Made by a program: the position numbers and the translations under genes
In this document: in pieces, positions 1 through 37,330 of the stretch
Layout of the letters: each line of letters opens with the position of its first letter
Numbering within the stretch: position 1 is the first letter of the stretch
Assembly: GCA_964567515.1 (NCBI GenBank)
Contig: CAZMMW010000002.1
Location: 1-37,330 of the forward strand
Length of the DNA: 37,330 bases
Origin: an uncultured Gammaproteobacteria bacterium
GTDB lineage: Bacteria; Patescibacteriota; Patescibacteriia; Veblenbacterales; UBA10138
Direction: 5' to 3'
Notes under the pieces: model-generated
Database searches by the model: none
What the model was told of the DNA's origin: nothing
What the model saw: the letters and a program-made list of their open reading frames with translations, nothing else

Positions 1-226
1 CTAGAAATGGCACCAAGAGTCTTAGAGCGTGTCACCATCGGATGTTGACTGTACAATACTTAAGTATGCGACTGAGCGGGGTTAATTAGCCTCTTACACC
101 AAGTCCCCAAAGAATTTTGTAAACCTTGCTAAATTTTGGTACCAGACCGGGCAACACAGTTAGCTATATTTCAACCACCTGACGATGGAAACCTTTAATA
201 AATAAAAAGACCCGGTGATATTGTTA

Positions 227-1009
227 CTAGACTGTATATTTCTTCCTAGTTAAAAACCACAAACTTAACAATAATAATAACCCTGCGATAAACATACCAC
301 TACGCACACCTAGGATTAGTAACTGCTCATCAACTCTAATAAATTCCAAAACAAAACGAACTAAAGAAGCTAAAATTAAATAGCTTAAACATATAGCGCC
401 AGCGATATGCGGCTTTTTTATCATCTGCCATAAGATAATGAAAATAACTACCAGTGCCAGAGATTCATATAAAAAAACAGGATGAAACTGTTCAGTTAAA
501 ATATATTGAGTTGGTCTAAACTCCGGAGCAATATAAATTCCCCAAGGCAAAGTAGTTGGTAAACCAAAAAGCTCCTGATTAAAATAATTACCCCAACGGC
601 CAATAGCCTGCCCTATAGCCACGGCCGGAGCCAGCATATCTAAAATTGGCCACAATTGGTCTTTATATTTTTTTATATACCACCATACAGCTAGTAATCC
701 TCCTAATAAACCTCCATGGATAGATAATCCACCATTCCACACTTGCCACCATAAATTCGGATCCATTTTAAAAATCGGCCATTCAAATAAAAATACATCT
801 AACAAACGTGCTCCCAACAAACCAGCGATCACTAAAATTAATACTAACATATCGAGTTGAATCAGTGACCTGCCTGACCTATGCCACAGTCTTTCAAAAA
901 TTATATATCCCGTTATTAACGCCAACACCACCAACAAACCATACCAGTGTATATTAAACGGACCGATGTTTAATAAAACAGGAGTCGGCTCATAGGTTTG
1001 CCAAAACAT
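227..1009 (-). CDS. lgt: prolipoprotein diacylglyceryl transferase
   Basis: 260-aa polytopic membrane ORF with ATG at 1009. Carries Lgt-family motifs HGGLLGG and GRWGNYFNQELFG. Confidence 0.9.
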   Translation of the reverse strand: MFWQTYEPTPVLLNIGPFNIHWYGLLVVLALITGYIIFERLWHRSGRSLIQLDMLVLILVIAGLLGARLLDVFLFEWPIFKMDPNLWWQVWNGGLSIHGGLLGGLLAVWWYIKKYKDQLWPILDMLAPAVAIGQAIGRWGNYFNQELFGLPTTLPWGIYIAPEFRPTQYILTEQFHPVFLYESLALVVIFIILWQMIKKPHIAGAICLSYLILASLVRFVLEFIRVDEQLLILGVRSGMFIAGLLLLLSLWFLTRKKYTV

Positions 1010-1021
1010 AAAATTTTTACG

Positions 1022-1651
1022 TTAGCTACCTAATAATTTCTTTTGAATAATATCTTTAAGTTCGGAAAAACTTTTTTCAAACTGAACTTGCTCTCCATTC
1101 ACAAAAAAGGTGGGAGTAGAGTTAAGATTACGATTGTTAGCTTCCTGCATATCATTACGCACCACCTGATCTTTGGCTCGTGAATCAAGACAAGCTGTGA
1201 ATTTGTCCGAATCTAACTTTAGCTCTTTACTGTAACCAATCAAATCGCTACGATCAAAGCGCGGTCGACCACCAATATTTTGATTAGTAAATAACAAATC
1301 ATGATACTCCCAAAATTTACCTTGATCATTGGCGCATTCTGAAGCTAACGCTGCTCTGAAAGCATAAGGATGAATAGAAACCAAAGGAAAATGTTTATAA
1401 TATAAAACAACGCGACTGCTAAAAGTGTTTAATATCTCCTTAATTAGTGGCTGTACAGCACCACAGGAAGAGCATTGAAAATCAGAAAATTCCTCTATAA
1501 TTATTTTTGCTTCAGGTGAGCCAAGACTCGGACGAGGTGTATTGATTTCCGGATACTCTGGTTTATTAGAACCTTGCCAAATAGTCAAGGCTATAATAAA
1601 TATTACTGCTATAATACCAGACAACCAGCCAATTTTTGCTTGTTTGGTCAT
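1022..1651 (-). CDS. membrane-anchored DsbA-like thiol:disulfide oxidoreductase (CSSC site)
   Basis: N-terminal TM helix followed by a thioredoxin fold with FQCSSC. A DsbA-like C-terminal TPTFFVNG (cis-Pro loop) is present. Confidence 0.8.
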   Translation of the reverse strand: MTKQAKIGWLSGIIAVIFIIALTIWQGSNKPEYPEINTPRPSLGSPEAKIIIEEFSDFQCSSCGAVQPLIKEILNTFSSRVVLYYKHFPLVSIHPYAFRAALASECANDQGKFWEYHDLLFTNQNIGGRPRFDRSDLIGYSKELKLDSDKFTACLDSRAKDQVVRNDMQEANNRNLNSTPTFFVNGEQVQFEKSFSELKDIIQKKLLGS

Positions 1652-1659
1652 ATTTTTTA

Positions 1660-2451
1660 CTAATTATTTGTAGTAGTCAAAACTTGATCCAAAATACTCT
1701 TTAACTGTTCAATCGGAACAGCGCCTGCTACTGCCTGTCCATTAATAAAGACGGTGGGCGTTCCGCTCACACCATAAGAGCTACCTTCTTGTAGATCAGC
1801 TTGAACTTTAGAGGCAAATTCACCGCTGTCTAAACAGGAAGTAAATTGGGTTTGATTAAGACCTAGCTCAGAAGCGAGTTTGGGAAGATTATCTAAAGCA
1901 AAACCAGTACCGCCGGCTTTGGTGCGGGCAAAAATGGCATCAATATAAGCCCAGTACTTATCAGCGCCACCCAGTTTACCAGCGCATTCAGCGGCTTCAG
2001 CTTCTTTTTGGGCATTAGCATGAAAAGATAAGGGGAAATGTCGATAAACCCAAGCTATTTTATCACCGTATTGCGTCATTATTTCCTTCATTGATTGATG
2101 AAAAGTCTTGCAATAAGGGCATTCGAGATCCGAGTACTCCACTAATAATACTTTCGCGTTTTTATTACCCCTGACATAATCGCTGTTTTTTAAAGAGATG
2201 GTTGGTTTATTATATTGATTATTTGCCTGCTGTTCAGAATTGTTATTTACAACTGTACCTGCTACTGAACTATTGCTAGTTTTTTTAAAAGAAATCTGGG
2301 CTGTAGCGGTCAAAATCCAGGCTATTAAACTGACAGCGGCCACGCCGGTTACTACACCAAAAATAAAAGCCAATTTAGGAGAAACTCCTACAAATAAGCT
2401 TGGTTTAATAGGATTGGTGGGTAGATTTTCAATTGTTGGTATATCTGACAT
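1660..2451 (-). CDS. membrane-anchored DsbA-like thiol:disulfide oxidoreductase (CPYC site)
   Basis: TM anchor, LECPYCK CxxC motif, GTPTVFINGQ cis-Pro loop. Paralogous to its two neighbours. Confidence 0.8.
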   Translation of the reverse strand: MSDIPTIENLPTNPIKPSLFVGVSPKLAFIFGVVTGVAAVSLIAWILTATAQISFKKTSNSSVAGTVVNNNSEQQANNQYNKPTISLKNSDYVRGNKNAKVLLVEYSDLECPYCKTFHQSMKEIMTQYGDKIAWVYRHFPLSFHANAQKEAEAAECAGKLGGADKYWAYIDAIFARTKAGGTGFALDNLPKLASELGLNQTQFTSCLDSGEFASKVQADLQEGSSYGVSGTPTVFINGQAVAGAVPIEQLKSILDQVLTTTNN

Positions 2452-2513
2452 ATTTTATTTTTTTAATTATTAAAAACGTAACCCCTAGTATAACATACTC
2501 CCTTTAATGGAGT

Positions 2514-3218
2514 CTATTTTGTTGTTTGGTCGAATTTTTGTTTAACCGCAACGGTAATCAACTTCTGCCAATCAGCTAAACTTATAACCCCCTCAAATTT
2601 ATAACCATTAACAAACCAAGTAGGCGTGCCCGTCGCGCCGGCGTTACCGCCATCTTTTAGATCTTGATTAATTTCATACAAAACAGAGGGGGAATTAAGA
2701 CATTGATTAAAAGTAACCAGATTTAACGACAAGTTTTGGGCTAACGTCGTATAAAGATCAGGAGATAATTTATCCTGATTAGCAAACAAAGCATCATGAT
2801 ACTGCCAATATTTACCTTGAGCAGAGGCGCAATTAGCAGCCTGAGCAGCAGCCACTGCTTGAGGATTTAAAGAACTTAAAGGAAAATCTCTAACTTGAAA
2901 TCTAACCACCTCTGGATATCGTTGTAAAAGCTGTTTAATAATGGATTCCGCTTCCCGAGAATAGGGGCACTGAAAATCAGTAAACTCAACAATTACTACT
3001 GGCGCGTCAATTAAGCCCCTGGCTGGATCATCGGCGGTATAAACTTGGGTCACAATTGGTTGATTAACCGCTGCTTGATTAATGTTGTTTTCCTTAATAA
3101 ACAAATCTAAAACCTTAGGCAAGCCAAACCACAGAATCAAAAATAAAACCAATATGATGAACCACGTTTTCTTAAACCATGGTCGAGCTTGAGTTAAATT
3201 AATTTTTACTTCGTCCAT
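2514..3218 (-). CDS. DsbA-like thioredoxin-fold protein with degenerate CPYS site
   Basis: TM anchor, FQCPYS (second Cys of the CxxC replaced by Ser), GTPTWFVNG loop. Confidence 0.75.
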   Translation of the reverse strand: MDEVKINLTQARPWFKKTWFIILVLFLILWFGLPKVLDLFIKENNINQAAVNQPIVTQVYTADDPARGLIDAPVVIVEFTDFQCPYSREAESIIKQLLQRYPEVVRFQVRDFPLSSLNPQAVAAAQAANCASAQGKYWQYHDALFANQDKLSPDLYTTLAQNLSLNLVTFNQCLNSPSVLYEINQDLKDGGNAGATGTPTWFVNGYKFEGVISLADWQKLITVAVKQKFDQTTK

Positions 3219-3222
3219 AAAC

Positions 3223-3966
3223 TTAAAACCAAGGATGATAATGAAAAATAGCTACCAACCAAGCCATTGCTTGATGCCACCAACCTAATAATAATAGTAA
3301 ACCAAAAATCACAATCAGCCAACCTGCTAAACGATGAAATAGAAATAAACCGGTTTGTTGTTTTTTCCACCAAGGATAAATCTTGGCAAACAATAAAGCC
3401 AGAATAAGAAAAGGTGTGCCTAAACCTAAAGTAAAACCAACCAACCACCAAGCGCCTTGCCATAAATCAGTAGAAAAAACTCCGGTCCAGACCAAAATAG
3501 TTGCCAACACCGGTCCAATACAAGGCGTCCAGCCCAAAGCCAAAGTAGCGCCGCTCAAAAAAATATTAACTGCCTGAGATCGTTTAGTTAAATGATTTAT
3601 CCTAAATCCCCAAGATCGGTAAAGCCATGATATTTTAAACCATTCTAAAAAATAAGCGCCTAATATTATTAAAAATAAGCCTCCTAACCTTTCTAATATC
3701 TGCCGCCATTGTCGTAAAAATTGCCCCACGGCGCTAGCGGTCAAACCTAATAAAAAAAAGATTACACCAAAACCACAAATAAATATTAAACTATTTAATA
3801 CTATTCGTCTTCTGTCATGAAAAGTCTGCTCTTGAGATAACTGGGAAATGCTCATACCTGAAATCATTGATAAAAAAACGGGTAATACCGGCCAAAAGCA
3901 GGGAGCTAAAAATGCTGTTACACCTGCCAGCCAAGCTATTGCAAAATTCACTCCTTCAGTAGACAT
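3223..3966 (-). CDS. ccdA: CcdA/DsbD-family thiol-disulfide electron transporter
   Basis: Polytopic membrane protein with two conserved Pro-Cys motifs: FLAPCFWPVLP and GWTPCIGPVL. Confidence 0.8.
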   Translation of the reverse strand: MSTEGVNFAIAWLAGVTAFLAPCFWPVLPVFLSMISGMSISQLSQEQTFHDRRRIVLNSLIFICGFGVIFFLLGLTASAVGQFLRQWRQILERLGGLFLIILGAYFLEWFKISWLYRSWGFRINHLTKRSQAVNIFLSGATLALGWTPCIGPVLATILVWTGVFSTDLWQGAWWLVGFTLGLGTPFLILALLFAKIYPWWKKQQTGLFLFHRLAGWLIVIFGLLLLLGWWHQAMAWLVAIFHYHPWF

Positions 3967-4541
3967 AAATATAATACTTGCTTAACTAACTTGTTTCTAA
4001 CGAATGTTACTATCATTGCTACCGCCAATACTGTTAAAACAGCCACCGTTATGTCTTTGATTAAAGAATTTAACAACCAAAAGCCATTACCTAAAAAATA
4101 TCCCACTACAATAAATAACACCGACCACAATAAACTGGTTAACAAATCTATTTTTAAAAACCCCTTGAAGTTCATTTTACTGACGCCAGCCAATAAAATT
4201 GATAGATGACCAAAGGAATAAATAAATTTGGTGACAAATAAAGTCTTTTTGCCGTTTTTAAAAAAATGTTGTTCAGTAGATTGTAATCTTGATCTGCTAA
4301 ACCACAATATCCGACCCCATTTATCTAAAAGCGGACACCCGCCTCGCTCACCTAATTTAAACCACAGAATACCGCCTATGGCCACTCCTGCATAAGTTAC
4401 CAATAAAGTCCAATATAAATTCAAAGTCTCATTGGAGACTAACCAACCGGTAGCTAAAGGAAAAATTTCTCCTTCTATGACTACCCCAAAAACAAAAAAA
4501 ATATAACCGTAGCTAGCAAGTAAAAAAGCGATGGTTTCCAT
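3948..4541 (-). CDS. DedA/VTT-domain family membrane protein
   Basis: 197-aa multi-TM ORF with DedA-like layout. Overlaps the ccdA start by 19 nt. Confidence 0.65.
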   Translation of the reverse strand: METIAFLLASYGYIFFVFGVVIEGEIFPLATGWLVSNETLNLYWTLLVTYAGVAIGGILWFKLGERGGCPLLDKWGRILWFSRSRLQSTEQHFFKNGKKTLFVTKFIYSFGHLSILLAGVSKMNFKGFLKIDLLTSLLWSVLFIVVGYFLGNGFWLLNSLIKDITVAVLTVLAVAMIVTFVRNKLVKQVLYLCLLKE

Positions 4542-4556
4542 AAACCTTATTTAGCT

Positions 4557-6011
4557 TTAAAAGTCTGGTAAACTAAATTCTCCTCGTGCCTGCTCATAAA
4601 CATAAGCCATCTGCAATAATAAATTTTCTGACCAGGCCGGGCCGATGAACTGCAGTCCTACTGGTAAATGATCCGCCAAACCACAAGGTACCGAAATAGC
4701 GGGCAAACCGGCAATACTGGCTGGTACGGTATTAACATCAGCTAAATACATGGCCAAAGGATCGGTAGTTTTCTCCCCCAGTCTAAAAGCTGTAGAGGGC
4801 GTAGTTGGCCCGATTACTGCATCTACTTGCTGAAAAACTTTTTTAAAATCATTTTTAATGGCCTGACGGGCTAAAATCGCCTGACGATAATAAGCGTCAT
4901 AATAACCGGCCGACAGAACATAAGTACCCAAAATAATACGTCGTTTAACCTCGCCGCCTAATAATTGACCGCGTGTTTTAGTGTAAAGAGTAAATAAATT
5001 AGGAGAACTAACAGTCTGGCCATAACGCAACCCATCGTAACGCGCCAAATTGGCACTGACCTCAGCGGGAGTAATAATATAATAGGTAGCCACGGCTAAA
5101 GACATGTTAGGTAAACTAACCTCTACTATCTGATGACCAAGATCTTGTATTATTTTGATAGCTTGTTTAACCGCGATTTCTACTTTGTTATCTAAACCTT
5201 CGGTAAAAAATTCCCGGGCCATACCCAAACGCAATTTTTTAGGCTCTTGTTTTAATAATTTAATATAATCAGGTACTGCTTGCTGTTGACTAGTAGCATC
5301 ATGCGCGTCACTGCCGGCGATGACTTGTAAGACCTGCGCTGCATCTCTGACTGTTGTAGCCAATGGTCCAACTGTATCAAAAGAGGAAGCCATGGCTATT
5401 AAACCATAACGAGATACGCGGCCATACGTTGGCTTGATTCCAACTAAACCACAAAAACTAGCTGGTTGTCTGATAGAACCGGCCGTATCGCTAGCTAATG
5501 ACACCATACATTCTCTGGCTGCCACAGCCGCTGCCGCACCTGATGATGAACCACCGGGTATATGTTTAAGATCCCACGGATTACAAGTGACCTGATAGGC
5601 AGAATTTTCCCCCGACGCTCCCATAGCAAATTCATCGCAATTGGTTTTGCCTAAAATGATGGCATCGGCCGCTAATAACCGATCTACCGCCGTGGCATTA
5701 TAAGGCGGCAGATAATTCTGTAACATTTTAGAAGCAGCAGTAGTTACAATATCCTTGGTCATTAACACATCTTTAATTGACACCGGTATCCCATACAAAC
5801 CGCCTAGTGTTTCACCGGCAGCAATTTTTTTATCAATGGTTTTTGCTTGAATTAAGGCCAACTTATCTGTCACTTGCAAATAAGCTTTAATTTTATTATC
5901 TAATTTAGCAATACGATCCAAATAAACCTTAGTTATCTCTACTGCCGACCAGTCACCTTTTTTTAAACCAGCCTGCACTTGACTAATAGATAAATTTAAT
6001 AAATAACTCAT
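4557..6011 (-). CDS. gatA: Asp/Glu-tRNA amidotransferase subunit A
   Basis: 484 aa with amidase signature GGSSSGAAAAVA and KDV/GKTNCDEFAMG motifs. Sits immediately downstream of gatC. Confidence 0.95.
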   Translation of the reverse strand: MSYLLNLSISQVQAGLKKGDWSAVEITKVYLDRIAKLDNKIKAYLQVTDKLALIQAKTIDKKIAAGETLGGLYGIPVSIKDVLMTKDIVTTAASKMLQNYLPPYNATAVDRLLAADAIILGKTNCDEFAMGASGENSAYQVTCNPWDLKHIPGGSSSGAAAAVAARECMVSLASDTAGSIRQPASFCGLVGIKPTYGRVSRYGLIAMASSFDTVGPLATTVRDAAQVLQVIAGSDAHDATSQQQAVPDYIKLLKQEPKKLRLGMAREFFTEGLDNKVEIAVKQAIKIIQDLGHQIVEVSLPNMSLAVATYYIITPAEVSANLARYDGLRYGQTVSSPNLFTLYTKTRGQLLGGEVKRRIILGTYVLSAGYYDAYYRQAILARQAIKNDFKKVFQQVDAVIGPTTPSTAFRLGEKTTDPLAMYLADVNTVPASIAGLPAISVPCGLADHLPVGLQFIGPAWSENLLLQMAYVYEQARGEFSLPDF

Positions 6012-6020
6012 ATTATATTT

Positions 6021-6299
6021 TTAACCAAAAACTGGTGGCGCCTTGATCAATCGGTTTCTATCTGTTTTATCATCAATTAATAGTCTATTATCCACTAAAA
6101 AATCTTTAATTTGATCCGCTCTTAAACCAGAGCCCCTTGACTCTGGATCATTAGTGACTTGACTGGCCAATTCTTTAACTTTTTTAACATAATTTAAAAT
6201 ATCCCCTAATTCATGTCTTAGGCGTTCCTGCTCTGAAGTGTTTAAATCTAGCCGAGCCAAAGCCGTCAATTTGGTTACTTCAGATAATTCTATTGCCAT
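6021..6299 (-). CDS. gatC: Asp/Glu-tRNA amidotransferase subunit C
   Basis: 92 aa with a typical GatC N-terminus (VTKLTALARLDL..E....L..IL.YV). Adjacent to gatA. Confidence 0.85.
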   Translation of the reverse strand: MAIELSEVTKLTALARLDLNTSEQERLRHELGDILNYVKKVKELASQVTNDPESRGSGLRADQIKDFLVDNRLLIDDKTDRNRLIKAPPVFG

Positions 6300-6433
6300 A
6301 TTTAAATTTTACCTCCAATGGATTATTTTGCAAAGTTTTATACTATCACTTGTTGGCTGCTTATTTAAATCAAAAACTCCCCTATTTCTGCCTAAAGATA
6401 ATAAAAAATCGGTAAAATAAAATGGAAAAAATT

Positions 6434-8431
6434 TTAATCTACCAACTTCAAAAATTCATTCTCGTTAATAATTTTAACGCCCAACCGTCTAGCTTTATCT
6501 GCCTTACTACCGGGATCACTACCTACTACCACTAAATCGGTTTCTTTGCTGACTGATTCGCTAATCTTACCGCCAGCTTGCCTAACAGCCCGCTTGGCTC
6601 CTTCTCTGGTAAATTTTTCTAAAGTGCCAGTTACCACTACTGTCTGATCGCTTAGTCGACCCAACTTAGGTGAGGAAACTGTTTTGATAATGATGCCTAA
6701 ATCTTGTAATCGCCTGACAAATTTTTGATTAATACTCTGGTGAAAAAAATTATAAATACTCTTAGCTACCACTGGTCCAATATCCGCCACCTCTTCTAGT
6801 TCTGACAAATCGGCTTGCTGCAAACGATCCAGCTTGCCAAAGTATAAAGCTAAAGCGATAGATGTTTCTTCGCCCACATGACGAATACCCAGAGCATTAA
6901 TAAAACGCGGTAAGTCAATAGTTTTAGCTTTGGCTATTGATGCTATTAAATTTTGTGCTGATTTGGCTGCAAAACGCTCTAATGGCTGTAAATCGTTAAC
7001 AGTCAAAGTAAACAGATCTGCCGCGTCTTTAATTAAACCTTGTTCTAATAACTGTTCCAAAATCTGTGGACCTAAACCATCTATATCAAAACTATTCTTG
7101 CCCACAAAATGATAAAGGCGTTCTCTTAAAACGGCAAAACAATTTTTATTAGTGCAATACCAAGCTGCTTCCCCGGAACGACGTCTGACGATTGAACCGC
7201 ACACTGGACAAACTTCCGGCATAATAAAAACTTTCTCTCTACCGCTGCGCAGTTTGGGCAACGCCTGAACAATATCCGGAATAATATCTCCGGCTTTTTG
7301 TACAATTACCGTATCACCAATCCGAACATCAAGGCGTTTAATTTCATCTTCGTTATGCAAAGTGGCGCGGGATACAGTCGTGCCAGCCAATTTGACCGGT
7401 TCTAATATAGCCACTGGTGTTAAAGTTCCGGTTCTACCCACCTGCACTATAATATTTTTGACTTTAGTAGCGGCTTGCTCGGCAGGAAATTTAAAAGCAA
7501 TCATCCAGCGTTCAGCTTTACCTACACTGCCTAAACGTCGCTGCTGTTTAATATCATTAACCACCAAAACCACGCCATCGGTTTGGTAAGGTAATTTTTG
7601 TCTTTTGCTCTCCCCGGCCTTAAGATACTCCGCCACTGATAAAAAATTAGACAACAGACGACAATGAGGATTGGTTTTAAATCCTAATTGTTTTAATAGA
7701 TCATGTACTTCGTGATGAGTAGTTTGTCCTATGTCAGTTAATATCTCAAAAGCGTAAAAATCCATCCGCCGCGAAGCCGCAATTTTAGGATCAAGTTGCC
7801 GAATAGAACCGGCTGCCAAATTACGTGGATTAGCAAAAGCAGGCAAACCTTGGGCCTGCTGTTGACGATTAATACGCTCTAATTCTTCTTTATAAATTAC
7901 CACTTCGCCTCTAACTTCTAAAGGCGACGGTAAGTGCCGATCAATCTGCTCTAAACGCAATGGTATGCTTTCTATAGTACGTAAATTAGAAGTAACATCT
8001 TCCCCTACTAAGCCGTTACCGCGAGTGGTTCCCCTTACCAATAACCCCTGTTCATAAGTTAAAACGATAGACAAGCCATCCATTTTTAATTCGCCATAAT
8101 AACCGGTAATTTTTTCTTTTAATAATTTTTCATTTCGTTCCTGCCACTCTTTAATTTCTTCTAAATTAAAAACATCTTCAATAGAAATCACGGGACGAGA
8201 GTGCTTAACTTTCTTAAATTCAGCCAACGGTTCACCACCCACGCGTTGCGTAGGAGAATCGGGCGTAATTAAATCAGGATACTGCTGTTCTAATTTAAAT
8301 AATTCGTGTTTTAAATAATCCCAAGCAGAGTCTGAAATATCTGATTTATCTAAAACATGATAAAGATAGCGATGATGATTAATCTCTGCTTTTAATTTTT
8401 TAATACGTTCAGCCGCTTGCTGTTTGGTCAT
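6434..8431 (-). CDS. ligA: NAD-dependent DNA ligase
   Basis: Motifs KMDG (adenylation Lys), a Zn-finger (CPVCGS...C..KNC), HhH repeats and a C-terminal BRCT (VVTGTL). The track ORF starts at a TTG (8452). ATG at 8431 (MTKQQAAERI) fits the family N-terminus better. Confidence 0.93.
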   Translation of the reverse strand: MTKQQAAERIKKLKAEINHHRYLYHVLDKSDISDSAWDYLKHELFKLEQQYPDLITPDSPTQRVGGEPLAEFKKVKHSRPVISIEDVFNLEEIKEWQERNEKLLKEKITGYYGELKMDGLSIVLTYEQGLLVRGTTRGNGLVGEDVTSNLRTIESIPLRLEQIDRHLPSPLEVRGEVVIYKEELERINRQQQAQGLPAFANPRNLAAGSIRQLDPKIAASRRMDFYAFEILTDIGQTTHHEVHDLLKQLGFKTNPHCRLLSNFLSVAEYLKAGESKRQKLPYQTDGVVLVVNDIKQQRRLGSVGKAERWMIAFKFPAEQAATKVKNIIVQVGRTGTLTPVAILEPVKLAGTTVSRATLHNEDEIKRLDVRIGDTVIVQKAGDIIPDIVQALPKLRSGREKVFIMPEVCPVCGSIVRRRSGEAAWYCTNKNCFAVLRERLYHFVGKNSFDIDGLGPQILEQLLEQGLIKDAADLFTLTVNDLQPLERFAAKSAQNLIASIAKAKTIDLPRFINALGIRHVGEETSIALALYFGKLDRLQQADLSELEEVADIGPVVAKSIYNFFHQSINQKFVRRLQDLGIIIKTVSSPKLGRLSDQTVVVTGTLEKFTREGAKRAVRQAGGKISESVSKETDLVVVGSDPGSKADKARRLGVKIINENEFLKLVD

Positions 8432-8452
8432 AAATGTTAACTCAAATTTCAA

Positions 8453-8541
8453 ATCGCAAAACTCAAAACTACAGCTTAAAATTTAAAACTTTTGAATTTT
8501 GAGTTATGGTTTTACGTTTTGAGTTTTAACTTTTGAGATTA
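8453..8541. repeat. AT-rich imperfect palindrome (caaaac/gttttg type) between ligA and the pseudopilin operon
   Basis: aaaactcaaaac (about 8460) pairs with gttttgagtttt (about 8516), with further inner complementary segments. Confidence 0.6.
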
Positions 8542-9402
8542 TTATTTAACAATCGTTTGTTCAGAAAAGATGACATAATCAGGAAAACCATAGACCGGCA
8601 AATTACGCGGCACGATAGTTCTTAAAATCTGTTGAATACTTGACTTCTCTCCCCGGCTTTTAACATCTAAATAATTAAGTAAAGTAACTCCTGGTGGTTT
8701 TGGTGAGATTTTTAGATTAACTATCTTGCCACGCAAAGCTTTTAATCTTAATTGATAAACTGTTCCTGCAAAAGGATAATTACCACTTTCATTGTTAACT
8801 GATTGACAAACACCTTCTTCGTTGGCATTGCAATTATAAGGTACGCCGCTATTAGGGCGAAAAATTTGGCTAAGACCACTATTATCCACCATCACATATG
8901 ACACTTCCAATAAAGGTAAAGACAAGGGATCAGCACCAAAAGGTTGATTCCAATTAAAAATAAATCCCTCAACTCCGTCCGCTGGATCTAAATCCAATTG
9001 AAAAGTATCATTAGTGTCCAATATTGGCACTTCTAGAATAGTCGCTGGTCCTATTTGCTGTTGACATTTAATCTGTGTACAACCGATATTATTACCGGCA
9101 CACTCGTTGGTAGTAGGGTAAACTTGTGGTAGTAAACAATCTTGATATTGATTATTATAATCACAATTATTTGGTTCGCTGCAAATATTTCTTTGCCTCA
9201 CATCATAAATAATTTTTTCTAAACCGCTTTCGGCTGAAAAATAAGCCACCAAACCGCTGTCCATGGCTGATGATTGCCTAACCTCGCTAATAACTAACAC
9301 CGCCACTGCCAAAGCTCCAGCTATGCCGGTAGCCAAAAGCAATAATGACATAATTAAAACATTGCCCGGCTGAAGTTTAAATTGATTGATAAAATAAAGC
9401 AT
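8542..9402 (-). CDS. PilX-like minor pilin / pilus-associated protein, Cys-rich
   Basis: N-terminal hydrophobic segment (LIMSLLLLATGIAGALAVAVLVISEVRQ) resembles PilX_N. Contains 8 Cys. Last gene of the pseudopilin operon. Confidence 0.55.
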   Translation of the reverse strand: MLYFINQFKLQPGNVLIMSLLLLATGIAGALAVAVLVISEVRQSSAMDSGLVAYFSAESGLEKIIYDVRQRNICSEPNNCDYNNQYQDCLLPQVYPTTNECAGNNIGCTQIKCQQQIGPATILEVPILDTNDTFQLDLDPADGVEGFIFNWNQPFGADPLSLPLLEVSYVMVDNSGLSQIFRPNSGVPYNCNANEEGVCQSVNNESGNYPFAGTVYQLRLKALRGKIVNLKISPKPPGVTLLNYLDVKSRGEKSSIQQILRTIVPRNLPVYGFPDYVIFSEQTIVK

Positions 9403-9405
9403 AAA

Positions 9406-10038
9406 CTATCTTTTATAATAACGGGCGGTAGTAGTAGTTTGTAAATAAAAAAGTACCCGCTCCGCGGCTTTCAGGTTAGCGCTATAAACATTTAATACTA
9501 TGGTGACCTTCGGTTGAATATCAGCTGTATCCATAGTAACATCATCAGGATAAGGATTAGTTAAAGGATTAATGTAAAAATCCAGTTTACCTATAGCCAG
9601 CCTGGTAGTAGTAATATTATGCCAAACAGAGCCATCGGTAGATAATTGTAGACAAGGTACAGAATAAGAATAACCATCAGCGACGTCGGTACACTCTTGG
9701 CTAGTGCCTACTCTGAATTCTTTTCTCTTATCGCTCTCATCAATGAGTTTGAATGGTGTATTCTTAGCATTAACTGGCACGGGGACTTGTTTATAAGAAT
9801 TAATATAATCAGTATAATTTATTTCTTTGCCGCGTATTTCTCTAGTTAAAACGTCTAATAAATAACGAGCCTCTGTCAAAACAACCTGCAAATCTTTGGT
9901 GCGCCGCTGGGCGCGTTGGACATTAATAAAAATTTCGGCAATTAACAAAGAAGCTAAGGTAAAAATAAACAGCACAATCACCGTTTCCATTAAAGTAAAG
10001 CCCTGTTGACTGTTTGATTTTGATAAAGAAGGATTCAT
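9406..10038 (-). CDS. prepilin-type N-terminal cleavage/methylation domain protein (pseudopilin)
   Basis: Class III signal MNPSLSKSNSQQG|FTLMETVIVLFIF. ATG at 10038 is preferred over the track's TTG at 10053, which lies inside the palindrome. Confidence 0.8.
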   Translation of the reverse strand: MNPSLSKSNSQQGFTLMETVIVLFIFTLASLLIAEIFINVQRAQRRTKDLQVVLTEARYLLDVLTREIRGKEINYTDYINSYKQVPVPVNAKNTPFKLIDESDKRKEFRVGTSQECTDVADGYSYSVPCLQLSTDGSVWHNITTTRLAIGKLDFYINPLTNPYPDDVTMDTADIQPKVTIVLNVYSANLKAAERVLFYLQTTTTARYYKR

Positions 10039-10053
10039 CGTAAGTAAACTCAA

Positions 10054-10157
10054 AACTTAAATCTCAAATCTTAAAACCACAATTCAAAATTTAAAACCGT
10101 TTTTTAGTTCTAAGTTGTGGTTTTGTATTTTGAATTTTGAGATTTGAGTTAACATAA
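10054..10157. repeat. roughly 100-bp intergenic imperfect palindrome, homologous to 11554-11680
   Basis: The left arm aaatctcaaatcttaaaaccacaattcaaaa is complementary (imperfectly) to the right arm ttgtggttttgtattttgaattttgagatttgag. Ends in gagatttgagttaacataa, as does the 11554 copy. Confidence 0.7.
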
Positions 10158-10892
10158 TTATCGCCAATTATATAAATACTCCACTAAAGTAACATTGCGC
10201 CGAGTTAAGCCCAAAAAACCACCGGCTTGCCAGCTGACCTTAACTTCTGCTCTCACGCCTATTTTAATCTCATCATCATTACACTTAACATAACCGGTGC
10301 GCGTATAAAATGACTGATCACTACTCTGACAAACTGGATCTATCACTAATAACCGGCGATAGCCAGTATTTAATAAACCAGTGGTAACTGCCAAACCTTG
10401 AGTCCAATAATCTCCTGCCGTAGTTGGAGCGCGAACCATTTTTAATTCTGGCCTATTTTCATCATCCACATCCCGAGTATCATAAAAACGAAAAACAAAC
10501 TCAGGGGGTATTTGAGAAATATCAAATTGTAAAGCTATGCCACAACTCCTGGTTATACAGTTAGAATTATAAAATTCCTCATCTTCAGCTAAATTACAAG
10601 TATTAGGATCAGGAGAATCAATAGGCATCAGGCCGCAATCCCACTGCCAATTGGGTTTGTTGTTAGAAGCCAATAACCAGTTACTATCACGCCGGGCGCG
10701 CACTACCTCGATAGCCTCCCGCGCTAACTGCGCTGCCACTAAACGCTGGGAGCTATTATTAGCTGCCACAATATTTTTTAAAGTCAAAGTTAACACCGCG
10801 CCCAAACCAAACAAAATAATACCGATAGCTATAGTGGCTTCTAACAAACCTTGCCCTGATGATTTTTTAAAATTAACTGTTAAAAATTTCAT
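10158..10892 (-). CDS. pseudopilin-like protein
   Basis: N-terminus MKFLTVNFKKSSG|QGLLEATIAIGIILFG has Glu at +5 followed by a hydrophobic helix. Lies 1 nt from the upstream pseudopilin gene. Confidence 0.65.
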   Translation of the reverse strand: MKFLTVNFKKSSGQGLLEATIAIGIILFGLGAVLTLTLKNIVAANNSSQRLVAAQLAREAIEVVRARRDSNWLLASNNKPNWQWDCGLMPIDSPDPNTCNLAEDEEFYNSNCITRSCGIALQFDISQIPPEFVFRFYDTRDVDDENRPELKMVRAPTTAGDYWTQGLAVTTGLLNTGYRRLLVIDPVCQSSDQSFYTRTGYVKCNDDEIKIGVRAEVKVSWQAGGFLGLTRRNVTLVEYLYNWR

Positions 10893-10893
10893 G

Positions 10894-11553
10894 TTATAAA
10901 CCTAAAATAGTTATATCGCCGGCTGTAACCTGACCTGTTAAAGCATTGACTTCCACTAAAATCCGTTGCTGTAAAACAGTATGGGTTAATTCCACTCTGG
11001 CTTTAATATAACTTTCAGGATCAGTAGGATTCTTACCTTGCAACCACACTAATTCTGTCAGTGGCGAAAAAGCTATATTTAAACCGTTAACGTCATTTAA
11101 TAGCGGACGACCAGTATTATTAATATCAAAAACAGTCAGGCCTGTAATCTTTACCCTGCTAGGCAAAGTCAGTGTGTTTAATACTAAATCAATATTTTGA
11201 TTATATACATGATTAGCAAGGTCCGTCTCATCCTCTAAACAATCAGCAAAAACCGTAATTACATAATTACCGGCGCTGGTGTCAATATTCACGCCCCAAC
11301 CGCCCGGTGGCTCGCTGGGAATTGTAGGAAAAGCAAGACATTGCACAGTTTTGCCAGCTGTCGCCTGCGTTTGCATTTCCCTAAAAGCGGTTTCTAAAAC
11401 ATTGGCCCCTTCTGCCAATTCATCCCTATACTGACCTTGGCGAAAATTAACAATCACCAAAGCAGTAATCAATAAAAAAATACCAACAGAGATCATTAAT
11501 TCCATGACAGTAAAACCGACTGCTGTCTTTGGTTTTGATAAAAAGAAATTCAT
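10894..11553 (-). CDS. prepilin-type N-terminal cleavage/methylation domain protein (pseudopilin)
   Basis: MNFFLSKPKTAVG|FTVMELMISVGIFLL. Confidence 0.8.
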   Translation of the reverse strand: MNFFLSKPKTAVGFTVMELMISVGIFLLITALVIVNFRQGQYRDELAEGANVLETAFREMQTQATAGKTVQCLAFPTIPSEPPGGWGVNIDTSAGNYVITVFADCLEDETDLANHVYNQNIDLVLNTLTLPSRVKITGLTVFDINNTGRPLLNDVNGLNIAFSPLTELVWLQGKNPTDPESYIKARVELTHTVLQQRILVEVNALTGQVTAGDITILGL

Positions 11554-11680
11554 TTTAAATAAACTCGAAACTTAGATCTCAAAACTCAAAACCACAATTC
11601 AAAAACCAAAACAGTTTTTAGTTTTAAGTTATAATGTTGGGTTTTGCATTTTGAGATTTGAGTTGACATAACCCAAATAC
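11554..11680. repeat. roughly 100-bp intergenic imperfect palindrome, paralog of 10054-10157
   Basis: agatctcaaaactcaaaaccacaattcaaaa ... gggttttgcattttgagatttgagttgacataa. Confidence 0.7.
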
Positions 11681-11713
11681 TAGATATTAAGATTTAGGAT
11701 TTATATAGTTATT

Positions 11714-12547
11714 TTACCATTCCAATAGGGTAAAATACCACCCCCAGATTACCTCGCCATATATTAACGAAATAATAGTAGTAACAGTTAAAAAAGTGCC
11801 AAAAGGCAATCTTTCGCCCCAGGTTTTTTTACCTAACAACAATAATACTACCGCCACTACTGCTCCTGCTAGATAAGCTAAAAACAAAGCCACTAGCAAA
11901 CCTTGCCAGCCAGCTAACATGGCGCCCATCAAAGCGCCTAACCTAATATCACCAGAGCCAACCCAACGGCCGTGAGAGATTAAATATTGCCAACCAAACC
12001 AAGTTGCGCCGATCAACATAGCCAGCAATATATTTTGCCAAGAATGTCCCCATAAAATATTGGCTAGTAAAGCAATGACTATGCCTAACAAAGTAATTTG
12101 ATCTGGTAAAATATACCAACGACAATCAAACACAAAAAGCGCTAATAAAATACTAAAAAATATTCCCAAAGTTATTACCCCAAGCCACTGATCAGCCGTC
12201 ATTGCCAGTCCCGATATCAATCGAGACGAAGCAATCCCTTTGGTGGAATTAAAGATGACTACGGCACCAGGACCCGCCATAACATAGCAATATCCCAACA
12301 GCCATAAAAATCCCGAGGCTAATTCCACTATAGGATACTGCCAGGAAATTTTAGTTTTACACGCCCGACATTTTCCTCCAAGCAAAATAAAAGACAAGAG
12401 GGGTATGTTGTCATACCAACTAATAATCTTGCCGCACGCTGGACAAACCGACCGGCCAAACAAAGACTTACCATCTTTCAGGCGTAAAATCACTACATTC
12501 AAAAAACTACCTATGATTAGTCCTAAAAGAAAAAAGAATATGCTCAT
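11714..12547 (-). CDS. pilD: prepilin peptidase (A24 family)
   Basis: N-terminal GSFLNVV plus the Cys pairs CPACGK...CRACK. Multi-TM with a GDIRLG-type Asp motif. The stop of the upstream gene overlaps this gene's ATG (ATGA). Confidence 0.9.
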   Translation of the reverse strand: MSIFFFLLGLIIGSFLNVVILRLKDGKSLFGRSVCPACGKIISWYDNIPLLSFILLGGKCRACKTKISWQYPIVELASGFLWLLGYCYVMAGPGAVVIFNSTKGIASSRLISGLAMTADQWLGVITLGIFFSILLALFVFDCRWYILPDQITLLGIVIALLANILWGHSWQNILLAMLIGATWFGWQYLISHGRWVGSGDIRLGALMGAMLAGWQGLLVALFLAYLAGAVVAVVLLLLGKKTWGERLPFGTFLTVTTIISLIYGEVIWGWYFTLLEW

Positions 12548-14346
12548 ATTTTATTGTTTAACCAACTTCTATATTCCACATAATCATTATAGATGATACT
12601 AAAAGGTCTGTCGTCATAGTCTATTGCCTTTAATAAATTATCTAATTGTCTTTTATTATCCCCCCGCTCTAAACAAGAAACAGCTTTTAAATAATATAAA
12701 TAAGATAAAAAATTTTTCTCACTGATGGCACTGAAATTTTCTGGCTTAATATCCTGGCAAAGTAAATTTTTGTTTTGATATTGTAAAGATTCTGATTCTT
12801 GATCAAAGACAATAAAACCGTGACCGTTTGTTCTACTATATAACCGCTGGCCCATTGGCAATTCTTCTTTAACTACAGCAAAAGTAGTATAAAGCGGTAA
12901 CTTCTTAGATTTTGCGTATTCGTAAGCGTGCTGTAAAAGCAACGACCTTTGTTCTACAAAGTCTTTGTTTTTATATGTCAAATCAAGCTTAGGAAAACTT
13001 GTTGGTAATTTAATAACACCCGCATCATTAATAATAATAACATCTGGCCTAACATTTTCTACTAGTCTCATATAACCCAAGGAAAAAGTTTCCGTATCGC
13101 CAACAAAACCATCGTGCTTAGCAATCAAAACAGCTTGGGAGGGTAATTCTTGTAGTAACTGATGATAATAATCGGCTACCAAAGTTTTCTTACTCAAGTC
13201 ATTAGTAGTCCAATTAGACCATAAGTAACTAACCGGCCACAATATTAAAATAACGGAACCTATAATTACCTCCAACCTCAAAAAAAACTTTGATTTGATT
13301 TTTAACTGTTGCCACAACCATTCTAATCCTAAAGCTATAAAAATGACCACCACCGCATAAACTACCAAATAGTAAACACGATAAATATAAGCTGTTATCT
13401 CACTCCAACCTAAATTACGTAACAAAATAATGCTAACACTCTGACAAATAATTATCCCCAAAAACAGATAACTAATCCGACGCTGACGATAAAAAACTAA
13501 CCCGACTAAACCAATAATCACAGCCAACCAGCCAAATTGCTCCATGATATTTTGTAAAAAAGAAAAAAACAAAGTCCATTTACTACCCGAAGCAGCAACT
13601 AAACCCCAATCATTATAATGTAAACGCGCTAAATGGTGAAACCAAGACGATAAGGTTTCGGGATTACCTATATCCAACCCCGGGTTCATTAATGATCTCA
13701 AGGGTAAAAATAAATAAATACCCAAACCTGCGATCAGTAAACCTAGTAAAATTAAGAAACATCTTACTCCAGCTTTCTTGTCTTTCCAATTGACATAATA
13801 AATATAAACAAGATAAACCGGCATCAACATTAATATCAGCTGATGATTGCCGGCGCCCAACCCAATTAAAAAAAATGTGAGATAAAGATAAAATATCTTT
13901 TTTGTTTCCTGCCACAGTAATAGCCAATATAAAGACAATAAACTGAAAAAGGCATTCAAAGTATACACTTCAGCCACTATGCTTTGTGACCAAAAAATTG
14001 CTGAAAAAGCTAAAACTTGTGAACTTGCTAGAGCAATAATTTTATTGCCAGTTAGCTTTTTTATTATTAAATAAAGTACAGCTACGGCTGAGGCTCCGGC
14101 CACAGCCGATAATAAATTAACACGCCAAGCTACAGAGCCAATAGGCAAAAAGGAAAACAATTTTCCTAAAATCATATATAAAGGATGGCCAGGGGGGTGC
14201 CCTATGCCTAAAGTAGTAGCAGCAGTAACAAACTCGGCTGAATCCTCTGTATAAATAGTCGGGGCTAAGGTTAATAAATAAATAACTAATGGTAAAAACC
14301 AAGCCGCCGCTAACCACCAATCAATTTGTTTTAATATTTTGGTCAT
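12544..14346 (-). CDS. DUF2723-like GT-C fold membrane glycosyltransferase
   Basis: N-terminus APTIYTEDSAEFVTAATTLGIGHPPGHPLY is characteristic of the DUF2723/TMEM260-like family. Many TM helices and a soluble C-terminal domain. ATG at 14346 is preferred over the track's TTG at 14349. Confidence 0.7.
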   Translation of the reverse strand: MTKILKQIDWWLAAAWFLPLVIYLLTLAPTIYTEDSAEFVTAATTLGIGHPPGHPLYMILGKLFSFLPIGSVAWRVNLLSAVAGASAVAVLYLIIKKLTGNKIIALASSQVLAFSAIFWSQSIVAEVYTLNAFFSLLSLYWLLLWQETKKIFYLYLTFFLIGLGAGNHQLILMLMPVYLVYIYYVNWKDKKAGVRCFLILLGLLIAGLGIYLFLPLRSLMNPGLDIGNPETLSSWFHHLARLHYNDWGLVAASGSKWTLFFSFLQNIMEQFGWLAVIIGLVGLVFYRQRRISYLFLGIIICQSVSIILLRNLGWSEITAYIYRVYYLVVYAVVVIFIALGLEWLWQQLKIKSKFFLRLEVIIGSVILILWPVSYLWSNWTTNDLSKKTLVADYYHQLLQELPSQAVLIAKHDGFVGDTETFSLGYMRLVENVRPDVIIINDAGVIKLPTSFPKLDLTYKNKDFVEQRSLLLQHAYEYAKSKKLPLYTTFAVVKEELPMGQRLYSRTNGHGFIVFDQESESLQYQNKNLLCQDIKPENFSAISEKNFLSYLYYLKAVSCLERGDNKRQLDNLLKAIDYDDRPFSIIYNDYVEYRSWLNNKI

Positions 14347-14684
14347 CAATTAGTTTTGTTGGGATAATAAAGAAAATTATTATCTCTAGCGTAACCTGGA
14401 TAATAATTATTTTGTATACTTTCTCTCATTTCCTTGGTTAAACCAGAGTTACCATAATAAGGATCAAAAACTCGACCCTCCACAGGACCTTCATTTAGAA
14501 TTATTACGTCAAGTTTTTTATTATTAATTTTATCAACAAAAGGTTGCTGACTCCGGGTTTTGTTTTGAGCTAACTGCACAAAAATCCTAGCATCAGATAA
14601 ATACCAAGTACCGGGAACTAGTGTAGAATAATACATCCATTCCTCAAAAAAATTATTTCGATGACTTTGTATTAACTTTGCCAT
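14346..14684 (-). CDS. hypothetical protein
   Basis: 112-aa ORF. Its TGA overlaps the downstream ATG by 1 nt (TGATG). No recognisable motif. Confidence 0.45.
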   Translation of the reverse strand: MAKLIQSHRNNFFEEWMYYSTLVPGTWYLSDARIFVQLAQNKTRSQQPFVDKINNKKLDVIILNEGPVEGRVFDPYYGNSGLTKEMRESIQNNYYPGYARDNNFLYYPNKTN

Positions 14685-14705
14685 GACCGCTACTCGGCTA
14701 ACTGA

Positions 14706-15851
14706 TTATTTGTAAGGAATATCTACCAGAAGCGCCCTGGCAGATACAAGACTGGACTTAACAAATAGAACATTAACTACGATGAATAAAAATAATATAC
14801 CCGGTATTGAGACAACTTTCTCCTTAATAATCTTTAATCTGTTATCAAACAATCGCCAACTTAACGCCACCCAAATTAAAGAAACTAATTGGTATTCAAT
14901 AAAATAATTATCACCAGCCCCAGCCCAACTATAACTTAGACAAAATAAAATAACCAAGATCAAATAACTAAACCAAAAAAAGGAGTCATTTTTAAAAATA
15001 AACATCCTATCTTTAAGGTAATAAAAAATAAACATCATGACCGGTATAAACAAAATTATATTGGGCCAAAATAACACAACATCCGTCGTGCTAAAAAATT
15101 TCCACCAATAAAAAGATTGGCTTCGGTTAACTATAAAGTTATGAATATAAAATTGTCCTTGGGTATAATAATTCATTATAAAAAATAAAGTGACTGCTAA
15201 ACCAAAAAAGGATGGGATATAAAGCAATCCTGATTTTCTGTTTTTATATAATAAATATATAATGACTGCTAACGGTGCCGACAAAAAAGATATTTTTACT
15301 GACAAGGCTAACAAAAAAAATACGATTGATAAAAAATAACTATATTTTTTTTCTCGAACAAAAAAACAAATTCCCGCTACGGTAAATAACACCCCCATCA
15401 TATCAATTCTATTAATAAATCCCCATAATAGAACTATGGGTGATAATAAAAAACTACTGGCCCAAAAAATGGACCATTTTTTATTAAGATATTTTCTCAA
15501 CAACAAATAAATAAAAAAAGTTGTTAAAATTGTACAAATAAAAGAAATAGTCCTACCCAAAGTATTAGAAGGTTCAATATGAAAAATTTTAGCCAAACCG
15601 GCCCCCGTTACTTGAAACAAAGGAGAATAGGGGTTGACTAAATAAGGTTCCCGATTTAAGGGTAGATATAAAGTTTGTAAGTTTGGCTGCTGATAAAAAT
15701 TCTGTACTCGTTTTAAAATAAAATTTTCATTAACATTGACTGCTAGAGGGTAAATAATGACTGAATATACCATGCTCAATAGACTAATAACAATAACTCC
15801 GACTACTAAAATGATAAGGATGTTTTTTATGGGCAAATTCAGATCTTTCAT
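14706..15851 (-). CDS. polytopic membrane protein, possible GT-C-like glycosyltransferase
   Basis: 381 aa with about 10 or more predicted TM helices and a layout like ArnT/PMT-type enzymes. No catalytic motif verified. Confidence 0.4.
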   Translation of the reverse strand: MKDLNLPIKNILIILVVGVIVISLLSMVYSVIIYPLAVNVNENFILKRVQNFYQQPNLQTLYLPLNREPYLVNPYSPLFQVTGAGLAKIFHIEPSNTLGRTISFICTILTTFFIYLLLRKYLNKKWSIFWASSFLLSPIVLLWGFINRIDMMGVLFTVAGICFFVREKKYSYFLSIVFFLLALSVKISFLSAPLAVIIYLLYKNRKSGLLYIPSFFGLAVTLFFIMNYYTQGQFYIHNFIVNRSQSFYWWKFFSTTDVVLFWPNIILFIPVMMFIFYYLKDRMFIFKNDSFFWFSYLILVILFCLSYSWAGAGDNYFIEYQLVSLIWVALSWRLFDNRLKIIKEKVVSIPGILFLFIVVNVLFVKSSLVSARALLVDIPYK

Positions 15852-15940
15852 AAATTTATTATATCACTTTTAATTATTAAAAACATAAGTTTTCCCAAGA
15901 TTAGGAAAACTTATGTTTAATAAATAAACTTATGCTACCT

Positions 15941-16387
15941 TTATTGTGACATACCAGCTGGAGAAGCAGTAACCGTTCCAGCAGTGAAGCCGCCAGTTGC
16001 TCCTTCTAAAGTAAATCTTAGAGTGTAAGTAGAAGCAGTACTACTATTATAAATATAATTAGAAGTTGGTCCTCCCGGATCACGAGGCACCTGCTGCATA
16101 TATATGGTTGTTCCTGAACAAGCCGCTGTTATACCACCACCAGAACTCAAACAAATATTTGAACCTATACCAAGATTTACATCACCGCTTGTTGTGGGAT
16201 AAGCGACCTGATCTGAATAATACATTTCCAAAGCGGTTTGAATTTGCTTGACGTCAGCTATACGCTTGGCATCTCTGGACTTACCACGGGCGCTCTGCAG
16301 AGCAATCACCGCGATAGTGGAGAGAATACCAATAATAGCGATTACCACTAGTAATTCAATTAAAGTAAAACCTTTTCGATTTTTCAT
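15941..16387 (-). CDS. type IV major pilin
   Basis: MKNRKG|FTLIELLVVIAIIGILS is a consensus class III signal. GGAGGTGAG lies 5 nt upstream of the ATG at 16387. The track's longer ORF (to 16432) starts upstream of the SD. Confidence 0.9.
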   Translation of the reverse strand: MKNRKGFTLIELLVVIAIIGILSTIAVIALQSARGKSRDAKRIADVKQIQTALEMYYSDQVAYPTTSGDVNLGIGSNICLSSGGGITAACSGTTIYMQQVPRDPGGPTSNYIYNSSTASTYTLRFTLEGATGGFTAGTVTASPAGMSQ

Positions 16388-16497
16388 TTTCTCACCTCCT
16401 TCCCGGTACTGGAAAATAAGATATTTATACATTTTAATAAATTATCAATTACTAATTATCAATTTTCAATGCATCTAAATTATAATTAACATTAATT

Positions 16498-16526
16498 ATT
16501 ATAGCAAATAGAACGAATTTTGTCAT
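16498..16526 (-). promoter_or_regulatory. sigma70-like promoter for the pilin gene
   Basis: On the minus strand: ATGACA, a 17-nt spacer, then TATAAT. Lies about 110 nt upstream of the pilin ATG. Confidence 0.5.
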
Positions 16527-16552
16527 TTGGGCGATTAATTTTGCCTACTATA

Positions 16553-16993
16553 ATTATCAATTTTCAATTCTCAATTATCAAACAAGCTCCAATTCTTTAA
16601 TTTTCACTAACTAGCTGTCCTTATTATTTTAGAGAAGATGAGTAATAATTCTTGGGCTTCTTGCCAAAATTTTATTAGCTCCTTTTTTCTCTCGGGATTG
16701 CTTCTAGCTAACAGTCTTAACCAGTGTTTGGTTTCTTTTATCTCTTTCCTGCTAATACCTATTTTATGAATAAAATCTCTTTTACTTTCTGCTTCGGTGG
16801 CCTCACAATAGTTAGCGCCAATTGAACCAGCAGCTCCCACTAATTGAGAAATAATTCTATTGTTAATTGAGTTTTCCTTTATGGTCTTGGCGAAATCAAT
16901 TATTTCTTCTGCTAAACTTGCCGTTCTTTCCTCTAGATCGTATTTTTTATTTTCACTTAATGTTTTATTTATTGAAAATTGAAAATTGATAAT
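16553..16993. repeat. inverted repeat arms (16553-16575 and 16971-16993) bracketing the four-helix-bundle ORF
   Basis: attatcaattttcaattctcaat against the reverse complement of attgaaaattgaaaattgataat: 22 of 23 positions complementary. Confidence 0.75.
16607..16972 (-). CDS. four-helix-bundle protein (23S rRNA intervening-sequence protein family)
   Basis: KYDLEERTASLAEEIIDFAK...SQLVGAAGSIGANYCEATEAESKRDFIHKIGISRKEIKETKHWLRLL matches the family end to end. The open frame runs to 16999, but there is no ATG/GTG/TTG upstream of the GTG at 16840. The start is therefore non-canonical (ATA/ATT near 16970) or lost. Confidence 0.7.
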   Translation of the reverse strand: MNKTLSENKKYDLEERTASLAEEIIDFAKTIKENSINNRIISQLVGAAGSIGANYCEATEAESKRDFIHKIGISRKEIKETKHWLRLLARSNPERKKELIKFWQEAQELLLIFSKIIRTAS

Positions 16994-17012
16994 TGAAAAT
17001 TAGTATTTGATT

Positions 17013-18221
17013 CTAAATCGCCGAGGACAGCCTGTACATTGGCAGTAAAATAGCGGCAACCATAAAACCTACGCCTACGCCCATTACCAACATAATCATC
17101 GGCTCTAGTAAGGTAACCAAATTAGACACTAAATTATTTACTTCTCTGGTATAAAAATCCGCCAAGCGTTTAAAAATCTCCTCCAAGCGGCCGGTTTTTT
17201 CACCCACTATCATCATTTGCGATACCATACTAGGCACAATGTCGGTCTGGCTAAAAATACTGGCCACAGAATTGCCGTCTTCCACTTCTTTAATAGTGCG
17301 TTTAAGAATATCTTCAAACACGGCGCTATCTACCACGCTGGCTACTATTTCCAAACTTTTAGTTAAAGGCACGCCGCCGACTATCAAAGTGTACATGGAA
17401 CGGGTAAAGCGCACTAAATAAATATGCTTGTAAATTGTTCCAACGATGGGAATTTTTAACTGCGCGATGTGCCATAAATAACGTCCTTGCGGCGTACGGA
17501 AATATAAATTTAATAAGATTATCAATCCCGCCACAACCACGATCAGCAACCACCACCAATTAGCCAAAAAAGAACTGATGCCGATTAAAATTTTGGTAGA
17601 AAGAGGTAATTCGGTGCCTGCTTCCTGCAAAATAGTAGTTAGTTTGGGCACTACATAAACCATCATAACTCCGGCTACAATCACCAAACCGCTTAAAATA
17701 AAAGCCGGATAAATCATAGCCCCGCGAATGCGGGACATCAAATCATAACTTTTCTCCTGCTCATCGGCTAAATAAGTCAGCACTTCGTCCAACTTACCCG
17801 AAGTTTCTCCTGAAGTAATCATACTAACATAAAAGGAGGAGAAAACGTTGGGATATTTAACCAAAGTGGCTGAAAGTTTAGCGCCGCCCTCTACTTCATC
17901 GGCTATTTCCGACACAATCATTCTTAGTTTGGGATTAGTTGTTTGTTTTTCTAAAATACGCAAAGCCTGCACTAAAGGTAAAGTAGCCGCAGCCATTACT
18001 GCCAACTGTCTAGAAAAAATTACCAAATCCTTGCTCTTAATACGCCCAATTTGGATCATGGATAAAAAACTAAAACGGCCCAAGCGGCGTTCTTTGATGG
18101 TTAAGGGAGTTAAACTACGGTCAATTAAAATTTCCACCGCTTCCTCATGAGAAACGGCTTCTACCATCCCTCTGATGGTTTGACCTTCTATATTTTTAGC
18201 TTGATATTCAAATAAAGACAC
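17013..18221 (-). CDS. pilC: type IV pilus platform protein PilC (GspF family)
   Basis: 402 aa with two GspF-type repeats and 3 TM segments. Typical N-terminus SLFEYQAKNIEGQTIRG. GTG start. Confidence 0.9.
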   Translation of the reverse strand: MSLFEYQAKNIEGQTIRGMVEAVSHEEAVEILIDRSLTPLTIKERRLGRFSFLSMIQIGRIKSKDLVIFSRQLAVMAAATLPLVQALRILEKQTTNPKLRMIVSEIADEVEGGAKLSATLVKYPNVFSSFYVSMITSGETSGKLDEVLTYLADEQEKSYDLMSRIRGAMIYPAFILSGLVIVAGVMMVYVVPKLTTILQEAGTELPLSTKILIGISSFLANWWWLLIVVVAGLIILLNLYFRTPQGRYLWHIAQLKIPIVGTIYKHIYLVRFTRSMYTLIVGGVPLTKSLEIVASVVDSAVFEDILKRTIKEVEDGNSVASIFSQTDIVPSMVSQMMIVGEKTGRLEEIFKRLADFYTREVNNLVSNLVTLLEPMIMLVMGVGVGFMVAAILLPMYRLSSAI

Positions 18222-18294
18222 AAAAGAAATTTAAAATTAAAAATGCAAAATTCAAAATTATTTTTAATTTTTCACTTTAAACTTTTAACTTTCA
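18222..18294. repeat. AT-rich intergenic palindrome (aaaatt/aatttt type)
   Basis: Shares atttttaatttttca(c/t)ttt...aacttttaacttt with 19375-19447 and with the R2 core. Confidence 0.55.
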
Positions 18295-19374
18295 TTACCT
18301 CATCCTCAACATTGATTGTAAAGCAGAGGGATCAGCAGCCTGCTGGATTGCTTCGTCTGTCTTGACTTCTCCGGTTCTGACTAAATCAGCCAGACTGCGC
18401 TCTAAACTAATCATACCTTCACCACGAGAGGTTTCCAAGACAGTTCTTAGTTGTAATATTTTATTATCCCGGATTAAAGCCTGCACCGGTTCGGTACTAA
18501 TCAACAGTTCACTGACTAATAATCTACCACCGCCCACTCGCGGTACCAAACGTTGACAAGCAGCCGCCAAAAAAATGTCGGCCAATTCCATTCTAAAATT
18601 TTTGGCATCAATATTAGGCAAAATATTACCGGCTATATGCTCCAAAGCCTGAATAGTGGAATCGGCCTCTACTACTACCATAACCAAGGTGCCAGAACCG
18701 GCTAAATTCAACACTTGCGGCCAGGCGGAAGGAGGAATGGGCACATCAATAGCTAAAACATCAGCGTCTTCGTTGCGAACATCATCCAAAGCCTGAGCAA
18801 ACGTTAGAACATCGTCCCCTATATCACGCTGTTTAATTAAAGACTTATCATTAACTAATAAATATTCAATAGGATCTTCTAAGGTTACTAGATGACGCGC
18901 AGTCTGATGATTAATACGATCCAACAATGAACTCATGGTGGTAGTGCGTCCAGAACCCCGGGGGCCTGCTATGATCAGCAAGCCCTCGCGGGCAGTAATA
19001 TATTCAACCAAACGCTTGGGTACGCCTAGCTGCTCACAAGGATAAGCTTGGGGCGAAATATAACGTAAATCAAAAGAAGGCAAATTCTTTTGAAAATCAA
19101 CATGCACTCTAAAACGGGCTTTGTTACCTAAAGCATAACTCACTGTAATGGTACGCTGTTGTAACAATAAATTTTTTTTATCGCTGGGCAATAAAAAATC
19201 AATAGCTTGCTGCAACAAATCAGGACTTAAGACCGGCTCTTGCGTAAGCGTTTCTAATTTGCCGTCTTTCCGCACCACCGGCTGATTGGCGGCCATCAAA
19301 TGAATATCTGATACCTGGCGTTCAGCCGCGGCAGTCAAAATTCTGGCAATAGTTAAATTATCAGTAGTAGACAC
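18295..19374 (-). CDS. PilT-like ATPase homolog with degenerate catalytic motifs
   Basis: Collinear with PilT (SDIHL, TLEDPIEY, GGGR). Walker A is GPRGSGRTT (Lys to Arg). The Walker B/Asp-box region reads DADVLAIDVP (no GE). The His-box reads GTLVMVVVEA. Confidence 0.8.
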   Translation of the reverse strand: MSTTDNLTIARILTAAAERQVSDIHLMAANQPVVRKDGKLETLTQEPVLSPDLLQQAIDFLLPSDKKNLLLQQRTITVSYALGNKARFRVHVDFQKNLPSFDLRYISPQAYPCEQLGVPKRLVEYITAREGLLIIAGPRGSGRTTTMSSLLDRINHQTARHLVTLEDPIEYLLVNDKSLIKQRDIGDDVLTFAQALDDVRNEDADVLAIDVPIPPSAWPQVLNLAGSGTLVMVVVEADSTIQALEHIAGNILPNIDAKNFRMELADIFLAAACQRLVPRVGGGRLLVSELLISTEPVQALIRDNKILQLRTVLETSRGEGMISLERSLADLVRTGEVKTDEAIQQAADPSALQSMLRMR

Positions 19375-19447
19375 AATATAAATTTAAAATTTAAAATTAA
19401 AAGTTAAAAATAATTTTTAATTTTTCATTTTTAATTTTTAACTTTCG
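19375..19447. repeat. AT-rich intergenic palindrome
   Basis: aaagttaaaaat ... atttttaacttt arms. Contains the motif aatttttaatttttcatttttaatttttaacttt. Confidence 0.55.
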
Positions 19448-21190
19448 TCATTCTTGCGCTACCGAAATCACTTCTTCCAAAGAGGTAAGACCTGCCAACA
19501 ATTTAAAATAACCATCCTGCATTAAATTCGTTCCGCCTTGAGCTATAAATTCCTCTTTTAGTTCATAAGGTTTGGCCCCCTCCACAATGCATTTTTGTAA
19601 TTTAGGTGTATTTAACAAAACTTCACTAATAGCCACCCGTCCTTTATAACCAGTATTTTCACATTGATTGCAGCCCTTGGCTTTAAAAATTTGCCAAGGT
19701 TCTTTAGGTATTTCTTGTTTCGCTTCCTCGCCCATCATCTCAAATTCCTTCTTAATTTTAGCTACGATTTCAGCTGCTAAGTCAACTGGCTGTCGACAAC
19801 GTTCACAAAGACGCCTGGCTAAACGTTGAGCTACTATGACATTAATAGTAGAGGCTAGCAAAAACGGTTCTTGGTGCATATCTATCAAACGAGGAATGGC
19901 GCTAATAGCATCGTTAGTGTGCAAGGTAGAAAGTAAGATGTGTCCGGTGAGTGAAGTATGAATAGCCAACTCGGCTGTTTCGGGATCACGAATTTCTCCC
20001 ACCATAATAATATCCGGATCTTGGCGCAAAATAGACCTTAAACCCGAAGCAAAAGTATAACCAACTTCTGGATTAACTTGCGACTGGCTTACACCTGATA
20101 AAAAATATTCTACCGGGTCTTCTAAAGTAATAATATTAACGTCTTCATGATTTAAAATATTCAACACTGCATATAAGGTGGTGGTTTTGCCGCTGCCAGT
20201 GGGGCCAGTTACTAAAAACATACCATGTGGTTTATTAATGGCTTCGTTTAGTACTCGTAATTTATAACCAGTAAAGCCCAAACCTTCAAAAGTCCTGACG
20301 CCAGTAGTGGGGTCTAAAATACGCATGACTACTTTTTCGTTGCCCACCACCGGTAAAATAGAAACACGAAAATCAATTACTTTATTTAAGATTTTTAATC
20401 TAATACGTCCGTCTTGTGGTACACGGGTCTCATCAATTTTTAAGGTGGCTAATACTTTTACTCTAGACACCACGGCAGCGTGAATATATTTAGGTAAAGT
20501 TAATAAAGTATGCAGTACGCCATCTATTCTAAAACGCACCCTAGTATCTGCCTCGCCCGGCTCAATGTGCACATCCGACGCTCCCCGTTCCACCGCGTGC
20601 CGCAAAATCACCGACACCATTTTAGAAACTGGGGCTGCTTTGATAACTTGTTCAAAATCAATGATCTCTTTAGTTTCTCCTCGCAACGCTTTCTGATCTT
20701 CCTCTTCGGTCATTTTTAACACTTCTGACACTTCGGTCATGATGGTGCTATACTGTCTTAACACCTGCATTAAACTCTCGTTAGTAGTCAAAGCATAACG
20801 CGGTTTCCAACCATGCTGCCTCCCTAGTATCTCTACTGCTTCCAAAGCTTTAAAATTTTCTGGGTGCACCAAGGCCAGCCACACCTCATTGTTTTGCTGG
20901 CTAAAAGGAACGATCTGATAATATTGAGCAAACTCCAAGGGGATCAACTTTAAAACGTCACCTTTAATTTCTTGTTCACTTAACTCTACCGCCGGAAAAT
21001 TATAAAAAGAACTCTTGGCTTTTAATAAATCCGCTGGTAATATTTTTCCTTGTTCTAAAATAACATCTTCTAAGCTGCGTTTGTTAACTTCAGCTCGCTG
21101 ACGCAACTCTGTTAATTGACTGGCGGACAATATCCGCTGCTTAACTAAAAAATCACCCAGATCATTTTTAATAATTTTATTAGTGGTCAT
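19448..21190 (-). CDS. pilB: type IV pilus assembly ATPase PilB (GspE family)
   Basis: 580 aa with an N-terminal GSPII/MshE-like domain. Canonical GPTGSGKTTT, DPDIIMVGEIRD and TGHILLSTLHTND, plus the tetra-Cys CERC...CNQC. Confidence 0.95.
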   Translation of the reverse strand: MTTNKIIKNDLGDFLVKQRILSASQLTELRQRAEVNKRSLEDVILEQGKILPADLLKAKSSFYNFPAVELSEQEIKGDVLKLIPLEFAQYYQIVPFSQQNNEVWLALVHPENFKALEAVEILGRQHGWKPRYALTTNESLMQVLRQYSTIMTEVSEVLKMTEEEDQKALRGETKEIIDFEQVIKAAPVSKMVSVILRHAVERGASDVHIEPGEADTRVRFRIDGVLHTLLTLPKYIHAAVVSRVKVLATLKIDETRVPQDGRIRLKILNKVIDFRVSILPVVGNEKVVMRILDPTTGVRTFEGLGFTGYKLRVLNEAINKPHGMFLVTGPTGSGKTTTLYAVLNILNHEDVNIITLEDPVEYFLSGVSQSQVNPEVGYTFASGLRSILRQDPDIIMVGEIRDPETAELAIHTSLTGHILLSTLHTNDAISAIPRLIDMHQEPFLLASTINVIVAQRLARRLCERCRQPVDLAAEIVAKIKKEFEMMGEEAKQEIPKEPWQIFKAKGCNQCENTGYKGRVAISEVLLNTPKLQKCIVEGAKPYELKEEFIAQGGTNLMQDGYFKLLAGLTSLEEVISVAQE

Positions 21191-21328
21191 ATATTTTCTA
21201 CAATCTATTAAATGAATAGATCATTAATAAATGAGTGTATACTCTCTTTTTATCTAACATAATAAAACTCTTTTGATAAATTATGCCTTCTCCTTAATTT
21301 AATCTTGACTAAAGCTGTTTTGTTTTTA

Positions 21329-21664
21329 TCACCAATTCGTCGCTTTGGTATTAGCCGGAGTAGTAGAAATGAAAGGGTTAGGATTACCTGGAACAAGAGG
21401 TGTTATAGGCAGGTCAGCATAGTTCTCAAAATCTCTGACTCCCTCGCTGTTAAAAAAATTAGGATCAAAACCCTTGGTGTCAGGTAATTTGACACTGCCT
21501 TGATATAATTTAATTTGGGTTTTGGGTGACAAAGAAGGAACTAAAATACCTTTAGGCGCCAAAACTTTGGTATACAACAAATACAAAGTGCCTAACACTG
21601 CCGCTGCTAAGATAATAATCAAAATTACTAATTGGCTTTTAGGTAAACTTTTGGGTAATAACAT
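21329..21664 (-). CDS. small membrane-anchored protein of the pilMNO operon (PilP-position)
   Basis: 111 aa with a single N-terminal TM. Occupies the position after pilO. No recognisable motif. Confidence 0.45.
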   Translation of the reverse strand: MLLPKSLPKSQLVILIIILAAAVLGTLYLLYTKVLAPKGILVPSLSPKTQIKLYQGSVKLPDTKGFDPNFFNSEGVRDFENYADLPITPLVPGNPNPFISTTPANTKATNW

Positions 21665-21666
21665 AA

Positions 21667-22248
21667 TTAATGCGGATAATAATAACCGGTCACTTCTAAG
21701 GAAAAACCTTGGCTACTATAATTAATATTTTCTACTTGTAATAATCGCCAAGCTGTTTGCAACTCACCCAAAAAAGACTTTAAACTTTTATAATCGCCGC
21801 CTTGTAAATTAAGCAGCAAACGAACCTGCTTCACGCCACTGCTTGTTTCTATTCTTTTGCTGGCGCCAGTGGCAGAACTAATGGATAAAGACCGCAAAGG
21901 TAATTTAGAGCGAGCGGCTAAAGTTTCTATTTGCACTAATAAATTAGGCGCGTCTTCTACGGCCGGCAAAACTAACTGCAAATCATCACCCAACTGGCTT
22001 TTCATTTTCTGCCACTGTTTAATCTGTCCTTGCAGTTGAGAGAATTTTTCTTGCCGCTGAAATAATTGGGCCTGTAAATCACGAGCTTGTGTCATAGTAC
22101 GCCATTCCACAAATTTAGGCCACACTAAATACCAAATCATAATAATTACCACCAATAAAACTATAATCGTGGCCCACCATTTAAAATGCTTGGCCAAAGA
22201 AAGCTCTAAGCGGCTTGTTTGTTCGGTAATTTGTGATAATTGTACCAT
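21667..22248 (-). CDS. pilO: PilO-like pilus alignment protein
   Basis: 193 aa: TM helix, coiled coil (QARDLQAQLFQRQEKFSQLQGQIKQWQ), then a ferredoxin-like C-terminus. Follows pilN. Confidence 0.65.
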   Translation of the reverse strand: MVQLSQITEQTSRLELSLAKHFKWWATIIVLLVVIIMIWYLVWPKFVEWRTMTQARDLQAQLFQRQEKFSQLQGQIKQWQKMKSQLGDDLQLVLPAVEDAPNLLVQIETLAARSKLPLRSLSISSATGASKRIETSSGVKQVRLLLNLQGGDYKSLKSFLGELQTAWRLLQVENINYSSQGFSLEVTGYYYPH

Positions 22249-22259
22249 AAATGATTAAT

Positions 22260-23285
22260 TTATTTAGCCGAAATCCAGCCGGGAACTAATTTTAATTGAA
22301 AACTGCTAGTTACTGTAGTTTTTTTAGTTTCCGTACTTTCACCAACGCTAATACTGCCTAGTGCCACTTCGGCAATAACATTTTTAGCTTGTTGAAAAAT
22401 AACTAGTTGTTGGGCTATATCACTAACAGAATAAGCTTGTACTGGCAATACCGCCACGCCTTCACGGGTAACTGACAAAGAAGAATATTTGACATTAGAT
22501 AAAGTCAAATCCTCCAGAGTACTAAAAAACTTAAGCCAATCAGGGCGTTGTTTTACTAAATCCTTAATTAAAATCATACGTTGGCTAATCCGCTCTAATT
22601 CCGCTAAATCGTTTTTAGCCGATTCTATTTGTTGTACTAAAGTATGGGCATCCTCTTGTATTTTTTTAATTTCTACCTGTTCTAAAGTAATCAAAGTAAA
22701 CACTATACCATATAATAAACCAACTACTGCTGCGGTCGCTAAAACTACCAAACCTAACTTCTTTAAATAAAAAGGTATCTTACTAGCACGAGCAGTTAAA
22801 GGCAATAAATTAACGTCTAGTACTACCCCCAAAGGCACTTTGGGAAGCGGTGGAGCTGTCACTGGCTGATCAGCGGTTTTTGCTGGCGGTAGCGGAACGG
22901 CTTTACTGGGAATAACTTTATCTTTATCTTTGTTTTTGGTTGCGGATGGTGGCGGCACAAACGATTGAGCGCTAAAAAATTTTCTAAACCAATTTGTTTT
23001 AGACGCTTTTGTTTCCTTAATAGATTCTGTACCAATTTTTTTCTTAAACTCTATTTCTTCTTTGGCCGGCACAACTTTGGTAATATCTGGCACCCGATTA
23101 AACCAACTTTTTATTTTATTCCACCAGGAAGAAGCTTCTTCCGCTTCGGCTTCTTGCAATCTTTTAGCCAATACTGACGGCTGACTATATTTAGTAGGAA
23201 CCGACGAGACGGGCTTCTGACGCTCACTTTCCTCGCGTGAACGTAAGTTAGCTGGCAATAAATTGACATCTTTATCTTGTGGCAT
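22260..23285 (-). CDS. pilN: PilN-like protein with extended Pro/Lys-rich N-terminal region
   Basis: N-terminal VNLLPANLR motif, a central TM, then a coiled coil. Follows pilM. Confidence 0.65.
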   Translation of the reverse strand: MPQDKDVNLLPANLRSREESERQKPVSSVPTKYSQPSVLAKRLQEAEAEEASSWWNKIKSWFNRVPDITKVVPAKEEIEFKKKIGTESIKETKASKTNWFRKFFSAQSFVPPPSATKNKDKDKVIPSKAVPLPPAKTADQPVTAPPLPKVPLGVVLDVNLLPLTARASKIPFYLKKLGLVVLATAAVVGLLYGIVFTLITLEQVEIKKIQEDAHTLVQQIESAKNDLAELERISQRMILIKDLVKQRPDWLKFFSTLEDLTLSNVKYSSLSVTREGVAVLPVQAYSVSDIAQQLVIFQQAKNVIAEVALGSISVGESTETKKTTVTSSFQLKLVPGWISAK

Positions 23286-23289
23286 ATAT

Positions 23290-24378
23290 TTATTTATGAA
23301 TTTCCCTTAAAGCCAAGCCAACGGCTGTAGCCAAACGAGGACCAATCTCCTCCAAAACACCCTTTAGCTCTATAGGATATGATACTGCTTGCCAGGGATC
23401 TCCGATAATGGTCTTTAATTGAAAAATACTTTCTAAGTATTCTGGAAAATTAGGTAAAAACCCAGAACCGCCAGTCACTACAATCTTTTCTACAGTATGA
23501 ATGCCTTGGGCCTGATATAATGATAAAGAATATTTCAACTCGTTAATTACCGGCGAAATAGTATCTCTGATAACATTAGGCACATTACTACCCGGGCTGG
23601 TGTTAATTACCCCTACATCACGTTTAAATTGCTCTGCTCGATTAGCATCTATGTTTAAACTAGCGGCTATAGCTTTAGTAACTGTTACCCCTCCCACGTC
23701 TACACTGCGATTTAATACTGGAATATGATTCTCCACAATCACAAGATCTGTAGTCAAAGCGCCAATATCTAAAATAGCTATCGCTCCTGCTTCTGCCCCC
23801 AACAATGCCCTACCCAAGGCAAAAGCTTCTGTTTCTAAACTTAATAATTCAATATTGGCCTGACTGAAAATTTCCAAATATTGTTTAACTAAACTTTTAG
23901 GCGCAGCCGTTAACAACACTCTAATGCCTTTATCTTTTTTAGCTGCCAAAGAAATAACGGCTCTTTTGTCTTTTGGTTCTGCGGATGAAGTTGCTTCTCT
24001 TAAAGTCTTCCAATCTAAAATCATTTCTTCTAATGGAATAGGAACTATTTTTTTTGCTTCATAATTTAAGGCTTGCCCCACTTCTCGTTCATTCATCACC
24101 GGCAAAGTTAACACTGAACTGAATACGGAAAAAGTAGGCAAAGCAGCCACTGCTTTGTTGCTGGTCACTTTGGCTCGCTGACAAATGGCGACTAAGGTTC
24201 TGGCGGTGCGCTCAATTTTATCATGCACATTAAATTTAATTTCCTCCACCGGCAGTTCGGCCAAACCATAAGTTTCTAGTTTGGCTTGCCCGCCCATGTT
24301 AGCCAATTCCACTACTTTTATAGAGGCGGTGCCTAAATCAATACCTAAATATGATTGTTTTTTAGCAAATAATGACAT
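23290..24378 (-). CDS. pilM: type IV pilus assembly protein PilM (actin-like ATPase fold)
   Basis: LGIDLGTASIKVVEL phosphate-1 motif, DIGALTTDL and VTGGSG. Confidence 0.9.
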   Translation of the reverse strand: MSLFAKKQSYLGIDLGTASIKVVELANMGGQAKLETYGLAELPVEEIKFNVHDKIERTARTLVAICQRAKVTSNKAVAALPTFSVFSSVLTLPVMNEREVGQALNYEAKKIVPIPLEEMILDWKTLREATSSAEPKDKRAVISLAAKKDKGIRVLLTAAPKSLVKQYLEIFSQANIELLSLETEAFALGRALLGAEAGAIAILDIGALTTDLVIVENHIPVLNRSVDVGGVTVTKAIAASLNIDANRAEQFKRDVGVINTSPGSNVPNVIRDTISPVINELKYSLSLYQAQGIHTVEKIVVTGGSGFLPNFPEYLESIFQLKTIIGDPWQAVSYPIELKGVLEEIGPRLATAVGLALREIHK

Positions 24379-24458
24379 TTATTTATCGCTCTTTTGTTTT
24401 AAAACCCAAGCTTCTTAAATTATAGCACCGCCAATTATAAATTAGAATAATAAGATGT

Positions 24459-24545
24459 TAATTTTCAATTCTCAATTACCAATTCTCAATTAAGTGAAAT
24501 TTGGAAAATTGGAGCTTGTTTGAAAATTGATAATTGATAATTCTT
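24459..24545. repeat. imperfect palindrome of the caatt/aattg family (unoccupied version of the 16553/16971 arms)
   Basis: aattttcaattctcaattaccaattctcaatt ... ggagcttgtttgaaaattgataattgataatt. The segment caaacaagctccaatt also occurs next to the left arm at 16580-16595. Confidence 0.65.
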
Positions 24546-24574
24546 AAACTCGTACTTCCTTCGCTCTTCACTTC

Positions 24575-26641
24575 TCATTGTCTACTAAAAGTCGGCAAGC
24601 CCTTGGCAAAATCAGTCATGCCCGGCGGCGGATTTAACTGCAAACGTCCATCAGCAATAAACTTTTCCGAAGCCTCGCCAGGATCAGCAGGATTAGTAAA
24701 AATTCTGGTTAAATTAAACTGTCTGGCAAACACTGTGCCCAGTACGGTCAGAGATGTAGGCGATGTTGAATCATCGCCGCTTTGGAAAATGCCACAACCA
24801 TCAAATAATCCTTTATTGTCAGCCTGCCAAACTCGACATTTAGGTAAGAGCCCGCACAAAGCCGGAGGACGGCCGCAAACAGAATTATCAATACAGCTTA
24901 AACCAATATTATTGCCAGTTAAACAAGCCTTAGCTGTGCCATAATTCCAGCGATGTCCTAAAATAATGAAATTACCAGCCAACTGTTTAACAGCGGGGTT
25001 TACTATCACATCCCCCAACACTATCCACACTACTGAAGCTAAATTTTGTCTGGTAACAGACCCTCCCACCATACTTGCATAATTAACATTACCCTCAATA
25101 TGTAAATCTCCCAGAACAATAACCGTACCAGCGCCCGAATCCTTACCAGCGCCATTTTGAATTTCCGTTGCTCCCAAAACAACATGCTTGCCCGGCGTGG
25201 CATAGCTAGAGTTAAATATGCCCATATCGCCAACTACATACACTTTATTATTTAAAGAATGACTAAAAATGGAATTAATATCATGAATTGGCACCTGAAC
25301 CACTTCATGATTATAGCGGTTAAGATTATTATTAACTTGCTTGGCCAAGCCCAAAAAATCAAACCGTCCTAATTTAAAGTTATAAGGCTCGCCCGTGTCG
25401 CTGGCCGGACTTAAATTAAGTTTGACGCCAGTTAAACGACATACTGGGTCGGAAGCCTGAAGCTCGCACTGAGTGGAAAAACGGCTGCTAATACTAGCAT
25501 TCTCGCCTACATGCACCAAGTACTGGGCGTTCCTAATATCTCTAGGCGCGGGAAAGTAAGTTTGAATGCCTTTTAAGCTAAAGACATCTCCGCCTTCCAC
25601 CCGCAAATAGGGAAAAATAATATCAACCACATTACAAGATCCGCCAAAACAAATCCAACCGGCGCCGTAAGCGTCAGTTAAACTGCAAGTGCCGCCCGGA
25701 CAATTAGTATTATTAATACAAGCCGAACCGTTGTTAGCGCCATAACGACAAAGTTTAACCACTGGTTCAGTCTGCCAAGCATAACCTTCTATTTTGCTGT
25801 TGTCTAAATCTACTGTTAAACCATAACTTCTTTTATCAGTACATAAAAAATTGGTTGAATTACTATCACAATTCTTAGAACTCAAAGAAATCCAACCCCG
25901 CCCCTTAGGTTCAGCTAAAATTTTAGCCCAACCGCCATTAACCGGGGCCATGACGGTTTCATTACAATCTGGCGTGCCATCAGGAGTCCCTTTTGGGCCG
26001 GTAACATCTTCACAATAAAAAGTAATGTCTAAAGACTGATTGCCCGGCGGACGGTCGCCGGCTAGCAGCTTGCCCTGGCAAGCCGAACCAAAACAAATCC
26101 AGCCCCAAGCGCCGGGTGCTACGCAACTGCCCCCCGGGCAATCGCTGTTAGTTGTACAACGGTTGCCTTTGTTACTGCCGCTATTACATAACCTGCCGGC
26201 TGCTGGCACTGGACCATGCCACGCCATACCAGAAATAGCGCCGCCGGTAGGATTAGGATTCTGGTCAAACTGGTCAAAAGTTAAATGAGAAATAGCGCCG
26301 CCGGTAGGATTAGGATTCTGGTCAAAAGTTAATTTTAAGCCATAATCAACACCAGCGGTGGTAATACACGGATCCGGATTCGGCAACTCATTTAATTTAG
26401 TACAATTTTGCGCATTTAAAGAAATCCAGCCGGCATTAGAAAGTTTATAATTAGCTCCATCGCCAATCGCCGCATTACCCATCCAAGCCCAGCCAGTAAT
26501 GTTATTGGTCTCGGCTGCTTGAGCTGAAGATGCGGCAGGGGAAGATAAAGAAGCCAACAAAAAAACAGACACGCTAGATACTGCCAAAAGAATAATGGTC
26601 GTAATACCTGTCCAATATAAAATTTGTATTTGTTTTATCAT
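24575..26641 (-). CDS. large secreted Cys-rich repeat protein, pilus-locus associated
   Basis: ATG at 26641 (MIKQIQILYW...) gives a signal-like N-terminus ending SSAQA. Contains 26 Cys and two C-x6/7-G-x2-C-x5-CPGG(S/T)C-...-GWICFG(S/G)xC modules. Four G(W/Y/M)AW...GWIS(L)/GWICF repeats. Beta-helix-like C-terminal half. Confidence 0.8.
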   Translation of the reverse strand: MIKQIQILYWTGITTIILLAVSSVSVFLLASLSSPAASSAQAAETNNITGWAWMGNAAIGDGANYKLSNAGWISLNAQNCTKLNELPNPDPCITTAGVDYGLKLTFDQNPNPTGGAISHLTFDQFDQNPNPTGGAISGMAWHGPVPAAGRLCNSGSNKGNRCTTNSDCPGGSCVAPGAWGWICFGSACQGKLLAGDRPPGNQSLDITFYCEDVTGPKGTPDGTPDCNETVMAPVNGGWAKILAEPKGRGWISLSSKNCDSNSTNFLCTDKRSYGLTVDLDNSKIEGYAWQTEPVVKLCRYGANNGSACINNTNCPGGTCSLTDAYGAGWICFGGSCNVVDIIFPYLRVEGGDVFSLKGIQTYFPAPRDIRNAQYLVHVGENASISSRFSTQCELQASDPVCRLTGVKLNLSPASDTGEPYNFKLGRFDFLGLAKQVNNNLNRYNHEVVQVPIHDINSIFSHSLNNKVYVVGDMGIFNSSYATPGKHVVLGATEIQNGAGKDSGAGTVIVLGDLHIEGNVNYASMVGGSVTRQNLASVVWIVLGDVIVNPAVKQLAGNFIILGHRWNYGTAKACLTGNNIGLSCIDNSVCGRPPALCGLLPKCRVWQADNKGLFDGCGIFQSGDDSTSPTSLTVLGTVFARQFNLTRIFTNPADPGEASEKFIADGRLQLNPPPGMTDFAKGLPTFSRQ

Positions 26642-26655
26642 AAACAAGCATTTCT

Positions 26656-26684
26656 ATTATATCACAATTTTCATATTTTAGCAA
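26656..26684 (-). promoter_or_regulatory. sigma70-like promoter with extended -10 for the Cys-rich protein gene
   Basis: On the minus strand: TTGCTA, a 17-nt spacer, then TGaTATAAT. The -10 ends only 14 nt before the ATG, implying a very short leader. Confidence 0.45.
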
Positions 26685-26803
26685 TAATTAATCAATACTC
26701 TGCGACTATTAACAAAAATTGACACTTATCCCATGCTTAATTGTTATTTGATATACAATGGAGTTAGAAGATAGTAATTTTAGAAGCTAGAAGCTGGAAT
26801 CAA

Positions 26804-27055
26804 GTTCAGGATGACAGTCTCCTCCTGTCATCCTGAACATTCCCTTTTTGTCATCCTGAGCGCCAAGCGAAGGATCTCATGGACGATAGGGTTTTAACCA
26901 GGGGATGTTTCGCTAATACTCAACATGACAATGTTTCCTGTCATTCTGAGGCTTCAGCCGAAGAATCTAAGAGATGTTTTGTTAGCGCTTAACATGACAT
27001 ATAATAAAAAACTGATTCTGATGTTCTAGAATCGGCTTGAATTGATATAAGGTAC
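26804..27055. repeat. R1-L: array of a roughly 100-bp palindromic unit (tgtcatYctgag...ctcaacatgaca) plus a hairpin tail
   Basis: Near-identical to 36883-37219 apart from one extra unit there. Opens with a perfect 13-bp inverted repeat, gttcaggatgaca / tgtcatcctgaac (26804-26838). Confidence 0.85.
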
Positions 27056-27149
27056 ATCTGAATATAATTTTATTTAAAAAATCAATTTTGACTAATCTTA
27101 TAAAATTTTTTATCTTGTCAAAAGTCGTTATTTATGATAGCATACAGTT

Positions 27150-27395
27150 ATGCAAGCCTTACCTGATTTTTTTAAATCCATTCTTTGGTCTTATCGTTTG
27201 GCTGATTGTGATCCTCAAAAAATGAAACGGGTAATTATTCGTCAAGCCTTTGCTTATGGCGCCTTAGCTCATTGGCAATGGGTTTGCCGTTATTATGGCA
27301 AGTCGGAGGTTATTAGAATTCTTAAAAGTTTTGACTCCCGAGTCGTGCGTGAGAAAACTTTAAATTTAGCCGTCGCTCTGTTAGATTTAAACTAA
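27150..27395 (+). CDS. small protein upstream of AbiEii, putative cognate antitoxin-like partner
   Basis: 81 aa ending 3 nt before the toxin ATG. The sequence ILWSY...DP.K....II.Q...YG.L..W.W...YG resembles small proteins I recall being paired with AbiEii genes. Confidence 0.45.
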   Translation: MQALPDFFKSILWSYRLADCDPQKMKRVIIRQAFAYGALAHWQWVCRYYGKSEVIRILKSFDSRVVREKTLNLAVALLDLN

Positions 27396-27398
27396 ACT

Positions 27399-28022
27399 AT
27401 GTTTCCGCAAGCGCTAGATCATGCCACACAGGTCGTTTGGGATCAATGCGGTTTTTTTTCGGATTGTTATTTAGCTGGCGGTACAGCGCTGGCTTTGCAA
27501 TTAGGTCATCGCCGCTCGGTTGATCTGGATTTCTTTTTTAACGAGCCGATTAAACGAATGTTTTTACCGCTAATTGAAAAAAAATTACAATCGTCAGCCG
27601 CTTTGCTGGTTAACACCGCCGATGAGTTAACCGTTACCATCTTGGGTGTTAAAATTACTTGTTTGTATTACCCCTTTACTTTGCTTGAGCCGGTTATTCC
27701 TACAACTGTTATTCCTTTGGCCGGAGTGCGCGACCTAGCCTCTATGAAAGCTTATGCTTTAGGTCGGCGACAATCACTTAAAGACTACGTTGATCTTTAT
27801 GTTATTTTGACGCGCGGTTTAATTTCTCTCCCAGTCTTATTGGCTGATTCCAAGGTCAAGTACGGAGATTTATTTAATGACCGGGTTTTTTTGGAACAGC
27901 TTTTATATACTGCTGATTTAGAGCCAGAGGCGATAGATTGGCTTGTGCCGAAAGTAGAGGTAGAAGAAATTAAGAGTTTTTTTACCGAATTGGTTAATAA
28001 TCACAAAAACGATCTGCTTTAA
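27399..28022 (+). CDS. nucleotidyltransferase AbiEii/AbiGii toxin family protein
   Basis: N-terminal YLAGGTALALQLGHRRSVDLDFF motif is typical of the family. Confidence 0.75.
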   Translation: MFPQALDHATQVVWDQCGFFSDCYLAGGTALALQLGHRRSVDLDFFFNEPIKRMFLPLIEKKLQSSAALLVNTADELTVTILGVKITCLYYPFTLLEPVIPTTVIPLAGVRDLASMKAYALGRRQSLKDYVDLYVILTRGLISLPVLLADSKVKYGDLFNDRVFLEQLLYTADLEPEAIDWLVPKVEVEEIKSFFTELVNNHKNDLL

Positions 28023-28122
28023 TATTTTATAGTTCATTTTAATAAGTTGTTTAAATAAAATACCCCATTCCGATTATTCAGAAGGGGTGTATTGGGTTAA
28101 AAAAACAAAAGTTATTTAAGAT

Positions 28123-28866
28123 GTGTCATTTTTCCAACAGCTCTCTGGCGCTCAACATGACGATTGCTATTGTCATGTTGAGTATTATGGTGTAATGCGT
28201 ATAATTGACCGCCTAGTTAATGAACATCCTGAACGTATAACTATACGTTTAACTGTAACTGCCTTCTCGCTTCCTTACTTGGAAGAAACCGCCGAATTTT
28301 TATGTAAACGTTACCCTGGTATCCCGCAACAATACGAGCCGGCTATGGATTCGTGTTTTGCTGCCCAAGGAATTGCTGATTTCTCTATGCGTCTATTTGT
28401 AGATCAACTAATCAAGGCTTATCAAATAGGGATGAAATATAGCACTCCGATTGGCAATTCCTTTGCAAGAATATCACGATTTAACAGCGACATCAATCGT
28501 TTTTGTGGAGTAAGTTCAATGAAATATACCATTCTTCCAGATGGCAATATAGCTAGTTGCAGCCGAGTACATACCTCCACCGTTCGTTCAACACCATTTT
28601 ATCTTGGTAATATCAATGAGGTTGTTAATAAAAAACGTCCCGTATTCAAATTGCCAACAGTATGTAATGATTGCTATGCAAGATTTGCCTGCAAAGGCGG
28701 TTGCTATGCGCTTCGATATTCCTTTGGTATAAATAAAAATGATGGATTTTCTTTTTGTCATGAGATACGCAGATTGCTTCGTGAAATACTTATTTTACAA
28801 ACAAATAGAAAGGTGGTGAAAAATAGTGGTTCAAACAAATCAAACACCAATACAAACCGAGGATGA
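28123..28866 (+). pseudogene. 5'-truncated radical SAM/SPASM maturase paralog (C-terminal half only)
   Basis: From about 28195 it aligns to residues from about 205 to the end of the 30106 protein (ITIRLTVT/LGIRCTIS; FCGV...P.G....C.RV). The SPASM domain is intact (C-x12-G-x4-C and CNDCYARFACKGGC). The CxxxCxxC core is missing. The apparent N-terminus is translated R1 repeat. Confidence 0.75.
28124..28190. repeat. R1 unit-junction remnant
   Basis: tgtcat...ctcaacatgac gattgctatt gtcatgttgag has perfect 11-bp arms at 28151-28161 and 28172-28182. It matches the R1 unit junction at 37088-37115. Confidence 0.75.
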
Positions 28867-28960
28867 TCTCAATCAAATCGCTATCGTTAGTGTTTCTATT
28901 TCTGAAAAAGAATTCGCCGCTAACGCTTGCGAATGCGACGATTGCGATATCGGTGATTAG
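28826..28960 (+). CDS. putative Cys/Asp-rich precursor peptide P2 (44 aa)
   Basis: GTG start preceded by AAAGGTGGTGA. Translation: VQTNQTPIQTEDDLNQIAIVSVSISEKEFAANACECDDCDIGD. The core aligns with P1 (C..x..CD(L/I)G). Followed by a strong terminator. Confidence 0.5.
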   Translation: MVQTNQTPIQTEDDLNQIAIVSVSISEKEFAANACECDDCDIGD

Positions 28961-28971
28961 TTCCTTCCAAC

Positions 28972-29002
28972 AACGAGTAGCTATAGACGCTACTCGTTTT
29001 TT
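28972..29002 (+). terminator. rho-independent terminator
   Basis: aacgagtagc tatagac gctactcgtt has a perfect 10-bp stem running into a T-run. Confidence 0.75.
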
Positions 29003-29022
29003 ATAATATTATTTAATCAGTT

Positions 29023-29463
29023 ATGATAAATAGATTGACTAAAAAAAGGCTACTAAAAGCTATCTCTTTAATTCCACCATCACCTAACCAAGCCTATATA
29101 GAAAAGGTAATTGAAGCTGTTCATTCGCTATTTGATCAACATAAATATTATGTCTTAACTACTAAAAATTACCGCCTATCTCGAGGGGCTACTTTAAATT
29201 TTATTCTTAAAAATCGCTTACGAACCTGCGGCAGTATAACCACCGTTTTAGCCCATATCTTACGCTCAGTCGGTTTTACAGTAATGCTAGTTGACGGCAA
29301 ATTAAGAAAAGACAATAAGTGGAGCAAACATAGTTGGCTTAAAGTAAAACTGGGCAAAACCTGGCACAGTTTTGATCCTTTTTCAAAAAATTTTCTCATA
29401 GACAAAAAAACGCATAAAGTATTAGGGGTTTATTCGTCGTGGAAAGAAATTAAGCAAAAATAA
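29023..29463 (+). CDS. transglutaminase-like cysteine protease-fold protein
   Basis: Cys-His-Asp pattern: RTCGSITTVLAHILRSVGF ... KHSWLKV ... WHSFDP, with spacing typical of the transglutaminase core. Confidence 0.65.
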   Translation: MINRLTKKRLLKAISLIPPSPNQAYIEKVIEAVHSLFDQHKYYVLTTKNYRLSRGATLNFILKNRLRTCGSITTVLAHILRSVGFTVMLVDGKLRKDNKWSKHSWLKVKLGKTWHSFDPFSKNFLIDKKTHKVLGVYSSWKEIKQK

Positions 29464-29477
29464 TTCTCTTGCCGGTG

Positions 29478-29690
29478 GCGAACGAGTTTCACTATTCATT
29501 CTTCTAGCTTCTTGCTTCCTGATTCCAAATTCCAAAATTATTACTGAAAACCAATAACTAACTAGGAACTAAAAAGATTCCAACATTTACAACACTATAA
29601 CAAATTAAACTCAAAACTTAATTTTTCATTTTTAATTTTTAACTTTAAACTCTCATCACAGTTTTTGACAGTATAAACTGGTAATTACAC
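29478..29690. repeat. R2 copy 1
   Basis: gcgaacgagtttcactattcattcttc ... catttacaacactataacaaattaaactcaaaacttaatttttcatttttaatttttaactttaaactctcatcacagYttttgRcagtata. Shared with 36357-36647. The core is shared with 32419-32522. Confidence 0.85.
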
Positions 29691-29718
29691 CGACCACGCT
29701 TAAACTGTAATATTCAAA

Positions 29719-29746
29719 TTGACAAATAAAATAATTGTTATAAAAT
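29719..29746 (+). promoter_or_regulatory. sigma70-like promoter for the P1-rSAM operon
   Basis: TTGACA, a 16-nt spacer, then TAAAAT. Lies about 125 nt upstream of the P1 ATG. Confidence 0.5.
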
Positions 29747-29872
29747 ATTAATGGTTCTTTGAAAACTCCTCATGAGTAAATCAAGTGCAATATTGTTAAA
29801 TGTGTTATAAACATAGCAACAGCTTGAATGCAAAAAACCATTGGTTATTAAGAAAGGAGGTGAAGGAACACT

Positions 29873-29998
29873 ATGGATATAAAACGTTTAACCGAGCTCA
29901 GTCAAAATATTGTAAAACTTCCGGAATTCACGACCATGCGTGTACCAGAAGGGTGCAATGACTGCTGTTGTGATTTAGGCTGTGAAACGTATTCATAG
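29873..29998 (+). CDS. putative Cys-rich precursor peptide P1 (41 aa)
   Basis: AAAGGAGGTGAAGG SD lies 7 nt before the ATG. Translation: MDIKRLTELSQNIVKLPEFTTMRVPEGCNDCCCDLGCETYS. Sits 107 nt upstream of the rSAM gene on the same strand. Confidence 0.75.
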   Translation: MDIKRLTELSQNIVKLPEFTTMRVPEGCNDCCCDLGCETYS

Positions 29999-30028
29999 TC
30001 ACCGCCATCCAAACAATATAAAGCAGAC

Positions 30029-30064
30029 GAGGGAGTAATAAAGTATATACTTTATTACTCCCTC
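30029..30064 (+). promoter_or_regulatory. perfect 36-nt palindrome between P1 and the rSAM gene
   Basis: gagggagtaataaagtatatactttattactccctc equals its own reverse complement. No T-run follows. Confidence 0.7.
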
Positions 30065-30105
30065 ACTAGTTACAACATAATACCTAAAATAAGGAGATAA
30101 TATAA

Positions 30106-31368
30106 ATGCCACTACATCGCGTCTTTAAGATGTCTGTTCCACCAATGGGAACTATCGTATTTATGCCAGATGAAGAAAAACTCTTCCTAGTGGACGATGC
30201 CTCAACAATTCCTGACGAAATTATGAGTGAAACTCCGATTCCTTCTTTTACTCGTTTACCAGACTTCACTTATAGAGCAGCTCACTTGATCTTGAATAAC
30301 TTATGTAATCTGCAATGTACCTATTGTTATGCCAATGCCGGTGACTCGACTCCAATTGAAATGTCACCAATGGTAATGCGTGCCACCATAACCAAAATTG
30401 TATCTGACACTATTACCTTGGGACAATCAATATTCGAGCTTGGATTCATAGGGGGCGAGCCAACACTATCACTTGCGCTTATGAACGAAGGGGAACAGCT
30501 GGCGCGTCAATTGGCGGCTGAAGCTGGAATTAGAGCACGGGTCGGTATTGTAAGCAATGGTTACTATTCTGCTGATGTTGGTGATTATATTCTGAAGTAT
30601 CTTGACTATGCTACCATCTCTTTAGATGGTCCTCAAGAAATTCAAGATCATCAACGCCCGACACGAGGTGGGCGCGGATCCTTTGCTCAAGTCTATAACA
30701 ACGCCCAACGTCTATATGACGCGGGTTTCCCTCTTGGAATCCGTTGCACGATTTCTCGCGAAAGCGTTAATAGGCTTCCTCAAATAATTGAATTCCTGCA
30801 CAATTCGTTTCCTAAATCTGTAATCGGCTTAGAACCTCTGCAGGAATGTGGACGCTGTGCTCTTACTCACGCCTGCGGACCAAATCCAGAGGAATTGGTA
30901 GATCAAATGATTGAAGTGCTAAAGTTGGTATTATCGCGTCAAATCAAACTTAAATCTTCAATCTTGCGCTTTAAGATTCAAGGATCTGACATCAGTTTCT
31001 GTGGGGTGAATGGTCAAAATTTTGCTGTAACGCCACAAGGTTATGTAACCGCCTGCACTAGAGTAATTTCACACCAAGAACGCTCCGCTCAAATTTTTCA
31101 CTATGGATCTTATGACCACAACCTTAACCGTTTTGTCTTTGATACTGTAAGGTACGCCTGGCTGAAAAAGATAGTTGTTGACTCAATTGAACAGTGTGCC
31201 GATTGCTTCGCTCGATACAATTGTAAGGGAGATTGCGCGGCAATCAAAGCTGATGCCTATGGCGACGTTTTAATTACCCAACCCAGCCCTCGCTGTTCGT
31301 CAATCCGTCGATTAACAGAGGCTCTATTTCGACTACGTGTTGGATTAGAACCGGCAGCTAGCAAATAA
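30106..31368 (+). CDS. radical SAM/SPASM-domain peptide maturase
   Basis: AAGGAG SD. CNLQCTYCYA (CxxxCxxC) about 65 aa from the N-terminus, GGEP motif. SPASM: FCGVNGQNFAVTPQGYVTAC, CADCFARYNCKGDC and a downstream Cys. Confidence 0.9.
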   Translation: MPLHRVFKMSVPPMGTIVFMPDEEKLFLVDDASTIPDEIMSETPIPSFTRLPDFTYRAAHLILNNLCNLQCTYCYANAGDSTPIEMSPMVMRATITKIVSDTITLGQSIFELGFIGGEPTLSLALMNEGEQLARQLAAEAGIRARVGIVSNGYYSADVGDYILKYLDYATISLDGPQEIQDHQRPTRGGRGSFAQVYNNAQRLYDAGFPLGIRCTISRESVNRLPQIIEFLHNSFPKSVIGLEPLQECGRCALTHACGPNPEELVDQMIEVLKLVLSRQIKLKSSILRFKIQGSDISFCGVNGQNFAVTPQGYVTACTRVISHQERSAQIFHYGSYDHNLNRFVFDTVRYAWLKKIVVDSIEQCADCFARYNCKGDCAAIKADAYGDVLITQPSPRCSSIRRLTEALFRLRVGLEPAASK

Positions 31369-31381
31369 CTAGCTGTTTTTT
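31355..31381 (+). terminator. rho-independent terminator
   Basis: cagctag caaataa ctagctg followed by tttttt. The stop codon lies in the loop. Confidence 0.65.
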
Positions 31382-31471
31382 ATTAAAGCTAACCAGAAAT
31401 TCATCTACCGCGTGTTTCTTTAAATTAGATAGCTCCTTGTAATAGTTTAATCTAATTATTAAAATAGTAAT

Positions 31472-32356
31472 ATGACTATTATTCTAAAATCAAATAAGCA
31501 ACTCTTTGCTATGCATTTATTAATTGCGCTCTTGGAAAAAAGGGTAAATATATTTAATAATCGTAAATTAGAAAAACTCTTTAATTCTCTCTTGGTTGAT
31601 AAAAATTTTAAAAAATTAATCTCTAAGCTACGAGCTAATAATCTTAATTCTAACTCCTGCCGACGTTTTATAAATTTACTACTTCTACCACCTAATTCTC
31701 AATTTATTGATGAAGAATTATTAACACCATACCAAAACTTAAAACCTATATTAAACTCTTACATGAATTCTGACCCCATTGAAAAATTTTTTCAATTATA
31801 CTGCGAATATTTAACTAAATTTATTAAATATAAAAACCGCCTTTTTCAATCAGAAGCCCAACGTCTTCTGCGTTTCTTTCGCTTGCCTAGTTCTTGGTTT
31901 GGTATAATTTACGTTCATATTAATGCCCTTGATTCACTAGGGGTGGGGAATAATTACTTCCGTAAACATTCCTCTATAATCTCTGTGCCAACGCTGTCAG
32001 GGGGAACTATAAGTCTTTCAGGATTCCGCCATGAACTAATGCACATCATCCTGAAAAAATTATGGGTAAATAATCTGACTGCAACACATTTTCATCTGCA
32101 AGTTCCGAGCAACTACCAAACAGATAGTCTTCGGGTTCAATTTGATGAATATTTTATTGTAACAGCAAATATTTTCTTTCTCCCAGCCGATCGACAAAGT
32201 AAACAATTGGAATATTTAGCCAAACACGGTTTTTCTGATATTAATATCTTTTATAATTTCCTTAGATTAAATTTCCTAACCAGATCTAAAAAGCTAGAAG
32301 TAAAACTGTTAAAAGAGCTCCTAGATCTGCTTGAAAAACAGTTAAATAAATTATGA
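31472..32356 (+). CDS. hypothetical protein with HExxH motif (putative metallopeptidase)
   Basis: 294 aa, very AT-rich. Single HELMH motif (GFRHELMHIILKK). No third ligand identified. Confidence 0.4.
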   Translation: MTIILKSNKQLFAMHLLIALLEKRVNIFNNRKLEKLFNSLLVDKNFKKLISKLRANNLNSNSCRRFINLLLLPPNSQFIDEELLTPYQNLKPILNSYMNSDPIEKFFQLYCEYLTKFIKYKNRLFQSEAQRLLRFFRLPSSWFGIIYVHINALDSLGVGNNYFRKHSSIISVPTLSGGTISLSGFRHELMHIILKKLWVNNLTATHFHLQVPSNYQTDSLRVQFDEYFIVTANIFFLPADRQSKQLEYLAKHGFSDINIFYNFLRLNFLTRSKKLEVKLLKELLDLLEKQLNKL

Positions 32357-32418
32357 TTAGCAAATTAACCAAACAAAAGTTGCCCCAAACTGTTTCCTTC
32401 ATTCCCCTCGGGGACTAT
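32353..32418 (+). pseudogene. 5' remnant of a second transglutaminase-like gene
   Basis: The ATG overlaps the upstream stop (ATGA). MISKLTKQKLPQTVSFIP compares with MINRLTKKRLLKAISLIP at 29023. Homology ends where R2 copy 2 begins. Confidence 0.55.
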
Positions 32419-32522
32419 CATTTACAACACTATAACAAATTAAACTCAAAACTTAATTTTTCATTTTTAATTTTTAACTTTAAACTCTCATCACAGCTTT
32501 TGACAGTATAGACCAGTTACAC
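32419..32522. repeat. R2 copy 2 (core only)
   Basis: Near-identical to 29584-29690 and 36545-36647. Confidence 0.85.
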
Positions 32523-32528
32523 TATAAT
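32500..32528 (+). promoter_or_regulatory. consensus sigma70 promoter
   Basis: TTGACA (inside R2), exactly 17 nt, then TATAAT (just outside R2). Lies 110 nt upstream of the ATG at 32638. Confidence 0.6.
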
Positions 32529-32637
32529 TTGTTCCAAGTTTTACTCCTACCATAAACCCTCCTGATAAACATATCATTATAATTAAAGGGTTGTTTTATG
32601 TTATGCTTTATTTAGAGATCAACTATTATTTGTATTT

Positions 32638-33312
32638 ATGATAGCGGGAAATATAAAATTAAAGATGATAAGCTATGGTGTTCATTCGTCTATTAAGGGT
32701 AAATACTTTAAAGAATTTTCAAAGGCCGCTGATAAATTGATAAAATTCTTCCCGACTTCTCCATCTCTAGTTGAAATACACCTCTTTTCTAAACGAGGTG
32801 CTTTTGCTAAAAAAATTAAAAAGAAAAAAATTCCCAACTGGCTAATGGGGTATACACCAATAAGTAATCCTAACAAAATTTTTATTTATACCAAAGATTC
32901 TAGATTACTATCTAGTATTAGATTAAAAAAATTAGTACGACATGAATTAGCTCATGTTTTTACTAATCAGCTTAATCCTACTTTACCAACCTGGATAAAA
33001 GAAGGACTGGCGGTTTATTTAGCTAAACAGATTATCAAACCTTCTATTACCAAACGCGATTGGAAATTTATTAAACCGAATAAAAATTATAATTTTTTTG
33101 GCAGAAATTGGAACTCGCTGGTAAACAACCACCGAGCTTACAATAATTCCGGTTTGGTTGTTCAACAATTTATAAAAAGTTATGGACAAAAGAATTTTTT
33201 AAATGTATTAACCAAACATCAAACTAACCAAGATATAATCTTATCACTGGCTCTGTCTTTCAAAAAAACCAGTAAATCAATTATGGTGAATTTAGAAAAA
33301 CTATTATGCTAA
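32638..33312 (+). CDS. peptidase MA-like zinc metallopeptidase (HExxH...E)
   Basis: VRHELAHVFTNQLNPTLPTWIKEGLAVYLA follows the HExxH + W..EGlA gluzincin pattern. Confidence 0.6.
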   Translation: MIAGNIKLKMISYGVHSSIKGKYFKEFSKAADKLIKFFPTSPSLVEIHLFSKRGAFAKKIKKKKIPNWLMGYTPISNPNKIFIYTKDSRLLSSIRLKKLVRHELAHVFTNQLNPTLPTWIKEGLAVYLAKQIIKPSITKRDWKFIKPNKNYNFFGRNWNSLVNNHRAYNNSGLVVQQFIKSYGQKNFLNVLTKHQTNQDIILSLALSFKKTSKSIMVNLEKLLC

Positions 33313-33326
33313 GAGTAAAATAGATA

Positions 33327-34571
33327 ATGAATGATACTATTATGGTAAATCAAACGACTAAGAATCGAGTATGGATTTTTTATCTTAGTTCCTTTCTTAA
33401 TGCCCTATCAAGTGGTGTAGTAGGACCCTTGTTAATTGTGTATCTTCTTACTTTAAACCTTTCCACTGCCCAAGTTGGACTACTGCTAGCGATTGAACGC
33501 GGCGCTACCATAATAACTGAATTTCCTACTGGTGTTTTTGCTGACAAATATGGCCGACGTAAATCCCTTCTTATCTCCTTTGGTCTACTCGCCTTAATCC
33601 TTACTGCCTGGTTTTTTACTAAAAGCTACTTGGTTTTTATTATTCTTTCCTTTTGTTGGGGGCTAGCTTACACTTTCCAGAGTGGCGCTAAGGAATCTTT
33701 TGTGATTGACTCGCTTAATCTAGCCAACGATGATACTTCAAGAAATAAGGTATTCTCACGACTCGCTGCTGCTGGCAATTTTGGTTTAGTGATTGGTGGA
33801 TTAATAGCGGCCGGATTAACACTAGTTTCTCTACGTTCCATCTGGTTAGCGGCAGCGGTTGCTAACGGCTTCCTCTTCCTGCTCTTCCTGACAGCTACGC
33901 ACGAAATACCAAACAGCTCCGATACTAAAATTAATCGACAAGGAACGCTAAAAGGATTTATTTCATCATCACTTCAAAGTCTACGATCTATTTCTGCTTC
34001 ACGGACAATTTCTCGCCTCATGGGGATAACTATAATAGTTGGCCTAGTTATGGCAATCTATGGATTCTCTTACCCCATACTGTTTAAGACGCTTGGTTTG
34101 CCGCTCTACTACTTTGGCTTACTCGGTTCTGTGGCGGCAATCTTAGGAATTACTGGTGCTTTATTAGGAGAGAAAATAGTTAAACGTGCTGGATATCGCA
34201 CTTCACTCACCTACCTTACTTTTATTCTTATTATACTTTTTTCTATATTTGGCTTCACTGAAACTTTGGGAGTTACTATTCTACTTTTTGCTACAATTGA
34301 GTTAACGCTCCACGGTTGGTTTCCTATATATAATTCATTCCTAAATAAATTTATTCCAAATGGATTACGAAGTAGTCTATTATCAATAAATTCAACCTTA
34401 AGTTTGCTGGCTCTGGCTGGTGGCGAGCTTATGGCCGGCGCCTTAGTAATGATAGTCTCACCTGCTCAACTTATTGCCTGGGGAGGTATTCTACTTGTAA
34501 TCATCCTACTGCTACTTAGAAATATCAATCACTCTACAACAACGAATAATACACCAAAGGCAACGCGATGA
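33327..34571 (+). CDS. MFS transporter
   Basis: 414 aa with about 12 TM segments. MFS motif A: GVFADKYGRRKSLL. Confidence 0.85.
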   Translation: MNDTIMVNQTTKNRVWIFYLSSFLNALSSGVVGPLLIVYLLTLNLSTAQVGLLLAIERGATIITEFPTGVFADKYGRRKSLLISFGLLALILTAWFFTKSYLVFIILSFCWGLAYTFQSGAKESFVIDSLNLANDDTSRNKVFSRLAAAGNFGLVIGGLIAAGLTLVSLRSIWLAAAVANGFLFLLFLTATHEIPNSSDTKINRQGTLKGFISSSLQSLRSISASRTISRLMGITIIVGLVMAIYGFSYPILFKTLGLPLYYFGLLGSVAAILGITGALLGEKIVKRAGYRTSLTYLTFILIILFSIFGFTETLGVTILLFATIELTLHGWFPIYNSFLNKFIPNGLRSSLLSINSTLSLLALAGGELMAGALVMIVSPAQLIAWGGILLVIILLLLRNINHSTTTNNTPKATR

Positions 34572-34573
34572 AT

Positions 34574-34621
34574 AAAAAAGAGTCGTCTAAATAAGAAATA
34601 ATTTCCTATAATAAACGACTC
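34574..34621 (-). terminator. possible terminator for the minus-strand rSAM-P3 operon
   Basis: On the minus strand: gagtcgt ...28 nt... acgactc followed by ttttttatt. The long loop makes this weak. Confidence 0.35.
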
Positions 34622-34634
34622 GTGACGGTTGCTG

Positions 34635-34745
34635 TTAACAACACCCGCCTGCGCGACACATCGGATTCATATTGAGTTTACCAAGAATCCGCGCTGGCCT
34701 ACGAAGCGGCTTTGCTTTAAGACCAGTAATCGCTTGTTTTTTCAT
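34635..34745 (-). CDS. putative Cys-rich precursor peptide P3 (36 aa)
   Basis: The ATG directly abuts the rSAM TAG (TAGATG). GGAGGTGG SD lies 8 nt upstream. Translation: MKKQAITGLKAKPLRRPARILGKLNMNPMCRAGGCC. Confidence 0.7.
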   Translation of the reverse strand: MKKQAITGLKAKPLRRPARILGKLNMNPMCRAGGCC

Positions 34746-36107
34746 CTATACCACCTCCTTTCGAGCGTCTTTCTGTTTTATAGTGCCATTCTCAGTCATA
34801 ACTTCTAAAAGCAGAGAATGTGTTACTTTTTTAAAAACCTCACATCGATACCAAAACGCTTCTAGTGAGTTGGTATATTTACCATATTCTGAAGTTATGT
34901 AACATCCACCCATACACTGCCCTTCAATTTCGCAACCTTTACACGCTTTGATGTTTCCTATAACCCGCGAGGTGATAAGAGAACGGAAACTATCAGATTG
35001 AAAAATATCGTCTAACCCTTCTACCGTTCCTAATTCAGTACGACTATAGGAGCAAGGTAAAACAATCCCTGAGGGAGAAACAGATATTCCCATTCCAGTA
35101 AAAGCCGAGCAATTAAAGAGTTTATTCTTGAGTCGAGATTCAAACATATTTTTGAATGGTTTATCCCACAAACCACCAACTGTGATATTTCTTTTTTCTC
35201 CTAGTTTCTTAAACCACAACAACATATCAACTAGCTCATCGGGATCCTTTTGAAGAGAATTAATCATGTCAGGTTCAAAAGAACATGAGGTAATACCACG
35301 ATCGGCTAAAAAATCAAAGAAATTTTCTTTAATTCTATCAATATTCTGATCTGTGAGTGTTAAACAAAACCATTCAACTTTCTTACCTTCTTTATCCAGA
35401 TTATCCCATCCTGAGATAATACGCCGAAAAGTACCGTTGCCAGAAACTAATCGACGAATTTGGTCGTTTACCTCTAATGGCCCATCTAAACTCGTAGTAA
35501 CTGTAACATTATTTTGCGCTAAGTAACCTGCTCGTGTTGGCGTTATTAAAGACGCATTACTATTGGTAGAAAATGCAAATTCATAACTATTACCATACCT
35601 ACCAACAGAATAATCTATCACTTTTTGCATCAAATTCCACGCTAGTAACGGCTCACTGCCGCCAAAATAAATCTCAACTTTATTCCTTTGTCTCCTCTTA
35701 ATAAAATTCATAAACCTATCAATTGCATTTTTGGCAATAGACCAAGTCATCCGACGCACTTTTGACAACTTCTTGTTAGAAGCCTCTATAACCTTCCGTG
35801 CTAAACAATATGAACAATTGAAGTTACAACGCTCATCTAAAATTAACCCTAGAGAAGACAGGTGTTGCCCCCTACAAATTCTATCAATATACTTCTTTAT
35901 CGTCCGATGTAAATGTATTCTTTCATCTTGCCACTCGGGAATTAAAAAATGGTGTTTAATAAATAAATGAAGCCACTGCTCTAAATTCTCAATGGTATAT
36001 TGAGCTTGTATGTCTTGTAAACTGCAGGGGCGGCGAAAAAGATTGAGAACAAAAATACACTGTTCGTTTAGAATTATAGGGTGCCCAAAGAGAGAATTAT
36101 AAACCAA
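34746..36107 (-). CDS. radical SAM/SPASM-domain peptide maturase
   Basis: CNFNCSYCLA about 95 aa from the N-terminus. SPASM: FNCSAFTGMGISVSPSGIVLPC and CKGCEIEGQCMGGC. The track start is a TTG. The frame stays open to 36200 with family-like sequence (HLIIKKYQDGTLVYNSL) but no ATG/GTG, so the start is uncertain. Confidence 0.88.
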   Translation of the reverse strand: MVYNSLFGHPIILNEQCIFVLNLFRRPCSLQDIQAQYTIENLEQWLHLFIKHHFLIPEWQDERIHLHRTIKKYIDRICRGQHLSSLGLILDERCNFNCSYCLARKVIEASNKKLSKVRRMTWSIAKNAIDRFMNFIKRRQRNKVEIYFGGSEPLLAWNLMQKVIDYSVGRYGNSYEFAFSTNSNASLITPTRAGYLAQNNVTVTTSLDGPLEVNDQIRRLVSGNGTFRRIISGWDNLDKEGKKVEWFCLTLTDQNIDRIKENFFDFLADRGITSCSFEPDMINSLQKDPDELVDMLLWFKKLGEKRNITVGGLWDKPFKNMFESRLKNKLFNCSAFTGMGISVSPSGIVLPCSYSRTELGTVEGLDDIFQSDSFRSLITSRVIGNIKACKGCEIEGQCMGGCYITSEYGKYTNSLEAFWYRCEVFKKVTHSLLLEVMTENGTIKQKDARKEVV

Positions 36108-36277
36108 AGTCCCATCTTGATATTTCTTAATAATTAGATGGGGAGACTGAATGAATCTATTTCTATTATTGTCAATTATAGTTAACCTCTTTTTTTGTTC
36201 TTAGTCGTTTCTACTCACTCCAATAGCAATTAAACGAGATAGAATATTTTTAAAGTACTGTTTGGAGTATTCTATTT

Positions 36278-36317
36278 TAATATCAAATACACCATATTAA
36301 TATCAAATACACCATAT
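36278..36317. repeat. perfect 2 x 20-bp tandem direct repeat
   Basis: taatatcaaatacaccatat occurs twice. On the minus strand it yields TTGATA-17/18-ATATTA/TATTAA, a possible promoter or operator for the rSAM-P3 operon. Confidence 0.8.
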
Positions 36318-36334
36318 TGTTAAATGGCGATTTA

Positions 36335-36363
36335 ACAAAAACCCGCTCGCTATTCAGCGAACG
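36335..36363 (-). terminator. minus-strand intrinsic terminator upstream of the rSAM-P3 promoter region
   Basis: On the minus strand: CGTTCGCT gaat AGCGAGCG (8 bp, one G-U pair), then ggtttttgtt. Confidence 0.45.
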
Positions 36364-36647
36364 AGTTTCACTATTCATTCTTCTTTCTTTTACCTTCCAG
36401 CTTCTAGCCACCATGGACAGATTAGTTTTAAAAATTTCAACTACAACATTTACAACATTACAACAAATAAAACAGCTTCTAGTTTCCAAATTCCAAAATT
36501 ATTACTGAAAACCAATAACTAACTAGGAACTAAAAAGATTCCAACATTTACAACACTATAACAAATTAAACTCAAAACTTAATTTTTCATTTTTAATTTT
36601 TAACTTTAAACTCTCATCACAGCTTTTGGCAGTATAAGCCAGTTACT
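36357..36647. repeat. R2 copy 3 (longest, with about 95 bp of internal extra sequence)
   Basis: Collinear with copy 1 at both ends. Internal partial duplication: caacatttacaacattacaacaaataaaac versus caacatttacaacactataacaaattaaac. Confidence 0.85.
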
Positions 36648-36882
36648 CTACCAAGATCAGGATCTATATAAACTCCAACCACAAACTCGCCATTAGGACA
36701 AGAGGATGCACCTTGCTCAAAACTATTAATCCGGAACTAAAAGATTTATCTGATGATATTACTTAGATGCTGAAATACCTGTCCGCCGTCCGCCTTCCTG
36801 ATGAGTGTACCTAAACCACCAATTCGTTGATGGGTTGATAACAAACGGAGGCAGCTTTGGATTTAGACTTTGGCAGACGGGA

Positions 36883-37219
36883 GTTCAGCCTGACGGTTGT
36901 TATTGTCATCCTGAACATTACCTTTCTGTCATCCTGAGCGCCAAGCGAAGAATCTCATGGACGATAGGGTTTAACAATGGGATGTTTCGCTAATACTCAA
37001 CATGACAATGTTTCCTGTCATTCTGAGGCTTCAGCCGAAGAATCTCATGGACAACAGGGTTTTAACCAGGGGATGTTTCGCTAATACTCAACATGACGAT
37101 TGTCGTTGTCATTCTGAGGCTTCAGCCGAAGAATCTAAGAGATGTTTTGTTAGCGCTTAACATGACATATAATAAAAAGCCGATTCTGTTTAGAATCGGC
37201 TTGAATTAATATAAGGTAC
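36883..37219. repeat. R1-R: array of the roughly 100-bp palindromic unit, one unit longer than R1-L
   Basis: Direct repeat of 26804-27055. Both copies end in gaatcggcttgaatt(g/a)atataaggtac. Confidence 0.85.
37171..37202 (-). terminator. rho-independent terminator for the right-edge minus-strand gene
   Basis: aagccgattct gttt agaatcggctt has an 11-bp stem. On the minus strand it is followed by tttttatt. A degraded copy lies at about 27010-27038. Confidence 0.6.
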
Positions 37220-37230
37220 GATTGGTTTTT

Positions 37231-37329
37231 CTATTTCAGGAAAACCATTTTTTTGGTTTCGCGGTAATCCGCGGTTTGCAATCTGTAAAAGTACATACCG
37301 CTTGGCAGTCCATCAGCGTTCCAGGTTGC
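37231..37329 (-). CDS. C-terminal 32 aa of a protein with a T9SS type A (Por) sorting-domain-like tail (partial, continues off-window)
   Basis: ATWNADGLPSGMYFYRLQTADYRETKKMVFLK* matches the G..SG.YFYRL......tKKmv.lK C-terminal pattern. Confidence 0.6.
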   Translation of the reverse strand, partial: ATWNADGLPSGMYFYRLQTADYRETKKMVFLK

Positions 37330-37330
37330 C

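Follow-up and report, generated by a model that had tools for sequence, protein, structure and literature searches.

The question raised by this locus is whether three radical SAM/SPASM genes, each beside a small cysteine-rich ORF in a ~10-kb repeat-flanked stretch, form one peptide-modifying system, as the original prediction held. The stretch, whose probable source is a Patescibacteria (CPR) chromosome, lies within the window analysed (37,330 nt of contig CAZMMW010000002.1). We find that it carries three separate cassettes, each for a small modified peptide rich in cysteine; two of them are intact and the third has decayed. The whole three-module explanation is that the region, a variable part of a Patescibacteria/CPR chromosome, has collected three radical-SAM RiPP cassettes unrelated to one another, and it appears fairly probable to us. 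The flanks and the sequences not assigned to a cassette contain the following features:

26803-27055, no strand: left flanking direct repeat, with G+C-rich hairpin units (tgtcatcctgag…)
27150-27395, plus strand: DUF6922 protein, probably the antitoxin that pairs with AbiEii (PF21956 at 1e-11)
27399-28022, plus strand: AbiEii-family nucleotidyltransferase toxin, type IV TA (PF08843 at 1.1e-12)
29478-29691, no strand: intergenic repeat, copy 1 (families D1/D11), 5' of P1
32349-32526, no strand: intergenic repeat, copy 2 (repeat analysis)
32638-33312, plus strand: MA224, small gluzincin-type (HExxH-18-E) peptidase-like protein (PF13485 at 1.9e-6, below cut-off)
36357-36652, no strand: intergenic repeat, copy 3 (D11 + D1; repeat analysis)
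36881-37219, no strand: right flanking direct repeat

The bounding repeats proposed originally are real, with 93-97% identity between 26803-27055 and 36881-37219, the right copy having one additional 91-nt unit; the left copy, as single-stranded DNA, is far more stably folded than its shuffles (z = -4.7). Domain annotation of the region's genes identified no integrase or transposase, as had been stated. The flanking repeats and the toxin-antitoxin pair fit the term "island", but mobility genes are lacking and composition analysis revealed no clear compositional shift, so this label is only weakly supported. The DUF6922-AbiEii pair (27150-28022) was absent from the original prediction. A promoter-like TTGACA-16-TAAAAT sequence is found 5' of P1 (29719-29746), and a perfect TTGACA-17-TATAAT sequence (32500-32528) occurs with intergenic repeat copy 2. 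MA224 yielded weak matches to M1-aminopeptidase active sites, and its orthologue (63%) in locus L019 adjoins a fourth rSAM and peptide pair.

The peptides and enzymes of the cassettes are as follows:

28123-28866, plus strand: rSAM2 remnant, a pseudogene with the C-terminal part and SPASM domain only
28826-28960, plus strand: P2 precursor peptide (44 aa), core ACECDDCDIGD
29873-29998, plus strand: P1 precursor peptide (41 aa), core CNDCCCDLGCETYS
30106-31368, plus strand: rSAM1, radical SAM/SPASM maturase (420 aa; PF04055 at 2.5e-14)
34635-34745, minus strand: P3 precursor peptide (36 aa), with a very basic leader and the C-terminus NMNPMCRAGGCC
34746-36179, minus strand: rSAM3, radical SAM/SPASM maturase whose N-terminal domain is RRE-homologous (PF04055 at 1.6e-14, plus SPASM)

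The three SPASM-type enzymes were found where they had been predicted, with PF04055 or SPASM matches, and each carries the full C-x2-C-x5-C-x3-C motif (CADCFARYNCKGDC, CKGCEIEGQCMGGC and CNDCYARFACKGGC); the CxxxCxxC motif is present in rSAM1 and rSAM3. The micro-ORFs placed at 29873 (P1), 28826 (P2) and 34635 (P3) are also present, each with an SD-like sequence upstream. P1, P2 and P3 are all real genes, because in other contigs, most of them CPR, each recurs next to the orthologous radical SAM/SPASM enzyme. In the six-frame translation of 637 kb, the core motifs were found directly beside the cognate rSAM, on the same strand, and nowhere else, and they are far beyond chance occurrence. The small ORFs are not missing or frameshifted in homologous loci as a rule; the peptides accompany orthologous enzymes in dozens of loci. 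The RiPP reading originally put forward, with a precursor peptide and a SPASM radical SAM maturase in each cassette, is borne out by this co-conservation and by the scores of RiPP models, and is strongly supported.

No peptide or rSAM of the cassettes fits a curated family. P1, P2 and P3 had no match in Pfam or NCBIfam and a literature search found no published description of them, in keeping with the original remark that they were not recognisable as any named family. Every rSAM scored below all curated family cut-offs, the best model being that of the PapB ranthipeptide maturase (119-129 bits, cut-off 340; rSAM1, 119 bits), which ranked first for the three full-length enzyme types tested (rSAM1, rSAM3 and a clade-B relative). 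Function cannot therefore be transferred by homology. The top scores were those of RiPP maturase models (PapB, nif11, SCIFF and QhpD), and sulfatase maturases scored lower. If the rSAMs were non-RiPP SPASM enzymes, anaerobic sulfatase-maturase-like or engaged in cofactor biosynthesis, the small ORFs would be fortuitous. The anSME matches are significant (TIGR03942, 75-83 bits; 4K36/4K37, about 1e-22) and two relatives are named "sulfatase maturation enzyme AslB" by JGI. However, the anSME scores are also far under the 349-bit cut-off, no sulfatase gene lies nearby, the peptides are conserved and site-specific, follow an SD sequence and share the enzyme's strand, and rSAM3 has an RRE-homologous domain. 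We consider a non-RiPP function highly improbable, and effectively refuted by the peptide-enzyme co-conservation.

Three accessory genes bear on the number of systems:

29023-29463, plus strand: transglutaminase-like cysteine protease (146 aa), candidate module 2 leader peptidase (Transglut_core PF01841 at 6e-7)
31472-32356, plus strand: ORF294, HExxH…E metallopeptidase-like protein, candidate module 1 leader peptidase, 3' of rSAM1
33327-34571, plus strand: MFS transporter, proposed module 3 exporter, convergent with P3 (PF07690 at 8e-32)

The original prediction had combined the transglutaminase-like protease, two HExxH proteins (one of them, MA224, Peptidase_MA_2-like) and the MFS protein into the shared parts list of a single system. 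All these genes are present, but the cassettes are independently conserved, each with its own accessory gene: the transglutaminase-like protease goes with rSAM2/P2, ORF294 with P1/rSAM1, and the MFS protein with rSAM3/P3. There are therefore three cassettes, not one system, and rSAM1, rSAM2 and rSAM3 have a mutual identity of only 22-27%. Thus, the earlier interpretation holds for the RiPP cassettes but not for a single system, and one cassette is a pseudogene remnant.

In module 1, a P1-type ORF is found directly upstream of the rSAM1 orthologue in 11 of 12 distinct loci, the ORF not being found at the orthologous locus L002 (Azambacteria), which has the enzyme. The P1 core has the pattern C-x-D-x-C-C-D-x-x-C, and the motif C.D.CCD..C occurs only at P1 sites in the 637-kb translation. 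Between P1 and rSAM1 lies one further element:

30027-30066, no strand: 18-bp-stem hairpin, a possible attenuator or transcript-stabilising element

In rSAM1, C67, C71 and C74 form the CxxxCxxC motif and the SPASM domain has seven cysteines; an RRE was not detected. The best PDB match of the rSAM1 family HMM is CteB (5WGG, 8.7e-37), with an alignment from CteB residue 97. An ORF294(-like) gene lies directly 3' of the rSAM1 orthologue in 10 of the 12 loci, and H187, E188, H191 and E226 are invariant in this family, which has only 21 relatives among 1.84e9 representatives. The confident AF2 model of ORF294 (pLDDT 89.6) gave zinc peptidases as top, albeit weak, Foldseek matches (E = 0.045-0.8, TM about 0.3), and ORF294 counts as a new metallopeptidase-like protein.

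Cysteine thioether cross-linking is the most likely chemistry of the cassettes, as judged from sequence features. In P1 and P2, an Asp or Glu lies within 1-3 residues after every Cys, and Cys-Asp/Glu thioether chemistry is plausible for both. In module 1, which is intact, P1 would be translated and rSAM1, as a CteB/PapB-like SPASM enzyme, would abstract H atoms from conserved Asp/Glu residues, at the carbons adjoining their carboxylates, and then couple these carbons to the thiols of the preceding cysteines; the result would be a compact core with thioether bridges. ORF294 would cut the leader off P1, probably after the conserved G-[E/Q/K]-[A/G/N] preceding the core. The sequences establish the gene content, the rSAM2 truncation, the joint conservation of peptides, enzymes and accessory genes, and the active-site motifs; the thioether chemistry, peptidase roles, export and any biological activity of the cassettes, antimicrobial or signalling, are putative.

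A dedicated exporter for module 1 was not found in the window, nor in most orthologous loci, and its product may therefore remain in the cell. This would suit a reading of the Cys/Asp-rich products, especially P1 and P2, as intracellular or metal-handling peptides rather than secreted antimicrobials, such as rSAM-matured metallophores, metallothionein-like molecules or redox-cofactor precursors. The cores are extremely Cys- and Asp-rich, and the P3-related locus L018 lies inside a copper-resistance cluster (P-type ATPase, CsoR and HMA proteins). However, the copper link concerns one locus, module 3 has a tightly linked MFS exporter, and exported RiPPs typically have a leader, a core and a dedicated peptidase; we regard such an intracellular role as quite unlikely.

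The decayed cassette is module 2. The sole match of the rSAM2 remnant was to the SPASM model TIGR04085 (1e-8), and it is 78% identical to residues 187-410 of the intact orthologue P0184 (411 aa). Homology begins only at P0184 residue 187 (nt 28183), in agreement with the 5'-truncated copy described originally, and a repeat unit lies at the breakpoint:

28151-28182, no strand: solo hairpin repeat unit, family D4

The loss of ~186 N-terminal residues, including CxxxCxxC, is proven by this comparison; rSAM2 is therefore a pseudogene and the cassette has decayed. The P2 start overlaps the rSAM2 stop, and a terminator-like hairpin (28972-28998) follows P2. The P2 orthologues, …ADACECDDCDIGD (L019) and …ADACECGDCDIGD (L020), occupy the same position, 3' of an intact rSAM2; the core across orthologues is ACEC[D/G]DCDIGD, a motif unique to P2 sites in the 637-kb six-frame translation. 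Orthologues of the transglutaminase-like protease (77% and 46% identity) lie 3' of P2 in these two loci, with C69, H103 and D118 invariant, corresponding to a C/H/D triad. P2 and the protease are still intact, but, since the radical-SAM half of rSAM2 is lost, P2 is probably no longer matured.

In module 3, the canonical-start ORF of rSAM3 ends at 36107 (TTG), the limit originally given, but a conserved "FIQSPHLIIKKYQDGT" segment lies in frame upstream. No canonical start codon for the extended protein was found upstream of this TTG, and the N-terminus reaches to about 36179, with a likely ATA/ATT start at 36179/36176 after AAGAGG. Without a canonical start codon, rSAM3 could be poorly expressed. 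The P3 ATG has AAGGAGGTG 6 nt 5' of it, and the peptide ends in …NMNPxCRAGGCC-COOH. Peptides ending in …C[RT][AS]GGCC-stop were found in 12 other places, always just after an rSAM3 orthologue, and P3-type peptides, with conservation concentrated at the extreme C-terminus, occur 3' of rSAM3 relatives in more than 40 loci. In 8 loci, a P3-type peptide gene is immediately followed by a convergent MFS orthologue (34-50% identity).

P3 and its relatives lack an acidic acceptor. The P3 cysteines lie at the free C-terminus, and PapB also accepts a free C-terminal carboxylate (PMC12373016). However, in the NTCxxPSNC clade of P3 relatives up to three residues lie beyond the last Cys, and a role for the C-terminal carboxylate is less convincing for that reason. 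The thioether reading is also countered by the rSAM3 family HMM, whose full-length match to TigE (8VPO, 1e-68) is much stronger than that to CteB (2.6e-37). The closest characterised relative of rSAM3 is thus a cyclopropyl synthase, which makes cyclopropane C-C bonds, and not a thioether synthase. Together with the C-terminal conservation and missing acceptor, this would suit a non-thioether reaction on the P3 C-terminus by RiPP maturases of the rSAM3 type, either a TigE/TvgB-lineage C-C cross-link or cyclopropane-like product, or an MftC-like (mycofactocin) C-terminal oxidative decarboxylation/cyclisation. In TigE, Tyr339 of the GYW motif is an Aux I ligand and essential (PMC10878394). This tyrosine, strictly conserved in cyclopropyl synthases, is absent from all 26 rSAM3-family sequences, which have G-[L/M/F]-W instead; the repeated Val/Ile motifs found in cyclopropyl-synthase substrates are missing from the P3 peptides, whose invariant residues are cysteines, pointing to sulfur chemistry. 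A non-thioether reaction therefore seems rather unlikely to us. In the preferred thioether reading, rSAM3 would hold the basic P3 leader via its N-terminal RRE. Because the tyrosine capping auxiliary cluster I of TigE is missing from it, rSAM3 probably binds a substrate Cys at this cluster, as thioether synthases do, and would close a small ring at the very C-terminal end (C-x4-C-C-COOH); the product would leave the cell through the convergent MFS protein.

Among known systems, QhpD, the quinohemoprotein amine dehydrogenase maturase, forms Cys-Asp/Glu thioethers. It is the second-best NCBIfam match of rSAM3, but its 111.5 bits are far under the cut-off of 453, qhp genes are absent, and a small free-standing peptide serves as the substrate. 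Module 2 resembles lasso-peptide B2 and transglutaminase-like leader peptidases in that the gene right 3' of the precursor encodes a small Transglut_core protein whose Cys-His-Asp triad is invariant. Unlike lasso systems, it has no lasso cyclase, separate RRE (B1) protein or lasso-type core, and its protease accompanies an rSAM/SPASM enzyme. The radical SAM core and seven-Cys SPASM domain are shared with PapB (freyrasin) and CteB (SCIFF/thermocellin; PDB 5WGG), the latter being the best solved structure for the rSAM1 family, and P1 and P2 are short precursors with clustered cysteines each followed by Asp/Glu, which fits the PapB acceptor rule. However, the rSAM scores are about one third of the PapB cut-off, the N-terminal extension of rSAM1 has only 56 residues and its alignment begins past the CteB RRE, the Cys-acceptor spacing in both cores is much tighter than in PapA (C-x3-D), neither core matches SCIFF or any peptide model, and a new HExxH protein acts as dedicated partner. 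As for TigE/TvgB (PDB 8VPO; PMC10878394), the rSAM3 family can be aligned with TigE across the RRE, RS barrel and SPASM domain and retains the G-x-W context of the signature motif. It differs in the replacement of the Aux-I-ligating Tyr with Leu, Met or Phe, in its very basic substrates of 25-40 aa with C-x4-5-C ends rather than TVGG/TIGSVS repeats, and in the convergent MFS exporter of its cassette.

The segment between the flanking repeats had been read in the original prediction as one peptide system with shared parts. Our analysis instead resolved it into three cassettes, each with its own conserved partners, and the pairwise identity among the three radical SAM/SPASM enzymes (rSAM1–3) is just 22–27%. 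All three enzyme genes, the three small Cys-rich peptide ORFs (P1–P3) and the whole list of accessory genes that had been predicted were recovered, along with a toxin-antitoxin pair that the prediction did not mention, at the following positions:

27150-28022: DUF6922 and AbiEii toxin-antitoxin pair (type IV / abortive infection), flanked by the left repeat and truncated rSAM2
28123-28866: rSAM2 remnant, SPASM half alone
28826-28960: P2, open reading frame preceded by a Shine-Dalgarno (SD)-like sequence
29023-29463: transglutaminase-like Cys protease (Transglut_core)
29873-29998: P1, open reading frame preceded by an SD-like sequence
30106-31368, plus strand: rSAM1, Radical_SAM domain
31472-32356: ORF294, HExxH protein
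32638-33312: MA224, small HExxH-18-E gluzincin-like protein
33327-34571: MFS transporter
34635-34745, minus strand: P3, open reading frame preceded by an SD-like sequence
34746-36107, minus strand: rSAM3, Radical_SAM domain

Module 1 is intact and consists of P1, a hairpin (30027-30066), rSAM1 and ORF294, in that order. Module 2 comprises the truncated rSAM2, P2 and the transglutaminase-like protease, and module 3, intact but with an unusual start, comprises rSAM3 followed by P3, with the MFS gene convergent. The P3 ATG abuts the rSAM3 stop codon and has AAGGAGGTG 6 nt 5' of it. As predicted, the C-x2-C-x5-C-x3-C motif is present in all three enzymes, as part of a seven-Cys SPASM pattern with cysteines invariant in the families, and the SPASM domain was supported by matches to TIGR04085 and PF13186. 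The CxxxCxxC motif (rSAM1 C67/C71/C74 and rSAM3 C94/C98/C101) is invariant within the respective families and is lacking from the rSAM2 remnant; with this exception, the general features of a RiPP maturase of the radical SAM/SPASM type (CxxxCxxC, SPASM and an adjacent, co-conserved precursor) were found. The homology of rSAM2 to its intact orthologue starts at ORF residue 21 (nt 28183), equivalent to residue 187 of 411, and the radical-SAM half is gone. For rSAM3, a conserved N-terminal segment (…FIQSPHLIIKKYQDGT; 36108-36179, minus strand) lies in frame 5' of the first canonical start (ATG/GTG/TTG) at 36107. The gene therefore likely starts with ATA or ATT at 36179/36176, 6–9 nt past AAGAGG, unless it has lost its start codon.

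The absence of the small ORFs from homologous loci had been proposed as evidence against a peptide system, and the opposite was observed. Among 12 distinct rSAM1 loci (relatives with at least 37% identity), a P1-like ORF lies immediately upstream, on the same strand, in 11, and an ORF294 homologue lies directly downstream in 10. The closest relatives of rSAM1 are at most 50% identical, and those that are named come mainly from CPR bacteria. The P1 core takes the form CNDCCCDL[GS]C[ED]T[YF] in the window and L001, C[TC]D[CK]CCD[LV][GK]C in L004/5, L006 and L102, and CCD[QN]CCDDY[IV]C in L007–L010, L101 and L103. The sole exception is the Azambacteria locus (L002/L003), which has no P1 ORF and whose enzyme has a Tyr in place of one SPASM cysteine. 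The rSAM1 orthologue of L102 is broken into two ORFs (5001-6246; likely a frameshift) next to an intact P1-like peptide, with a phage-type integrase (9465-10394) at 3.5 kb, and a serine recombinase lies upstream in L103 (1-1411). Module 1 may move horizontally in other genomes. An archaeon of the Pacearchaeota (DPANN), a Polyangium and an Anaerolineales MAG have more distant rSAM1 relatives (26–32% identity), and in these loci (L011 7106-7345, L012 4982-5254 and L013 3168-3290) a Cys/Asp-rich peptide is encoded downstream of the enzyme, not upstream.

P2- and P3-type peptides also recur. The rSAM2 fragment has an intact orthologue of 411 aa (P0184, 78% identity) and another of 373 aa (P0185); in both loci, an ORF of 43–44 aa overlaps the enzyme stop and ends in …ADACEC[D/G]DCDIGD, like P2, and a transglutaminase-like protein comes next (77% and 46% identity). 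For rSAM3, about 40 relatives were identified at 43–58% identity, and a metagenome scan added 80 loci. The peptides of this family are very basic, 25–40 aa long, encoded directly downstream of the enzyme and of three types: …RILGxxNMNPxC[RT][AS]GGCC-stop (13 places, including the window), …AAAPSC[YF][PT]G[AS]C-stop (two tandem copies in L018, and L031) and …LPKRKV[LF]NTCxx[PT]SNC… (24 places, with an enzyme clade at 31–35% identity). Behind the CRAGGCC-type peptide, an MFS orthologue (34–50% identity) is convergent in eight loci. Directly 3' of the peptide, loci of the NTCxxPSNC clade encode a GNAT acetyltransferase of the RimJ/RimL type (L036 4501-4989, L040 4509-5015 and L052 4514-5002), and L052 has a second, PqqD-fused radical SAM gene (5257-6666), which suggests extra tailoring or self-immunity. 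In L018 (1-7770), the tandem peptides (…AAPSCFTGSC and …AGPSCFTGAC) and their enzyme adjoin copper-resistance genes (two P-type ATPases with HMA domains, a CsoR-type repressor and cupredoxin proteins); this neighbourhood may reflect a metal link or coincidence.

A regular-expression search of 101 sequences (637 kb, six frames) placed the core motifs at the expected position and strand and nowhere else, so chance ORFs can be excluded. The interpretation of the locus as a real RiPP locus is well supported.

The accessory proteins differ in how readily they can be placed. ORF294 had no match in Pfam or NCBIfam, and profile searches against solved structures gave nothing meaningful. It has 21 relatives among 1.84 billion representative proteins, and H187, E188, H191 and E226 (HExxH…E) are invariant in this family. 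An AlphaFold model based on the alignment of these relatives reached a pLDDT of 89.6 and a pTM of 0.88 (single-sequence pLDDT 38). Foldseek identified no strong PDB neighbour, and zinc peptidases made up four of the top six chains, including 4L7A (E = 0.045), the M61 peptidase 7XYO and the aminopeptidase-N family member 4FGM, with collagenases next. ORF294 represents a new, rare family, and we interpret it as a gluzincin-like peptidase and probably the leader peptidase of module 1. Profile-profile comparison revealed no real relationship to MA224 (53% probability over just a 30-column N-terminal stretch), and the two HExxH proteins are therefore not regarded as paralogues. In L019, a 63% identical MA224 orthologue adjoins a fourth kind of radical SAM/SPASM enzyme (5478-7674; 455 aa; best NCBIfam models NirJ2/AhbD/PqqE-like), which is overlapped by a 48–51-aa peptide ending in …DESGDCGCFDCDGTPCDKE, the MA224 orthologue being convergent. 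This fourth enzyme type, absent from the window, may be the real partner of MA224, which is accordingly placed in none of the three modules. The transglutaminase-like protein has an invariant Cys69/His103/Asp118 triad, and its fold is shared by the B2 leader peptidases of lasso peptides.

The island had been predicted to be bounded by repeats and to lack an integrase or transposase, and both observations hold: the flanking direct repeats (26803-27055 and 36881-37219) are G+C-rich hairpins with 93–97% identity, the right one with one extra 91-nt unit, and no integrase, transposase or other mobility gene was detected by Pfam in the window. However, there is also no tRNA in the window, the G+C content inside the segment (0.30–0.42, against about 0.37 overall) is not distinctive, and with repeats only and no mobility gene a mobile element is not established. 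The flanking repeats and the toxin-antitoxin pair are the sole features in favour of an island, and the segment is a candidate island. HepT/MNT toxin-antitoxin pairs are found close to the RiPP cassettes of L019. Both flanking repeats are built from one hairpin family (tgtcat[ct]ctgag…, 91-nt unit), which has no Rfam match and is absent from the remaining 26 kb of the window. A solo unit (28151-28182), exactly at the truncation breakpoint, supplies the first 20 codons of the truncated rSAM2 ORF, which implicates the repeats in rearrangement; they look like a MITE/REP-like element driving it. A second, 178-nt intergenic repeat is present in three direct copies (29514-29691, 32349-32526 and 36475-36652; 93% and 68% identity), and there is an additional pair (29478-29525 and 36357-36404). 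Copies 1 and 2, which precede P1 and MA224, have promoter-like hexamers at their end or immediately beyond it, among them a perfect TTGACA-17-TATAAT at copy 2 (32500-32528). No obvious gene follows copy 3, and 36650-36880 may be a gene remnant.

The window as a whole is chromosomal (about 37% G+C), and all genes in 227-26647 are encoded by the minus strand. Their products are DsbA/DsbD-like proteins, GatA amidase, an NAD-dependent DNA ligase, two PMT-type glycosyltransferases and a complete type IV pilus set (prepilin peptidase, pilins, PilC, PilT-like, PilB, PilO and PilM); tRNA and Rfam scans of the window returned no RNA gene. This content fits a Patescibacteria/CPR bacterium, as do the taxa named for relatives of the island proteins (Candidatus Azambacteria, Kuenenbacteria, Uhrbacteria, Saccharibacteria and 'Patescibacteria group'). 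A Cys-rich protein of 690 aa without a Pfam match (24575-26647, minus strand) has an N-terminal hydrophobic segment and is probably secreted; in its gene, 39 nt are perfectly duplicated at a distance of 57 nt (26231-26269 and 26288-26326), and this duplication encodes a repeated NPNPTGGAIS motif. A+T-rich intergenic and inverted repeats (families D3, D5, D6, D8 and I1–I5) flank pilin-like and pilus ATPase genes (8434-11671, 16436-19446 and 24449-24547), and suggest duplicated pilin cassettes or shared regulatory elements.

The best NCBIfam model for all three enzyme types was the PapB ranthipeptide maturase (NF047865; among the intact enzymes, 119.0 bits for rSAM1 and 128.7 for rSAM3, below the equivalog cut-off of 340 bits), followed by nif11, SCIFF, QhpD, RumMC and CcpM, every score being far under the curated cut-offs (340–720 bits). 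A SCIFF system was rejected, since the maturase model (TIGR03974) gave 94 bits for both enzymes against a cut-off of 425 and the peptides match no such model. A non-RiPP function of these enzymes, for example in sulfatase maturation, is scarcely credible: the anaerobic sulfatase maturase model scored lower than the models above (74.6 and 82.6 bits; cut-off 349), no sulfatase gene is present in the window or the related loci, and that activity was rejected on scores and gene context.

The rSAM1-family profile was closest to CteB (5WGG; 8.7e-37), in an alignment beginning at CteB residue 97, past its RRE; the conserved N-terminal extension of rSAM1 has just 56 residues. In P1 (C-N-D-C-C-C-D-L-G-C-E) and P2 (C-E-C-D-D-C-D), an acidic residue comes one to three positions after each Cys, and the invariant positions of the P1 family are exactly C, D, CC, D and C, a pattern that would fit several very small ranthionine-type rings. 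The rSAM3-family profile matched TigE (8VPO) over its full length (1e-68; CteB behind at 2.6e-37), positions 6-459 of the HMM corresponding to TigE residues 4-459, with the N-terminal RRE included. TigE is a methyl-cyclopropylglycine synthase with an RRE at residues 3-85, and the cyclopropyl synthases (TvgB/TigE) have a strictly conserved GYW, in which the Tyr is an essential ligand of auxiliary cluster I (PMC10878394). In rSAM3, this Tyr is replaced by L/M/F (G-[L/M/F]-W in 26/26 aligned sequences), and the family thus stands as a sister to the cyclopropyl synthases, lacks their diagnostic feature and cannot be counted among them. The loss of the tyrosine should leave an open iron site at Aux-I, and it is at such a site that CteB and other thioether synthases bind the substrate cysteine. 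The invariant residues of P3 are the cysteines at its free C-terminus, and a Cys-derived ring there would be the best guess. PapB can also recognise a free C-terminal carboxylate (PMC12373016). That rSAM3 performs a different reaction is unlikely. The MFS protein would export the product after ring formation, and an intracellular or metal-related role of the products appears distinctly improbable. We infer thioether-type chemistry, the most likely mechanism, from sequence.

A bolder reading, which we consider possible but doubtful, is that the rSAM3/P3 lineage forms a previously unrecognised RiPP class with a new reaction, and the P1/rSAM1/ORF294 triad a second. The TigE-like enzyme without its Aux-I tyrosine would then modify very short, highly cationic peptides at their extreme C-terminus, perhaps forming a Cys-to-C-terminal-residue macrocycle, and the triad would have its own new family of zinc leader peptidases. 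The rSAM3/P3 lineage, with the related NTCxxPSNC and PSCYPGAC peptides, occurs in more than 40 metagenomic loci, to date mostly CPR or unassigned metagenome contigs. If this reading were true, genome-reduced episymbiotic CPR bacteria would invest in several dedicated peptide natural products.

CPR bacteria have tiny genomes and, to our knowledge, are usually described as having few biosynthetic gene clusters or none at all; in one survey, no such cluster was reported for the Patescibacteria MAGs (PMC11613949). The present segment carries three radical-SAM peptide cassettes within 10 kb, and the family of each is found again in further genomes and metagenomes, most of them CPR. Should the products be antimicrobials or signals, they would bear on the dealings of episymbionts with hosts and competitors. 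The rSAM3 family, as a natural 'tyrosine-less' sister of the cyclopropyl synthases, tests what the Aux-I ligand decides; rSAM1, with Cys-x-Asp and Cys-Asp spacings very tight for a PapB/CteB-like enzyme, is a test case for enzymology; and ORF294 adds a new, rare HExxH…E family, with about 20 members in a set of 1.84 billion sequences. The systems are directly testable because the enzyme-substrate pairs are now defined, and the locus is of moderate-to-good interest as a real, well-supported and immediately testable case.

The radical SAM/SPASM RiPP cassette is well known as a general kind, and these specific peptide and enzyme families are not curated. In agreement with the prediction that the peptides belong to no named family, Pfam and NCBIfam scans of eight different peptides gave no match, and no description of these systems in CPR bacteria was found in the limited collection of papers searched. 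P1 (CNDCCCDLGCE) and P2 (CECDDCD) have the Cys donors and C-terminal Asp/Glu acceptors that characterise ranthipeptides (PMC12373016), which P3, having no acidic residue, does not. The rSAM3 substrates also differ from the precursors of the cyclopropyl synthases, in having a single C-terminal Cys motif instead of a repeated Val/Ile motif.

Follow-up and report, generated by a model that had tools for sequence, protein, structure and literature searches.

The window, the 37,330-nt stretch of DNA analyzed here, encodes a 41-aa peptide, P1, that is probably a RiPP precursor modified by the radical SAM (rSAM)/SPASM enzyme encoded immediately downstream; we put the probability at roughly 80%. Comparative sequence data show P1 to be a conserved gene that is genetically linked to one rSAM/SPASM clade and to an HExxH protein. 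Judged by homology, the P1 system is predicted to work like a ranthipeptide or SCIFF system, yet it lies outside every modelled family searched (Pfam, NCBIfam). For the specific chemistry, Cys-to-Asp thioether links in the P1 core, the odds appear about even.

The P1 gene and its signals

The window carries housekeeping and type IV pilus genes and therefore represents chromosomal DNA. The ORF proposed for P1 was recovered with its ATG at 29873, and the 41-aa translation quoted for it was reproduced exactly (Table 1). Translation also confirmed the five Cys claimed for the final 14 residues (C28, C31, C32, C33, and C37). A ribosome-binding site had been expected just 5' of the start codon and is present as AAAGGAGGTGAAGG, the last base of which is at -7, with the ATG 6 nt further on. 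The TTGACA-16-TAAAAT sequence reported upstream matches 11/12 consensus positions and is the best site in the interval 28700-30200; promoter-like sites in this interval number 5, versus 5.5 expected from shuffles, which is no excess. The gene located 107 nt downstream of P1 matches Radical_SAM and SPASM maturase models, in agreement with the placement of P1 directly 5' of an rSAM/SPASM gene.

The Cys density of P1 is unusual within the window. Across all six frames, P1 alone has five or more Cys within 14 residues. At least three Cys in the last 14 residues occur in 4/220 window ORFs (ORFs of at least 30 aa), and three of these four adjoin the three rSAM genes of the window.

Two features of the original prediction stood in part. 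The amphipathic, leader-like N-terminus holds for P1, with a hydrophobic moment of the leader of 0.57 that is reached by 2.9% of shuffles, but not as a family feature: amphipathicity tested across P1 homologs was found in P1 itself only. The expectation that automated annotation would miss the gene is correct for other family loci that lack the gene call, including two NCBI MAG records and one JGI record, but P1 is already gene-called in a protein collection (P0121), as are several of its homologs.

Table 1. Positions of the P1 gene, its signals, and neighboring features in the window.
Feature	Position	Strand	Description
Putative sigma-70-like promoter of P1	29719..29746	+	TTGACA-16 nt-TAAAAT; consensus match
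P1 ribosome-binding site	29853..29866	+	AAAGGAGGTGAAGG; GGAGG at 29856-29860; read from sequence
P1 precursor ORF	29873-29998	+	ATG start, 41 codons, stop 29996-29998; product MDIKRLTELSQNIVKLPEFTTMRVPEGCNDCCCDLGCETYS
P1 leader part	29873..29953	+	Residues 1-27, MDIKRLTELSQNIVKLPEFTTMRVPEG
P1 core part plus stop codon	29954..29998	+	Residues 28-41, CNDCCCDLGCETYS
Hairpin between P1 and rSAM gene	30029..30066	+	Perfect, 16 bp; no U-tract on + strand
Radical SAM/SPASM peptide maturase	30106..31368	+	420 aa; Pfam Radical_SAM PF04055, 2.5e-14
Conserved HExxH protein, putative leader peptidase	31472..32356	+	294 aa
Second HExxH protein, Peptidase_MA_2-like, accessory	32638..33312	+	224 aa; Pfam PF13485, E=1.9e-6, below gathering score
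MFS transporter, candidate exporter, accessory	33327..34571	+	414 aa; Pfam MFS_1, 8e-32
Transglutaminase-core protein (cysteine-protease fold), accessory	29023..29463	+	146 aa; Pfam Transglut_core, 6e-7
Paralogous second precursor	28826..28960	+	44 aa, ...LNQIAIVSVSISEKEFAANACECDDCDIGD; GTG start, site AAAGGTGGTGA, terminator 28972-28998

Conservation of the peptide family

Contigs encoding rSAM orthologs at 37-50% identity to the enzyme encoded at 30106-31368 (the 30106 enzyme) were fetched. To find further loci, genomes were scanned with the enzyme alignment, and metagenomes with a degenerate DNA pattern that describes the core. An ORF of 39-54 codons lies immediately 5' of the orthologous rSAM gene in 13 further distinct loci (L001, L002, L008, L028, L031, L037, L011/13, L042, L006/7, L012/14, L015, L016, and L017), or 14 including the window, and each homologous ORF has a AAAGGAGG-type Shine-Dalgarno (SD) site 5-10 nt before its start. 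Conservation upstream of orthologous rSAM genes had been proposed as a check on P1, and its outcome supports the reading of P1 as a leader-plus-core precursor for the adjacent rSAM/SPASM enzyme. Relatives of the enzyme at about 35% identity or less occur in other gene contexts, and there the peptide is absent.

A word-indexed search with the P1 peptide recovered P1 itself and one 41-aa homolog with an identical core. Four more family members, all ending in ...EACxDCCCD-x2-C-x-TY-x, were identified in a profile search of 1.84 billion representative proteins; two of the eight matches from that search (P0125 and P0128) were discarded as repeat proteins. The metagenome scan for C-x-D-C-C-C-D-x2-C returned 21 stretches, including four family members (L028, L031, L037, and L042); L042 derives from Hainich H41 samples. 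The remaining stretches were set aside as chance matches inside other frames or ORFs, and the match in L026 was rejected, having neither a start codon nor an rSAM gene. None of 18 family peptides matched NCBIfam precursor models (including SCIFF) or Pfam at E<=10, and a cluster look-up yielded no name or accession for any of them. An 810-aa Azospirillum MFS protein found in one peptide cluster looks like a clustering artifact.

In an alignment of 18 sequences (A4), C28, D30, C32, and D34 are invariant, and L6, C33, and C37 are conserved in at least 90%. Cys spacing had been part of the proposed check; of the five P1 Cys, C31 alone is conserved in one subtype only. The leaders share the motif L-x2-[LI]-[SA]...L-P, in which the first L is L6, and E-[GA] stands right before the first Cys. 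Residues following C37 vary across the family (E, D, S, Q, G, C) and thus give no indication of a third fixed acceptor. Two types of core can be distinguished, E-[AG]-C-x-D-C-C-C-D-[LV]-x-C-x-[TS]-[YF]-x (type 1) and C-C-D-x-C-C-D-D-Y-[IV]-C-S-S-D (type 2), and these track the two rSAM subclades.

The family peptides are bipartite, combining a leader motif with a core in which Cys and Asp are invariant, and the two parts differ in substitution pattern. Between P1 and the L001 homolog, codon differences in the core are 9 synonymous and 1 non-synonymous, versus 7 synonymous and 16 non-synonymous in the leader, and Cys codons alternate freely between TGC and TGT. By this measure the core is under purifying selection and the leader is freer to diverge. 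The conserved ORF, the SD sites, the fixed residues, and the codon pattern thus indicate a peptide that is translated and is under tighter constraint in its core than in its leader.

The rSAM/SPASM enzyme and its characterized relatives

The three Cys of the CX3CX2C motif of the 30106 enzyme (C67, C71, and C74) are invariant in 18 rSAM orthologs. Also invariant in these orthologs are the auxiliary-cluster Cys C299, C317, C364, C367, C377, and C397; C251 and C373 are conserved in at least 90%. Among NCBIfam models the PapB maturase (NF047865) ranks top, at 119 bits versus an equivalog cut-off of 340, followed by nif11-type, SCIFF (94 bits, cut-off 425), CefB, DynA, and QhpD (82 bits, cut-off 453) maturases. 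Every NCBIfam equivalog cut-off is missed, those of the sactisynthase models StsB and RumMC by far. Alignments to the PapB and SCIFF maturase models are full-length and run through the SPASM region; the Pfam SPASM model gave no reported match at E<=0.01.

Among solved structures, CteB is the nearest in sequence (5WGG, E=4.7e-15). It is also the best fold match (5WHY/5WGG, TM 0.73-0.75) of the AF2 model of the enzyme (pLDDT 86.9), and the next matches are anSME, ChlB, TigE, and SuiB. The enzyme has an N-terminal extension of ~55 residues; AF2 places five short beta strands in residues 3-40 and predicts no helix ahead of the rSAM core. If the model is correct, this beta element, which lacks the helices of a canonical RRE, may represent either a shortened RRE or some other docking element. 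The reaction cannot be assigned from homology, because the enzyme falls far below the cut-offs and the nif11-type and DynA C-C/C-N chemistries rank nearly as high.

PapA/PapB, the system for the ranthipeptide freyrasin in Paenibacillus polymyxa, is like that of P1 in combining a leader-plus-core precursor with an rSAM/SPASM maturase and in the key place of Cys and Asp in the core. The PapB product contains Cys-to-Asp/Glu thioethers (PMC9413430). However, PapA has six Cys-X3-Asp motifs, whereas the P1 family has the arrangement C-x-D-x-C-C-D-x(2,3)-C, with adjacent Cys and no Cys-X3-Asp repeat. The P1 precursor is also much shorter than PapA, the modelled N-terminal domain of the P1 enzyme appears truncated and beta-only relative to that of PapB, and the P1 system has a dedicated HExxH partner and hosts among Patescibacteria rather than Firmicutes. 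SCIFF systems (CteA/CteB, Tte1186; TIGR03973/TIGR03974) resemble P1 in that the precursor measures ~40-45 aa, has its Cys clustered at the C-terminus, and is encoded immediately 5' of an rSAM/SPASM gene, but the P1 family differs from them in Cys spacing, invariant Asp residues, and taxonomic range.

In the QhpC/QhpD system, as predicted for P1, the rSAM/SPASM enzyme has a substrate that contains Cys and Asp/Glu, and QhpD forms Cys-to-Asp/Glu thioethers. QhpC, however, is the ~100-aa gamma subunit of quinohemoprotein amine dehydrogenase and is encoded within a dehydrogenase operon; such genes are absent from the window. Cys-rich cores that are cross-linked by rSAM/SPASM or twitch enzymes also occur in sactipeptides (subtilosin/AlbA, SkfA/SkfB, thurincin), CcpM, CefB 'Cys-every-fifth', and CXXX-repeat peptides. 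SkfB and several Cys-rich rSAM families are among the matches of the P1 enzyme, all below cut-offs, but their precursor motifs are unrelated to that of P1. In ranthipeptides the thioether joins the Cys sulfur to a non-alpha carbon and in sactipeptides to the alpha-carbon, and sactipeptide acceptor residues are usually not Asp.

Predicted maturation of P1

In the pathway that we infer for P1, from modification and cross-link type through cleavage site and export to biological role, the leader (residues 1-27) would dock the peptide onto the rSAM/SPASM enzyme, with residues 28-41 as the core. The enzyme would cleave SAM reductively and remove a hydrogen atom from a core residue that serves as acceptor. 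A Cys sulfur would then be joined to the acceptor carbon, forming intramolecular thioether rings. Ranthipeptide-type rings of very small size, closed between Cys and Asp, are the likeliest products, and C37 might contribute a third link. Such rings are favored because Cys and Asp are the sole invariant residues of the core and the nearest characterized enzymes, PapB, CteB, and QhpD, all join Cys to carbons in the side chains of Asp, Glu, or Thr. The invariant residues are arranged as a tandem C-x-D-x / C-x-D (C28-N-D30, C32-C33-D34). PapB tolerates Cys-Xn-Asp with n = 0-6 and requires the carboxylate (PMC9413430, PMC12373016).

P1 may instead be an rSAM RiPP precursor that undergoes other chemistry, such as sactionine formation (S to alpha-carbon), epimerization, C-C or C-N cross-linking, or another Cys transformation. 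The position of the enzyme below all family cut-offs would allow this, and it also matches StsB, RumMC-type sactipeptide, DynA, nif11-type, and anaerobic sulfatase maturases, with SkfB and anSME among its structural and sequence neighbors. However, that only Cys and Asp are invariant in the core fits donor-acceptor pairs, and cyclophane or C-C chemistry would need a conserved aromatic residue, of which the core has none. Given also that the best matches by sequence, HMM, and fold form thioethers to carbons of side chains, we consider other chemistry unlikely and Cys-to-Asp thioether formation the preferred reading.

A metalloprotease-like partner and accessory genes

A homolog of the 294-aa HExxH protein is encoded downstream of the rSAM gene, adjacent to it or one gene away, in all 11 distinct loci that extend far enough. 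Its invariant residues (R186-H187-E188-x2-H191, K195, R221, and E226) make up a signature that resembles that of a gluzincin-type metallopeptidase. The profile of this protein gave no PDB match and no significant Pfam match, only weak DUF4932 and M78 hints. A word-indexed homolog search returned the protein itself only, and the homologs were found by tblastn in the fetched loci. The single-sequence AF2 model of the protein (pLDDT 37.8) was left out of the fold search. We predict that the HExxH protein cuts off the P1 leader, probably near E26-G27, which corresponds to the E-[GA] before C28.

Several other genes occur near the cassette, but none of the Peptidase_MA_2-like, transglutaminase-core, MFS, and His_Phos_1 genes is universal to family loci. 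Peptidase_MA_2-like genes similar to that of the window are also present in L003, L042, and L017, and a transglutaminase-core homolog adjoins the rSAM gene in L003. The MFS transporter probably exports the product in the organism from which the window derives; it is not conserved in other family loci. A His_Phos_1 (histidine-phosphatase-family) gene adjoins the cassette in L006 (7270-7842), L011 (2394-2969), L028 (2307-2876), L042 (10592-11122), and L003 (7113-7775). It is absent from the window and is a possible accessory tailoring or immunity gene.

The gene content of the loci bears on a second alternative, in which P1, rather than being exported as a natural product, would bind metals or clusters inside the cell or would supply the scaffold for a peptide-derived cofactor (compare PqqA and MftA), after maturation by the rSAM and HExxH proteins. 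Five to six Cys plus acidic residues within 14 positions would bind metals well, and the rSAM and HExxH genes, not the transporter, are what is conserved among loci. The host genomes are reduced, and in these a housekeeping role could explain retention. However, the family is rare (few members in 1.84 billion representatives), patchy, and lost in one lineage, and such a distribution is typical of accessory natural products rather than cofactors. In addition, no conserved redox or dehydrogenase partner genes occur nearby, and we find this alternative improbable, at distinctly longer odds than those of a modified peptide with other chemistry.

An intergenic hairpin conserved in position

A strong hairpin is present between the precursor stop codon and the rSAM start codon in 14/14 loci; its position is conserved, and the sequences are unrelated. 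The family hairpins have 10-17 perfectly paired bp, mostly without a U-tract (e.g., L001 612-645 and L012 5133-5161). In the window, the 116-nt stretch that contains the hairpin has a folding energy of -27.3 kcal/mol and a z-score of -5.9, and 0/200 shuffles were as stable. The sole Rfam matches were sub-threshold hits of the hairpin to plastid 3'UTR and miRNA models, and these were rejected as generic hairpin hits. We propose that the hairpin probably stabilizes or partly terminates a short transcript, so that the precursor would outnumber the enzyme.

The same elements could be read as an attenuator, in which ribosomes stalling at Cys codons would set the hairpin, and hence rSAM expression, by cysteine supply, and the P1 product would be functionless. 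Cys codons do form a run late in this short ORF, with a strong hairpin and then the enzyme gene after it, and the position of the hairpin is conserved in all loci. However, the conservation is at the protein level and reaches Asp, Glu, Thr/Tyr, and leader residues; the hairpin lies ~30 nt beyond the stop codon, mostly lacks a U-tract, and showed no alternative pairing with the ORF; and the downstream enzyme is from peptide-modifying families. On this evidence, a Cys-sensing attenuation role for P1 was judged very unlikely. That P1 is a chance ORF in an AT-rich intergenic region, as its small size and the many spurious short ORFs of the window might suggest, has virtually no probability left, as the conservation data (13 other loci with homologs, the synonymous pattern, and the conserved SD site) already refute it, along with a Cys density that is unique in the window.

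Other candidate precursors and repeats in the window

The 44-aa paralog of P1 (Table 1) can be aligned with the P1 family and shares the C/D columns that are invariant there. Its gene overlaps, at the 3' end, an rSAM/SPASM fragment (28123-28866, +) from which the N-terminal radical SAM half is missing. The match of this fragment to PapB is confined to positions 139-319, and a copy of a 32-nt palindromic repeat makes up its first codons. The region 28123-28960 looks like a decayed sister cassette, and the 44-aa peptide might still be served by the intact 30106 enzyme. Directly upstream of the truncated fragment is a toxin-antitoxin-like pair, DUF6922 / AbiEii nucleotidyltransferase (27150-28022, +).

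A third candidate precursor of 36 aa, MKKQAITGLKAKPLRRPARILGKLNMNPMCRAGGCC (34635-34745, -), is encoded right after the stop codon of the third rSAM/SPASM gene of the window (34746-36107, -). It has AAAGGAGGTGG 5 nt before its start and is followed by a terminator consisting of a hairpin and T-run. This peptide is basic, ends in C-x-x-G-G-C-C, and is unrelated to the P1 family.

Repeats of several kinds were identified. Three intergenic copies of a 178-nt direct repeat occur at 29514-29691, 32349-32526, and 36475-36652, the second and third with 93% and 68% identity to the first, and one copy stops 28 nt before the P1 promoter. This repeat has no Rfam match and may be a shared regulatory region or a small mobile element. 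A 48-nt repeat is found at 29478-29525 and 36357-36404. Repeats of ~230-320 nt (26826-27055 and 36904-37219; segments up to 96-97% identical) are built around the 32-nt palindrome CTCAACATGACnnnnnnnnGTCATnnTGAG, which is present in 5 copies. They flank a 10-kb block with all three rSAM genes, the peptides, and the toxin-antitoxin pair, and the whole peptide island may be inserted or mobile. Elsewhere in the window, a 690-aa protein (24575-26647, -) has repeated Cys-/Gly-rich motifs (e.g., C..G.N.G..C.....CPGG.C) and no Pfam hit, and its gene adjoins a type IV pilus cluster (PilM, PilB/T-like ATPases, PilC-like).

Hosts and significance of the family

Named hosts of the family are Candidatus Saccharibacteria, Uhrbacteria, Azambacteria, and 'Patescibacteria group' MAGs. 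A type 2 cassette (L014/L012, CAZWTD010000025.1) is on an 11.5-kb contig, GC 0.53, from a bin labelled uncultured Gammaproteobacteria; this label reflects either mis-binning or transfer outside Patescibacteria. In the next-nearest rSAM clade (33% identity), one locus (L043) has a downstream ORF of 123 aa (4365-4736) with a different Cys-rich C-terminus, SCTSHVAGVYCSCNKVNACSCVGHTRSSGGGSICTCVPVH, which is probably a distinct precursor type.

One ortholog locus lacks the peptide (L003; Candidatus Azambacteria MAG, GCA_026397285.1, 6001-7323). A precursor ORF was sought within 6 kb on either side of it and none was found. The rSAM protein encoded there has Tyr at a near-invariant SPASM cysteine, plus a C-terminal extension, and the locus keeps the rSAM, HExxH, Peptidase_MA_2-like, and transglutaminase-like genes. 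Absence of the peptide together with the Cys-to-Tyr change is consistent with joint decay, and L003 is probably a degenerating cluster.

A Cys-rich peptide beside an rSAM/SPASM enzyme follows a well-known logic, so the P1 system is an extension of a known kind and not a surprise. We also considered a bolder possibility, that the peptide, the rSAM clade, and the HExxH protein constitute a RiPP class confined to Patescibacteria, with chemistry for which no natural counterpart is described. An example would be stacked one-residue Cys-x-Asp thioether rings around a Cys-Cys(-Cys) cluster, perhaps with free metal-binding thiols; the leader would be recognized without a canonical RRE, and the product would serve in signaling to, or acting on, the hosts of episymbionts. 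This possibility is tentative and, taken as a whole, rather doubtful.

The family is notable mainly for its genome-reduced CPR hosts and for its unusual, very compact Cys/Asp core. The genomes of Patescibacteria (CPR) are very small and are usually reported to be nearly devoid of biosynthetic gene clusters. Our search of the literature for CPR/Patescibacteria with ranthipeptides, sactipeptides, or rSAM RiPPs returned general surveys of biosynthetic gene clusters only and nothing on the P1 family, a result that falls short of proving absence. One survey recorded no biosynthetic gene clusters in its Patescibacteria genomes (PMC11613949). The three-gene cassette of precursor, rSAM/SPASM, and HExxH genes is conserved mostly in Saccharibacteria, Uhrbacteria, and other Patescibacteria bins, and it is undetectable through the curated precursor and maturase families searched (Pfam, NCBIfam). 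The signature C-x-D-x-C-C-D could be used to mine further members. With a 41-aa substrate and one enzyme, the cassette offers a compact, testable system for what may be a new thioether-type macrocyclization with very small rings, and its predicted product is a candidate molecule in the interaction of CPR bacteria with their hosts.

Follow-up and report, generated by a model that had tools for sequence, protein, structure and literature searches.

PapB, QhpD, RumMC and the SCIFF maturase are radical-SAM (rSAM) enzymes that form thioethers, and in enzymes of the CteB type the open Aux-I iron binds a substrate thiolate. Precursors of the PapB family carry motifs of the Cys-x3-Asp/Glu type. Among the other closely comparable systems, TigE converts Ile in TIGSVS repeats into methyl-cyclopropylglycine and has a RiPP recognition element (RRE) defined as residues 3-85. 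A GYW motif is strictly conserved in its family, the Tyr of which ligates Aux I and is essential, the Y339F variant being inactive too (PMC10878394). NxxcB makes a thioether between Cys-S and Asn-C-beta in N-x-x-C by means of an auxiliary-cluster-bound thiolate (PMC9389541).

The locus described here lies in a stretch of 37,330 nucleotides (contig CAZMMW010000002.1), the whole of which is referred to as the window. It consists of an rSAM/SPASM gene and, directly 3' of it, the gene of a short peptide, P3. The favoured reading, held with a probability of roughly 0.7, is that P3 is a RiPP precursor and the upstream gene encodes its maturase, and that the peptide would be thioether cross-linked and then exported. 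Taken part by part, P3 is very probably a substrate of this enzyme, and the thioether chemistry stands at slightly less than an even chance. The pairing of peptide and maturase had already been put forward in the first-pass annotation and gains support from conservation, co-variation and the RRE. The features of the locus are the following:

34635..34745, minus strand: putative precursor peptide gene P3, 36 aa (ORF list and reverse-complement read; ortholog conservation)
34638..34667, minus strand: C-terminal core of P3, N-P-M-C-R-A-G-G-C-C (family alignment and further ortholog peptides)
34751..34758, minus strand: Shine-Dalgarno sequence GGAGGTGG for P3, within the 3' end of the rSAM gene (reverse-complement read)
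34746..36179, minus strand: predicted RRE-radical SAM-SPASM maturase, 477 aa if the start is ATA at 36179 (Pfam, NCBIfam, alignment, AF2 model)
35925..36179, minus strand: predicted N-terminal RRE, winged helix, about residues 1-85 (AF2 model, profile search)
35805..35828, minus strand: radical-SAM cluster motif C118-x3-C122-x2-C125 (CNFNCSYC; invariant alignment columns)
35174..35166, minus strand: G-L-W, aligned with the GYW motif of cyclopropyl synthases (Aux-I Tyr ligand absent)
34842..35111, minus strand: SPASM domain with seven conserved Cys, C357, C376, C413, C416, C422, C426 and C446 (alignment, PF13186)
34574..34621, minus strand: intrinsic terminator, a hairpin of 18 pairs with interruptions, then U6 (folding energy -18.7 kcal/mol, z = -4.4)
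33327..34571, plus strand: convergent MFS efflux-type transporter, 414 aa (Pfam MFS_1 at 8e-32)
36277..36318, no strand assigned: 20-bp unit repeated perfectly in tandem (2.1 copies), some 100 nt ahead of the rSAM start; candidate operator/promoter element

The product of the P3 reading frame (34745..34635, minus strand; stop TAA at 34637..34635) is MKKQAITGLKAKPLRRPARILGKLNMNPMCRAGGCC, made up of a basic leader, MKKQAITGLKAKPLRRPARILGKL, and a core, NMNPMCRAGGCC. Both the letters and the ORF list confirm the basic 36-residue peptide with three Cys at its C-terminal end that had been annotated here. The rSAM stop TAG (34748..34746) abuts the P3 start ATG (34745..34743) to give TAGATG, the two genes sharing one reading frame, and the Shine-Dalgarno sequence is embedded in the last rSAM codons at 34758..34751, both as originally described. 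The pattern coding for GGCC and a stop, GGNGGNTGYTGYTRR, occurs once in the window against 0.01 occurrences expected. P3 has no match among the Pfam and NCBIfam models even at E<=10, and a peptide-profile search of 5.8 billion proteins recovered only three relatives, which are either unnamed or called 'hypothetical protein'. Relative to the window copy, P3 orthologs show pS values of 0.72-0.92 and pN values of 0.22-0.30, and the codons of NMNPxC..GGCC differ by wobble changes only. By these measures, P3 is a real, conserved and selected coding gene.

Ortholog loci were gathered from genome and metagenome contigs and by exact-protein look-up, the rSAM relatives at 44% identity or above amounting to only about 28 among 5.8 billion proteins. 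A micro-ORF of 35-40 codons lies just 3' of the rSAM gene in every ortholog locus whose contig continues, with (A)AGGAGG ahead of the peptide start and a strong Shine-Dalgarno sequence throughout. Orthologous rSAM genes without a downstream Cys-terminal micro-ORF, named in the first-pass annotation as the finding that would speak against the pair, did not occur among the loci with downstream sequence; since every continuing locus carries the micro-ORF, the pairing stands. The translational coupling claimed along with it fared less well. Stop and start abut in the window and in a few other loci, but this is not a trait of the family, since most orthologous loci have a spacer of 30-45 nt between rSAM and peptide gene, which contains its own GGAGG. 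The conserved trait is the co-transcription of the two genes, not coupling as such.

The loci yielded 16 distinct peptides of the GGCC type, each ending in N-x-x-C-x-x-G-G-C-C. Their usual core is NMNPxC[RT][AS]GGCC, and the N-x-x-C element, present in 16 of 16, takes the forms NPMC, NPLC, NPQC, NPNC, NPAC, NRFC and NSQC, the exceptions to the usual core being NRFC in locus L115 and NSQC in locus L121. Asn and Cys are the only invariant side chains of the core. The Lys/Arg-rich leaders fall into two sub-types, I-x-G-L-x-A-K-x-x-x-R-P-x-R-I-L-G and S-V-K-x-L-x-G-P-K-R-S-K-K. The GC content of these loci ranges from 35% to 62%, which indicates that the protein and not the DNA is conserved. A subclade formed by L090 and L117 has the core AAAP[NS]CF[VT]G[AS]C in place of the GGCC type, and L117 (69% GC) contains two peptide copies in tandem. 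In a neighbour-joining tree of the enzymes, core and leader types track the clades (GGCC, AP[NS]CFxGxC and, in the sister group, NTCxxPSNCHKS), a pattern according to which peptide and enzyme are co-inherited and co-evolving.

The maturase gene is longer than the mechanical TTG-start ORF, which begins at 36107. Homologs and the structure model need about 24 more N-terminal residues, IIDNNRNRFIQSPHLIIKKYQDGT, and no ATG, GTG or TTG occurs in frame between the stop TAA at 36203..36201 and the TTG at 36107. Given that the upstream stretch offers no standard start codon, the gene probably starts at ATA or ATT, at 36179/36176, behind AAGAGG. The protein, which contains ACKGCEIEGQCMGGCY (also given as CKGCEIEGQCMGGC), matches the Pfam families Radical_SAM (PF04055, E 2e-14) and SPASM (PF13186), and satisfies the SPASM pattern C-x13-G-x4-C ... 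C-x2-C-x5-C-x3-C ... C, its seven Cys and G371 being invariant or nearly so. Searched as a whole-protein profile, it matches TigE (8VPO) at E 2.8e-59 over residues 6-459, with CteB (7e-35) and anSME far behind, and Foldseek likewise places TigE at the top (E 1.8e-27, TM 0.75) and CteB second.

The AF2 model of the maturase (pLDDT 89.8, pTM 0.87; pLDDT above 90 in the RRE region) has a beta3-alpha3 winged-helix topology over residues 9-81, in which DSSP assigns E9-11, E15-20, E23-28, E32-37, H39-46, H54-60 and H66-75. A search of the PDB with the single sequence of the N-terminal domain gave no match. With the 15-sequence profile of this domain that detection required, the first 100 residues have one significant match in the PDB, residues 3-101 of TigE 8VPO at E 2e-5. 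RRE detection on the first ~90 residues, which had been proposed as a check of the pair, is therefore positive both by this match and by topology.

In all group-A proteins, that is the window maturase and its close relatives, the triplet equivalent to GYW is G[L/M]W. From the seven auxiliary Cys, together with Leu or Met at the position of the TigE Tyr, we infer one open Aux-I iron site in the maturase. Loss of the GYW Tyr was also considered as a marker of clades with Cys-containing substrates, in which a Cys would ligate Aux I, and was dropped: the relative P0070 (locus L123) has a GYW motif and is accompanied by an upstream basic peptide ending in LGITWCSGC, so that the Tyr is no clean indicator of whether a substrate contains Cys or not. 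Also, the residue x of G-x-W differs between clades (M, F, Y, T, L, S, Q and others), the sister-group enzymes having G-[F/L/C]-W. What was kept is the weaker claim of a single open site beside the seven auxiliary Cys.

The terminator follows directly after the P3 stop, so that the rSAM gene and P3 form a two-gene unit; similar hairpins lie 3' of the peptide gene in L081, L086, L091 and L113. Beyond it, of the 15 distinct loci with enough downstream sequence, 13 have a convergent MFS gene after the peptide (the window, L081, L082, L084, L087, L091, L102, L113/114, L115/116 and L119-L122; the exceptions are L117 and L002), the orthologs being 39-45% identical to the window MFS protein. Going by gene order, this gene, absent from the first-pass annotation, is the conserved third part of the cassette, and probably serves in export or immunity. 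The compared loci share no conserved leader protease, and two HExxH proteins of the window (31472-32356 and 32638-33312), evaluated for this role, were rejected as they have no counterpart in the other loci. Nor was any other candidate substrate gene found to be conserved near the rSAM gene, and tRNA and Rfam scans of the window returned nothing.

Other elements occur more sporadically. Promoter-like hexamers overlap the 20-bp tandem repeat at 36277..36318, which is a candidate member of the cassette only. A HisKA_7TM histidine kinase gene is located upstream in L081 and immediately upstream in L115, and is recurrent without being universal; a GNAT gene lies beside the MFS gene in L121. The cassette of L117 directly follows CsoR, CopA and HMA-DsbD-cupredoxin genes, a single-locus hint of a link to copper. 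The window further contains type IV pilus genes as well as gatA and ligA.

The island contains one other complete rSAM gene (30106-31368), the product of which is 22% identical to the enzyme paired with P3. It has a shorter N-terminal extension, and its candidate peptide is acidic and located upstream, opposite in both respects to the basic, downstream P3. This divergence and the opposite character and placement of the peptides bear out the earlier proposal of two different peptide/maturase pairs and point to two unrelated systems in the island. A fragment at 28123-28866 is a SPASM-only remnant with 27% identity to the 30106-31368 enzyme.

The interaction of leader and RRE, the thioether chemistry, the role of export and the biological role that we infer for this cassette could be connected as follows. 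The rSAM gene and P3 would be transcribed together, ending at the terminator. The RRE of the maturase would bind the Lys/Arg-rich leader, of consensus I-x-G-L-x-A-K-x-x-x-R-P-x-R-I-L-G, and thereby place the core N-x-x-C-x-x-G-G-C-C in the radical-SAM active site, where the enzyme would most probably form one or more intramolecular thioether cross-links from the core cysteines. Reductive cleavage of SAM would give a 5'-deoxyadenosyl radical that abstracts a hydrogen from a carbon of the acceptor residue, and the resulting carbon radical would be captured by a Cys thiolate bound to the open Aux-I iron. As acceptor, the best candidate is the invariant Asn located three positions ahead of the first core Cys; its use would yield a bridge from Asn C-beta to Cys S as in NxxcB. 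The convergent MFS transporter may then export the product or protect the producer. A thioether is preferred because Cys and Asn are the only invariant core side chains, the Aux-I iron is predicted to be open, the enzyme resembles thioether formers and N-x-x-C is also the motif of NxxcB. The sister-group peptides have no N-x-x-C, and the Asn at position i-3 therefore cannot be a universal acceptor.

The nature of the modification is the point on which alternatives weigh most directly. P3 might be the substrate of a TigE-like C-C bond formation or of other radical chemistry (e.g. epimerisation) acting on N-M-N-P, the GGCC thiols being left free, joined in a disulfide or engaged with a metal such as Cu(I). 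MFS_3/EntS-like transporters typically export metallophores, and in L117 the rSAM gene and its two peptides come after CsoR, CopA and HMA-cupredoxin copper genes; the latter, however, is a single locus of a divergent subclade that has no MFS gene. TigE, the closest characterised enzyme, makes a C-C bond, which counts against a thioether, and is by far the best match in sequence and structure (E 2.8e-59, TM 0.75). Also, the GYW-type enzyme of L123 is accompanied by a basic-leader peptide with a C-terminal Cys pair. This GYW relative with its CSGC peptide, like the absence of a conserved leader protease, counts against the favoured reading as a whole. Against C-C chemistry, the GYW tyrosine that is strictly conserved and essential in TigE (PMC10878394) is absent from all group-A and sister-group enzymes, and the P3 core, with Asn and Cys as its sole invariant side chains, is free of repeats and conserves no Val or Ile. 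Such a chemistry is accordingly considered unlikely.

It is quite improbable that P3 is a genuine small protein but not a substrate, for instance a regulatory or a ribosome- or nucleic-acid-binding basic peptide, with the rSAM enzyme acting on another protein, as anSME and QhpD do. The strongly basic character of P3, the absence of a conserved protease and the recurrence of RimJ/RimL-like GNAT genes (Acetyltransf_3) beside sister-group cassettes and in L121 would be in keeping with such a role. The enzyme nevertheless carries an RRE, which is a hallmark of leader-peptide recognition; core and leader types of the peptide co-vary with the enzyme clade; conservation in the P3 family is strongest in the Cys core and not in the basic part; and no other conserved candidate substrate is found nearby. 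Only a negligible chance is left for P3 being a fortuitous open frame in a 3' UTR or terminator region, as its 36 codons, rare calling and three relatives among 5.8 billion proteins might suggest. The amino-acid sequence is conserved across 35-62% GC in the GGCC type, and up to 69% in the core variant of L117, while synonymous sites are near saturation (pS up to 0.92), and a strong Shine-Dalgarno sequence precedes the peptide in every locus, observations that refute this explanation overall. Precursor and maturase remain the preferred assignment of the two genes. A further-reaching version of it, for which the odds are poor, is that group A and the wider Tyr-less G-x-W clades produce an undescribed cross-link pattern, e.g. 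an Asn-Cys beta-thioether plus a modified vicinal Cys-Cys, on a full-length basic substrate that is never leader-cleaved, and that Patescibacteria export this small cationic product, which would act on or signal to their host bacteria or else bind copper through its thiols. Were this so, the undescribed cross-linked and exported peptide would be one of very few dedicated secondary-metabolite systems of reduced Patescibacteria genomes.

The group-A cassette occurs in Kuenenbacteria, Patescibacteria and Saccharibacteria MAGs, in one contig binned as Acidobacteriota and in high-GC contigs; it is found mainly in ultra-small Patescibacteria. Taxonomically, the window was placed by its LigA protein, which shares 69-80% identity with proteins from 'Patescibacteria group bacterium' MAGs, followed by those of Kerfeldbacteria and Komeilibacteria. 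The maturase has no match at E<=1e-20 in plasmids and phages, and its matches in viral contigs do not exceed 33% identity, or 27% where more than 150 residues are aligned; with no close match there, the cassette is not evidently mobile on these vehicles. Patescibacteria (CPR) have tiny genomes and very little secondary metabolism. That purifying selection maintains in them a compact set of genes for maturase, peptide and exporter suggests that secreting a modified peptide is important to the way they live. The precursor gene is almost never called by gene callers and the window maturase is mis-started, so that the cassette is effectively invisible in current annotation.

Compared with curated families, the maturase falls below the cutoff of every NCBIfam rSAM family, as do three relatives. 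The best-scoring families are thioether formers, with 128 bits for PapB (NF047865, cutoff 340; the three relatives reach 116-135 bits), 111 for QhpD (TIGR03906, cutoff 453), 100 for RumMC (NF035951, cutoff 720) and 94 for the SCIFF maturase (TIGR03974, cutoff 425). The ranthipeptide and sactipeptide enzymes (PapB, CteB/SCIFF, RumMC) likewise combine RRE, rSAM and SPASM domains with seven auxiliary Cys, act on a Cys-containing core and, like the P3 system, are often encoded in two-gene cassettes. Their leaders are acidic or hydrophobic, whereas that of P3 is basic and its gene lies downstream of the enzyme. The PapB-type Cys-x3-Asp/Glu motif is missing in P3, the core NMNPxC[RT][AS]GGCC having no acidic residue, and the SCIFF precursor has six Cys where P3 has three. 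No qhp genes were found in the neighbourhood in the window.

The likeness to the NxxC RaS-RiPPs concerns motif and published mechanism. NxxcA of streptococci has a conserved N-x-x-C near the precursor end, as do 16 of 16 GGCC-type peptides (PMC9389541). NxxcB and the window maturase are both rSAM enzymes with auxiliary clusters encoded beside the precursor, and the mechanism proposed for NxxcB (thiolate on an auxiliary cluster, H-abstraction at Asn C-beta) would fit the open Aux-I site predicted here. The P3 system differs in having a basic leader and Patescibacteria instead of streptococci as hosts, no shp/rgg quorum-sensing context, and the vicinal Cys of GGCC, which have no counterpart in NxxC RaS-RiPPs.

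Closer at hand are the sister cassettes, whose rSAM proteins are 31-35% identical to that of the window and which share the order rSAM then peptide. Their peptides, e.g. those with KALPKRPxFNTCQxPSNCHKS or MTCKKSSNCH endings, have a basic leader with a K-R-P element as in the P3 family and a C-terminal Cys pair spaced four to six residues apart, but a different core motif with neither GGCC nor N-x-x-C, and a GNAT acetyltransferase gene lies 3' of the peptide instead of the convergent MFS gene.

TigE has the same RRE / radical-SAM / SPASM architecture and aligns over its full length with the window maturase at ~24% identity, the G-x-W motif being kept in both. The tyrosine of GYW is, however, Leu or Met in group A. 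Precursors of the TigE type have TVGG or TIGSVS repeats with a conserved Val or Ile, whereas P3 has one unrepeated C-terminal Asn/Cys core. In the tig cluster (tigA, the precursor gene tigB, tigC, tigD, tigE and tigF) the precursor gene is named ahead of tigE, and P3 is downstream of its enzyme. With the GYW Tyr absent and a precursor that is unrepeated and conserves no Val or Ile, the maturase, as judged from these motifs, is related to the cyclopropyl synthases but falls outside the group as it is defined. A family that stands beside these enzymes without their essential Tyr, and with a Cys/Asn core, amounts to a natural experiment on the switching of one scaffold between C-C and (probably) C-S chemistry. 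An exhaustive profile search of 1.84 billion representatives reduces group A, at 50% identity, to a pair of clusters scoring 777 and 579 bits, and gives at least 150 further clusters above the level of TigE and 440 proteins at E <= 1e-30. By these scores group A is a minor branch of a large TigE-like superfamily, most of which is uncharacterised and little explored, and whose peptides appear to be similar, being short and basic with Cys at the tail. A search of the open-access literature returned no paper describing the P3/maturase family in CPR, and the cassette is an undescribed family within the known rSAM/SPASM RiPP cassettes, distinguished by its downstream precursor, basic leader, NxxC..GGCC core, lack of a dedicated protease, convergent MFS gene, Tyr-less TigE-like enzyme and Patescibacteria-centred distribution.

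All three rSAM-related genes of the window sit in a block of about 10 kb between direct repeats; the block could be an island that was inserted here, or the scar of a recombination event. The elements that border and punctuate this block, and the additional genes that it carries, are the following.

26826-27055 and 36904-37219: direct repeats flanking the block, 93-97% identity
29514-29691, 32349-32526 and 36475-36652: three copies of a 178-nt intergenic element, 68-93% identity
28123-28866, plus strand: rSAM fragment, C-terminal half, SPASM part only
31472-32356 and 32638-33312, plus strand: two HExxH proteins

The flanking repeats contain short palindromic motifs with the pattern CTCAACATGAC...GTCAT..TGAG, and the right copy includes a 91-nt tandem duplication (36946-37136). 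The 178-nt element, which has no match in Rfam, carries (TTAATTT)x4 in all three copies, and two of these are followed by plus-strand operons, namely P2 (another candidate peptide) with its rSAM, and an HExxH protein with the MFS gene. The element may act as a common promoter or regulatory cassette.

The rSAM fragment shares 27% identity with the enzyme encoded at 30106 and lacks a CxxxCxxC region. The 5' end of the fragment falls inside a palindromic repeat (28151-28182). It is probably a truncated rSAM remnant. The HExxH gene at 32638-33312, whose product has a weak match to Peptidase_MA_2, stops 14 nt short of the MFS gene, and the two genes probably share a transcript. Counterparts of both HExxH proteins are not conserved in the other loci with related rSAM genes, and the two are candidate leader peptidases for the island of the window only.

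Three further features concern the pair formed by the Cys-tailed basic peptide P3 and its rSAM/SPASM gene.

34743-34748, minus strand: stop TAG of the rSAM gene abutting the ATG of P3, in one frame
36107-36203, minus strand: 5' region of the rSAM gene, with ATA (36179) or ATT (36176) as candidate start and AAGAGG ahead
36277-36318: perfect 20-bp tandem repeat TTAATATCAAATACACCATA, 2.1 copies, about 100 nt 5' of the rSAM start

Given the common frame of stop and start, read-through of one stop codon would yield an enzyme-substrate fusion. Since rSAM and peptide genes are separated by a spacer of 30-45 nt in other loci, the abutment is probably incidental. At the other end of the gene, no in-frame ATG, GTG or TTG occurs 5' of TTG 36107 (window 36107-36203), though homologs and the RRE fold require 24 additional N-terminal residues, and translation therefore probably begins at the non-canonical ATA or ATT preceded by AAGAGG. 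The automatic call, P0001 (453 aa), cuts off two RRE strands. The 20-bp repeat overlaps promoter-like hexamers and is a possible operator.

Relatives of the enzyme and their cassettes take several forms.

L002, 8001-9424: rSAM gene of a MAG binned as Acidobacteriota, split by a frameshift
L092, L095-L098, L100, L101, L106, L108-L111: sister-family loci, rSAM 31-35% identical
L117, 1-6770: high-GC (69%) relative with two tandem peptide genes, MKKSISVRKLRAPRKSKTAAA[AG]PSCFTG[SA]C
L123, 298-1980: GYW-motif (cyclopropyl-synthase-type) relative P0070, with a basic peptide upstream ending in ...SLQNSLGITWCSGC

The rSAM is intact in L083, a metagenome contig near-identical to L002, and the frameshift of the latter is likely a sequencing error and not the mark of a pseudogene. 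The C-terminal extension of P0006 (538 aa) ends in a tail, ...GQHEPPVPRRRLLLGNGR, that agrees with a peptide gene read in the +1 frame and is comparable to GQHEPAVPVRRLLL in an alternative frame of L086. This long form is therefore either an artefact, from read-through or a frameshift, or an instance of overlapping genes.

In the sister family the downstream peptides (e.g. MKKLVIVVLPKRPIFNTCQQPSNCHKS or MKTRKMPPVVHQMTCKKSSNCH) are followed in eight loci by a GNAT (Acetyltransf_3) gene. The L117 locus (1-6770) has no MFS gene; CsoR, a CopA-type ATPase and an HMA-DsbD-cupredoxin protein are encoded directly upstream of its tandem peptide genes, neighbours that suggest a possible copper connection for Cys-tailed peptides.

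With respect to the characterised enzyme TigE, a TigE-like rSAM module forms the C-terminal part of several proteins of 1,100-1,160 aa from the representative library (P0056, P0058, P0065, P0071, P0072 and P0078), the rSAM match starting at about residue 640-720; these are uncharacterised fusions. The peptide of P0070 in L123 indicates that basic-leader Cys-tailed peptides occur also outside the Tyr-less clades.
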